Assembly: GCA_002269645.1 (NCBI GenBank)
Contig: NIVC01001537.1
Coordinates: 1-64,000, forward strand
From: Macrostomum lignano
Lineage: Eukaryota
Length of the DNA stretch: 64,000 nucleotides
Reading direction: 5' to 3'
Shown here: positions 1 through 64,000 of the stretch, piece by piece
How positions within the stretch are numbered: position 1 is the first letter of the stretch
Layout of the letters: each line of letters opens with the position of its first letter
Position numbers and translations under genes: made by a program
Notes under the pieces: model-generated
Seen by the model: the letters and a program-made list of their open reading frames with translations, nothing else
Told to the model about the DNA's origin: nothing
Database searches by the model: none

Positions 1-490
1 GAAAGAGTTGGGGAACGGAGGGAGAGACGGTGGAGAACTCGGGGGAAGGAAGACGGTGAGAGATGGCTGAGAGAATGGGAGAGAGATGGGGAGTTGGAGG
101 GAAAATCGAGAGACAGTAGAGAAAAGATACGTGAGATATGGGAAAGATACGGGAAAGATATGGTAGGGAGATGGAGGAGAAATGCGAGAAAGATGGGAAG
201 AGATGAGGTCCCCGAGATGAGAGAGGGATGAGAGAGAAATGGGCGACAAAAGGAGTGAGAGATGGGAACAGAATGCGAGAATGGGAAATTCGAGAGAGAT
301 GGGAGGTATGGAGTAAAAATGGGGAGTGTTGAAGGAGAGATAGGAGATGAGATGGGTGAAAGTTGGAGAGATGAGAGAGATGGGGGAGATTGGAGAGATA
401 GAGTAAAGATCGAGAAAAAATGGGAGAGAGAAGGGGAAGAGATGGTATAGATGGGGAAGAGTTTGGGGAAGGTTGAGTGCGCGATTGGGA
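1..490. repeat. GA-rich (purine-strand) low-complexity repeat block
   Basis: Degenerate GAGAT/GGGGA/GGAGA motifs with almost no C or T on the + strand; the block resumes after 1385. Confidence 0.9.
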
Positions 491-857
491 GAGACAGGCA
501 GAAGGGAACTGGCAATGACTGTGCCTGAATCTGCACAGACAGAGATCAAGGACTACTTAAGTAGAAGGACGCAACACTCGAAATCTATGGTAAATGTTTT
601 GAAGGCAACTTTTCGCCAAAAAATACACTATAAATAAATAAGCTTTATGAATCCCAATAGAGCTATAAGGAAGGCACAACATATCGAAAGATAAACATTG
701 GGTCTTTCTCCTATCAAAAGCAATAACAATTTTTGTGATGAAAAAATTAAAACCTCCTATCTCTGTAAGGTAATTCTTCGGCGAAAAGTTGCCTTCAAAA
801 CATTTACCATATATTTCGAGTGTAGCGTCCTATATACGAGTATATGTTACTTTAGTA

Positions 858-1375
858 CACCTTTTCACGTTCAATTCAAGGACGACTTAAGTAGAAGAAC
901 GGGAAACCTCGTTTCTTAGAAAATTTTTGAAGGCACTTCCTCCCGATAAAATAATCTGAACGAAAAGATTTATAAATATCGATAGAGCAATAAAAAAGGC
1001 ACAACATATCAAAAGATGAACACTGGATCTGCCTCCTATCAAAAGTAATAGCAATTTTTGTGCTGAAAAATGAAAATTTCCAATCTCCGTAGTGTATTTT
1101 TTCGGGAAAAAGTGCCTTCAAAACTTTTCTAAGAAACGAGGTTTCCCGTCCTTCTACTTAAGTCGTCTTTGGTTCAATTTTGAACAAAGTCCAGTTCTAG
1201 CAGAAATTCAATTCAGGCAATTCAGACTGGGGACAATTTTGTCTATGGCTAAAACTTGCTTCGGTTGCATAATGTTTTGAACTGGGGTTTGTTGCCCCAG
1301 TCTGAATTGTCTGAATTGAATTTCCGCTAGTTTTTTTAGAACTGGACTTTGTTCAAAATCGAACGTAAAAAGGTG
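858..1375. mobile_element. Tc1/mariner-type MITE (TA target) inserted in the right TIR of the outer element
   Basis: TA at 856-857 and 1376-1377. Termini caccttttcacgttc / gaacgtaaaaaggtg; long imperfect inverted repeats continue at about 1172-1232 and 1296-1364. Confidence 0.75.
877..1171. mobile_element. CAAGG-family MITE (295 bp, about 70-bp TIRs) with perfect 8-bp TSD
   Basis: caaggacgacttaagtagaagaacgggaaacctcgtttcttagaaa versus its reverse complement ending ...cttctacttaagtcgtctttg. gttcaatt is duplicated at 869-876 and 1172-1179. The interior is homologous to 655-750. Confidence 0.88.
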
Positions 1376-1384
1376 TAGTCCTTG

Positions 1385-2245
1385 GCAGAGATAGGGAGAG
1401 ATTGGAGGGAGAGAATAAGAGTGAGATGGAAAATAGATAAAAGAGAGAATGGGAAAGAGATGGAGAAGAGATGTCAGCGAGATGAGGAAGTGATGCCAGA
1501 GAGACGGGAAAGAGATGGGAAAGAGAATATATAGGTGGAGACGAGAAACTGAGGAGAGATACATGTAAAATAGAGAATGAGAGAGAATGGCAAAGATGGG
1601 GAAGAGATGGGAGAGAGAAGGGGAGAGAGATGGGCAAGAGAAGCGAAAAAGATGAGAGAGAAGGAGCGAAATGGGGGAGACGGGGGGTGATGGGGAAAAG
1701 ATGGCAAGAGATTAGCACGAAATGGGAGAGAGATGGCGAGAGATTGGGGAGAGACGGGGATGGATGGGAGGGTTGAGGGGGAGATAAGAGAGATAATTAG
1801 AGAGATGGAAGAGAGAATAAGAGAGAGATTAGAAAGAGATGGGAAATGGGAAAAGATGGGAGAGTTTGGGAAAGATGGGGAAAAGATGGGAGATAGAATA
1901 GGAGAGAGATTAGGAAGAGATTCGAAGAAAATCGGTTGAGCCGTTTTTTCTCTAATCGATCACAGAGATAGATACCTACCGACAAAACATTTTTAGTATT
2001 TGGATGCTAAAGAGATGGGGAAGAGATGGCAGAGAGATTATGGAAGAGACTGGGAAGAGATGGGGAGAGTTTGTGGAGAGTTGAGGGAGAGATAAGCAAG
2101 AGATGAGAGAGAGAGATGCCAGAGAGGTACCAGAGAGGTGGGGAAGTGATGGGGAAAATAGGGGTGAGAATAGGAGAGAGATGGGGAAGAGTTGGGACAG
2201 ATAGGAGAGAGTTTGGGGAGGGATGCGGATGCGGGATGCGGAAGA
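1385..2245. repeat. GA-rich low-complexity repeat block
   Basis: Same composition as 1-490; both blocks end in a similar gacag(g/a)cagaagg(g)aactggca(a/c)tgact motif. Confidence 0.85.
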
Positions 2246-2763
2246 GACAGACAGAAGGAACTGGCACTGACTTGCAATTTGCATCCTGACCTGTCAGGGT
2301 CAGTCAGGTAGCAGGAGAAAGGAAGCCATAAAAATGGCAAGAGAGCTATTTAGCAGACTTACCAATTCTCAGCGATCAAGCCGAGTGATCCAACAGGCAG
2401 AACTATTTCAGCAGATGAGCTCAGCAGGTGTAACAAATTTATTCCTTAGCAACTCAACTCACGGTATGTGTGAAATTTGCAGGTACTGCTGGGGGCTCTG
2501 CTTTTATCCTGTCTGAAATGCCAGACCGTCTATGGGCCCCTGTAGCTGAGTGCTTGCAGTCTGTGGGCAAAAAACTCTTCAACTGAGCTTGCTTAAAGTG
2601 CAAGTCAAGCGGCTTTGCCTGGGTATTGCAAAAACCATTAAAATATAAAGTTGTGCGGTCCCGCTTGCTTTGCTTTCCATGGCATTGAAAGCTCGCGAGT
2701 TTTGCTTCAGAGAGTGTGCAAGGGATGATGATCCCCTGGAGTCGGCGCTCCTGCACTCTGCAT

Positions 2764-4135
2764 GTCCTGCAGCAGTATGGGATTCTGTATGCTCCATGAG
2801 GTCCTGCAGCAGTATGGGATTCTGTATGCTCCATGAGGTCCTGCAGCAGTATGGGATTCTGTATGCTTCATGAGGTCTTACAGCAGTATGGGATTCTACA
2901 TGCTCCATGAGGTCCTGCAGCAGTATGGGATTCTGTATGCTCTATGAGGTCCTGCAGCAGTATGAGAATCTGCATGCTCCATGAGGTCTTGCAGCAGTAT
3001 GATTCTGCATGCTCCATGAGGTCTTGCAGCAGTATGGGATTCTGCATGCTCCATGAGGTCCTGCAGCAGTATGGGATTCTGCATGCTCCATGAGGTCCTG
3101 CAGCAGTATGGGATTTTGCATGCTCCATGAGGTCCTGCAGCAGTATGGGATTCTGCATGCTCCATGAGGTCCTGCAGCAGTATGGGATTCTGCATGCTCC
3201 ATGAGGTCTTGCAGCAGTATGGGATTCTGCATGCTCCATGAGGTCTTGCAGCAGTATGGGATTCTGTATGCTCCATGAGGTCTTGCAGCAGTATGAGATT
3301 CTGCATGCTCCATGAGGTCCTGCAGTAGTATGAGATTCTGTATGCTCCATGAGGTCCTGCAGCAGTATGAGATTCTGCATGCTCCATGAGGTCCTGCAGC
3401 AGTATGGGATTCTGCATGCTCCATGAGGTCCTGCAGCAGTATGGGATTTTGCATGCTCCATGAGGTCCTGCAGCAGTATGGAATTCTGCATGCTCTATGA
3501 GGTCCTGCAGCAGTATGAGAATCTGCATGCTCCATGAGGTCTTGCAGCAGTATGAGATTCTGTATGCTCCATGAGGTCCTGCAGCAGTATGGGATTCTGC
3601 ATGCTCCATGAGGTCCTGCAGCAGTATGAGAATCTGCATGCTCCATGAGGTCTTGCAGCAGTATGAGATTCTGTATGCTCCATGAGGTCCTGCAGCAGTA
3701 TGGGATTCTGCATGCTCCATGAGGTCCTGCAGCAGTATGAGAATCTGCATGCTCCATGAGGTCTTGCAGCAGTATGAAATTCTGCATGCTCCATGAGGTC
3801 CTGCAGCAGTATGGGATTCTGCATGCTCCATGAGGTCCTGCAGCAGTATGGGATTTTGCATGCTCCATGAGGTCTTGCAGCAGTATGAGATTCTGCATGC
3901 TCCATGAGGTCCTGCAGCAGTATGGGATTCTGCATGCTCCATGAGGTCCTGCAGCAGTATGGGATTCTGCATGCTCCATGAGGTCCTGCAGCAGTATGGG
4001 ATTTTGCATGCTTCATGAGGTCCTGCAGCAGTATGGGATTCTGCATGCTCCATGAGGTCCTGCAGCAGTATGGGATTCTGTATGCTCCATGAGGTCCTGC
4101 AGCAGTATGAGATTCTGCATGCTCCATGAGGTCTT
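2764..4135. repeat. 37-bp minisatellite, about 37 copies
   Basis: Unit ccatgaggtcctgcagcagtatgggattctgcatgct with few variant positions. Confidence 0.97.
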
Positions 4136-5185
4136 ACTTGAATTTTTATTACTGGGCAGATAGGAGTGACTGCTGCAGCCTAATTGTCAGCTTAGGGACT
4201 TCGATTAGCCTGAATTTAGCTGTTTGTGTTTGCGTGCACTGTACAATGTTTACTGGCTGGTCTTGCTTTGCAAAAATTTTACACTCTGATAACTAGTAAA
4301 TGAGTCGACTGGGTCAATTACTTAATGATAATCTATCTATAGCTGGACTGGTTTATAACCAACGCTTCAAATAATCAAGTCTCAGCTTCTTTCTGAAAAT
4401 TTTCTCAAAATGAAGACCTTCAAAAGTGGCGACAAAGGGCTGTACGAAGTTTGCTTAAGCTGTGAGGTCTGCCTTTTAGGTGGTGTATCACCCAGGTATC
4501 ATGAGAGGGACTCGTGCAGCGTGACACGTCGGCTTGTGTGCGATCAATGTGAAACTACTGGCAGTAGGTTGCCAATTGCGCACCGAGGGCATAGAGTGCA
4601 GAGCAAGGACTCTCGCCAGCAAGAAAACAACCGGTGGAGGGTGATTAAGGCCGCAGAAGAGCTGCGCGCATCAAACAAGACTAAGAACAAGCTTCCGCCG
4701 CGACGAACTCTGATTTCGGCTATTTGAGCCAGGGGATGAAAATTACACTGGACAGGCCAGCCAGGCGCTGCAAGCCACTCCGAAGGAGGAGTCGCTGAGG
4801 TGCCAATGAACACCGACAAGAATGCCTCCGTCCATCCAACTTCATGACCATACATAGGCCAGGCCCATTGGCTAAGGTCTGCCATGCTTCACGCCTGCCC
4901 CATCTTCAGCAGGTAAAGTTTGGTGGGAGTTCTGCACCCTCTATTTGCCTCTAGCAGCCGCAGACCCCCCACCCTGTCTCGCAAGCCGATCCAGAGGCCA
5001 TGGTACTGCTCAACGGTACACTCTGATGCCTAAGGTGTTCGACCGTGCCGATGGGCTGGAAGGCCGGGGAGTTGTCCCTCCTGGTGTCGGGCCAGCCTTG
5101 AGGGTTCCTTTGGCCTACTGCCCGGTCAGTTGGAGCGGCCGGGTGGGTACCGCGCCTCTTCGATTGTAGCCCACCAACCTTTATC

Positions 5186-5990
5186 ATGGCCTTCGAGAAG
5201 ACTATGGATAAGCAAACTATATCTAGGGACGTGGACCCTTCTAAACTCCAATCTCAGTCCGAAGGACCGGCCGGCCCTACTGGTCGATCCCAACCGACTG
5301 ATTCAACTGTGGCAAAGGGAGGACCGACTAGCTCTGCAGGCAGATCCGACCAGAGCTACCAAACCCAAAGTATCCAAAAACCTGCCAGCTCTGCTGGTGG
5401 ATCTAAGGCAACCGCGAGCTCTGAGTCTAAATGACCAGCCAAATCTGGCAGATCCGACGAAGCTCAACGGGCTCGGATTGAGCGCAAACGCGCTAAGCAA
5501 CGCGCTAAGCGGCAGGCCAAGAAGGAAGCTGCGGGGGCCAAAGCGGCGGCGCTCACTATGAGTGCTGAAGCGACTGGATTCCCAAGACAACCAGACAAGC
5601 CGGTCGGTGGAAGCTTCAGCAGTTCAGCGGCGGCGCCCCCTGGAGATGCTGCTGCGGCTGCTGAGGCCAAAACCACGGCACACCATCCCGACCTCCCTGC
5701 TAGTGGACTGGTGTATCACCGCAAGTTCCGCAGGGGGGAAAACGGGCAATTCATTTGTCCTCGGCCTCTACAACGCTTGGGCTAGTCGGTACCTTAACGG
5801 ATCCTTTTTCCAGCGGGGTGCTCTCAAGCTCAAGATGCGCCGAGGAAAGTCTGCCAAAAAGGGAAGGCTACTGCCAACCCTGGCAGCTCCGGCAAGAGCG
5901 GGGTGCAGTCTGAGGCCCATTGCAAAATGGCTCGACGTGGCACCAGCACATTGAAGAAGAGCACGAAAAGAATACTTCACAAAAAGAAAA
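5186..5990 (+). pseudogene. Possible degenerate ORF1-like region of a non-LTR retrotransposon
   Basis: Low-complexity basic/Ala-Ser-rich frame with in-frame stops (MAFEKTMDK...ARIERKRAKQRAKRQAKKEA...) upstream of the APE fragment. No diagnostic domain recognised; the call is positional. Confidence 0.3.
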
Positions 5991-6429
5991 AAAATCTGCT
6001 TTGTTTCAGCAAGCTGTTTCGGGGGGCAATAATTGCTGAGATGCTAAAGCTTAGGGAGAATCGCTGAGATGTCAAGGTTGAGGTCAGAAGCTGCATGTAG
6101 TTTATTCAAAATGTGCATTCCATTCTTTTTTGGCTGTTAATTGCTAGTTGGCTATAATTCTCACGCCAAGTTGCGTGGAAATTGGTCGCCCACCTTCGGC
6201 TTGAGCGCAGGCCAGGTGCCATCGGTGTCGCTGTCACCCACGGGCGACTCACAGGTGACCCTCTGCGCGTCACCGGAAGCGCTTTAACGCAAGGAGCTCC
6301 GCACCAGTGCCCGTCGAACGAACCCGCCAGGACTCGAGGGCCAGCACCTCCACCCCAGCCGGCTCCCGCAATACACGCGTAAGCGGAGTGAACCGAGAGA
6401 CGAGCCGACCACCAGCTCTTCTGGCCCAG

Positions 6430-6811
6430 ATTCGGCTCGCCACCTTTAACACCCGTACCCTCAGCCACCCGTGGAAGCTGCAGGAGCTGACCCGGTTGGC
6501 GGAATCTCAGTTCTGGCTGTCCAAGAGCATCGCAGGACCACGGACGAAAGCGCAGACCTGGGCTTTGGGTGGCAATTCAAGGCCGCCCCAGCCTCGCCGC
6601 GGCGCGTCGGTGATTTTTGTTGGCTGCTCTCGGCCGCTGCGTCCAAAGCCCTGCTGGACATCCGGTTCCCGACTGAGCGTCTTGGGCAAGCGGCCTTTGC
6701 CCTGAAGGACAGGCGCCTGCATGCTGTTTGCGTGTATGCCCCGACAGCCCCCTGCACCAGTCAGAATCCCGCTGAGACTGAAGTCCTCTATGACACCCTG
6801 GATCACCCACA
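6430..6811 (+). pseudogene. LINE ORF2 apurinic-like endonuclease (APE) fragment, frameshifted, RTE-like
   Basis: IRLATFNTRTL...LQELTRLA, then a shifted frame GISVLAVQEHRR...AVCVYAPT...ETEVLYDTL: the N-x-R, QE and YAP motifs of APE domains. Truncated afterwards. Confidence 0.85.
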
Positions 6812-6839
6812 GATGTTTGTTTGAGATGTTTGGGTCTTT

Positions 6840-7370
6840 TGTAAGTATTGATGAGTGCTCATAGTCGGAATGCAACTGATGGGCAGATCGGGCTCCACTG
6901 AGAACTATGGAACCATACATAGCTCGTAACAGGCACTTGCGGAATCGAAGCTTACAAATTAGTGCAGAAAATGATTCGGGTTCGTACATTGCGCTAGGTC
7001 GAATCCCGTATAAGCTGCATGGACCATGACAATAGATTAGATTAGTCAAGCTTCCCCTGTGCACTAATTGTTTTTATCCGCACGCAAGCAGCTTTAAGAG
7101 GCAGCAGTTGAGCCGGCACTCTTCGGCGTAGCATAGCCAGAAATCGACGACCAGCCTTGGCGGCGTCTGCGTAGGTATTTGCACCACAGATGCTCAGTTG
7201 TCCACTGGCATAGAGCAACCGGGTCACTCGAGGACTCCTCATCCGTTTGATGAGCACCCGGGGCCAGACCAAGGATCACTAGGAACACTTCATCTAGTAG
7301 TCCTTGGGCCAGACGGGTCGGTAGATTAGTGAGCCATGCCGAGTGCCAGTTCCCTCAGAGGAAGCTGCAG
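6840..7370 (-). pseudogene. Degenerate, intronless TATA-binding-protein-like gene (both TBP half-repeats recognisable)
   Basis: Repeat 1: IYRPVWPRVLIKRMRSPRVTRLLYASGQLSICGANTYADAAKAGRRF...RIKTISAQG. Repeat 2: MYEPESFSALICKLRFRKCLLRAMYGSIVLSGARSAHQL. Compare the TBP repeats (recalled) [23 protein letters not shown] and [34 protein letters not shown]. Broken by a frameshift near 7040 and a 37-bp insertion. Confidence 0.7.
7270..7306. mobile_element. 37-bp minimal CAAGG-family element with 8-bp TSD
   Basis: caaggatcactag-gaacacttcat-ctagtagtccttg has 13-bp imperfect TIRs; ggccagac is duplicated at 7262-7269 and 7307-7314. Confidence 0.85.
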
Positions 7371-9227
7371 GAGCGTCCTTGCCTCTTTCCAGTCTCAGAT
7401 CCATTCCACCATCTGAGCTATATATTTAGTGATCGTTAAATAATGATCAGTGTGCCCATTCCCCCATTGTGCCTTAGCTGACGTTTATTTGGTACATAGG
7501 TTAAAAAGAAAAAAACTAGAATCTGTTTCTGAGATTTTTTCATGCGATTTATCATCATACTCACGAGATCGGTTTCCAAGAATTTTATTTATGAGATCAG
7601 CATTTTGAATAGAATCTACATTCGCTTCTTCGCCTTCTAAGAATATCAGCATATGCGATCGGTTTCTAAGAATACTAAGTTTTGCGATTGATTTCGAAGA
7701 AAATTGATGCATGAGAATCGGTTTTGAAGAATCTTTTACTGATCAAATCGTTTTCTAATAATTTTTGTTTATAATGCTATTACCTGACAGACTAGCTTTA
7801 AAGAAAATAGAATAGCATAAAATATATTCGTCACTATTTTAAGAACCGGCAAATAAAGTTATGTACAATGTATCCCCCCTTTTGCCCCGGCAAACTTCTA
7901 TGGTCTCAGTGTAAATTTCATTTTTTCCATCGGTGCAAATAAACGGTTTACGAGCTATTTCACTTTGCAACTGCTCTTTCGATGCAAATAAAAGAAATTT
8001 ATTTCCGGTTTGATGTTTGATATTTCAGGTTTGTCAATAGTAAGTTGGCCACACCATCTGTCGTACTTTTTGACGCGTTGCGTATAATTTGCATTCCTGG
8101 TGATTTCATGCAGTGCAGTGTGTGACCAGTTGCAGGGCACTCCACTTGAGACCGATGCAGCATCTTTAAGACACGCTCTGACGAGCCGTATAGAGCAGAT
8201 ATTTCCAGTATTGATTGATCGTTGTTTTAATGTTGATCTGGTGAATGGTAGTGTATTGCAGTACTGTATGTCCTCTTTGCAGCCGCCGATTACAATCGTC
8301 CGAATTCTTTTACGTCATGAGCATTGAGTCATTACGTTTTGCTAATCCGATTCCAGTTTCTGAGCCCATTGTAGATGCAGAGGCGCCAAGATTAACTCTG
8401 CAGAGTGTATCTTAGGTCATTTTGGCGCAAGACCTGCTCAAAATAGGTAGGTCATTGGTGTGACTGGTCATCATAGTTTATTTGTTATCGAACTCAAGTT
8501 CTTTTATAAAAATAAAATTTCATTTAAACTTGTGTGGGTTAGAGATTATTCGGGGTTTTGCAAATCTATGCGTTGAGTTGGATAAATTTTGGGATAGATA
8601 GATTACAGAAAGAAGAGCTTAGTTTTCCTTCTCTTAACTCTGTCCATGGATGATTAGACAGTTCTCTCTCTCGGTTGTCAAGCTACTTGGGGTTGATCTC
8701 GCCTTCTTGGGCAGCTTCAGGTTCGATAGAAGTCCGTAGGCGGGCCGTGCGATTCTCCTCCAAAGTTCGCCAGGTTCTGACGCGTGCCACGGGCCGATTG
8801 CTCTTTTTGACGTCATTGCTGTCTAAGTCGGGCCTCTCCTCGGTTTGCTTTTCCCGGCCAGTTTGAGCGCCATTGTGCCTGCGGCGGAGTGTTGCTACTC
8901 ACTGGAATGGAAGGGAGGCTTTATTAGATTCGGTCATTCATATCTGACTTGACAGTTGATTAATCGTCTTAATGCTGCTTCTGTTTACCCTTCTAATAGC
9001 TATCTAGGGGTCTCATTGTGCTTTTCTGCCTCGCCCTTCACTGCGCCTAGGCATATTTAATAAATTTCCACCTATCTTCTAATTTAGGCTAAATTTTTCT
9101 CTAATCTGTTACATACCCACAGACAGACAGGGCCGGTGGAGGGGGGGTTGCTACTTTAGATATATTAGACTTCAGATTTCTAACTCTTATAATCAGGCCT
9201 GAAGCGCCAGTCCATAACTGTGGCCCA

Positions 9228-10810
9228 ATGGACAGAGCATGCGACCAATGCGGTGCATTACTTTGGTGCTCTGAGACGAAGAATTTCTGCTGCGCCAAAG
9301 GCAAGGTGAAACTGCCCAGCCGCATAGTGCAGCAAGTGCTGGCGGATCTGTACCTGGGGCGGCACAGAATGAGTGCCGAGTTCCTAACCAACATTAGAAG
9401 TTACAACTCGGGGCTGCACCTGACGTCGCTGGGAGCCAAACTGCGGTTGGTACCAGACTGGAGTCCCAGCTTCATCATCAGCGGCCAGTTGCATCACAAC
9501 ACGGCGCCGCTGTTTGCAGAGGATTCAGCTGAGCCCCATGGCTGGCAGGTGTATTTCAACGATCGCGAACTTGAAAGCCGCCAGAGTCTCAGCCAGAAGG
9601 TGAAGCCAGAGCTACCGGAGCTGCTGCAGACGCTGCTTCACGAGTGCAACGGCTATGTCCACAGCCTGAAGGCAGTCGCTCATCGAATCAGCCATGATCC
9701 GCAGTTGGGAGATGCGCGAATTGTGATTCACCCTGACCGTCGACCATCTGGTGAACACATTTAGTAAGTCTGCGAGATATTTTAAAACATATTTTGCGAA
9801 ATAAATTATCCATAATATGCTATGGCTCACGAGCGGTCAGCGGGTGACTCCGGACCGATACGATGACATCGTGTCTGCCGAGATTTCAGAGCAGCAGCCC
9901 GTGCTCTATGAGCTGGTGAAGACGCACATGATCCATGGCCCCTGCGGCAGGAGAATCCGGTGTGCCCTTGCATGGAAAATGGAGAATGCAGCAAGGGCTT
10001 TCAGAAAGAGTTCCTGTTACCCTTGCCACTGTGTTGGTGGTAAGGGCGTTTAAACTGCGGGGTGAGGTGGCTCGCTTGGCTCGGGGGGTGCGTCCGGGGT
10101 TGCGTGTGTTGCGGGGGGCGGGGTGCACGTGTGGGTGCTAGCGCGTTTTCATATTTAGTCTGCTCCTCCACTTGTATGCCGTGCGTTCATGTTTGCTCAG
10201 ATTGCTCGTGTTTGCTCAAAGTCGATGCCAATAAGAATTCTACTGAACCGAGAGAGCAGGCAGTGGTTAATTAGCAGCAGACGCAAATGGCAGAAAATGA
10301 GCCGCGTGATGAGATCAAGGAGTACCTGTCCGTGCGCTAAATTGGTCTAATGGAAGCCGTGAATACCATCTTGGGCTTTGAAGTAATTCGCATTCTAATT
10401 ATTATTGGCTCTTTTAACCAGAGCTGTGAACACCTCGTCAAAGTATAAATTGAATTTCCATCGAAACTTTAAGGCTGTATATTTTCCTTCCACTTTCTGG
10501 TCAGGTGCACAACAGGTTTATGGCGGTCATCCGATTATACGTTCACAAGTCGGAGGAGCAGGTCGTGTATTTTAACGAAGGTATCGCAAGATAAAAAGCG
10601 AGAACGCTTTTGTTTTAAGAGGGACTCAACGTGGACGCCATTTTTCAAGCTGTGCCGTATTGAAGAGTTTGCTGGGTCCTTGCTCTACACGGAGGTGTCG
10701 TCCTACTTCGTGTGGCACTCCAGTGAAAGAGAGTGGCGGCGGGCTAAGCAGGGTGCGCGAGTCGATGGCCATCTGGGTGTAGTGCGGAACACAAACGCTG
10801 CACGCATGTA
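9228..10810 (+). mobile_element. Helitron Rep/helicase remnant, fragmented and deleted
   Basis: CDQCGALLWCSE...CCAKGKVKLP...NIRSYN...ISGQLHH (9228-9764); DDIVSAEI...LVKTHMIHGPCG (about 9860-9950); DEIKEYLSVR..MEAV..ILGF (about 10310); LYVHKSEEQVVYFNE; LLYTEVSSYFVW. All are typical Helitron Rep segments, in the expected order. Confidence 0.9.
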
Positions 10811-11042
10811 AACGGGCAGAACGATTTCAGCAGATGAGCTCAGCAGATATAACAAGCTTATTATACTTATCAACTCAAATCACTGTATCTGTGCTAAAGC
10901 TATAGTGTAGGGACTGCTGGGCTCTGTTTTTACCCTGTCTGATATGCGGCACGGCTGCAGTTCCTTTTAAGGGGCGCTCGGCGCTTCCTGGGGCTACAGA
11001 CCAAGCAGGCGACGGGGCTCGAGCCTGCTCACCTGCGGCGGC

Positions 11043-11630
11043 TTGCGAGCGACCCTGCGGCCCGTCGAGGCTTCGCCCCGAACCTAGCTGTGGTCTGCAT
11101 TCTGCGCCGCCTTTCTGGTGGCCTGGTGGGAGCTGATCCGAGTCGGCGACCTGCTGCGCTCTAGCCATCTGTCCTGTTCCGGTTCTGGGCTGGTACTGCA
11201 GCTGCAGCGGTCCAAGACCAACCAGTTCGGCCAGCGTGTCCGCACGGTGCAGCTGCCCTACCTGGCCGGTGCCGCCTGGTGCCCTGTCAGTGTGGTGTTG
11301 CACCACCTGCGCCAGAATCGCATGGGCGCCACCGTCCCGTTGTTCTCCTACCTCGTGGGCTCGCGGAGGCTGCGTTTGAAGCCTCGTATGCTGACCCCGC
11401 TTCTGCGGCAGGCACTGCGTAACTGCGGTTTCAACCCGTCCACCTTCTCCGGCCACAGCCTGCGGCACGGTGGGGCCAGCTTTGCCCTGCAGGAAGGGGT
11501 GGGTGGCCTTGCCTGATATCATGGCCCTGGGTGACTGGCGCTCTGACTGTGTGAAGCGCTACTTCTTCAGTGACGGTGATTCTGTTGCCCGCAAGTCTCG
11601 GGCGGTCGGTCAGATGGTGTCGCATTTTTA
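11043..11630 (+). pseudogene. Tyrosine recombinase of a DIRS/Ngaro/PAT-type retroelement (C-terminal catalytic part, frameshifted)
   Basis: LIRVGDL (R), LQRSKTNQFG (K), FSGHSLRHGGASFA (HxxR), then a shifted frame LPDIMALGDWRSDCVKRY (W and catalytic Y). Confidence 0.88.
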
Positions 11631-11862
11631 ATTTTCCCGTCTCAACTCTAACTGTCTTATCCTCTTTGGGGTTGGGTGTTTGTTTTCTGCTCCCCCTTTA
11701 ACGCTTCGTTGCGCTATCTCCGCCTCTTGCTCGCCAAACGCCGCTTTGTTTGCCTTCTTGCCTTTCCAGATCCTCATGGTTTATTGTGTCCACTACTCTG
11801 TCGCGTTCAGTCGCTTGCCAATGTACGTGGTGCGGGGTGATGGGGTTTAAACTGTGAGGGCC

Positions 11863-12118
11863 AAACATAAAAGAGCCACCATTTCAAACATAAAAGAGCC
11901 ACCATGTCAAACATAAAAGAGCCACCATTTCAAACATAAAAGTGCCATCATGTCAAACATAAAAGAGCCACCATTTCAAACATAAAAGTGCCATCATGTT
12001 AAACATGAAGGAGCCACCATTTCAAACATAAAAGTGCCATCATGTCAAACATAAAAGAGCCACCATTTCAAACATAAAAGTGTCATCATGTTAAACATGA
12101 AGGAGCCACCATTTCAAA
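11863..12118. repeat. 23-bp minisatellite with variant alternation
   Basis: Unit aaacataaaagagccaccatttc and variants, about 11 copies, bracketed by gggtttaaactgtgagg at 11843-11859 and 12120-12136. Confidence 0.92.
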
Positions 12119-12663
12119 CGGGTTTAAACTGTGAGGCTGCCTGCCTATTTATGCTGCCGCGCAGCTTATCCGCCTCTTGCTCGCCAAACGCCGCTTTGTT
12201 TGCCTCATTGCCTGATTCTCATGGCTTAATTTGTTATTAAATTAATTTCAAGAATGACAACGATTAATAAAAGTACATCTTGTTCTTTTCTCACTCTTTC
12301 ACTGAAAAGCACTGTCTGCTTTGATATTTTGTTATCCCAAGTTCAACTTGAACCTGTTTCCTAAGCCTGACCGCCCTCAGGCCCATAGACTATTTGCCGC
12401 TTACTGCCGCTCGAGCCGCCCTGTTTTGGAGTTTCGTCTAAAAGTACTTTTATACAGCAATCAACTAATGCACGAAGCTTTAAGCTCAGCAGAATTTCTG
12501 TCTGTGGCTGAAACTCCCATGGCTCTGATGCGAGTACAGGTCGAGATCGAGAGGAGCGGCTTCGCTTCGAGCTGAGTTGCCTGCCAGCCCCAGTTCATCT
12601 GTTGCAGAGCCAACGCTCAGTATAGAAATTCTGCCAACTTTTATCTGCACAGGATCCTTAAAC

Positions 12664-15600
12664 ATGAGGCTAAAAAACGCCAGCACAATCTTCATGACTT
12701 TTCTGGCTGCTTTTTGCATCCAGCTCGATGCGTCAAGCAAACTGCATCTCGCTGATGACGGCTACTATAACGACTTGCTAGTCTTTGTGCAAATACCTGC
12801 AGACGGCAACGTGCAGGAGAAGTACTATGCTCATCTACTTCATGTGCTGCAGGTGAGGCATAATGCGATATACGCTTTAATTGTGTAATATTGAAACTGA
12901 AGTCTGGGAGAATATCCAGTGCTGCTTTGACCTTTCAGACCGCCCTTCGGGAGGCCTCGGACATCTTGGAGAAGCTCACCCATACTGTGGGCCGCCGTCT
13001 CGGCTTCGGCGAGGTCAGCGTGCTGCTGCCGCACAGTCTGGGTGAGAAGCTCGCTGAATTGAACAATTCAAGGCTTCAGCTGTACCCGGCGACGTGGCAG
13101 CAGCCAGAGAACGCGGATTTCGTTGTCTCTCCAGACATCAAGGAGTCTGATGAGGGTGTCTTGAATAAAAGCATCTGTGGAGTTCAAGCAAAAATTGTAA
13201 AACTCTCGACCAAGAGCCTCGAGGCCAGCATCGTCTACAGACGTAAGAATTCTGTTGATACTTGATTAGTTAATTTTCTTGATGCTTGTCATTGAGCAGC
13301 TAGTCATTATTTTCTCCTTGAAATATTTGCATGTCAAGACAAAATATTAAGCAAATATGCGCTTATGCTACTGGACAGAGAGCAGAAAGTCAAATTAGCA
13401 CATAAAGATTGTGCAGAGTGAATCATCGAGTGTATTTAATAATGAAACTGCTCCGTAAGCAAGGATAGTCTAGTGTTCTTTCTTATCAAGCAAAATAGCA
13501 GCATACGGTATTCAAACATCTGCTACTATAGAAAACGATCAGTTCTCTATCAGTTCTCCATACAACTAAAAACATAATACTTTGCAACTTCTTCATTAGA
13601 ACTTCTAAAATTTGATAGAAAATTTAGGCTGGATTTTATGCGCATTCAGGCTGGCATCAATTGATCTAGTAGCTCTTGATTTAAAAATCAATCACGTTGA
13701 AAAAGTCCAAAAACTTAAAGAAGCCACAACTCTTCCCCATTGCTGCCACGGCTTCACTCCAATCCGCACATCCCACAGCGGTGGCCAGGACTATGGCGCT
13801 GTACTTTTCGCAGTTCCGCTGGGGCCTGTTCAGCGAAGCCCCACTGGGTGACCCGATACAGAAGAACAAGGATCCTTTTAACAGAGTTCTTCCCAGGCTC
13901 GCTTCCTGCAACCCGGACCTGCAGGTGAAGGCGGAAGTGGCCAGCGGCAATCAAACCGGACGCAGCTGCAAATTCGGCGAACCCAACTGCAAAATCGTGG
14001 TGACCGAGCCTGCGTACTCCAACGTTGCCTCGTTCCTGTTCGCGCCCTACAGCGCCGGAGTGACCCGCTTCTGCGATGCGGACTTTAAGGTCTCCGACCC
14101 CAGGCACAGGCACAACAAGGATGCCGAAAATTTACACAACAAGTATTGCCATCGACGCAGCGCTGCGGAGGTAATCAGAGACCACGAGGATTTTCTGCGG
14201 CCTATCAACTCTGCTACTACAATGAACTCGAATTTCAATGTTCGTCTGGTGGTTGAACCCAAGAGACGCCGCGTTGTGATCGTCATGGATATCTCCGGTA
14301 GCATGGATACGGTGAGAAGCCGCTTGCTTTGTCTCAGTTGCATCACTTCTTTGCCTCAATTCCATGCTGTGCTCGTTGCAACTTTGGAACCTTTCTCAAC
14401 ATTTTTGTGATCAAGAGGAATATTTTTTCAATAAGCCTTGCGCAATAGAGATGGCTCGATTAATTATTTATTGATTGATTCATTCTTACTCATTTGGATT
14501 CATTCAGGACAACCGATTGAAAAGTTTGATTGGTGCAGTGAACCATTACATTGCCTACACTCTGGAGACCGGGTCAGAGTGCGCCCTGATCAGCTTTGAT
14601 CACAATGCCACTGTGCTGCAAAATTTTATACTCGTTGACTCACCGGCTGTTCGACGTCAGCTGATGCAATCCGTCTCGAATCTGACTACAAAAGGATGGA
14701 CCTGCATTGGTAAAGCTGTTCAAGAGGCAATGAAGGTCAGTGATTTGGTCATTTAACAGATTTACGCACAGTCAGATTCTTAGACAAGCCATAGTTCAGG
14801 CGAGGTACCACTGACTGAATCCCCTACTCCTCAATCAAATAACCCAGCTGCTAGGTGAGGACCCAACAAGTCCAACCAATCGATCGAGTGGTCAGATACT
14901 TTTGGTCTCAGATGGTGAGGAAAATAAAGAATGCAGCATCGATCTGGACGCTACCATCGATGCTATAGCGAAAACAAGCCTCAGAGCTCACACCATCCGG
15001 TTCGGTGACCTGGCGGATACGCGGATGTCCATTCTTTCCGAACGCACCAATGGTCATGCGCAATTGAGTCCGGTCGTCAGCGACCTCGCAGCGTCCAAAC
15101 TAATACTGCAGATGACTTCACTCCAATCTGATCTCGCTGGCGTGAACAGTATCGTTGTTGTGAGTTAGGGTGAATTATCTTATTAAGCTTGCTCAACATG
15201 CTTTTACTACTTTCGGCTTTGAACTCTCCTTTTGATCTACATTTAGCTTGGCCTACCAACAACTTTCAATTGATCCTTGGCACCTCGGCAACCCCTCGCT
15301 TCTCCATGAGCCACAGTATTTCAGCTATCCAGCTTAACCCTAACTCTAACCTTTACAAGGTTCTTTAGGCATCTTCTATGTTTGACATGATGCATCTTTT
15401 ATACTCTATTAATTTATATAGAAAAAAATGATACATAGGAGAGAGATTAGGGCGAGAAAATTCCGATTTCTCTTCCATCTTAGTTTGACTCCGTACGAAC
15501 TGTTCCCTGTTCCCACAGCTGGATTCGAGGCAAGTTCCCTCTGACCTGCGGTATCCGGTGGAATTCGACATCGGTCCTCGCAGCAACCTCGTCTTCTCGC

Positions 15601-17268
15601 TGTTTCTGCCAAGCGATCCCGCCAAGGTTGGCTCTCTGCGCCTCATGCTTCGGTCGCCGAGCGGTAGGACTTTTAATTGCTCTGGTGGCAGCAGCACCGT
15701 TTGCACAGTCGATGTTGCAGTCGGATCCGTGACAATGCAAATTCCTGATGCTGAGGTTGAGGTGAGTTGAGTCAATTTACATGTTACCTTCTTAACATAA
15801 AAAAGAGACAGTTAGTTGTCAGTGTTTAAGAACCGCCAACTTTAGGGCTCTAAAACAATTGTAATTGGCTCGCCTCAAACCCGCCACTCCTACAGAGCGG
15901 AAAGTGGACGCTGGCGAATCTCGCAGTCGGTCTTGCACGCCGGATTCGCAGACAGGCGACCTCAAAGCTTACTATAGTTATCACAGGAAAACCAATTGTC
16001 TGGCTTCCTAAAGATTCTATCATTGAAGTGTCACCAAAAAAAGTAAAAATGGTCAAGTATGATACTTCAATCAGTGTCGACGTGTATCTGTTACCAAAAT
16101 CCCAAATTCAACACAAGTATCGCATGTACGCAGTTGTCGAAGCAGGCAACACGGAAGTGGCTCGATTTGATATTTTCGAACAACATGGCAGTGAGTAAAG
16201 ACTAAACATTTAGTAGCTGTATTAAAACTTTTTGTTTTAAACAACGATTTGAAACTCATTTTACTCACATTTTCTTCGTACAGATGAAGGAGTATACACC
16301 GCCCAGATACCACTTAATGCAGTGCATAAAGCTCGTCAATACGCTGTCACTGTGTTTGTCACGCACCCATCTCGAATGCAATTGTCTGCCGGCACTTTGA
16401 CTGTTCAGGAGGAGGACCCCAACTTTGACAAACATCGTGTAGTGCCTGAAAAAATCACAGGCACCTATATAAGTAGAAGAGAATATGCAAGCAAAATAAT
16501 TGAGATCAAATGGAATCCAGTTGAAGATCCGTCTGGTCTACTCCCGCCTAAAGCAGGTAGGTGTACCGCTCTGCTGATTGTTAAAATACAAGCTGAAGTA
16601 TGAATTTGTACAAGAAAATTTCAAGCCACTGATGCCTATGAACATTCAAATTACCTTGAACAGAAGTGCCTGTCTACAGTCTTCGTTACGAAGAATCAGG
16701 AGACAACTGCACCGATGTAAACAGCTATTACTCCTGTCCGGAACTGGCTGTCACCAACCAATCTTCGGTGAACATCTACAGCCAGTATATGGCTCTCAAT
16801 GAGCCTCCAATGTGGATAGCAGTGATTGCCATTTCCGCTGCAAACGTGCCCAGTTTGTCTAGAAGTTTATTGTACATTCAAGATAAGAAGCCCTTGGCCG
16901 CTGAAGACGAAAAGCGTTTAGGCCTACTCCCTTCCACTGTGACCAAGTCCAGCCAACGTACTAAGACTAGCATGCCATGGTATGGAGGCCACGGCACTAA
17001 GGCCAGCATGTCAGCAGCTCGCAGCAGCACTATGACCATGTTATCTAGGCCGTACAAGTTCCCCCATCTCCACCTAAATGCGCCGAAAATTTTTTCGAAC
17101 GACTCGAACAAGGCGAAGTCAACGACCAAGTTCACGGCTAATTCCATGGCCAATTCCACGACCAAGTCGTCGGCTCAACTAAATGTGGATCTGGCGTGGC
17201 TCAATGCTGGAACCGTCTGCTCTCTGGCTGTCCTCACGGTATCCGCACAGCAGTGGCTGATTCAATGA
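12664..17268 (+). CDS. CLCA-like (calcium-activated chloride channel regulator family) protein, 9 exons, about 993 aa, copy 1
   Basis: Exons 12664-12852, 12939-13242, 13779-14311, 14508-14735, 14848-15159, 15519-15761, 15896-16190, 16284-16556 and 16664-17268 have GT-AG ends and compatible phases (2982 nt in total). Signal peptide; L.DDGY, EASDIL, RWGLFSE, HNKDAENLHNKYC..RS; vWA with VMDISGS, TCIG, LVSDGE; S/T-rich stalk and hydrophobic C-terminus. Confidence 0.9.
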
Positions 17269-18439
17269 GCTCGCAGTTCAGTCAGCAGCGACATAGGAGA
17301 TGCCTTGTTGGCTCTGAGCTAATTAAAACTCACTCACTGAATAGACTCCTCATTTCATATTGACAAGTAGCCTTGGCTTCGTTCTACAGAAAATGCTATT
17401 TCCGTTCCTCTACTCGGATTCTTCAGAGACCGACGCAAGTTATTAGAGTAAGAAGTACCAATAGGAAGTAGCTAAGCTGTATTCCAATTGCTATACACTG
17501 TGATTTACGATTATCTGTACTGCAATCAAACCAAATTAGTATTCTCAAGCCTGACCCATATCGTTCATTCAGTGTATCCAATCCGCTCATTATTTGTCAT
17601 AATTTCTAAGCCAACCCAGTCAGTGTACTTAATTGCTTTGATATCGCAAATCCAATTGCTGTCAAATTATTCTATTCTTGGATCATCAAACCTGTAAATT
17701 ATTAGCTTGGACGCCAGCATTATCTGTTTTTGTACTGGCTTCGGTGTACGAGCCAAATTCTCCAAAATGTGAGTAGAGGTAGCGATAGTTTCAGTGGTAT
17801 TTTTATTTTGAATCAAGTTATTTTAATCGGGCAAAAGTGACCGGAAAATTCTCATCAACTCCGTTTTTGATGTAAAATTTAAAGCTGCGATATTGACATG
17901 ACTAATAACAATAGCTAAATATTTCAGTATGAATTTGCGCATGATTCGCAAGCGCTCAGAAAAATAAAATTACAAATACACTGTGCAGAAAATACAAAAA
18001 ATAAGCTGATCCATTTGTTTCAAACGCATTAAAACAATTGGCTTTTTAATTGTTCTTATAATGTCTGTTTGTGACCTGAAAGTAACGTACTTTACTCGGG
18101 GAAATCGGTGGTTGACAGTCGTGGCTTTTCCTTAACTATGCTATTGCTTGTACTCTAGAATAGTTGTGAGCTGAGAATAGTTGTGAATAGTTGTGAATAC
18201 TTAATGAGTTGGCTGGTGAGTTGGTGCTGTGAGACCTTGGATTTTTCGCTGAATCTTCGTCACTTAGTCCCTCCTGCATCATCAAATATAACTCTGTGCA
18301 CTTCGGTTTTGTGTGGTCTGCAAGTTTGGCACATAAAGTTCGTGAAATCTGAAGCAAACCAGTGTAAGATATGAGGCTGTCAGATATCAGCGCTGCCATG
18401 CTTCGCCGCATTTATGCTATAATTGTCAGGGACAGTGAT

Positions 18440-19040
18440 AACGCGGAAAGAAGACCACCGCGGGATCTCGCTGATGTCCTGCTCCGCGAAGCTCTTCAAC
18501 CGGCTGCTGCTCGATCGTCTGCAGTCGGTGCTAGACCCGTACCTGCGGTACGAGCAGAACGGATTCCGGCCGTAACGCGGTACAGTGACACAGATCCTCG
18601 CACTCTGCCGTGTCATCGAGGAGGCGCGCATCCGCCAGTCTACGCTGATCATAATCTTCGTTGACTTTCGAAAGGCGTTTGACTCGGTGTTGAGAGCCGC
18701 GCTTCCCTTTGTCCTTCGAGCCTACCGGGTGCCCCAGCAGCTAATCGACGCTGTCATGGCGCTGTATTGCGATACTCGAGCTGTTATGGTGACGGCGAGT
18801 GGCCTGTCTGACCTGTTCGACACTTCATCAGGAGTTCTGCAGGGCGACACGCTAGCGCCGTTCCTCTTCGTGCTGCTGCTGAACTGGGTGCTTTAGACCG
18901 CACTCACCTCGGCTAATGACGGCTTCCTGCTGCGCAGACGCCACGACGAAAAGCGCCTAAGCGTGCTTGGCTACGCCGACGACCTCGCCCTCCTGTCCTC
19001 GTCCGTTGAAGGCGCCCAGCACCAGATCGACAGGCTGGTC
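18440..19040 (+). pseudogene. RTE-type LINE reverse transcriptase fragment
   Basis: HRGISLMSCSAKLFNRLLL..QNGFRP*, IFVDFRKAFDSV, GVLQGDTLAPFLF, LGYADD; two in-frame stops; truncated at both ends. Confidence 0.92.
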
Positions 19041-19227
19041 GGTCGGCCATGAATAAAAGAACTGAAGCGGAAAAGTATGAGCAGCTAACATTTTTTTCTT
19101 CAAATATTTTCATGTCGAGACAAAACAATTAAGAAACTTGATTGAGTTAAAAAAGTCCCTCAACTTTAACAAGCCACGCTTTTCCCCATTGCTGCCACGG
19201 CTCCACCCTGATCCGCACATCCCACAG

Positions 19228-22200
19228 CGGTGGCCAGGACTATGGCTCTGTACTTTTCGCAGTTCCGCTGGGGCCTGTTCAGCGAAGACCCATTGAGTAA
19301 CCCGATACAGAAGAGCAAGGATTCGTATAACAGAGTTCTTCCCAGGCTCTCTTCCTGCAACCCGGACCTGCAGGTGAAGCTGGAAGTGGCCAGCGGCAAT
19401 CAAACCGGACGCAGCTGCAAATTCGGCGAACCCAACTGCAAAATCGTGGTGACCGAGCCTGCGTACTCCAACGTTGCCTCGTTCCTGTTCGAGCCCTACA
19501 GCGCCGGAGTGACCCGCTTCTGCGATGCGGACTTTAAGGTCTCCGACCCCAGGCACAGGCACAACAAGGATGCCGACAACTTACTCAACAAATTTTGCAA
19601 TGCACGCAGCGCTGCGGAGGTCATCAGAGACCACGAGGATTTTCTACGGCCTATCAGCTCTGCTACTATAGTGAACTCAAAGTTCAACTTTCGTCTAGTG
19701 GTTGAACCCAAAAGAGACCGTGTTGTGATCGTCATGGATACATCGAGTAGCATGCGTTCGGTGAGAAGCCGCTTGGTTTGTCTCAGTTGCATCACTTCCT
19801 TTCCATGCTCTGCTCTTTGTAACTTTGTAACCTTTTCAAATTTTTGGGATCAAGTGGAAGAGTTTTTTCATAATGACATGCTCAAAAGAGGTGACTATAT
19901 TTATTCAATTAAAAAGTCAATTTCAAAAGTACACAAAGATTACTATCCACCAATAACTCATTCTAACTCATTTTGGACCCATTCAGGACAACCGAATGCA
20001 AAATTTGATTAATGCAGTGAACAATTACATTGCCTTCACTCTGAAGACCGGGTCAGAGTGCGCCCTGATCAGCTTTACTAGCGGACCCACTGTGCTGCAA
20101 AATTTCATCCTGGTTGACTCACCGGCTGTTCGACGTCAGCTGATGCAATCCGTCTCGAAACTGACTGCCGGAGGAAGCACCTGCATCGGTGGAGCTGTTC
20201 AAGAGGCTATGAAGGTCAGTGATTTGGTCATTTAACAGATTTACGCACAGTCAGATTCTTAGTCAAGCCATAGTCCAGGTCAGGTACCACTGATTGAATC
20301 CCCTACTTCTCAATCAAATCACCCAGCTGCTAGGTGAGAACGTAACAAGTCCAACTCATCGATCGAGTGGTCAGATACTTTTGGTCTCAGATGGTCAGGA
20401 AGGCTGCAGCAGCAAGCTGAACTCTACCATCGATGCGATATCGAAAACGAGCCTCAGAGTCGACACCATTCGGTTCGGTGACAGTGCGGACATGCGGATG
20501 TCGCTTCTTGCCGACGTCACGGACGGTCGCAAGCTATATAGTCCGGTCGACAGCAAGCTTGCAGCGTCCAAACTAATACTGGAGTTCACCTCACTACAGT
20601 CTGGTCTCGCTGGCGTGAACAAGACCGTCGTCGTGAGTTGGGGTGAATTCTATTGTGAAGCTTGCTCGACAAAAATTTATTACTTTTCGCTTCTTTCACC
20701 ATCTATTATTGTATTCATCGACAACAGCCAAATTCTTTTTGTCTGAGTAAGGGTTTAAGTCTGCTGTTGACCGTGGGATAAAATTCTCAGGGGGCCGTGA
20801 AAGCCAAAACGTAGTAATGCATTATGTTACTTAATTATTGAAGCAAATAAAGTGTCTTCTTAACACTAGCAATAAGCAGCCTTTCACTTTTTACAGTCGC
20901 TATTGTTATTATCCCAACGTAAATGATGTTTTAACGTAACGTAAAAACTCTGAAAGCCAGCTATTATATCAGGCTAAGATATCAGGACCCTCTTTGAGCT
21001 TTAGCTCTCATTTTGATCTACCTTTATTTTGCTTACCAAGTATCGGTCGAAATTAAAAATGAAAGTTTAAATTTTAAATTGATAAGTAAAATAAAGGAGA
21101 GAGGATGCAAAAGATGGAAAATACGCGAGGGAGAGATGGAGGAGAGATGATATAGAGATAGGGGAGAAATGGGTGAGATTAGAGCTCCAATGAGATCCTG
21201 CAGCATTATGAAAATATGCTCAACGGGATTCTTCTGAAATCAGTCACATAACCTACTTAAGCGACAAACTATTTTTAGTGTTGTGTCTAGTTAAGTTACT
21301 AAATAAATCAAATGCGCTTAGGTAGTGCACTGGTTGCATTCCGATTGTCTTCCATCTTAGTTTGACTCCGTACGAACTGTTCCTTGTTCCCACAGCTGGA
21401 TTCGAGGCAAGTTCCCTCTGACCTGCGGTATCCGGTGGAATTCGACGTCAGTACTCGCAGCAACCTCGTCTTCTCGCTGTTTCTGCCAAGCGATCCCGCC
21501 AAGGTTGGCTCTCTGCGCCTCATGTTTCGGTCGCCGAGCGGTAGGACTTTCAATTGCTCTGGAGGCAGCAGTGCCGTTTGTACAGTTGATGTTGCAGTCG
21601 GATCCGTGACAATGCAAATTCCTGACGCAGAGGTAGAGGTCAGTTGAGCCAATTTACGTGCCAAAGCAAAAAGCCAATATTTTAACAGCTACTGTAACAG
21701 TGTGTTACTAAATTCTAAATATGCTCTTTCAGGAGCAAAAAATTCGAAATGGGGGGTATAGTTTAGGCAGTTAATTACGAGTACTAAGAACCGTCAACTT
21801 TAAGGATTCCCAAACAATAGTAACCCGCCACTCCAACAGAGCGGAAAGTGGACGCTAACGAATCTCGCAGTCGGTCTCGCACGCCGGATTCGCAGACAGG
21901 CGGCCTCAACAATGACTATAGTTATCACAGGAAGACAATTTGCCTTACTGCCCAGAGATACTACGTGTAGGGTGAAGCCAAATAATGTGACAATGGTCAA
22001 GTATGATACTCGAATCGGTGTCTTCGTGAACCTGTTACCAAGATCCCAGATTCAACACAAGTATCAAATGTACGCAGTTGTCACAGCAAGCAACAAGGAA
22101 GTGGCTCGATTTAATCTATCTGAACAATATTACAGTAAGTGAAGACTAAAAATTCAGTAGCAGCTTTACAAAAACTATTGTTGTTAAACAGCGATTTAAA

Positions 22201-23283
22201 AGGCATATTGCTCATACTTCATTTGTACAGATAGAGGAGCATACAGTGCCATGGTACCACTCTATGCAGTACAGAAAGCTCGTCAATACGCTGTCGATGT
22301 GTTTATCACGTTCCCGTTCCAAATGCAATTGTCTGGCGGCACCTTGACTGTTCAGGCGGAAGACCCCAACTTTGACAGACGTCGTATTGTTCCTAAGCCA
22401 AGCATGGCGATCTATATAAGCAGAAAAGATTATGCGAGTAAAATAATTGAGATCAAATGGAATCCAGTTAAAGATCCGTCTGGTCTACTCCCGCCTAAAG
22501 CAGGTAGGTGTAACGCTTGAAGCAGCTCTGCTAAAGTACAAGCTGAAATGTGAATTTTATTGAAAAATATTTTTTCATAAAACCAAAACACATTTTGGCA
22601 TCTGGTTCAAAGAGCAAACAGTGCCCCAAATACGAGTATTTGTTGCACAGCTGTCATGCACATTTCACTCTTTTTAACGCTCATGTTCATCCGAATTGAC
22701 TCCAACAGATGTGCCTGTCTACAGTCTTCGCTACAGAGAAACAGGTGGAAACTGCACCGCTGTAAACGGATATTACTCCTGTCCGGAACTGGCTGTCACC
22801 AACCAATCTTCGTTGAACATCTACAATCAGTATATGGCTCTCAATGAACCTCCGATGTTTATAAAAGTGATTGCCATATCCGCTGCAAACGTGTCCAGTG
22901 TGTCTATCGATAGATTGTACATTCAAGATGAGAAGCCCTTGGCCGCTGAAGACGAAAAGCGATTAGGCCTACTCCCTTCCACTATGGCCAGAACATTGAC
23001 CAGCGTGACAAACCATAAGTTCAGTATGCCCATACGCAATGTACATATTGTACATCATACGCAGACCACCAAACAATTGACTTCGCACGTCCACCGGACC
23101 GTGGCGCAAACTTTGGCAAATGACCCGAACAAGACCAATTCCACGGCCAAGTCGTCGTCACGAAACTCGACGCAGACGAAATCGTCGGCTCAACTAAAGA
23201 TGGATCTGGCGTGGCTCAGTGCTGGAGCCGTCTGCTCTCTGGCTGTCCTCACGGTATCTGCACAGCAGTGGCTGATCCAGTGA
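19228..23283 (+). pseudogene. CLCA-like tandem copy 2, lacking exons 1-2
   Basis: Exons 3-9 are collinear with copy 1 (starts at 19228, 19987, about 20327, about 21396, 21840, about 22231, 22709; stop at 23283). Homology to copy 1 begins inside intron 2 (about 19075), directly after the RTE fragment. The 3' flank 23284-24075 matches 17270-18130. Confidence 0.82.
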
Positions 23284-24284
23284 GCTCGCAGTTCAATCAC
23301 CAGCGATCTTGGAGATCTGGGCTTGGAAACTCGCTAAATAAACACTCCTTCTCATTTAATTTTGGCAAGTAGCCTTGAATTTGTTTTCTAGAAAATGCTC
23401 TTTCCGTTCCTCTGCTCGGATTTTTTAGTCAGAACTATCAACAATAAGTAGCTAAGCTGTATCCCGCCCCTGTTTAACCTGTGATTTACGATTATCTGTA
23501 CTGCAATCAAACCAAATTAGTATTCTCAAGCCTGACCCACCATTCGCTCAATGCATTCAATCCGCTCACAATTAATCTAAATTTCTAAGCCAGCCCAGTC
23601 AGTGTACGAGTATTAAATTGCTTTGATATCGCAAGTCCAATTACTGTCGAATTGTTATTTCTCATATCCTAAAACTCGAATTAATAGCGTGGACGCCATC
23701 ATTATCTGTTTTTGCACTGGCTTCAGTGTATGAGCCGAATTCTCCAAAATGTGAGTAGATAGAGTGACAGTATTCAATGGTATTTTTGTTTCTAATCAAA
23801 TAGTTTTAATCAGACAAAAGAAACCTGCTAATTCTCACCAACTCTGTTTAGATGTAAAATTTATAACTGCGATATTGGCATGACTAATGATTATAGCTAA
23901 ATATTTCAGTATCAATTTGAGCATGATGCGCAAGCGCTCAGAATAATAAAATTACAAATACACTGTGCAGAAAATACTAGAAATCAGCTGATCGGCTTTT
24001 GTTTGTGCAATGCCTGTCTGTGATTTTAAGGTACTTTCTAATGAAATCGGTGATTAAAAGTCTTGACTTTTCCGTACCTTATGCTTAAGCTCGTAAATAG
24101 TGTGAATAAATAAATAACTTTAGCTTCTGCCTTGTTGTATTAGCTACTATGTAGTTCGTACTAAAAATAAAATAGTTACTTTCACGACTCAGGCCTCGTA
24201 ATTCGGCACCCGTGTTCTCCCAAGCGCTGAGGCTGGGGGCTTTCGGCACACGGCGGCTTAGTCAGCCGCTCGGGCAGTTCAATA

Positions 24285-24549
24285 GGGATTTCTGAGACAG
24301 ACTGACTCAATGGGATTTCTGAGACAGACTGACTCTCAATGGGGATTCTGAGACAGACTGACTCTCAATGGAGATTTTTGAGACAGACTGACTCTCAATG
24401 GGGATTTCTGAGACAGACTGACTCTCAATGGGGATTTCTGAGACAGACTGACTCTCAATGGGGATTTCTGAGACAGACTGACTCTCAATGGGGATTTCTG
24501 AGACAGACTGTCTCTCAATGGGGATTTCTGAGACAGGCTGACTCTCAAT
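24285..24549. repeat. 30-bp minisatellite, about 9 copies
   Basis: Unit ctgagacagactgactctcaatggggattt. Confidence 0.95.
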
Positions 24550-26650
24550 AGGGGGGTTCCGTCCGGGCTGATGGCTTTGGAGAGCTTGGACCGCTTGATG
24601 GCATGCTCGATGCCATCGGCCGAACAGACAGGAGCGTCTCCGGCGGCGCGAGGTAGGGCCTTAATACGTCGACGGACGACACGCATCTGCGGGTTGGAGC
24701 AGTGAAGGCGCGGCCTCGTGAACTGACAATTGAGCCGGTCCGCAGTTTCGGCACCAGAAAGGGCCGGTTTTTCGTTGAACTTTAGTATGACATTTTATCT
24801 GCGTTCGGGCGTCTGGCCAGCTTTTTAAAAGTGGACCAGATCCTGGGCTGGTTGCCGTTCTCAAGGAGGAATTTGCTTCAGCGGTCCCGTTTCTCCGCTT
24901 CGAGGCTCGAATTGATTTGCGCTTGTAGGTCCGACGGGTCCGACGGGTTATTGGTGCGGAGGGTATCGAGATCCCTGCGGTCTGGAAGAAGTCCTTAATC
25001 TGTCCCCTTCTGAAAGATGGCAAACCGCAGGACGATGGCGCGTCGTACCGCCCGATCTCCTTCCTGTCGCCGCTCGCCAAAATCTTGGAGAAGATCCTGC
25101 TACCGCTTCTGACTGACCATCTTCAGCTTCCTGCCTGGCAACATGGCTTCCGCCCGCACCACTCAACCATGACCGCCCTCTGCCAACTGGTCGAGCAGAT
25201 TTGCTCGGGATTCTGCCTGTCGAAACCCCCGGCCAGGACCGGCGTTGGCGCGATCGACCTTCGGATGGCGTTTGACTGCGTTGACCATTACAAATTACTC
25301 TCCGACCTCGCCGAATCGGATCTTCCGAACTCTGTTAAGGCCTGGCTCGCCAACTATATTCTTGGACGACAAGCCCGGACCTTCATGCGAGACTCTAAGT
25401 CCAAGTGGCGGCAGGTTCGCATTGAAGTACCACAGGGCAGCGCCATCAGCCCGCTTCTTTTCGCCTTTTATCTGGCTAAGGCTCCCGTGCCCATCAATCC
25501 GACTACTAAGCTAATCGGCTACGCTGACGATCTTACCGTTGCCGCCTCGTCCCCAAGCTGCAATTCCATTGAACAACAACTGGATCATTATCTCGCTGAA
25601 CTCGCTCCGTTCCTCGAGTCGCGCAAGCTCCAGAGTTCTACATCAAAGTGTACGGCCACTCTGTTCAGTCCAGACCAGCGCGAATACTTCTGCCAGCTTA
25701 ATGTCTTCATAAACGGCTCCCCACTGCCGCAGGTCCTCCATCCGAAAACTCTGGGCGTGACTTCGACCCCAAACTCTCCTTCGCGAGACACGTCTCCATC
25801 TTTGTGGAGAAAACCCGGAAAAGAAACAGCCTGCTACGTTGCCTCGCCGCCTCATCCTGGCTGCTGCAAGGAACTTTTGCTGACACCTTTAAAGCTCTTG
25901 GCAGAAGTCTGCTCGACTACACTGCGCCGGTCTGGGGCCCATCATCTCGAACTCGTCCTGGACTCGGCTTCAATCGGTCGAGAATGCGGCGAGTCGCAGC
26001 ATCACCGGCTGCACAGCCCTTACCTCTGAAACGGATCTACACAGTGAAGTTCAGTTGCTCACCGTCCGCCAACACAACCAGCTCCTTTCGCTCCAGTTCA
26101 AGCTCCGCACCAGACGCCCGGAACATCCATGCCACCATCTTTCCTGTCTGCCACCTCTGCGTAGACTCATGAAAGCCTCCATCTTCACTGCTGAGCATTT
26201 TAACGCCGATTGGGTGCCGGTTCCGGCCCCGGATGTCCTTGACGCTGGCTGCAGCCTGGTATCGCGCCAAGCGGGCCCAACACACGCAGGCACTATAGGC
26301 CATGCTGGACAGTTTGCCACCGAACCGCGTCATTCGTGCGCAACGATCTGAGATCCACCGCTCCGAAGTTCGCCTCCCCGCCGTGTGCGGTGCACGCTGG
26401 CGCAGCTTCGCTCCGGTTTCTGCCTGTTTCTCCGAGACTTTTTTTTATTCGAGGCTCAACCCTGGCGTCGCCGCGGTTTGTCCTGATTGCGGCGGCCTTG
26501 AGCCCCAAACGGTGGCCCACCTCTTCAACTGCCCTGCGCCTATCTGACGCAGCTTTGTCCGAGTGACTTATGGACTAACCTGATAGAGACGTGCACCTTT
26601 CTGAAGTCGGCCGCCCTCGGCGGGCTGGGACCCCGGTTGTAGGTTAACAC
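24550..26650 (+). mobile_element. Non-LTR retrotransposon (I/Jockey-group-like), 5'-truncated with inverted 5' segment
   Basis: Plus strand from about 24955: IPAVWKKSLICPLLKDGK...YRPIS, QHGFR, IDLRMAFD, VPQGSAISPLLF, YADD, KTLGV, then a frameshifted C-terminus with LAQLRSG and CPDC..HLFNC. The minus strand at 24550-24950 holds the pre-RT segment ending SADGIEHAIKRSKLSKAISPDG. Confidence 0.9.
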
Positions 26651-26654
26651 ACAC

Positions 26655-27222
26655 TCGTCTCAAAGGTCAAGCTCCAACCGGCGGTCATCGTCTTCGGGGA
26701 AGAGCAAGACCTCACAGCAGACGAACTCGACAGTGCCTGGCGCACCATTGATACTGCGCTCATTAACCAGCTCCTGGCAGGCCGCCCCGTGAGCGTGGTC
26801 AAGTCTGTCAAGACCGACGGCTGCATCTTCATCTGGTGCAACTCGGAGGAGAGCAGCCGCAGTCTACGCGAGCTTCTGCCAAAGCTGAACTGGCCCAAGA
26901 AGCTCGGCAAGCTCGTCTTCGCCAGCGAGGGCGAGCGACAAGAAACCCAGCGCTTTCGCGTCTGGATCCCGGCCGGCAGTGCCATTAAGTCCGGAGATCA
27001 GCTTAGGCAAATCTTGCTGAAGCTGCACCCTGACCTCGAAGTCAACGGGCTCCTGTACCACGCCACTTACCGCAAGGAGAAGGGGGCTACGGTGATCCTA
27101 GGGCTCTCCGACGACTGGGCTAAGCGCCTACCGCCTAAGTCCACAATCCACATTGGTCTGACTGAGCTGACCATCCTCCGTTGCGAGGAGCGGAAAGCTG
27201 ATGAAGCCAAGCATGCCGAGGC
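26655..27222 (+). pseudogene. Fragment of a LINE ORF1-like protein (DUF4780-like), truncated by the P-type element
   Basis: About 190-aa open frame ...RFRVWIP...LRQILLKLHPDL...GATVILGLSDDW...IHIGLTEL, resembling the DUF4780 pattern of R1/Loa-type ORF1 (recalled, not searched). Confidence 0.45.
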
Positions 27223-27341
27223 CAAGGACTACTTAACAACTCAGGACGCTACACTCGCGAATGGTAGAAATTCTAGAAAAGGCCGCTTGCTTTAGCTGTG
27301 TCTATGGTTTTTTAATAAGCCTTTTGGATAAAGAAGCAAGT

Positions 27342-27661
<320 letters not shown>

Positions 27662-27760
27662 TCCCTCCATGCCAAGACAAAAGCAACAGAACTTGCAACA
27701 ACAAAAAAGAAAAGAAAAACCCAACACCCAAAAAAACTGTCAGTCACTGTCAGATCAAGT

Positions 27761-30700
27761 TCACTCGTAGGTCAGTCGATCCGGTGCCCTTGTAGTCCTC
27801 TCCGAACGCCGCAGCATCGGGGGCGGCAGCAGCGGCGGCGGCAGCGACGGCGGTGGCGCTTCAGACGTTGTCACCGACGGAGTCAAAAGCTGTGGCGCCG
27901 CCCCACCTGACTGAGCCGATCCCGCAGCTTGCTCAGGTGAGATTGTCCCCGGCACCAGGTGGTCGGCATGCCGCCGCACGATGCGCTCGTCGGGCAGGCG
28001 GCACTCGTAGGACAGCGGCCCGGTCTGGCGGCTCACGGAGGCCGGCGCCCACTTCTCCGGACCGTTGAAGTCGCGCACCAGGACACCGTCGCCTTCTTCG
28101 AAGTTGCGATCCCTGGCTCGCAGGTCGTGGTACTCCTTTTGCGAGTCCTGGCTGCGCCTGACTGTAGCCGAGACATCGGGCCGCACAATGTCTAGAAGCG
28201 TCCGCAGCTGCCTGCCCATCATCAGCTGGCAGGGTGGAGCACCAGTTGTGCTGTGTGGAGTGACCCGGTAGGTCAGCAGGAACCGAGCTAGCCGAAACTG
28301 CAGGGACGCCGGCCGCCCCTTCTCCAGGGCCGCCTTCACCGTCTGGACCGCTCGCTCGGCCAATCCGTTGGACGATGGATGATATGGAGCCACTTTGATA
28401 TGCCGGATGCCGTTACTGGCCAAGAAGTTGTTCATCTCTTGGCTCACGAAATTCGGACCGTTGCCGCTCACTACGACCTCAGGCAATCCCAGCTGACTGA
28501 AAGTCCTTCTTAGCCGATCGATGGTGGCAGCACTGGTGGCGGACTGGCAAATGTGGACTTCAATCCATTTCGAATGAGCGTCCACCAGTACTAACAGCAT
28601 TTTTCCCTCGACTGGTCCAGCGTAGTCCATGTGGATCCGGGACCACGGCTTGTCCGGCCACGGCCACGGCTGCAGGAGGGCTGGCGGCGGGCAGTTCTGA
28701 TGACGCTGGCACTCGCTGCAGTTCTGCGACAGCTTCTCGATGTCCCGGTCCAATCCCGGCCACCAGAAATATCCTCGGGCCAGAGACTTCATCCTAGAAG
28801 CTCCTTGGTGGCTCTGATGTAGACAATCGAGCAGTGCTTGTCGACCCTGAACCGGCACAATCACACGGTTGCCCCACAGCAGGCAGCCGTCCTCCAAGCT
28901 CAGCTCTGCCGCCCTAACTGCGTACGGCTGCAGTTCCGCATCCAGCCGAGGACGCTCCGGCCATCCACCTTGCACGAGCCGCAGCACTCGACTGAGCAGC
29001 GGGTCCTTTCTTGTCCAGCCGCGAACTTGAGCAGCCGTCACGGGTCCCTCATTGAACGCATCGATGAGCAGCACTACCTCAGCTGGTGACGGCGTCTCCA
29101 CTGACTTCGTCGGCAGCGGCAGCCGACTCAGAGCGTCAGCCCGCAGTAGCGAAGTTCCCTTGCGATACTGCAGTCGATACGAGTAGTTCGAAAGCAGCAG
29201 AGCCCAACGCTGGATCCTAGCCGAAGCCAGTGGTGGAATGGCCTTGCTCTCGTGTAGCAGGCCCAGTAGCGGCTTGTGGTCGCTCTTGAGCTCAAAGGTT
29301 TTGCCATAGAGGTAGGCGTGGAAGTGCTTGATCCCAAAAATGATCGCCAGGGCTTCCTTCTCTGTCTGCGAATAGTTCCTCTCGGCGTCGGCGAGCGATC
29401 GGGACGCGAAGGCAATCGGCCTTTCAAGGCCATCAATCCGGTGGCAGATGACGGCCCCGACCCCGTATGGCGAACTATCACACTCCAGAATCACCTCCCT
29501 TTTGACGTCGAAATGGACAAGCGCCTGCGAGCTCAATAGCAGCTCCTTGCTGCGCCGGAAAGCATCGGACTGCGCTTCGCCCCATCGCCAGACAGTTCCT
29601 TTCTCGAGAAGCCGGTGCAGAGGAGCCAGAACGCTGGACAGGTTCGGCAGAAACCGGCCGTAATAGTTGAGGAGGCCCAAGAAACTGCGCAACTGCGTGA
29701 CGTCCTTTGGCATCGGCGCGTCAACGATCGCGTTGACTTTGTCACTCATCGGATGTAGGCCCTGGGCGTCAATCCGATGCCCCAAATAAGTCACCGAATT
29801 CTCCATGAAGCGGCATTTGTCAAGCCGGCACTTCAGCCCGGCATCCTTCAGGCGCTGCAGGACGGTCTCCAGATTCTCGAGGTGCTCAGCGTCATCGGCG
29901 CCGGTCACCAACACGTCATCAATAAAGGTTGCCGTATGCTGTGCACCATGCAGCAGGCCGTCCATGGTTCTCTGGAAGATTCCAACTGCTGGTGAGATTC
30001 CAAACGGTAGCCTTGTATACCTCAGCAAACCCTTCGAGGTGTTGCTGGTGCACAAGCGCTGAGACTCTTCGTCGAGCGGAAGCTGCATGTATGCCTGGCT
30101 GAGGTCCAGCTTGGTGAACTTTTGGCCGCCGGTGAGCTTGGCGAACAACTCCTCAATCCTTGGCAGCGGGTAGCAGTCCATCTCCACGTCCTGGTTTACC
30201 GTGCACTTGAAATCTGCGCAGATTCTGACTGAGCCGTCCGACTTCAGTACCGGCACGATTGGGGACGCATACTCCGAATCGGAGACCGGCCGCAGAATGC
30301 CCTGCTGGATCTCCCGCTCGAGCTGCTCTTCCACTTTGGACTTCAAAGCGAAAGGTACCTGCCGCGCCTTCATGAACTTGGGTCGCGCCCCGGGCTTCAC
30401 TCGCAGTTTCAGAGGTTCACCCGTGTAGCAGCCGAGGCCACTCGAGAAAACGGGGCTGAACCTCTCTAGCAACTTCTGCACTTGCTGATCCTTTGGAGCC
30501 GACGCTTCGTGCAGCTGCTTGACGCTCCCCCAATTCAACGGCAGCACAGCCAGCCAGTTCCTACCGATGAGGCTGGACCCGGATCCAGATACCACTAGAA
30601 GAGGAAGAAGCTGCTTGGCTTTACCTGGAAACTCTGCAGACACGCTGATCTGACCGAGTACGCTGACCGGCTATCCGCAGTAGTTCCGCAGTCGAATCGG

Positions 30701-30853
30701 GGTCCGCTCGAGCTCAGGAGCCCCGCCCAGCAGGTCGTGATAGGCTCTAGCCGATATCAGCGATACCGCCGCGCCCGTGTCGATCTCCATCTGGCAGGAC
30801 ACTCCGTTGAGCAGGACCGTGGTGATGTACGGCGGTACCCTGGGCAGCTGCAC
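27761..30853 (-). pseudogene. pol: Gypsy protease-pol (PR, RT, RNase H, integrase)
   Basis: MEIDTGAAVS (protease), in-frame TAG at 30671-30673, then a 960-aa frame with FTKLDLSQAY, RLPFG, FIDD, CDSSPYGVGAV, DHKPL, HQSHQG..C..C, HMDYAGP, YHPSSNGLAER. Confidence 0.95.
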
Positions 30854-31676
30854 TGGGCAAGGTGTTCAGGGAGCCGCAGTCTTGGCTTTCCTCCTCCACA
30901 GCGGCGACTTGCGACCGCGGCTCAGCTCCAGCCGAATCCGCGCCTCCTCGACAGGCTGCAGCGGTGTGCCCCATCTTGCCGCACTTGAAACAGGCCTTCT
31001 TCATGAATGGGCACTTCGCCGCCAGGTGTTTCGCTGACAGACACCTGTAGCACCTTTTCGCAGGTCGCTGAGTCGCTACCGCATTTGTCTGGCCGACTTG
31101 GTCTACCGATGCTGCCGAGGCGGTTTGCGGGGTTCCTGAGGACGAGCCCTTGACCAAGTTGCAGCCCTTGGTTGCCAGCTCCACCGCCTGGGAGATCGCC
31201 AGTGCTCTGTCCAGGTCCAACTCTGTCTCGGACAGGAGTCTGCGCTGTATGCGATCATCCTGGATGCCAAGCACCAGACGATCTCTCAGCATGGTACTCA
31301 AACTGTTACCGAAGTTGCAGTGGACAGCCAAACGCCGCAGTGCCGCCAGGAAGTCGGCCACGGACTCCGAGCTCTCTCGAACGCGCTGGTAGAAGTGGAA
31401 CCTTTGCACGATCTCTGACGGCTTTGGGTCCCAGTGATCGTCAAGCTTTTTGCAGATGTTAGCGAAGGAAGCCTCTGAAGGCTTAACTGGGGCCAGAAGA
31501 CTGGTGACAAGCCTATAGGTGTCCTTGCCGCACACGCTGAGGAATACCGCTCGCTTCTTCTCTTCGCTTTCGATTTCGTTTGCAATGAACACTTGTTCAA
31601 TGCGCTCCTTTTATTGCGACCAGTCCTCCGTCTCAGGCTCAAACGGCCCTATGCTACACAGTGGCCCAGTGGCCAT
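30747..31676 (-). pseudogene. gag: Gypsy gag (Mag type) with two CCHC knuckles
   Basis: ATG at 31676 (MATGPLCSIGPFEPETEDWSQ*), premature TAA at 31611-31613, MLRDRLVLGI, CYRCLSAKHLAAKC and CFKCGKMGHTAAAC; shifted relative to the protease frame near 30850. Confidence 0.92.
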
Positions 31677-31687
31677 CCTCGTCGCCA
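31673..31687 (-). promoter_or_regulatory. Primer-binding site complementary to the tRNA-Ser(GCU) 3' end
   Basis: TGGCGACGAGGATGG, one base after the 5' LTR, is complementary to ...CCAUCCUCGUCGCCA of tRNA-Ser(GCU) (sequence recalled). Confidence 0.85.
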
Positions 31688-31688
31688 G

Positions 31689-31986
<298 letters not shown>

Positions 31987-32438
31987 CAAGTACTAAGTGA
32001 TAGATAATTATAAAAGTTTTGCGCTATAATAATTATTTTACAGTTATACAAACAATAAATATATGCAAATATTCCCAGCATAAGAATTATAAATGACAAT
32101 TGAAAAGTACGATATGCAACGAATCGGAAAACTCCGTACATAACTGTATAAGGAAAACATAGATGGCTATAACAAAGTTTGAAAATATGCAGGTGTTTGA
32201 AAGAAACATTCAGCTAGGCTTCAGTTTGCGGATTTGGCGAGAGCAAACGGTGGTTGATTGTCTGGACGTCTCGGAATCTCTGCGCACCATGGGATCGTAC
32301 TATAAAGCTGTCGTAGCGTAAGTTCGATCGTACGTCGAACGATCTTATCTTACGCTGGCTTTATAGAACGGGCCACATGCCTTTATAGATGGAGTTGGCC
32401 AGTCTTCGAGACACTCCACGCAGCAGATCTCGGTCCAG

Positions 32439-35400
32439 TTAAACATAAAAAAAAATTTCGAAGATTTTTTCAAATACAAGCACGGAACTGTTAACACAAC
32501 GCTGCCCAGAACCAATAGAATGGGCATAACAGAAGCAGGCAAATACAACTAACCATTCAGGCGGATGGCTCAGTTTCCCTCGAGATACAAGCGTGGTGAA
32601 CTCACTACAAGCAGTGGAAGTATCCAGACCAGGCAAACTTGTTGCAATTGTTCGGTCAGGCAAATTTTCTTTGTGTGAAACGTAGCCACAAATGTAGTAA
32701 AGAGAGGCTTTTTCTTCGGTAGAAATTCGAGCAGCGGATAAACTTAGCTCGTCAAAACTGACAGTCTCTTCATCGGTGACATCATGCTGACAACATGCGG
32801 ATGGCGAGTGATCTGGTGGCGAAGCTTGAAGCTGCGCATAGAGCTGCATGCGGCGGAGGCGAGCACTAGCCATAATCTGATCCACTGATATGTAATAGCA
32901 GCCTCCATGACCTTGACGATAAATGGAAAACTCTCCCTCGAGTCGGTCCGACTGGCATTCACCTGAAAGGTTTAGTACAATCACTGTCGATTTTAATAAA
33001 AAACAAAGGTGTGCATATTCATCTAACAGTTGTTAATTATTAACAAACTCACCAAGTAGCACTCGTTTGACTTAATTGGCTCTCTATATTTGTCATTAAG
33101 TAGGACGTATGCAGATGGCGACTTGCAGTTTACGATTTTCCAGAATTTTAGTACACTTTCAACGAAATCCGCTGTTTCAAGACGATTATTCAAACGAAGA
33201 GCAGCAACCGTTTTATCATTGAACACATCAAGCACTAGTGAAACTTTCTGTCGTTCCAATGGTGACGGGTGGCAAGACACCGGACTGAGCGTAGTTGGTC
33301 GAACTACGTGACCACGCGATCGCTCCTCAATTTCAATAATATCATTCCATTTAGCTATACTAGTTACTCCGCTGTCTGATATTGACTGGAACTCAAGTTG
33401 TCTGTGCGATTGGGTGTACCAGTTGTTGCGAATATTCTTCATCAAATGAACACTGTCGTATAGTAGAAACAAAGGTTTATTCTTGTTTACTGGATTTACT
33501 GCCTTCCATGGTTGTGAGTCACTCTCCCGCTGAAATCTTCGGAAACAGCTTTGATTAGTGAAATGATTGTCGCAGATTATGGCTACGGCTGTTCCAACGA
33601 GGCCATGCAAAATTTCTAACAGCCGCACGATTTGCTCGTACAAAAATTCTGGTCGTAGACTGTATATACTTCGGGTGTGTCATAAGTAATGTCACTGCAG
33701 GCCTCTGTCTAAAATATGTAGGCACATGGACTTGTGGGTAGTGTAGCTGCAAAGTATACTTAGTGAAGCAATAGCAGTGCATTTGAGACGTGCATAGGTT
33801 GTTTATGGCCCAAGCTATCGCAAGAATACGCCAAGCAGATTTAGCAAGTGCAACGCGATGAAAAACCGTCTATGCAGCGAACAAAAATCATCATGAATCT
33901 CGACATGACGCCTGCACCAAGCAGATCCGCAAGGTGTTTAGCAGCCGGGGCTTGAATGACATCCTAAACTGCCTGGTTGCTGAGGATGAAAGCTGGCTCC
34001 ACCTGGATGGCAAGGGCAGCAAGGCAGACAATCGCTGCTGGCTGGGAGCTGGGGACTCCAGGCCGATGGTGACTAGGAAGTCCATCTTGGACAAGAAGAC
34101 CATGCTGCTGGTAGCCTTCACGCCAAACAAACGAGTCTCCATCTGCACAACTCCACCGAACATCAAGGTCGATGGCCAGTATTTTATCGACTTTGTCCGG
34201 CACACTGGAGACCTCTGGCGCACTCTCCGGTCAAATCCATGTCACCGGGACGAAGTTCTGTGGCAGATGGACACCGCACGGCTGCACATCTGAAGGCTGT
34301 TTCGAATTTTCTGCCTGTGCGGCGAGTGAATCTGCTCTGACAGTCCCTACAGCCCGGACTTCAACTTTTGCAAGAGATTCCTGTTCAAATGGCTGAAGGC
34401 TGACTTTTCCAAGAAGAGTTTCGCAAACCATGAAGAGGTAAAACAGGCTGCGTTGCACTGGTTATGGCAGTTGGAGGAAAAACACCTGCAGGCTGAGGTG
34501 GACAAGCTGTATGAGCACCGCCAGAGGGTGATTGATATTGGGGGACTCTATATTGTTGAGTGGTACAGTTTTGTTCATCTGCGATTGCAAGTTCGTCTGT
34601 TTTCACATCAGTGACATTACTTATGACACACCCGAAGTAGAAATGAGTCGAGCGACAAAAGCAGAAGCTCCCATAAATGGCTTAACCATCATAGCTAGAA
34701 TAGTTCTTGCCAAATTTTGTGGTGCATCCTCTGCATATCCAATAACGTGGCCTCCACGAAGACGTAAGGAAGGCTGCACGTAAACTTCGTCGAAGACAAT
34801 AGAGCAGATACGCTGCAACGGGCTGCAGCACTTTAAATGAGCTTCAATAATAAGCTGACAATCTTTATCTGTACCAACTGAACCGAGTCCGCCGATGTGC
34901 CGTTTTAGAGTAGCTGGATGAGGCAGACACGCTAGTTCTCTCGCAGCTCGGTACGCTTGTCTTCCAGCAAAATATATCTTAGCCGCCATCAAAATATCCA
35001 TGCAGTTGTACCGAGCGCCACCGGGTGGTTTAAAGCTTAGCTGAAATTGGCGTAGAAGATATTGCTGACGTGGATCAGATGATTCCAGACAGATCGACTG
35101 AAGCGCATCTATGTGTGACTGAGCTGCAGAGCTTGCAGAGATTTCATAGCTCCGCGTCCTGTTGGCAATTGCTTCCAGCTGACTGTAGCGCTGCAGCCTG
35201 TGCTGAAAACCTAATATGTCAGAAATTTTTACGAGCACATCGCGCCGATACGCCAATACTGTGAAGTCGCTCTTAACTCGAACGGAGGACTCAACAGTGC
35301 GCTCATGAATGAGCAAAAAATCGACTCGCAAATCCTGACACTGAACAATCCAGCCTCCGGAGGTAACAAAATCCAGGCTCAAAGCTGACGTAATGAATAG

Positions 35401-35859
35401 TGCCCACGAGACAATTCTGTCGACAGCATTGAAGGCAGTCAATTCATCAGGGGCCCTAGCTCTGTCGACTAACAGCACGCCTCGCCGACCAGTATCTCTA
35501 GAGCGTCCTAAAATATTTGAAACAGGCTGATACAACTTAGTAAGTAAACAAAGTACACAACCATTCATACTTACTTGAGACAGTCTGACGCAGGGAAGTC
35601 AATGAAAAATCTTTAAAGATTGAGGTTGGGTCGCTGGGGCGTGTATGGTGGTTAATTCGTTTCAGTTAATATAAGTATCTTTATAGTAGAAACGAAAAAT
35701 TAGGTTCAAAAGGCTACATAAATTACCTTAACTTGCATAGGCAACGCATGGAGCCATGCCTCAGCTTCAGCTTCTTCCTTTGGAAAGCCAAAAACAGTGC
35801 ATTTTTCACCGCTCTTATAATTGCTTCTGCATCCAGGGAATGCAGCACTTCATTGGCAT
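32439..35859 (-). pseudogene. P-element (THAP9-like) transposase, multi-exon, disrupted
   Basis: THAP start MPMKCCIP/GCRSNY...FGFPKE..W (35859, +1 frameshift); LPHPATL...CSIVFDEVY; IICDN...YDSVHLMKNIRNN; PLERQKV; QSDRLEGEFSIYRQGHGG (catalytic E). A mariner splits the ORF. Confidence 0.9.
33669..34637 (+). mobile_element. Mariner element (969 bp, defective) with perfect 29-bp TIRs and TA TSD
   Basis: cttcgggtgtgtcataagtaatgtcactg (33669-33697) and its reverse complement (34609-34637); TA at 33667-33668 and 34638-34639. Motifs EDESW, QMDTARLH and PYSPDFNFCK (third D lost), with a stop codon. Confidence 0.93.
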
Positions 35860-36075
35860 TTTGATGAAAAAGAGTTTTGCTATTTATCAAGATTTTAGAC
35901 GAAACAAATTATTGCTACAAACCAGCAGTGCTGGTCTGAACCAGCATTGAGAATATGAAAGAATGTTAGTGAAAAGGCTTCATTGCCATAGACACAGCTA
36001 AAGCAAGCGGCCTTTTCTAGAATTTCTACCATTCTCTATCTTGCCAATGCGACGCCTGTACTGATTGTCAAGGGT

Positions 36076-36597
36076 GTGAGAACCGACAATGAAGGCCGCG
36101 AATTCATCATTCTTTCCCAAAAGCACTTGGAGAGCTGCATACCAGAAGCGTTCAATTCCGTGTGTCACCAGCTCTCTATCCAAGGAATGGCGCTATTGGG
36201 GTACAACCCCACTTTTGGCTGCGACAGCGCTGCATTCGGATTGGCTCACGACTTTAAAATGTACGACAAGAGCGGCAAGTTGTGCACCGACTACAAGAAC
36301 AAGACGGGCTACTATAGAGTACTGTTCACCCTAGACACGGTGGTGATTCACGACTCGGTTCTAACCGCGGAGCCGAAAATTCAACAACTGCAATTCATAG
36401 AAGCTCCCAAGCAGGCGTTTGACCGCTGCTACTGGATTCCACCGTTAAAAATCAAGGTAGGACGCAAGCGCGGAGCTGGTGGAGCTGAGCGGAAACAAAA
36501 GCAACCGAAAAAACCGCTTGCAGAACGTCGCGTGCGTGAACAGGGTGTTTTGCGCAAGGTGGAACCACCTACCGAACTTGGACTGGGCGCGCGCTAG
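36076..36597 (+). CDS. Hypothetical 173-aa protein of the Polinton-like segment, possibly a T7 gp2.5-like ssDNA-binding protein
   Basis: Uninterrupted ORF. FKMYDKSGKL...GYYRVLFTLDTVVI...KIQQLQFIE loosely resembles the gp2.5 C-terminal strands (speculative). Confidence 0.4.
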   Translation: MRTDNEGREFIILSQKHLESCIPEAFNSVCHQLSIQGMALLGYNPTFGCDSAAFGLAHDFKMYDKSGKLCTDYKNKTGYYRVLFTLDTVVIHDSVLTAEPKIQQLQFIEAPKQAFDRCYWIPPLKIKVGRKRGAGGAERKQKQPKKPLAERRVREQGVLRKVEPPTELGLGAR

Positions 36598-37061
36598 AAC
36601 GTTTCATAGACCCCGGGCATTGTACAACCTGAGGATCGGAAAGTGTACAATAAACTTTTTCAAACGTTCATTATCTGCCATTGTTTTTGGTTGCCAATCA
36701 ACCAACGATGTGCTACGTCTTTTTGCACAATGTAAGCCAAACTCTGTTGTTATCACTACCGGTACTTATCGTGCAGAAGTTAATGTTAGGCAAACTTTTT
36801 CCGCCTTGCCAACTCGAGCTCGCGCTGGGTTGAGTGGGAGAGTGAGGTATTCAATGGGCTTGTAATAAAGTCACCATTCCGCAAGGCCAAGTGCCTGCTG
36901 TGCGGAAAGAATGGCCGGCCAGTATTCCTAGGAATACGAAACTATGACGAACTGTGTAAAATGTACGACCACGTGACTGCTATTCTGCAACTCTAATTAT
37001 GCTTTGCTTAAAAATAAACAAAATATGCACATGTATGCAGGCAATGCTTATCACCTTAATA

Positions 37062-37430
37062 ATGAAAAACGGAATTTCTCGTCTTTGTTCTTGCCGTCGC
37101 GAGCTAGAGGAGCTCGGTGACGCGCGACCACATCGAAGGAGGGCCATTATTAGGGGAGCCGATAATGAGTTGATGCAGTGTCTGTGCGAGTTAAGTCACA
37201 ATGTACTCAAGGGCAATATCGATCTATCCCCTAGGCCTAGACAGTTTGCGAGGTTGAAACGTTATAGAGAAGCCCTGCATGACATGGGCAACAAAAAACT
37301 GTCTATAAATAGGAAGAAGAATATGATACTATCGGACCCTCAAGTTGGAGGATTCCTACCAATTCTCGCCAAGATTGCTGCTCCGTTAATCACTGGACTG
37401 TTTGGCGGTCTGCTAGGACAACGACGTTGA
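37062..37430 (+). CDS. Polinton/adintovirus small basic protein with GG-FLP amphipathic C-terminus
   Basis: ...CLCELSHNVLKGNIDL...LKRYREAL...QVGGFLPILAKIAAPLITGLFGGLLGQRR, matching the CE..N.LKGN / GGFLP pattern recalled for Polinton ORFs. Confidence 0.75.
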   Translation: MKNGISRLCSCRRELEELGDARPHRRRAIIRGADNELMQCLCELSHNVLKGNIDLSPRPRQFARLKRYREALHDMGNKKLSINRKKNMILSDPQVGGFLPILAKIAAPLITGLFGGLLGQRR

Positions 37431-37432
37431 AA

Positions 37433-38112
37433 ATGGACAAGTACGTTGTGGTCCCCGAAGGAGGAATTCAATCAGCTTAGGCAGGGTACTCCGCGAGAAA
37501 TTACGCCAAAGTCGGAGTACGAAAAACTTGTAGAGTACAATGCCCAGCTACAGACCCAATTGGCTAAAGTAAAACCCCAAAAGACGACAAAGCAGCTATT
37601 TTCTGATAGGCAACAACGTATATGGAATATACCTTAAGGTACTAACAGAAAAGCACCCCAGCCTAAATTACAACCAATCGTGGGAAGTCGTTTTTGATGG
37701 TGAAACTTGGGGCGGTAGCAACGTTTTTGATCTTCTACAAGCCGTCACCACCAACACTAATAATCACCCAAAATATTCAACCGCTTTCTGGGCTCTAGTA
37801 GACAAGGCCCGTATACCAATGTCTATGCTCGGTCGGAAACAGCTCCCTGTGGAGGAAAAGAAGGTTGATCATTTGGTTGGTACCGACGATTCCCGCGATG
37901 AATATGAGCACACAATTGCGACAGACACCCGCGATTTAGCGACCACGCGCAACAGAGGTGTAAATGATATGCCCAAACTTGTCGATCAAGGTACCGGGAT
38001 GGGTAAATATCACGATTACCAACTAAGACCACCCGAGAAAAAGAAAAAAATACATGACTCTGATGTAACCGCCCTTGTCGCCTGTCCGCTCCGTAGAGAG
38101 ACGAACGCATGA
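37433..38112 (+). pseudogene. Conserved Polinton ORF (frameshifted) upstream of the integrase
   Basis: MDKYVVVP..., then WEVVFDGETWGGSNVFDLLQAV...FWALVDKARIPMSML; two frameshifts; its stop overlaps the integrase ATG. Confidence 0.6.
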
Positions 38113-41000
38113 CTAGAGGGGGCAATGACCGTAGGCTGCCTATGACCGGGCAATGACCTGACGGACCTCCAGCACCAGACTGTCCCGCCCACATGATTGA
38201 TAGCTTTGGTAGCGCTTTGTGACCAGAGGGCCAAGGACCCACATGGACCCCACCTGTAGCCAAGGTGCAATAGTTGGTCACTCGGTCATAGTATGACCGA
38301 GTGGCTGCCACCATTCTATGTGACCTGGCGCACCTGGATCTTTCTACCACATCTCTCGAGGCTAGAGACCCGCCTGGGATGGTTACCAGGAGATTTAGGC
38401 TAACAGGGGAGACACATGCAGCCGAGTACAGGGACTCTGCTTGGGGCATGATCGGGAACTCTGGGCTCAATCTGGAGGATTTCTCAGCAGGGGATCCTTT
38501 GTGGCTGTGAGCGAGGCTGACTTGCGACTTTGATTACTAAGAGTAGTATGAGGCGAACATGTACTGTCTATAGTTTAGATTGCTCAGGGTGAAGGGACGC
38601 GTCAGCATGGGGTTGCAACCTTCCTACTGCCATTCTGTGCCAAGACTCGCTAATCCCTCTACTGCACGCACACACGGCCCCGCAGCACGCACTCACAGGC
38701 GAGCTTTGCACGGGGAGAGGCCATTAGCTTACCCAAACTTCCTTATGCTTAGCCACCCCGGGAGAAAGGCTTAGCAAGCCATGAGTGAAAGGATGGTGAA
38801 AGAGTGAGTAATGATGAGGTTAGTCAATAGTTAATAATTAGGCCCTTAGCAAATAGTCAGGCAATTAGGCGGCTTCACTATTGAGTAGAATACAGCAAAA
38901 GTTACGGTATCACAATTGGCTCAGCTCTCTAATTAAGCAATGGCAAATAGGCAAACCCCGGATAAGCAAGGCGATTAGAGCACAAATTAGTAATAGGAAC
39001 TTACCGGCAGCTGCACAGAGAGAGAGAGAGAGGCAGAGTGACCGAGGGCGGCTGTAGGCTGCAGTCAGGCAGACAGTGAAGCGGCGATGCGCTGAAGCGA
39101 CGAGGCGCTGATGTAGATCAGGCGAAGCTGATGATGCTGGGCGGTATCAGACCGCTGGCCGATAGGCGAGCTCACTTGGGGAGCTGAAGATAACTTGGCG
39201 GTAACAGACCGCGGACCGGCAGAGGTTCGTCCTATAGACGAATAGGTCAGAGCTACGTCTGACAGCAAGTCCAAAGAAAGGCGAGGAGCCCGAAGGTCGA
39301 ACCGGGTCGGAACCGGGCGTCCCAAGGTCGAGCCGGGTCGGAACCGGGTGTCCCAAGGTTGAGGATTCTCATGCCGAAAACCGCTTCCTTATATAGCCTT
39401 CCCAGCCGCCGCTCCAAGGTCGTTTCCATGACTCCCTCTCTCTGATTGGCTGCCGGCAGAATGACGTCAGAATGAGTCATGATGAGAAGCATGAGACCGG
39501 CATAGCAACATGAGAAATGGGAGAATTGCGCAATCCAGAGGTGGGGTGGGGGGATAATTGGCGCAGCGGGAGGTCGCGGGAGTGTTGCGCAAGCAAACAT
39601 TGAGAACAATGGGGCTGGGGTCGAGAACAAAGGAATTGGAAATCGGGGATAATTGGGAAGAATCGAGAACAATAGAAAAGCAAACATTGGGGAAAAGGTG
39701 ATAATTAGGTGCGAAAACGAGAACAATAGAGAGAGAAAATCGGAGAAAATGTGATAATTGGTGGGGGTAAAGAGAACAAAAGAATCAAAAACGAGAACAA
39801 TAGAAGCGGAGGTGGGGTGGGGGTCGCATGAGAAATTTGGGGAGGAGAACAATGGCGTGAGAAAAGGTTGCCCAAGAGAGGGGGATGAGTCATCGATGAG
39901 TCATCGAGGGGAAGAAGGGGTCACACGACTTGCGTCCCCGTTTGGGAGTTTGAGAAGGGATGGTGAGACGGTGAGCGCACAAAATACTGTAAGTAGACGC
40001 AGAGAAAGGGAGGACAGAGCAGGAAAATAGGGCGAAAAGGGGCAAAAAAAGGGGGGAGACAGGAAGAGTGCATACAGAATAGGGAGGCGCGCAGGGGAGA
40101 TAAAGTAGAAGGGGGGGTACAAAGAGGGAGGGGGAGCTCCGGAAGGGCAAGTGTGGCGGCAGGGGAGACGGAGCCAGGCAGCAGGGGGGTTGCAGCAGAG
40201 CGGGAGTCTCCAGGCCTGGTCGAAGACCTGGCCGAGTCTCAACAGCTCTGTGCAGGGGGTGCACGGCTATAGGAGGCACTTTCGAAAAAGTTCCCCTGCC
40301 CTATCCCGCGACCAGAGCGTGGTTACATCAACTCTATAAATAGAACCCTAGTCCATACATAACCGCGCCCGGTGGTCATGGGTGCAGCAGCCGCCGTGTC
40401 AAAGCTTTGTGTAGACAACTCCCCAGCCGACATTACGTGCAACTATTCATGCTGCGCATCCACACTTGTTGCCAATGAGGGCTCTAACTGCTCTTCGTCG
40501 AGTTTACGAACAAGGAGCCGTCGCTTTTCAAATGCTGCCCGTGTCTATCAGGAGGCCAAACGTCTGGCCCCAAACCTGACAAGACGCCAAACCAGGGAAT
40601 GGCTAGAAACCCAACCGAGTTACACCCGTCATCGGAGAGTCAACAGGACATTTAAAACGGGAAAAGTAATGTCGGGAGGACTCATGGAAACTCTACAAGC
40701 CGATTTGATGGACATGTCGCGATACAAACGTTGGAATGACGGTCATAAATATATACTAGTTGTTATTGATGTGCTTAGTAAGCAGGCTTTTTGTAGGGCA
40801 ATTGAACTAAAGAGTGATACCCCCGCAGCGTTTGAGTCGATGTTGGCGAATGATTTTCCTGCCCGCCCCCTTTACCTTCACGTGGATCGGGGTACCGAGT
40901 TTTATAATCAGCGAATGCGTCGCACACTAAAAGACAATAATGTTAAAATGTACAGCACCAACTTTGTGTACAAGGCAAACCGATGTAGAGATCTCCAGAT
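38109..41000 (+). pseudogene. Polinton-type retroviral-like (RVE) integrase, split after codon 2 and 3'-truncated
   Basis: ATG ACT at 38109-38114 joins GCT CTT CGT at 40490 to give MTALRRVYEQ. Then REWLETQPSYTRH, LQADLMDM, YILVVIDVLSK, LHVDRGTEFYN, STNFVYKA; the catalytic E region is missing. Confidence 0.85.
38115..40486. mobile_element. Unclassified 2.37-kb insertion with an apparent ACT duplication
   Basis: act at 38112-38114 and 40487-40489. Contains a GA-rich block (about 39520-40260) and short 31-bp direct repeats (about 39295-39357); no recognisable ORF. Confidence 0.6.
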
Positions 41001-41576
41001 AAGATACAAAGTAGACTACTATAAGTAGCAACATGAAGATGCGAAAAACTCGAATGTTACAAAAATTGCAAATTGTCATACTCTATTTTTAGAAGACCAC
41101 GAAAACAACAAGTGACCATCTTTTGCAACATTTAAATTTAGAACTCCAAATATGGTACCGGCGCTCAAAGCTAATGTATTCCATAGGGGTCAAATTTCCA
41201 AAGCGCAAAACTGTCACCTACTAAAAATAATCTGTTTTTCAAGAAGTTTTCCTATAAATACAAGCCAAAATCCGAGCTAAAAATCTCAGACTCGGAGCAG
41301 CCTCCAAAGATCTTGGGCTTTGCAAGAGCAGCCAACGAGGCTATATCTCTGAGGAAGAGATAAACACCAATTGGTAAGCTTTGTTCAAGTCTTCGTTATT
41401 TTTATTATCTAGAGCGATTGTTATTGCCAGCCGTTACTGATCAGTTGATTTTATTGAGTCTATTGAGTTTGAGGCCTCCCTTTTCCTAAGGGATTGGATA
41501 GGATCTGCGGACAGATGCCGATAATCTTAGAGGATTATCGAGTGATTGATTTTTGGATTATCCTAGATTAACCGAT

Positions 41577-41945
41577 TATTTATTTTCTTTTATTAGAGGC
41601 AGGGGGGTTGTGTGCACCCTGGCGAACTTTAGGCGACATAGGCACACAACCGGCGAGAGGCATTACTGCCCATTCCGCCGACTCCCCTGAGCAGGCATAC
41701 AAGCGCGCGGATACGTTACGCAGGCACACACTCACACAGGAGTGTACAGCGGCCCTAACTTTATATTATCGTAAGGCATGTACACTTCACTGCGCCTTGG
41801 GGGGTGGCTCTCAAGGCCGTTAATTGCACAAGCGAGCCAAGCCGAAATTCCAATTCAGCCCCAAATTAATGTGGCTGCACTTGGAATCGAGCCTGGGTCG
41901 CTGGCACACCAGAGCAGCTGCGCTACCGCTGGACTACGGCCCCCT
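41577..41945 (-). mobile_element. tRNA-derived SINE (about 370 bp) with 13-bp TSD
   Basis: Head 41944-41872 ggggccgtagtccagcggtagcgc...ggctcgattccaagtgcagcca (A box TAGTCCAGCGG, B box GGCTCGATTCC); A-rich tail; tagattaaccgat at 41564-41576 and 41946-41958. Confidence 0.9.
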
Positions 41946-42639
41946 TAGATTAACCGATAGGAGCACACGACTTCGATTCCGTTAGTTCTAGAAGAAGACG
42001 CCCTTTCTGGAGGACCTCGTATTGAAGATGATTTTGTTTTTAGGGCGCATCGTTGATATTGATTTCGGCACTCGAGAAAATACTGCGACGTCGATTTAAT
42101 TGTTACGCTCTCACTTTCGGCCGATTCTAGACTTCAAGAAGACCACCCCGGGAGGAACAGCTCTAAGGAGACGAGCTCTACAGGCACGCGCGACAAAGAA
42201 GAGGAGCCCGCAACAGTAAGTGATCACTGATTTTGTTCCCAGGCTTAAGTGTCTGGAAGTGGGAGTTTTCGGGTGACTGATCACCGCCCGACCAAACTCT
42301 TCATCAGAGCTCAAAAACATCTGATTGGCCTCAAAATTTAGTCGCAGTTGCAATTTTGACTTTTTCGCTGTGCACCACAAATGCACAAATTTTGGTCTAA
42401 TGGTTCCTTCCAAGTTAAAAGTCCGAATTCAACTGCTCAATTTCTCAAATTCAATGCTCTCCCCATACACCGCTTTGGCCATAGACAATCTTCGGGTTGA
42501 ATGGGTTCAATAAATATGGTTGGACGCATGGTAGACAACCCCCATTGTCAGTTTTGGAAAACTTTATCAGAATATGTTTCTAGCAGTAGATACGTCTGAA
42601 CTGTTTTTTCCTACAAAGTATAATAAAAGTACACAGCGC

Positions 42640-44065
42640 ACCTCTATGCTCTTATCAGGAACTTTTACAGTCGCCGTTCTCGCCGCCGATTCGAATGTGC
42701 AGACGGCGCTGTTGCCAGCCGAGCAGTTGAACTCTTTGCCACTGGGCGAGCGAAGCTCCAGGCGCAGCTTGCCGGGCAAGAAGGACTCGCCGGGGAAAAA
42801 CAGCCAGAAGACCAGATCATGACGAACCGACGCGTCTATTCGGAACTGCAACGGACGATGAAAGTCAAGCGAAACCGTCTGCGAAGCCAGCTGCGGAATC
42901 AGAAAAAAAGCAAACAGCACCCTTTACATTCGTAAGATAACATCTAGATTCCGGCATTAGGAGATGACCATTTTTTGCATTAGGGCGACAAAGTACTGAA
43001 ATAATGGATACAATTTTTCAATTGGAAGACAACGGTGCAACTTTGCACCTGTTCACTATCCCCAGTCCCAAGTGCCAACAATCTCAAAGAGACACACGCC
43101 CAAGGTTCTCAGACTCAACCAATGAAGAAACAAACACGAACGTACAGCGACGGTCTCATTAGCCCAAGCCGTGTCAGACGAGGTCGCTAGCAAAGACAGT
43201 GTCAAATCCAAAGCCGCCAGTCCACTAGTGGTTACCGGACCAAAGAACTGCTGGCCGCCAGTGACTTCAGAAAGACGCGACATCCGCATGTCCGCCTGAT
43301 CACCGAAGCGAATGGTGTCAACCTTGAGGCTCGTCTTCGATAGAGCGTTGATTGCAGAGTCCAGTGCACCGCTGCAGATTTCCTCACCGTCTGAGAACAG
43401 AACTATCTGACCAACTGAGTTACGAGTCGGACTCTTTGGGTCCTCGCCTAGCACCTGGATGTTTGTTGGTGTGCGGGGCGATTCACGAATCATGATCCAA
43501 GCCGAAAGATTATTTAAATTTAGCCGCTTACCGCCATCGCCAGTAGAGCAGCGGCACCAATGCATGTATCACCACTTGGTCTCAAACTCATAACGGACTT
43601 CACCAACCGCTCTCGAATCACGGCCGAGTCAACTTTCACTAAATTATGCAAAACGTTGGCCTTGATGTCAAAAAAGATCAAGGCGCACTCGGAACCAGTC
43701 TCGAGCTGGAACCTCAAGTAGTGAATCACTGTGGCGATCATGTTGTAAAACCGGCTCTCCTAAAAAAGATAAGCAGCACGCAGAAATGTTTTAAAATAAA
43801 CGAAATGAGAACAGTAAGTAGGGCTGAGAGTGGTGTACATGTACGTGTACGAGCTTGTAGGATGAATCAAAACGAAAAAAGGGATACATTCTGCTTACAT
43901 GTCCCATGCTTCCAGACATATCCATGGCAATCACGACTCGTTGCTTGTCAGGTTCGACCACCAGTCGAAAGTTGATCTTCGACTTAGTCGAAACGGCAGA
44001 GCTGATTTGTTGAAAATCTCTGTGCTCTCGAATGACTTCTGCCGCGCTGCGTCCCCCGCAATACC
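42640..44065 (-). pseudogene. CLCA-like copy 3 (inverted, diverged fragment: end of exon 3 to exon 6)
   Basis: RSAAEVIREHRDF...VVIAMDMSGSM, ETGSECALIFF...DTCIG, GQIVLFSDGEE...DTIRFGD, LRSPSGKEFNCS, with the same intron positions as copy 1. Cut at a poly-C tract near 44070. An intron-2-like sequence recurs at about 46040-46200. Confidence 0.85.
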
Positions 44066-46339
44066 TGCCCCCCCCCCACTCCTGTCAGATGGTCAGCCCC
44101 ATGGTAGCTTGATCGTGTGGCGAGCAGTCTAGGTCCTATAGCTAAGAGAGGGACAGCGAGAGACAAGCAGGGAGAATTTTGAAGGTAGAGATCAGCTAAT
44201 CCGCAGATTAACTAACCCGCTGCCACCAGCCCGTGCGTCCTGGCTGACCAAACCGGAACTTTCGAAATCGGGCTTCCGACTATAGAGGGGGCTTAGCACT
44301 TACCTGCCAACTAGTGTCTTTCTGCTGTCAATCTCGAAGTCATAGCCGATGATAAGGGACACTGCTGGGACTAGATCGCATTGGCCATGCAGGTACAGAG
44401 GGGACTTGTGCAGTGGATTCTTGCAGTGGCGAGACTATGGGGTAGCTACATGTACTATTACATTGCTAAATACGAGGAATTGCACTTTTGGACTTCAACG
44501 CACCGACCAGCCTCTCGTAGCGCTGATGATAGGCTAACTCGAACTTCAGAGGCCGCATGATTCATTACCCGAGCCGCTTGGCGAACCTAGAGTGCACAGA
44601 GTACATCTCTAGCGCCGATTTTGCACTATTGGCAATTTTGCTCACTGATTTGATAGATTGATCGACTGAGAACTGTCTTGCCATTGGTCCACTGTGACCG
44701 GCGCCTACTAGCTTAGCCACTCATCTGAGCCATCGGCGAACAAAAAAATAAAACAAATAAAAATAACTGTCAGATTTAACCTTCTCACTGATTCACTTAA
44801 CACCTCAGATTGAATTGGTGTTTCAGACTACTAATTCAATATTATTGAATGATTTCTGCCTCGATTACAGCACTGCTGAACAAAATGAGCAAAAGTGTGC
44901 GCCTAATCCAGCTACTGAAACAGGGGACAGATAAGGGATCACCCAATCAAGCAAGTCTAGGTAGGCTCTCACCAAACCAATCAGAAACTCAACAGTCGGA
45001 GACCAGGTAATCCGCAGTGACCGAATCGGCTTAGTGCTTTGCAGCTGTAGACTCGGGATGATGCTGATGTCACAATCTTCGCAGATAGCTAGCATGTGAT
45101 GCTCTTCACTTTGATGTTCACTGCTGATGACCGGGGGAATTCGTCCTTGATGATGATGGGGGGAGTTGCAATCCGCGGATCAAGAAACGACGGTCAGGCC
45201 AGAGAGAGAGCAAGTTCCTGGCCGGTCTCCAGAAAGGGTTTGCAGGGGTTGAACCGGTTGAAGCCCGAGCGGGCCAAAAACACCGGTTTAAATAGCCGCC
45301 AACTGGACCGCAGTTTGTTATAATGGAACACCTCGACGCTGATTGGCTGAGCCGATTTGTTATAACTGACGTCGAATTTTCTGATTGGCTGAGCTTTTTG
45401 CCACCCAAACTCACGTGACCAGATGATCCTATTAGTTCCCTCGGGGCCATAAAAATACGCCAGGTGCAGTCATAACTCACTCAAAATCGCTACATAATGA
45501 TTTATGACCATTCGCGTAGGAGTTACAAAAATCAATGAAAAAATATGCATTGGAAAGATCTTATTAAGTAGTAGGTGAAGATGGTGAAGAGAAATCGCTA
45601 ATCGCTAATCCCAAATCTGGCACCAGCCTCAACACTGAGCGAGGCGCAGGTGGCTGTCAGACCAGCTCAAAAGCAATGATTTATGACCCCAAAAGTAGCA
45701 AAAGCTGCGCCTATGTTATTATAACTACAAGTACGGCAAAATCATATAGCTACAAAAATCCTACTAGTATGAATTCTAGAAAAACTACACAAAAAGGCGA
45801 AAAATGCCCATAGCCGGCTGTCAGTAGGCTAGCAAGTTTAGAGCCCGTGTGCGAGCGTGAGATTTGGAAAAAAGTGCGTCCTCATCACTATCTTTTAAAC
45901 TTCAGTACGCTGCCTCGTTTACCATTAGCAGTGGATTAAATTTTCCCGAGCAAGGCTACTTTTTCTAACGAATTACAATTCTCCTATTGATTACTGTTAG
46001 CGAGGTCATCCCAGCTTAGGTCACTGCCAATCACAGATACTAAATACCCTAGATGGTTCACTCAGCCCTATCTGGATGTATCAATTTGACTGGCTACTCT
46101 CTGTTCAGTAGTATAAGCGCATTTATTTTTATTTTTGACTCGACATGAAAATATTTGGAGAAAATGATGATTAGCTGCTGGCTCATATCACATGCAAGCA
46201 ATTTTTCCCCTTTAACTCTTTTATCTTGGAATGTGGATAGCATTTCAAGTTCATATCTTATTCATCCATCGACACGCTGTTGGAGTTCAGCTGTAATTTT
46301 AGAGTCGATTAGGTACGATTGGTAAAAGCACCTTGAGAA

Positions 46340-46895
46340 TGGAGAACTGGGCCTTGAGGACAGACCTTGCAGTGTGCGTCCACCTGAACTCGATGACGAT
46401 ATGCCCTGGAAGCGCTCCTCGCTGAGAACAATCAGCAGCCAACTGGACGACCGTCGCCGATCATCTCTGCCAGATGGAGATGAAAGCTAAACTCAGGTGC
46501 TGGGTGCCTCACAAGCTGGCAGCCCATGACCTGGATAGTCGCATGGAAGTTGCCCATTCTCTCTGCTGCTGGCGCTTGGTTGGAAGGTTCTTCTCCACCC
46601 ACCTTACAGCCCAGATATTGCGCCTACCGATTACCACCTTTTTGCTGCGCTCAGAAAGTTCATGGCTGATCACAGCTTCAAGGATGAGGAGGACTTGGAG
46701 AAGCATTTGCATGACTTCTTCGGCTCCCACAGCTCCGAGTGGCACCGCAAGGGCATCCGTTCTCTGCATGCACGTTGGCAGGAGGTTATTGCCTCTGATG
46801 GAAATTACATTGAATGCTAAAAAAAAAAATAATAATGATAGTTCGAAGTGAAGTGACTTAAAATTCCGATAACTTTTCCTACAATCAGATAATAA
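46340..46895 (+). mobile_element. Internally deleted mariner fragment
   Basis: WVPHKL motif joined to VLLHPPYSPDIAPTDYHLF...RWQEVIASDGNYIE*. A mariner-like right TIR ends ...ttttcctacaatcagataata; no clear left TIR. Confidence 0.85.
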
Positions 46896-47689
46896 CTAAA
46901 TTTTTAATGAAAAAAGTATAAGTTGAACTTCAAATTGTTATATTGTTTATTAATGGAACTCGAATTCAGCTCAGGGACTGATTCAGCTTGACTTTGCAGT
47001 GTCATGTGGCAACGACCCTGTGACTGGGCTTCAGTCTGACTTCTGTCGCTGAGCAAAGTTGCTGTTGTGTTGTGGTCTATTCGAATCTGTATGTGAGTAA
47101 ATCATGGAGCGCACATCGTAGCGAAATATCCGAAGTTACCCGACGCTCTGGGACTGAACTGAAGCCAATATAATGGGAGCCAAATATATAACCACGAAGC
47201 GACTTCGATAGTGGCTGAGAGTCCATTGAAAGCTTCCCAACCCTCATTATTCGAGTCGTAAATTTTGGGCATCGTAAAACTGCTAGGGGATTTCTTATCC
47301 CATAGCTCACAATTTAGCCTCATCTTCCTGCTCCCTCAATGATGAAGCTCACTGAGGAAGACAGGGTCGTAAAACCTGGCGGAAGATGCTCAAAGAAGGC
47401 ACTCAGATCCCCGCGGCTTCTGCCCGATTTCCTTTTATCCTCTCGTTCTCTGACCTGTTTCCTCATTTCGCTGCAAGCCTCTGCTGTCTATTTTTCTCCC
47501 TGTTTTGTTTATTCTCTGAATTATGATCGATGACTCACACGAAGATTGGAAATGCATTTGGGTAGCTTATAGCCGAAGGCTTAAAGTTGTAAAAACGAGT
47601 TTGTCAAATTTCGCTAAGCTGATGAGCGTCTGCCTTTAAGCCATAGATAGCGAGGGTATCTTTCCATCCTGCTTTGCCTCTTTTCTCTC

Positions 47690-48425
47690 CCTTTCTTTCT
47701 CCCCCACTCCCCTTCTCCCCTCTCTCTCCTTCCACGTCTCTCCTTCCACGTCTCTCCTTCCACCTCTCTCCTTCTCCTCCTCTCTCCTTCTCCTCTCTCT
47801 CCTTCTCCTCCTCTCTCCTTCTCCTCCTCTCTCCTTCTCCTCCTCTCTCCTTCTCCTCTCTCCTTCTCCTCCTTCTCCTCCTCTCTCCTTCTCCTCCTCT
47901 CTCCTTCTCCTCCTCTCTCCTTCTCCTCTCTCTCCTTCTCCTCCTCTCTCCTTCTCCTCCTCTCTCCTTCTCCTCCTCTCTCCTTCTCCTCCTTCTCCTC
48001 CTCTCTCCTTCTCCTCCTCTCTCCTTCTCCTCCTTCTCCTCCTCTCTCCTTCTCCTCCTCTCTCCTTCTCCTCTCTCCTTCTCCTCCTTCTCCTCCTCTC
48101 TCCTTCTCCTCTCTCCTTCTCCTCCTTCTCCTCCTCTCTCCTTCTCCTCTCTCTCCTTCTCCTCCTCTCTCCTTCTCCTCCTCTCTCCTTCTCCTCCTCT
48201 CTCCTTCTCCTCCTCTCTCCTTCTCCTCTCTCCTTCTCCTCCTTCTCCTCCTCTCTCCTTCTCCTCCTCTCTCCTTCTCCTCCTCTCTCCTTCTCCTCCT
48301 CTCTCCTTCTCCCCCTTTCCTTCTCACCCTCTCATCTTCTTCCTCTCTTCTTCTTCACCTCTCCTCCCCCTCTCTCCTTCTTAACCTCTCCTCACCCTAT
48401 CTCCCTCTCGCCATCTCTCCTTCTT
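47690..48425. repeat. Compound CT-rich microsatellite (ctcctt/ctc/tct)
   Basis: Pure pyrimidine tract of about 730 bp. Confidence 0.97.
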
Positions 48426-48959
48426 CACCTTTACTAAACACGGCAAATATACGACCCCTAACCGGCCCCAGCTCAATTCTGAGAAAACCGAGTTTAGCGT
48501 CCGTCTGCTTCAGTTTTTCAACGGTTTATCTGCATTAAAATTATTTTCATACAAATTTGGAGGTGCCACATAAAATACTGCGAACTGCAACTTACCAATG
48601 GGAATAATAAAACGAAGAATATTATACTTTGATAAAATATTTATGACCGTAGGATTACGAGTTCGTCAGCAGTTCCAAGATAATTCTCCTGTCGAGTTCG
48701 GAGCGCGGCCGAGATTCGAGACACTGCGGACGCCGGAAGCTAAACTCGATCGATCTATCAGTCTTTCTATCAGTAGTCTCAGAAGTTTTAGCTTCTCCCC
48801 GATCCCGGATAAAGATGCTAATTATTAATACGAGCCAAGTCTGCAGTTGAAAACTGCAATTTGCACAATGCGACCGTGGGGTTGCTTTCACAAACAGGAA
48901 ACTCCTCTCTCTTTCTCTCTATCAGTAGTCTGATATCTAGTAGTACTCGATCTACTCTA

Positions 48960-50175
48960 GTAGGTGACATTTAGCGGTGGTGAAGTTTCGCGGTTGTGAA
49001 AGTAGGTGACATTTAGCGGTGGTGAAGTTTCGCGGTTGTGAAAGTAGGTGACATTTAGCGGTGGTGAAGTTTCGTGTTTGTGAAAGTAGGTGATATTTAG
49101 CGGTGGTGAAGCTTCGTGTTTGTGAAAGTAGGTGACATTTAGCAGTGGTGAAGCTTCGCGGTTGTGAAAGTAGGTGATATTTAGCGGTGGTGAAGCTTCG
49201 CGGTTGTGAAAGTAGGTGACATTTAGTGGTGGTGAAGCTTCGTGTTTGTGAAAGTAGGTGACATTTAGCAGTGGTGAAGTTTCGCGGTTGTGAAAGTAGG
49301 TGACATTTAGCGGTGGTGAAGTTTCGTGTTTGTGAAAGTAGGTGATATTTAGCGGTGGTGAAGCTTCGCGGTTGTGAAAGTAGGTGATATTTAGCGGTGG
49401 TGAAGTTTCGTGTTTGTGAAAGTAGGTGATATTTAGCAGTGGTGAAGCTTCGCGGTTGTGAAAGTAGGTGACATTTAGCGGTGGTGAAGTTTCACGGTTG
49501 TGAAAGTAGGTGACATTTAGCTGTGGTGAAGTTTCGCGGTTGTGAAAGTAGGTGACATTTAGCGGTGGTGAAGTTTCACGGTTGTGAAAGTAGGTGATAT
49601 TTAGCGGTGGTGAAGTTTCGCGGTTGTGAAAGTAGGTGACATTTAGCTGTGGTGAAGTTTCGCGGTTGTGAAAGTAGGTGACATTTAGCGGTGGTGAAGC
49701 TTTGTGTTTGTGAAAGTAGGTGACATTTAGCGGTGGTGAAGCTTCTTGTTTGTGAAAGTAGGTGACATTTAGCGGTGGTGAAGCTTCTTGTTTGTGAAAG
49801 TAGGTGACATTTAGCGGTGGTGAAGCTTCTTGTTTGTGAAAGTAGGTGACATTTAGCGGTGGTGAAGCTTCTTGTTTGTGAAAGTAGGTAACATTTAGCA
49901 GTGGTGAAGTTTCGCGGTTGTGAAAGTAGGTGACATTTAGCAGTGGTGAAGTTTCGCGGTTGTGAAAGTAGGTGATATTTAGCAGTGGTGAAGTTTCGCG
50001 GTTGTGAAAGTAGGTGACATTTAGCGGTGGTGAAGTTTCGCGTTTGTGAAAGTAGGTGACATTTAGCGGTGGTGAAGTTTCGCGTTTGTGAAAGTAGGTG
50101 ACATTTAGCGGTGGTGAAGTTTCGCGGTTGTGAAAGTAGGTGACATTTAGCGGTGGTGAAGTTTCACGTTTGTGA
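48960..50175. repeat. 42-bp minisatellite, about 29 copies
   Basis: Unit gtaggtgacatttagcggtggtgaagtttcgcggttgtgaaa; period confirmed at 48961 and 49003. Confidence 0.97.
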
Positions 50176-50884
50176 TGTTTCGCGTTTATGAAAGCAACTT
50201 AAATTTCGCGTTTGTGAAACCCACCCCAACCGTGAAGCAAAACGGATCCGTGAGAATAAAGTCACAGAGTTGCAACAGAAAAGGCGGCTTGAAGATTAGC
50301 TTAGCAAGACAGTGGCGTGAGACTCTGCGCTCACTTGCGTGCGAGCTTCAGCACCATGCAGCTGCACCAGTTTCCCGACAACTCAACTGCTGCATGTAGG
50401 GCCCCAGCTTCTCGCGCACAGAACACACCGAAAGTGGCGGCGAGTCTGTGTATGCATGGCATTTATCACGCCTGTGCCCCCTTCCGTATCAATATCCTTC
50501 TGCTACAGTGACTGTTTTTCTTTTTCTCACTCCCTCCCATTTACAGATAAATTTACCAGCAGATGAAGGCAGTGAAATCTGTTCGAGAGTTGCACAACGC
50601 GGGTTTTAAACTGCACAGTATGGATTCTTTTTCACTGCATGTGCTTGCACTGTACTCTGACTGAATTCTAAATGTTTATTAATGCCAATTCTCTTTCAGT
50701 TTCCTGCGGAAAATACCAGCATCTGATATTTAGGTAGTCATGGTTATCACTTATCATGCATTCGTAATAACTACTCTCATTCTGCATTAAAGCTGCAGTC
50801 TACTTAACAAAAAAGTGAAGCTGATGAAGATAGCTGGCTGCGTGTTGGATTTTAGAAATTTATCTATAAAGTCATGAGTCTACT

Positions 50885-51634
<750 letters not shown>

Positions 51635-52011
51635 TATCTCCAGTCTACTCAGACACCAATAATACTCAGATGTTCAAACAAAGAACTGCTTGCTTCACTG
51701 GCTAGCAATCTCTACCAAATGTATTTGTAGAATTATTGCGACATTTTGTCTCTATCATGAATTTTGAATTTATATGAATTTTGTACCAGCTACGGATTAA
51801 AATCTGAAAAAGGATTTGATAGTTTACAAGTTTGACAAGCTAAAATATAGGCTGGGTAATCGAAGAAGCGGCAGAGTGTAAACTACTGGTATCATATGCA
51901 GCTTATAGTAATTACATCATTTGTATTGACTGGGTGTTGCGTTACAAGTACTAAATTTACTATACAATTACTGACTTTTATTCCTTTATTCCTGACCAAT
52001 TAGCAAGATAC

Positions 52012-52905
52012 TTCCACCCTGACCAATCAGAGAGAGCCATTAGACCTTCCACCCTGACCAATCGGAGAGAGAGCCCGTAGACCTTCCACCCTGACCAATT
52101 AGAGAGAGCCGTAGACCTTCCACCCTGACCAATCAGAGAGAGCCATTAGACCTTCCACCCTGACCAATCGGAGAGAGAGCCGTAGACCTTCCACCCTGAC
52201 CAATTAGAGAGAGCCGTAGACCTTCCACCCTGACCAATCAGAGAGAGCCGTAGACCTTCCACCCTGACCAATCAGAGAGAGCCGTAGAACTTCCTCCCTG
52301 ACCAATCAGAGAGAGAGCCGTAGAGCTTCCACCCTGACCAATCAGAGAGAGCCGTAGACCTTCCACCCTGACCAATCAGAGAGAGCCGTAGACCTTCCAC
52401 TCTGACCAATCAGAGAGAGCCGTAGACCTTCCTCCCTGACCAATCAGAGAGAGCCGTTAGACCTTCCACCCTGACCAATCAGAGAGAGCCGTTAGACCTT
52501 CCACCCTGACCAATCAGAGAGAGCCGTAGACCTTCCACCCTGACCAATCAGAGAGAGCCATTAGACCTTCCACCCTGACCAATCAGAGAGAGCCGTAGAC
52601 CTTCCACTCTGACCAATCAGAGAGAGCCGTAGACCTTCCTCCCTGACCAATCAGAGAGAGCCGTTAGACCTTCCACCCTGACCAATCAGAGAGAGCCGTA
52701 GACCTTCCACTCTGACCAATCAGAGAGAGCCGTAGACCTTCCTCCCTGACCAATCAGAGAGAGCCGTTAGACCTTCCTCCCTGACCAATCGGAGAGAGAG
52801 CCGTAGACCTTCCACCCTGACCAATTAGAGAGAGCCGTAGATCTTCCACCCTGACCAATCAGAGAGAGTCGTAGACCTTCCACCCTGACCAACCAGAAAG
52901 GTCGT
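52012..52905. repeat. 34-bp minisatellite, about 26 copies, each with a CCAAT box
   Basis: Unit ccttccaccctgaccaatcagagagagccgtaga (33-36 bp variants). Confidence 0.96.
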
Positions 52906-53156
52906 AGACCTTTCTCCTCATCAATCCCCACCAACTTATTCGGAGAGCCACATAATCCTGCTAATGATTAATAAAGGAGTTGTCAAGAGAAGCAAATTTT
53001 ATATACAAGCAAGCAGCCAGGCAAGCGTGTCCGATGAGCTCAAAAAAAGCTTTCTAAGAAACTATTTGGAAGGTGAGAAGCTTAAAAAATAGGTCAATTA
53101 TATCAAGCAAACAACATTTAGCATAATAGTGAATTTCTATTGCGGGGTCAAAGTGC

Positions 53157-55430
53157 TCAAACATCCGACACAGCGCAGCCGTGCAGCCGCTTGCTCCTGG
53201 CTGAGTCACACCTGACGCTGTCAACTGTAGCGTAGGCGTGATGCAGCTCGTACTGCTGCTGGCTGCTGCTGCAACTGTGGGCAGGATTGAACACGTGATA
53301 GTGCCGCTGCTGACGATGGCTGGCTGGCAGAGGCGGCGGCGGAGGCAACGGCGGCTGAGGCTGCTGCGGTGGCGGAGGCACCAGTGGCCGCGTTGGAGGA
53401 AGCGGCTGCGGCTGCGCGGTCTGCGGCAGCTGCTTGCGGCGCGTCCAGCGGCTGGTCAGTCGGCCCAGCCAGGCGCGCCAGGCGCTCAGCGACTGCCAGT
53501 TGGCCCACACCAGCAGCCCGGCCGGCAGTCCCGCGGTCAGCGACATGAAAATCTTCAGCATGTAGACGGCGGCCGAAGGCCGGGACGACAGGCGACACCC
53601 GGCGATGCTGTTGACTCCTTGGCGGCTGGCGCAGCCGGGCCGGGCCAGCACCGCTGCGAGGCTTTCAGTCCAGCGCGGCCGCTCGGCCAGCTCGTAGACG
53701 TTGGCGGCCAGCACGCAGGCGGCCGGCAGGGCGAACAGGAAGGCGAACAGGCTGAGGCGGGCCGCCCGCTGCTCCGGTGAGGCGCCTTCGGCTGATCCCG
53801 AGAGAGCAGCTCCTCCTCCGCCTGCGGATTTGTCAGCCTGCCGCTGGTCCTGCCGGCGCTCGTCGGCTGGAAAAGGCGAATCGGCGGCGGCCGCGGACAG
53901 CAGCGCCGAGCGCAGGGCGGAGGCCAGAAAGCCGAGGCCGAGCAGCAGTGCGGTGGCCATCGGCACCACCTGGAGGTTGGCGGCAGCGGTGGAGAATACG
54001 CTCAAACTGACCGGAATCGATAAATTTTCAGAAAATTTGAATAGAGGATCTACCGGATCTATCAATCATCCTTTTACTTCCCCACAACACAGCCAGAGAA
54101 TTAGCAAAGTTTCCCACCTGAAACATGAGCAGATCGGCTGGCCGGGAGCCGTCCACCACGCACAGGTGGGTGAGCTCGTCCCCTCGATCCGGTGCAGCAC
54201 CAGCAGAGTGACGCTCAGCAGCAGCGGGGCGCCCCAGGCCAGCAGGTGAAGCCAGACGGTCCTTTCAGCCAGCAGTCCATGGTGCCAGCGCCGAGCGGCG
54301 CTCAGGTGCCAGCACAGCGCCAGGGCCAGCCACCACAGCAGGCCGGACAGCCAGCTGAAGTACAGCAGCAGGAAGATGGCGGCGCACCACTGCCCGGCGT
54401 GCCGGCTGACCAGGGCCAGCTCGCCGCGGCTGCCGGACAGGGCAGCAGAGGAGCGGCTGCAGGCAAGCTCCGGCCCGAGCGCTGCGCGCAGCAGATGGGC
54501 GCCGGCGTGGACCAGGTGGCAGGCGGCCACCCAGACCACCGGCCGCTCCGGATAGCGGAACCGGCCGGGCTCCAGGGCGAAGGTGGCCAAAGCCAGGATG
54601 GCGCAGGCGGCGGCGGCCACAGACCAGGCGAGCATCCAGGCGTCGGCGAAGTCGCGATCCTCCTTGGCGAACAGGTAACTGGACAGGCATCGTTTGGCGC
54701 ACCAGCCGCCGACTCCGCCGACTGGAAGCTCAGCGGCGGAGCACTTCGGAGCATCTGAGGACCAATCAGCGTCGGGCACAGCCGAACCGGGGGCTGTGGA
54801 AGTGGCGGCAGAGTCCACCGTTCCGGAGCCGTTTCCCGAGCCGGCGCTGGCTCCGACAATCTGCGGCGAGTGCGGCGGCGGCAGCGGGAGATGCGGCGGT
54901 GGCGGCTGTTTCTTCATCATCTGGGCGTTGAACTCCTCCTCGATGGGTCTCAGGCAGAGATTCTTTTTACTGCCGTTGTCCTCCAGCTCTAGCTGATCGC
55001 AGTTCAGGTGACTGGGCCACTCGATGCCGTACCGCCTCAGCTGGGCCTCGCAGAGTCCCTTCACTGAGGAGCAGAACTCTCGGCACGGCCGGACCAGCAG
55101 GCTCTGGTCGCTGTTGCACAGAGGCAGGTGCACCGAGCAGGCCAACAGGCGAAGGTAGGGCGCGCAATTCGTATTGACAAGCTCTTGCAGATTGCCAAGT
55201 AGGAAAGCGACTCGATCCTGAGCGATGAAGCTGGCCGTGGTGTTGTAGCGGATTTTAGAGCAGACGGGCACCCTGATCGGCACGGGCGCGCAGAACTGGT
55301 CGGCCCTGGACGACATCGAGGCAGCTTCGTCTCCGGTTAGGGAAACGACAGCGGAAGTTGACAGAGCGGCTGATTTGAGCAGCGCAGTGAAAAACAGCAG
55401 GAGCGTCAAGTTGCCGACGTGCGAATTCAT
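53157..55430 (-). CDS. fzd: Frizzled receptor (Frizzled-4-like), 2 exons, with a 1-nt frameshift at about 54180
   Basis: Signal peptide; CRD with CSVHLPLC, PCREFC, WPSHLNC; RFRYPERP; 7 TM segments. Exon 1 55430-54118, GT-AG intron 54117-53970, exon 2 53969-53157. KTxxxW position reads QSLSAW; C-terminal SDV. Adding one base at 54180-54183 restores IEG-DELTHLC. Confidence 0.88.
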
Positions 55431-56195
55431 TGCTGTTTCAAGGTTTGAAAGAATTCTTCTACTGGACTCAACGGGAACAGTCCTTGCTTTGCGGCTTTGT
55501 AGCTTTTATGCTTCAGCTGGTTGGCTGGCGGGCCAATGAAAGCGGAGATGCTCGAATTGGCTCGGTGGCTTGTTTCTTTTCTAATGCTTATTTTCCGAGA
55601 CGATGCGCGCCCCACTGGTTTGAAAAGTTGTCCAGCCACCAGCACCGAAGCCGCACAAACACAACACAGCCATTTGCTTCTGCTTTGGCCTTCCGGCCTT
55701 GGGCGGAAGGGGTCGGGCACGGCTGGCTAGGAAGAAAGAAAGAAGCCTTCGTTTCCAAACGAATAAAAAATTCCATTCAAGTGGCGCTTAGAAAGGCACC
55801 GGGAGCGGGTCATCAGTCACTGTCCGACAGGGGGGTGCAGGCAGCGGGGGGCCGCCTTATCTTCTTTCTACTGCATAAGAGAGGGAGTCCCGGGCTTGGT
55901 CACCAGACCAGACTGGTGTCGGGGAAGAAGGGGATAACTGATTTGAGGTAGGGTGGGGGCGGAACTTCTCTAGGGATTGGGTAGGTGGGGATTTTGAATA
56001 ATTACCTTCCACAGCCCGAACAGAAAACGGCTTGGCGTAGGGGAAGCCGAGAGGGAGGAATGAATTCAGGGGATCGGCCCGGCTCCCGACTCAATATGAT
56101 CTCATTTATCTGCGGCACCTCGGCTTACCGCTTAACCTGAAATTAACGGCATTGATGGCTCATTCAGTCACTGCCGGACTGCAGCATTTTTAATC

Positions 56196-56545
<350 letters not shown>

Positions 56546-57149
56546 TGTATGTCCTAGTATCTTTCTGTATGTCCTAGTATCTTTCTGTATGTCCTAGTAT
56601 CTTTCTGCATGCCTAGTCTCATCTGTGTCGCTTTCAAGTAGCCGGCCCAAAAAGTGAAAGCAGCTTATTTTTTACAAAATAAAGCATGTCTCTCGCCAGT
56701 GAAGTATTTCAGAGTTTACTAGACACCGCACCGGCTGGTCTTTGAGAATAGAGTGGAAAGTTTCAGGCAGTGCGGCTGGTCTGACAGAGTGAGAGGGGAG
56801 ACTGGAGAGCGCCATGGACCCCCCCCCCCCCAGAAGGCGGGCAGAAGATAGATAGACCTTAGTTTGGGCGCAACCGAAGGTATTTTTTGCGGTTTCAAGG
56901 TCTGTTATTACGCGGACCCCGGGATTATAAGCAACTGGACTGGAATGCTAAAAATAACCCATACCACAAGGGGGCATTAGTTTCCTACACAGCTTTTCTG
57001 CAGAGGGGCATGAATTGCTAACACAAATCACATAAATAGATAAATAGATACGTGCACAACTGAAAAAAACACTTTGCAACAGTGGAAAAAGCAAAAGCAT
57101 TTCTGACAAGCCACTTAATCTGAAACCGAGGCGAATCCGCAGTTAATTA

Positions 57150-58064
57150 TTAGTAGGAATCGGCAGACTGACTGGAGAGCTTCGCAATCTTCCGCTTCCT
57201 TCCGCGCTCCGAATCGCCAGAAACTTCCTTAGCCAGGTTCTTCATCATGCAGTTGAAGAACGCTTTAGACAATCCTGTCTTCACATCATGTCCATGGGTG
57301 CATGTTGTGAGGTGGGTGAATGATTCTAGAAAAAGTGCGTCGTCGGTCATTTCGTCCACGAGTCCACAAAATACCAGCTGCTGCTGCTGAGCGCACATGA
57401 ACTCCTTCTTCAATGTCTCCTTTCGCCGAATCTCTTCGAAAATTTTCCAGCAATGAGTGCCCAAAGCAAAAGCAAACTCAGTTGGCTGGCAGAGACCACC
57501 TCGGTTGATCTGGTCAATGAAGGAGGAGGCCTGTGCTGGAACCCAGTCAACATCCAACTGCGCGGCAGCATCTTCCTCTAACAGCAGTTCTCTGCACGAA
57601 TCACACCTTCGGTTTTTCACCAGAGTTCGGGCAACAGCGGCAATGACGTAATAAATTACCGTCTGATCAGCAGGAGCTGGCTCGCAATCCATGTCTAGCT
57701 TTACGGCCAAGTTGTTGACACACTCCTGAACAGAGCTGCTGCTGTCGTCAGGCTTATCGATTGCAGCGTCAATCTCCTTAAGTGAGAATTCAGAATATTT
57801 CAGCAGACTTACAGCGGCGATCTTCCTGCTGTTCTCCTTGACCTGACGAGCGGAAATGTAAAAATTGGCTCCTGACATCTGACGCAGCCATCCAAATCGA
57901 CTTTCGATGCAGTCAGACTGCAGTGCTCCAAGGAGAACAAATGAAAATCCTTCATGATCCAGAAGATGAGCTGCGCAGGCGGCCAGAGCACGACAAGTCA
58001 CTCGACAAGCAAGGAACGTTTCTTTAGACAAGCCAGGATACCCAGACTTCTCCCAGCTCTGCAA
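57150..58064 (-). pseudogene. C-terminal part of a P-element/THAP9 transposase
   Basis: GLSKETF...FVLLGALQSDCIESRFGWLRQMSGANFYIS (catalytic E region), YYVIAAVAR..CDSC, NRGGLCQP; the upstream D...D core is absent. Confidence 0.88.
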
Positions 58065-58542
58065 TATGAAACATGGAGCTATAAATATTATTGAGTACTG
58101 CGGCCTTCAAGTCAACATAAAAAATGCAATGAAAAGCCTGAGTTCCCGCACTGAGTTCTGAGGCACTGAGTTCCCGCTCCAGACGTTCAGAAGAAGTCGC
58201 CGCTGTTGATCTCTGCGGCTTTTTTTCAGAGGACAGGTAGGATGGAGCGTTGGGAAAGATGGACGGCACAGCCCCTTGTTTCAAAAGGCGTCTTAGTAGT
58301 TGCTCCTTGCTCTTCTTACGTGCGACGTTTGTATCCATGGAACTTTCAACGAAGTCGTCCGGATGAAAATGTCTGGAGCAAATCCTTGAGTTTTTTGTTG
58401 GCTCAAACTCCTGCCTTGGGTTGGCTCGCTTCCACTTTTCCAGAAGGGCGGGGTCCTTCCATGGAAAACTATGGAAGCTGACTCCTGCGACAGTTCCATT
58501 TGCTCGATTTGAGCATCCGTACGCTGAGCAAGCCTTCACCAT
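58024..58542 (-). CDS. THAP zinc-finger protein (N-terminus of the deleted transposase)
   Basis: MVKACSAYGC...FHSFP...W...P....ICSRHF...AVPSIF: a complete THAP signature in an open 172-aa frame. Confidence 0.9.
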   Translation of the reverse strand: MVKACSAYGCSNRANGTVAGVSFHSFPWKDPALLEKWKRANPRQEFEPTKNSRICSRHFHPDDFVESSMDTNVARKKSKEQLLRRLLKQGAVPSIFPNAPSYLSSEKKPQRSTAATSSERLERELSASELSAGTQAFHCIFYVDLKAAVLNNIYSSMFHIAELGEVWVSWLV

Positions 58543-59764
58543 TAGTGGTCTTTACTCTCAGAGTCTCAGACAATTATAAGTGCTAGTTAGCAAAAACAAG
58601 GAGAGATCGTTTTTAGGACATGCTGTACAGTGCAGCGATTCTTGTAGTCCACTATAGGCCACAACCCCGGCCGAAATACGAACAGGGACGAATTGGAATG
58701 TACATTGTAGAGAGAGCTTTTTAGTGTACAACGAAAGCTTTCTTTCCCTCGTGGAACAAACACCCCAAGCCCCCAACTGGGGGACAGAAGGGAGAAGCAG
58801 TGCCCCCCTGTGGTATAGGGTGGAAAATAAAATTATCTCTCCTTCCAGTCCAGTTGCTTATAATCCCGGGGTCCGCGGTTATTAACAACAGCAGCTGCTG
58901 GTTCACACTGGTGTGGGGGGGGGGCTGCAGTAGAACTGAGGGGCCGCCGGTCCAGCCCAACTGATTGATTGCAGTTGAAATCAGCGGTGACAAGCCAGCG
59001 GTCCCGCCCAGGAGCTATTGCTAACGCCATAATATATAGCCAATACGAATATATTGCTTATAAGCATTTCAACCTAATTGTCTGCGCGCGGGTGCTAGGA
59101 AATACTAACCAGTGCGATTAAAAACATAACTAGTGCAAAGTGTCCCCAACTATAGTGCAATTGTGCTGCGTTTTTGCGCTGTGTGTTTCTGACACTTTGG
59201 AACCTGACTAGACTTACTGCCTGAACTTCGGTTGTTGGGCCGGGCCAGAAAGTGATGGAGCGGTGAGCGGATAAACTGCGACAAGCGTCTCCTTCGCTTT
59301 GAAGCCGCCGCTGCTAAAAATGCAGTACCTTCCGTAACTCTTTCATCCTATTCGAATGCTGAACTCGGTTGCCAAGGCGAGAAATAACACACACCAGTAG
59401 CTAGCCAGGTTTCTAGATCACGAAGACAGGCTAAACCCCCAATCCATTGTTCAATTCGCTGCCCTCATCATTCATTTTTTGTGAGTTTTTCATCGCCAAG
59501 CCCGGGCATGTGTTGGCCGGATCGGTGGGACTCGGCCTGCATAGCAACTGTGCTGGTTGTTGCGCCATCCATGCATCTGTCAGTGGAATAAGCTGTTCTA
59601 TTTCATTAACCGAGAAGAGTAATTATTATTATTAGGAGCTTCTAGAGATACGCTTTACTGGAATTCTTCGCAAACTTACTGGCTACCCATCAAGCTACTG
59701 TGTTACGTTTGTATTGAGTTTCTGACTTGAGCTTTTGGTATTTGGCACTGTCGGCATTCCATCT

Positions 59765-60445
59765 TGGCGCCCTGGGAATTCCTTGGCGCCATGGCTATTT
59801 CTTGGCACCATGGGTGTTTCTTGGCGCCATGGCTATTTCTTGGCACCATGGGTGTTTCTTGGCGCCATGGCTATTTCTTGGCGCCATGGGTGTTTCTTGG
59901 CGCCATGGGTGTTTCTTGGCGCCATGGGTGTTTCTTGGCGCCATGGGTGTTTCTTGGCGCCATGGGTGTTTCTTGGCGCCATGGGTGTTTCTTGGCGCCA
60001 TGGGTGTTTCTTGGCGCCATGGGTGTTTCTTGGCGCCATGGGTGTTTCTTGGCGCCATGGGTGTTTCTTGGCGCCATGGGTGTTTCTTGGCACCATGGCT
60101 ATTTCTTGGCACCATGGGTGTTTCTTGGCGCCATGGCTATTTCGTGGCACCATGGGTGTTTCTTGGCGCCATGGCTATTTCTTGGCGCCATGGGTGTTTC
60201 TTGGCGCCATGGGTGTTTCTTGGCACCATGGGTGTTTCTTGACACCATGGCTATTTCTTGGCGCCATGGGTGTTGCTTGGCGCCATGGGTATTTCTTGAC
60301 ACCATGGCTATTTCTTGAAGCCATGGATATTTTTGGCGCCATGGGTGTTTCTTGGCGCCATGGGTGTTTCTTGGCGCCATGGGTGTTTCTTGGCGCCATG
60401 GGTGTTTCTTGGCGCCATGGGTGTTTCTTGGCACCATGGGTGTTA
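59765..60445. repeat. 19-bp minisatellite, about 35 copies
   Basis: Unit ggcgccatgggtgtttctt with a ggctatttctt variant. Confidence 0.97.
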
Positions 60446-61586
60446 CTTGGCTTCACTGTGTGTTTCATGGTGTTCCATAGCACAGCTGTACTAAGGTCCA
60501 GGTGTTCGCTGGCGCTTTAAATTACTCTTACAACTTGCACAAATTCTACGCCACCTACCTGAAAGTTCATAAATAATACAAACTTTTTTCATGCTTTTTA
60601 CAGTCTTTCAACATGAAAATATAATTCTATAAATTAGAATTATAAAATATAATTCACCAAGAAAATATTTTTTTCTTTCAACAAGTTCGGGTAACGTAGT
60701 TTTAGTTTGTATTGTAGCTAGAACAGGCAGTGGAACTGCATTTAGTCCTATAATCTCCTATAGGTCTGAATTTATTCTTGACTTCAACTCCAAAATGGCT
60801 GACAGTTTGGTATAAATCATCTGTCCAGCTGTCCAGTCACATTGTTCTTTGGGTAGTCAGCTGCTTTGGTGACTCAGCTGACTGAGACAAGTACTGATAC
60901 GAACCTTACGGGTAGAAAGTCTGGTTTTACCATAGACACAGAGAAACTGCTGTTTGCTGGCGACGCTGCAAACTGACAATTGCTGTGATTTATGAGCATA
61001 GTTTACATAGTTTTAACAGTAGGGATACAGATCAAGCCATTTTTCCGCCCATGGGGAACCCGGCCCTGACAATTTTTTTGCTGCGCAACGCAGACACACG
61101 AAATTCAAGAACATGATGGGCTAACTTTTTGTTGCGCACCTTCTCAAACAAGAGTCAAGTCGCCAACCCTCCGGACCGTCGAGATATTCGACGATTCTGC
61201 CAGAAGGTCGGATTTTTCCCATAAGCGCTAGTGTATTCAGTACACCCCTGTGCGCCTAATTACATGCATGTGACACCCAAGGTAATCAGTCCAAAACCTT
61301 TAGATAAAAAGTTAAGACAATACTGGCCGATACTCATGGCCCTTACCGACCTTGAAAAGACACACAGTCTTTTTGGGTGCATTGAAAAAAAGTTGGACTC
61401 ATTTTCATCAGCAAACTCCTTTGAAGAGAGCGAGTTCTACTCTGGTGCCTGTCTCTGCTTGCCTCTTTTGCATTATCCGACAACTCCCAAGCCACCCGCC
61501 CAGCAACTGCAGTCTCCAAGCTCGCTTTCCATGCAATTCGAAAATGAGATGAGAAAGTTTTGGGGAGACAGAAAGGCGCAGAGTTG

Positions 61587-61630
<44 letters not shown>

Positions 61631-62342
61631 GAAGGATAAATGGGGAATCAATCTAGAAAATTATTGGGCCGCAGTTTTTCCTGTTGCTGCCCACGCTTTC
61701 CTAGGCAGCGGCGAGGCAAATCTGATTCCGCTCGGTATAAAGGGCAATTCGCGACTCCCCGCCAGACTCTGTCCGCCTCATCTCTTTCCATTTTGTGGAT
61801 GCCCGGCTAACTGTACCAAAAACGGAACCATTCGACCGAGTTGGAGAAAATCTGATGGTCCCTTCTTAGTTCGTCGAATTGAGATTAACTCGCCTCAGCA
61901 GGATTGGATAGATCGTCCGTGTGTGATAGCTGGACTAAATGAATGAAGTTATGCACTTCTATAGCTCCCATACGAGTGGAATACCCCTTGCAGTGCTGAG
62001 TGTTAGGCAGGCGATAGGAAAGCAAAAAATCACAAGGGCAACAGTCTCAATAATTATTGTTTTCTGCCTATCTGCACTATCCATCGCAGTGACCATGAAC
62101 ACCTCCCAGTAAAACTAAGATGTACACAAAGGAGTTGAACCCGTACAGCAATTCGACGTCGTCGATGTCAATCAGATACTGTGTACTTTTTACATTACAT
62201 AGATGGATAACGATGTCGTATTGTGTTTCTTATTCTGTCAATTACATTTTCGAAGTGAATACTTGTTAATGATTTGTTGCATTGGTCTTTATTGGGTAGG
62301 GGTAGGGAATTTCGAATTCCTTGAAGAATGAAGTGCACTATG

Positions 62343-62602
62343 GGGCCTTTTCATATTGCTTGCTCTGGTTCCAGAACCAGAACCAATTTGTGAAGTATAA
62401 CTTTTTGTCTCCATAACTAGAGGGAGATACGTGCTATAAAGTTTTTATTATTGAATGACAATCGCCAATAAGAAAGTGAAAAATTGTGCTAAGTTAGGTT
62501 GTTAAGGCAGTCAAATATTAACAGAGTTTAATAGTTATACTGCTGTTTTTCTTGGAATTCCGAACCGATTCTGGTTCTGGAATTGGTAATATGAAAAGGC
62601 CC
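62343..62602. mobile_element. PIF/Harbinger-like MITE (260 bp)
   Basis: TIR gggccttttcatatt / aatatgaaaaggccc plus sub-terminal ttccagaaccagaa inverted repeats; 3-bp duplication atg at 62340-62342 and 62603-62605. Confidence 0.72.
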
Positions 62603-64000
62603 ATGGATGTATGCCTGATGTGCTTTTATGCGGTCTAAGAATTTTTTACTCAAAAAATTCTTCATTAGTAGTAATGTCACTCCTCACCACTGAATTATCT
62701 ATAAGTAGTCGAGTTCTCTTGGAAATAAAAGTTACCAGAGTTTGTTATAAATTGTATCCATGAACTTGCAGAAATTTAAAGTGCTGCCATGCCGCGGTTT
62801 CTAAAAAAGAAATCTGAATATTGATCAATGACTAGATAGATACTGTTTTGATCATGTTGCCCTGTCGCTATCGAAGACTATTAAAGTGTAGAGAAGTTTT
62901 ATGAAGTCCGATGTTAACAACAAACGCATTCATAGTTTTATTTACTGTTTCCTGTGTGTATGGTTTGGTTTCTAGAATCGCTTTTTTATTTGCTACTGCT
63001 GCTAAGTGCTAAGTGCTAGCTACAGTTTCGGTCGGTCCTACTGCAGAAATGCAGTTATGTTACTTTACCTAACTGTTAATAGGCCTATTCAACCTGCTTC
63101 AATTTTTGGTTTTCCCTATTTTTACATGAATTTGTACTATATGTAGCCATGTATATGTCCTGAAAGGAAACCAGACAAGACAATCCATCGAAAAGTTGAT
63201 TTGTTGAAAGACTATTTGTAAAAAAGAAAGACATTTTATTGATTTCAGTATGGAAAATCTGCCAAAAAGAGATTTTTAAAACTATTATTGAATAAATGAT
63301 GAATAGAAGAGGGGTTGTATAGTTCATAAATGACAATGAATACTTGATATACTAAGCAGACTAGGCTAATTGGCAATTTTACTAGGGGCCTCCATACTAG
63401 CTAGAGGCTGCAGTGAAGGTTAGAGGCACAAGAACTAGTCCAAGTACCAAGGCTAGGGCCTAGGTTGTTCTTAGTATAGCACATTTAATAGACCTATGGC
63501 ATTTTATGTCAATAATACCTTTGTTTAAATTTTAGTCGTTTGTCTAAAATTTCCCTTTTTATAGAAAGGCCTAGGCCTATCTACAGAAATTTTACCACAT
63601 TAGTCCTATTGAGTGGCAGTTTTGTAATAAAAAAGCATTCATATTGTTAACATTTGTTTATTTACTTTTTGCAACTATATTCTTGTTTAAAATATATTTT
63701 GGATTTAAGCATACCTACAAAATTTAACAAAAAATTTAATTTATATGGCATAATTTTTTTTGATAAAATGTCTTATCATACATAGAATCATTTTTAAAAA
63801 TTGTCTTGTAGGTGATTAGTTAATTTAGTAAGTAGCATCATATTAACATGTTTAAATTATATTTATTAAAACTATTTAACTTGGCTTAAATAAAAAGTTT
63901 ATGAATTGATCTTATTTTAATACTATGATATAACTTAAGGCCTAGTGGATATCATGCACAATAGGCTAGAACAAAGAATAACTGATCAAAAACTTATGCC

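What the first reader, a model, noticed from the sequence alone, without database searches (positions are those of the whole stretch)
13779..13840. CLCA paralogs are predicted pseudo-proteases: HExxH replaced by LYFSQ
CLCA proteins have GR.FVHEWAHLRWGVFDE, where the two His and the downstream Asp bind Zn and the Glu is catalytic for self-cleavage. Here the aligned segment is ARTMALYFSQFRWGLFSE (LYFSQ at 13799-13813), so all three ligands and the Glu are lost, while RWG.F.E, the cysteines and the vWA DxSxS MIDAS are kept. Copy 2 has the same change (19248-19262). Copy 1 is otherwise an intact 993-aa gene, which suggests a functional, catalytically dead, vWA-centred CLCA subfamily (inference).
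Basis: partly seen in the sequence, partly recalled or inferred. Interest (0 to 1): 0.72.

Follow-up and report, generated by a model that had tools for sequence, protein, structure and literature searches.

The report
Catalytically dead CLCA genes in a flatworm
These Macrostomum lignano flatworm genes encode CLCA-type surface proteins that have lost the zinc protease site and the loop it would cut, but are still kept by selection; inactive CLCA variants are already known, so this is a well-documented new example, not a new kind of protein.

Summary
Window 13784-13837 and 19233-19286 both translate to ARTMALYFSQFRWGLFSE. LYFSQ (13799-13813) aligns in register with HEWGH/HEWAH of about 100 CLCA homologues. 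Against human CLCA1, the three catalytic zinc ligands (H156, H160, D167), the general base E157 and the Met-turn methionine are replaced by L, Q, S, Y and L. The second, structural zinc site (C187, C250, H255, E168) and the VWA MIDAS are kept.

The window is Macrostomum lignano DNA. Copy 1 is an intact 9-exon, 993-codon gene. Copy 2 has only exons 3-9, all open. A third, P0004-like fragment lies on the minus strand.

New here:
- The roughly 50-residue loop that carries the CLCA autocleavage site is deleted in the whole clade.
- At least four diverged M. lignano paralogue lineages share the dead site and group together in the tree. Their nearest relative there is a canonical HEWGH paralogue from the same genome.
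- dN/dS is 0.41 between copy 1 and its 44%-identical paralogue.
- AlphaFold2 gives a confident metzincin-like fold.

CLCAs with substituted catalytic sites were described in 2013, so I file this as a new member of a known kind. The binding function through the VWA domain remains an inference.

The parts
12664..17268 (+). Copy 1: complete CLCA-like gene of 993 codons in 9 exons: 12664-12852, 12939-13242, 13779-14311, 14508-14735, 14848-15159, 15519-15761, 15896-16190, 16284-16556, 16664-17268 (stop included).
   Evidence: All introns are GT-AG and the frame is open. The protein is 100% identical over its aligned part to UniRef A0A1I8J6R9 of Macrostomum lignano. The DNA of 13338-19041 is identical to GenBank contig NIVC01002494.1, where a CLCA/VWA gene is called.
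12664..12732 (+). Probable signal peptide (aa 1-23, MRLKNASTIFMTFLAAFCIQLDA).
   Evidence: Read from the sequence. A hydrophobic N-terminus is also present in P0004. This is an inference; no signal-peptide predictor was run.
13799..13813 (+). LYFSQ in place of HExxH. L172 replaces His156, Y173 replaces the general base Glu157, and Q176 replaces His160 (human CLCA1 numbering).
   Evidence: The roles of the human residues come from the cryo-EM preprint.
13832..13840 (+). S183-E184-A185 in place of D167-E168-Y169. The third zinc ligand Asp is lost, the Glu is kept, and the stabilising Tyr is lost.
14036..14038 (+). L251 at the position of the Met-turn methionine (human M238).
13907..14113 (+). 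Residues of the second (structural) zinc site are retained: C208 (13907-13909), C263 (14072-14074) and H276 (14111-14113), matching human C187, C250 and H255.
   Evidence: They are invariant in 14 and in 30 aligned CLCAs. The human site is described.
14288..14913 (+). VWA domain with a complete MIDAS: D335-x-S337-x-S339 (14288-14302), T407 (14700-14702) and D440 (14911-14913).
   Evidence: Pfam VWA_2 on exon 4 scores 26.9 bits (E 8.1e-6), just under its 27-bit cut-off. phmmer matches the human CLCA1 VWA structure 6PYO. Foldseek's top hit is 6PYO, TM 0.90.
16361..16387 (+). THPSRMQLS (aa 728-736): all that remains where canonical CLCAs carry the 24-75-residue inhibitory loop with the autocleavage site.
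   Evidence: Alignment. Length count against 73 homologues with an intact H-E-H-D. The loop's role is described.
16936..17265 (+). Ser/Thr-rich stalk (about 32% S+T) followed by a hydrophobic C-terminal end (aa 969-993). It looks like a GPI-anchor signal or a membrane anchor.
   Evidence: Composition and coordinates. The anchoring mode is an inference.
19228..23283 (+). Copy 2: equivalents of exons 3-9 only: 19228-19760, 19987-20214, 20327-20632, 21396-21638, 21840-22134, 22231-22503, 22709-23283. There are 817 open codons. It has the same LYFSQ (19248-19262) and a MIDAS reading DTSSS.
   Evidence: DNA homology with copy 1 begins at 19146, inside the counterpart of intron 2. tblastn finds no exon 1-2 equivalent.
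42304..44067 (-). Copy 3: fragment of a P0004-type dead CLCA paralogue. Exon matches at 42642-44066 cover aa 288-605 at 94-97% identity. It does not include the motif region.

Best explanation
Copy 1 encodes a secreted, probably membrane-tethered, CLCA-family protein whose metalloprotease (MH) domain is a pseudo-enzyme. The fold and the structural zinc site are kept. The catalytic zinc site (2 His + Asp), the general base Glu, the Met-turn Met, and the C-terminal loop that canonical CLCAs cut in themselves are all gone. The protein therefore cannot self-cleave and should stay a single chain.

It belongs to an expanded clade of such genes in Macrostomum lignano. In the distance tree the nearest relative of that clade is a canonical HEWGH paralogue that is still present in the same genome, and the dead genes have since been kept by purifying selection.

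The likely working part is the intact VWA MIDAS, which would bind a ligand in a metal-dependent way. The dead MH domain would serve as a scaffold or a non-catalytic binding surface. This last step is an inference.

Copy 2 in this window is a partial tandem duplicate of the same type (exons 3-9).
For: Shown:
- The motif and its register.
- The identity of the human catalytic residues and of the second zinc site.
- No HExxH elsewhere in the proteins or the window.
- The cleavage loop is reduced to 9 residues, against 24-75 in 73 intact homologues.
- The dead site is shared by diverged paralogues: P0004 has LHFSQ, P0007 LFFSQ, P0183 LYFSQ and P0013 RELSI, all from M. lignano.
- The canonical paralogue P0029 (BOX15_Mlig024754g1) has HEWGH, the Asp, the Met and the loop.
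- In a neighbour-joining tree the four M. lignano dead lineages are monophyletic at 99% bootstrap, and P0029 is sister to the dead clade at 61%.
- dN/dS of copy 1 against P0004 is 0.41 (CI 0.33-0.50). The MH domain alone gives 0.41 and the VWA 0.37.
- The replacement residues L, F, S, Q and S are themselves conserved between paralogues whose dS is about 1.2.
- The AlphaFold2 model of the MH domain has pLDDT 90.6 and pTM 0.89, and a helix carries LYFSQ. Its 16 best PDB matches are all adamalysin, ADAM or ADAMTS catalytic domains.
- The VWA best matches the human CLCA1 VWA.
- The GenBank models of these genes derive from RNA-seq assemblies.
Against: - No direct expression, protein or activity data were examined for copy 1.
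- The Foldseek matches for the MH domain are weak (best E 4e-3, TM 0.39).
- dS between copy 1 and P0004 is near saturation, so the dN/dS value is approximate.
- dN/dS between copy 1 and copy 2 is higher, 0.66 (CI 0.52-0.83), which shows relaxed constraint since that duplication.
- Bootstrap support for a single origin that includes P0012, and for P0029 as sister, is only 61%.
- The binding role of the VWA and the membrane anchoring are inferred, not tested.
Confidence: 0.8

Rival explanations
1. The copies are decaying pseudogenes, and the lost catalytic residues are just part of neutral decay.
For: Copy 2 lacks exons 1-2 and so has no signal peptide. Copy 3 is a truncated, rearranged fragment. 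The region is full of retroelements. dN/dS of copy 1 against copy 2 is a relaxed 0.66.
Against: Copy 1 has 993 open codons and nine canonical introns. The dead site is shared by paralogues only 44% identical that are also intact. dN/dS of 0.41 excludes 1. The cysteines, the structural zinc site and the MIDAS are invariant. Even copy 2 keeps 817 open codons at dS 0.24, its dN/dS excludes 1, and it has not evolved faster than copy 1 (31 against 33 lineage-specific changes).
Confidence: 0.05
2. The protein is still a protease or hydrolase that uses a non-canonical metal site or different catalytic residues.
For: The fold, the Gly-turn and Glu184 (human E168) are kept, as is the second zinc site. 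Gln and Ser side chains can in principle touch a metal. P0013 and P0012 keep the Glu of HExxH.
Against: All three ligands, the general base, the Tyr and the Met-turn Met are replaced at once. Leu172 cannot bind a metal. No HExxH or reversed motif exists anywhere in the protein. The protein's own cleavage loop has been deleted.
Confidence: 0.05
3. The dead site is an artefact of gene modelling: the true transcript uses another exon that carries HExxH.
For: The public UniProt models of this locus are inconsistent with each other. They skip part of exon 7, and one fuses copy 1 with copy 2.
Against: All public models include the LYFSQ exon. The exon 2/3 junction is in phase and uses GT-AG. A six-frame scan of the 64 kb finds no CLCA-like HExxH. 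The same motif recurs in independent paralogues on other contigs.
Confidence: 0.02

Closest known systems
Human and mouse CLCA1 (self-cleaving 'CLCAsin' metzincin with a VWA domain)
   Same: Same domain order: MH domain, VWA, beta-sheet-rich region, FnIII-like domain. It matches Pfam CLCA_N. The VWA best matches structure 6PYO. The Gly-turn RWG, Glu168, the cysteines, the structural zinc site C187/C250/H255 and the MIDAS are conserved.
   Different: H156, E157, H160, D167, Y169 and M238 are replaced by L, Y, Q, S, A and L. The inhibitory loop with the G694/A695 cleavage site is deleted. The C-terminus is an S/T-rich stalk with a hydrophobic end, whereas CLCA1 is secreted.
CLCA_N proteins with substituted catalytic sites (Lenart et al. 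2013, PMC3650047)
   Same: This is exactly the published phenomenon. About 72% of CLCA_N domains carry HExxH, the rest have non-random substitutions, and at least five independent losses were inferred. I see further cases in ticks, Aplysia, Daphnia, sea urchins, a crab, bowfin, gar and a pearl oyster.
   Different: That paper does not mention flatworms. The clade here has also lost the Asp ligand, the Met-turn and the whole cleavage loop, and it has expanded into many paralogues beside a canonical one. Those features were not described there.
Catalytically inactive ADAMs (for example those with LQxxL or HQxxH in place of HExxH)
   Same: They are metzincin-fold pseudo-proteases on the cell surface that kept their non-catalytic binding domains. 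Lenart et al. cite them as the best-studied precedent. The MH model here best matches adamalysin and ADAM folds.
   Different: They belong to a different metzincin family (M12B). Their binding modules are disintegrin and Cys-rich domains, not a VWA.
M. lignano canonical CLCA paralogue BOX15_Mlig024754g1 (P0029)
   Same: Same species and same architecture. It is sister to the dead clade in the distance tree.
   Different: It keeps HEWGH, the Asp, the Met-turn Met and a 46-residue loop.

Membership tests
CLCA family (Pfam PF08434 CLCA_N + VWA) | Significant match to the CLCA_N profile | tested here: met
   37 bits against the 25.6-bit cut-off, E 3.5e-9, for copy 1; 37.4 bits for copy 2. Precomputed PF08434 hits on P0001 and P0004.
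CLCA family (Pfam PF08434 CLCA_N + VWA) | VWA domain directly after the N-terminal domain, then beta-rich and FnIII-like regions | tested here: met
   Full-length alignment to named CLCA regulators from sea urchin, amphioxus, hemichordate and vertebrates. The CLCA1 VWA structure is the top sequence and fold match.
Active CLCA metzincin protease ('CLCAsin') | HExxHxxxGxxD zinc-binding motif with a general-base Glu | tested here: not met
   The sequence is L-Y-F-S-Q-F-R-W-G-L-F-S. Only the Gly is kept.
Active CLCA metzincin protease ('CLCAsin') | Met-turn methionine under the active site | tested here: not met
   Human M238 aligns to L251. P0004, P0013 and P0012 also have Leu, while P0007 keeps Met.
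Active CLCA metzincin protease ('CLCAsin') | C-terminal inhibitory loop that carries the autocleavage site | tested here: not met
   9 residues remain, against 24-75 in 73 homologues with an intact site. This is the shortest of 102 sequences.
Active CLCA metzincin protease ('CLCAsin') | Second (structural) zinc site Cys-Cys-His | tested here: met
   C208, C263 and H276 align to C187, C250 and H255 and are invariant. Actual metal binding cannot be tested with these tools.
Active CLCA metzincin protease ('CLCAsin') | Metzincin fold of the N-terminal domain | tested here: met
   The AlphaFold2 model has pLDDT 90.6. Its top 16 PDB matches are adamalysin, ADAM or ADAMTS catalytic domains, but they are weak (best E 4e-3, TM 0.39).
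VWA domains with a functional MIDAS | DxSxS ... T ... D metal-ion-dependent adhesion site | tested here: met
   D335, S337, S339, T407 and D440. The first four are invariant and the Asp nearly invariant in the 14-sequence alignment. Copy 2 has DTSSS, T and D.
Pseudo-enzyme kept by selection (as opposed to a pseudogene) | Intact reading frame and dN/dS below 1 after loss of the catalytic residues | tested here: met
   993 open codons. dN/dS of 0.41 (CI 0.33-0.50) against P0004, which shares the loss.
Pseudo-enzyme kept by selection (as opposed to a pseudogene) | Expression of the gene | tested here: inconclusive
   The evidence is only indirect. The GenBank BOX15 gene models, including the one on DNA identical to copy 1, come from a genome-guided RNA-seq assembly that discarded novel transcripts below 0.5 RPKM. 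No reads were examined.

The most novel reading that the evidence does not exclude
The Macrostomum clade may be a natural 'uncleavable and dead' CLCA. It has jointly lost the catalytic zinc site, the Met-turn and the autoinhibitory cleavage loop, but kept the structural zinc site and the MIDAS, and it has expanded beside one canonical paralogue. If so, it may have a new, protease-independent job. That could be cell-surface adhesion or receptor function, or acting as a partner or decoy for the active paralogue. Either way it would be a ready-made system to separate the proteolytic from the binding functions of CLCAs.
Probability: 0.3. Interest if true: 0.5.

Novelty: new member of a known kind. 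Interest (0 to 1): 0.35.

Why it matters
In vertebrates it is still debated how much of CLCA biology (mucus processing, regulation of TMEM16 channels) needs the protease and self-cleavage, and how much is binding through the VWA domain. A whole clade that evolution has stripped of both the protease site and its own cleavage loop, while conserving the rest, shows that the non-catalytic part is worth keeping on its own.

Macrostomum lignano is a transgenic, RNAi-amenable laboratory animal, so the question can be tested there.

It also adds a practical caution for annotation. Several substituted-site homologues in other animals are labelled 'calcium-activated chloride channel regulator' in the databases, yet they are unlikely to be proteases. 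The M. lignano proteins themselves are labelled only 'VWFA domain-containing' or hypothetical.

Tried and rejected
1. The word-indexed homologue search gave too few hits to be useful: 4 with the protein and 12 with a 14-sequence profile. The exhaustive profile search was used instead.
P0001 and P0004 stood in for it.
3. The sequence search of the PDB found only the CLCA1 VWA domain. The Foldseek PDB copy also returned no full-length CLCA1. So no residue-level structural superposition of the dead site on a solved CLCA active site was possible.
4. hmmalign with trimming lost the loop region for most hits. This was replaced by a full-length MAFFT alignment.
5. The first bootstrap run crashed on saturated distances and was rerun with a cap.
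6. I could not identify the organism behind P0012, a transcript-like contig of run SRR30276804.
7. I considered that copy 2 is decaying faster than copy 1. The relative-rate count is even, 31 against 33, so I rejected that.
8. I considered an alternative HExxH exon and rejected it.
9. Literature searches for 'pseudoprotease' with CLCA found nothing. The search for Macrostomum with CLCA found only a gene-ontology table.
Full report
**Observation.** Bases 13784-13837 give ARTMALYFSQFRWGLFSE, 13799-13813 give LYFSQ, and 19233-19286 give the same 18 residues. Base 13779 is the first base of an exon that follows a CAG acceptor. I rebuilt the gene by hand. The products of both copies of this exon match Pfam CLCA_N (PF08434) above the curated threshold.

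**Source.** The protein is 100% identical over its aligned parts to UniRef entries of the free-living flatworm Macrostomum lignano. Window 13338-19041 is base-for-base identical to GenBank contig NIVC01002494.1 of assembly GCA_002269645.1.

**Is LYFSQ really the HExxH position?** A two-sequence profile (P0001 plus its 44%-identical paralogue P0004) was searched against 1.84 billion representative proteins. It found 330 relatives at E <= 1e-10. Those looked up by name are 'calcium-activated chloride channel regulator' proteins of sea urchins, amphioxus, a hemichordate, fishes, molluscs and arthropods. In the HMM alignment LYFSQ lies under HEWGH/HEWAH, with the following RWG(L/V)F.E conserved. 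Of 102 full-length sequences that can be aligned, 73 have H, E, H, D at the four catalytic columns.

It was checked in two ways. All 18 residue/number pairs named in the cryo-EM preprint agree with it. A tool-derived vertebrate homologue, P0141, which is 59% identical, sits in the same alignment. The preprint shows that His156, His160 and Asp167 hold the catalytic zinc, Glu157 is the general base, Tyr169 stabilises the site and Met238 forms the Met-turn. A second, tightly bound zinc is held by Cys187, Cys250 and His255.

The mapping in copy 1 is:
- Lost: H156 to L172, E157 to Y173, H160 to Q176, D167 to S183, Y169 to A185, M238 to L251.
- Kept: G164 (G180), E168 (E184), C187 (C208), C250 (C263), H255 (H276).

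So the catalytic site is entirely gone, while the structural metal site and the cysteine framework are kept. These residues are invariant in a 14-sequence and a 30-sequence alignment that mix dead and canonical proteins.

No HExxH occurs anywhere in copy 1, P0004, P0007, P0013 or P0012. No CLCA-like HExxH exists in any frame of the 64 kb.

**A second, linked loss.** In canonical CLCAs the segment between the strand '...RYSVKVRA' and 'FSRT..GG.F' is the inhibitory loop. It lies in the active site and carries the autocleavage bond, Gly694/Ala695 in human CLCA1. In copy 1, P0004, P0007, P0013 and P0012 this segment is missing. Counted on a 118-sequence alignment, 9 residues remain, against 24-75 (median about 45) in the 73 homologues with an intact site. 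That is the shortest of all 102. Enzyme and substrate have been lost together, which is what one expects if self-cleavage was abandoned.

**Fold.** AlphaFold2 on the MH domain alone (30-sequence alignment) gives pLDDT 90.6 and pTM 0.89. A helix at model residues 140-156, which is copy 1 residues 163-179, carries LYFSQ. Its 16 best PDB matches are all adamalysin, ADAM or ADAMTS catalytic domains. The scores are weak (best E 4e-3, probability 0.94, TM 0.39). The cryo-EM authors likewise report closest similarity to M12 proteases. The full-length model (pLDDT 69) best matches the crystal structure of the human CLCA1 VWA domain, TM 0.90. The MIDAS residues D335, S337, S339, T407 and D440 are all present.

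**A family, not an accident.** M. lignano has many such genes:
- copy 1 type: LYFSQ
- P0004 / BOX15_Mlig028759g1: LHFSQ
- P0007: LFFSQ
- P0183 / BOX15_Mlig006068g1: LYFSQ
- P0013 / BOX15_Mlig010915: RELSI

P0012 (YEFGQ) comes from a transcript-like contig of an unidentified sample.

The same genome keeps a canonical paralogue, P0029 / BOX15_Mlig024754g1, with HEWGH, Asp, Met and a 46-residue loop. In a neighbour-joining tree of the MH and VWA domains (453 columns, 103 sequences) the four M. lignano dead lineages are monophyletic at 99% bootstrap. With P0012 support drops to 61%, and P0029 is their sister, also at 61%. The pattern suggests stepwise decay. The zinc ligands and the loop were lost at the base of the clade. 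The Glu is still present in P0013 and P0012 and was lost later, in the copy 1 / P0004 / P0007 group. This ordering is an inference from parsimony.

**Selection.**
- Copy 1 against P0004 (901 codons): dN 0.50, dS 1.23, dN/dS 0.41, bootstrap 95% CI 0.33-0.50. The MH domain gives 0.41 and the VWA 0.37. dS is close to saturation, so the ratio is approximate.
- The replacement residues L, F, S, Q and S are themselves conserved between these paralogues.
- Copy 1 against copy 2 (813 codons): dS 0.24, dN/dS 0.66, CI 0.52-0.83. Intron divergence is about 0.19.
- With P0004 as outgroup the two copies have changed equally, 31 against 33.

**Expression.** Evidence is indirect. The GenBank BOX15 models were generated from a genome-guided RNA-seq assembly (PMC5730564), and such a model covers DNA identical to copy 1.

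**Copy 2 and copy 3.** Homology between copy 1 and copy 2 starts at 13696 and 19146, 83 bases before exon 3. tblastn finds no exon 1-2 equivalent between the two genes. All seven remaining exons have canonical splice sites and 817 open codons. A copy-2-type gene on another contig (P0180, BOX15_Mlig016365g2) does have exon-2-like sequence upstream. So the truncation is a property of this locus or haplotype. Whether copy 2 here is expressed, and from which 5' end, is open. Copy 3 (42304-44067, minus strand) is a fragment of a P0004-type gene, covering aa 288-605, and does not reach the motif.

**Mechanism (inference).** The protein has a signal-peptide-like N-terminus, an S/T-rich stalk and a hydrophobic C-terminal end. 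It is probably displayed on the cell surface as an uncleaved single chain. With the protease dead and the MIDAS perfect, its activity is most likely metal-dependent binding through the VWA domain. The MH domain would be retained for folding or as a binding surface. This resembles how catalytically inactive ADAMs are thought to work, a comparison also drawn by Lenart et al..

**Comparison with what is known.** Lenart et al. 2013 (PMC3650047) already reported three things. About 72% of CLCA_N domains carry HExxH. Substituted sites are non-random. The active site was lost at least five times independently. My hit list shows further substituted lineages in ticks, Aplysia, Daphnia, sea urchins, a crab, bowfin, gar and a pearl oyster. 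Flatworms are not mentioned in that paper. I found no paper on Macrostomum CLCAs beyond a gene-ontology table.

Three things are new here. This is a further lineage. The inhibitory cleavage loop and the Met-turn were lost together with the catalytic site, while the structural zinc site was retained; that could only be recognised after the 2025 structure. And the clade has expanded beside a canonical paralogue.

**Verdict.** This is a new member of a known kind, of moderate interest.

Noticed in passing
window 17269-19228: Copy 2 starts inside the counterpart of intron 2: homology with copy 1 begins at 19146. It has no exons 1-2, yet it keeps seven exons with canonical splice sites and 817 open codons. 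Its 5' end (own promoter, read-through from copy 1, or trans-splicing) is unknown. A copy-2-type gene on another contig (P0180, BOX15_Mlig016365g2) has exon-2-like sequence upstream.
   Followed up: partly
window 13338-19041 versus L001 1-5704: The window is 100% identical to GenBank contig NIVC01002494.1 over 5.7 kb and then diverges abruptly at 19041. In that contig copy 1 is followed in tandem by the complete P0004 gene instead of copy 2. This looks like structural variation between duplicated genome blocks or haplotypes.
   Followed up: partly
window 41584-44067, minus strand: A fragment of a P0004-type dead CLCA gene (aa 288-605, 94-97% protein identity). It is cut off inside exon 3 at 44067, and a neighbouring piece (41584-41945) lies in the opposite orientation relative to the intact gene.
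   Followed up: partly
window 27486-31931, minus strand: A Ty3/gypsy-type LTR retrotransposon. It has a 960-aa pol ORF (reverse transcriptase, RNase H, integrase) at 27761-30643 and a gag-like ORF with a zinc knuckle at 30747-31592. Pure (GA)n tracts lie on both sides, at 27486-27606 and 31833-31931.
   Followed up: partly
window 18585-18896 and 25085-26029: Two further reverse-transcriptase fragments (Pfam RVT_1). One lies between copy 1 and copy 2, the other downstream of copy 2.
   Followed up: no
window 53157-55430, minus strand: A Frizzled-type receptor gene (Fz domain plus 7TM region). It reads as two abutting ORFs, 54066-55430 and 53157-54065, separated by a stop. Profile positions 165-223 are missing between them. 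This could be an intron or a disrupted gene.
   Followed up: no
window 2764-4133; 48959-50175; 52011-52912; 59762-60470; 47697-48381; 51030-51630: Several long tandem arrays: a 37-mer x 37 (which produces spurious long ORFs on the minus strand), a 42-mer x 29, a 34-mer x 26, a 19-mer x 37, and CT-rich low-complexity tracts.
   Followed up: no
UniRef models P0001, P0002, P0003 of this locus: The public protein models disagree with the exon structure supported by the paralogues. P0001 and P0002 carry a 52-aa upstream extension and skip most of exon 7. P0002 also skips exon 8. P0003 fuses copy 1 with copy 2 into one chimeric protein.
   Followed up: partly
L002 (Logan contig of run SRR30276804): A 2973-nt transcript-like contig with an uninterrupted 907-codon ORF. 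It encodes the most basal member of the dead clade (YEFGQ, short loop). The source organism could not be identified.
   Followed up: partly
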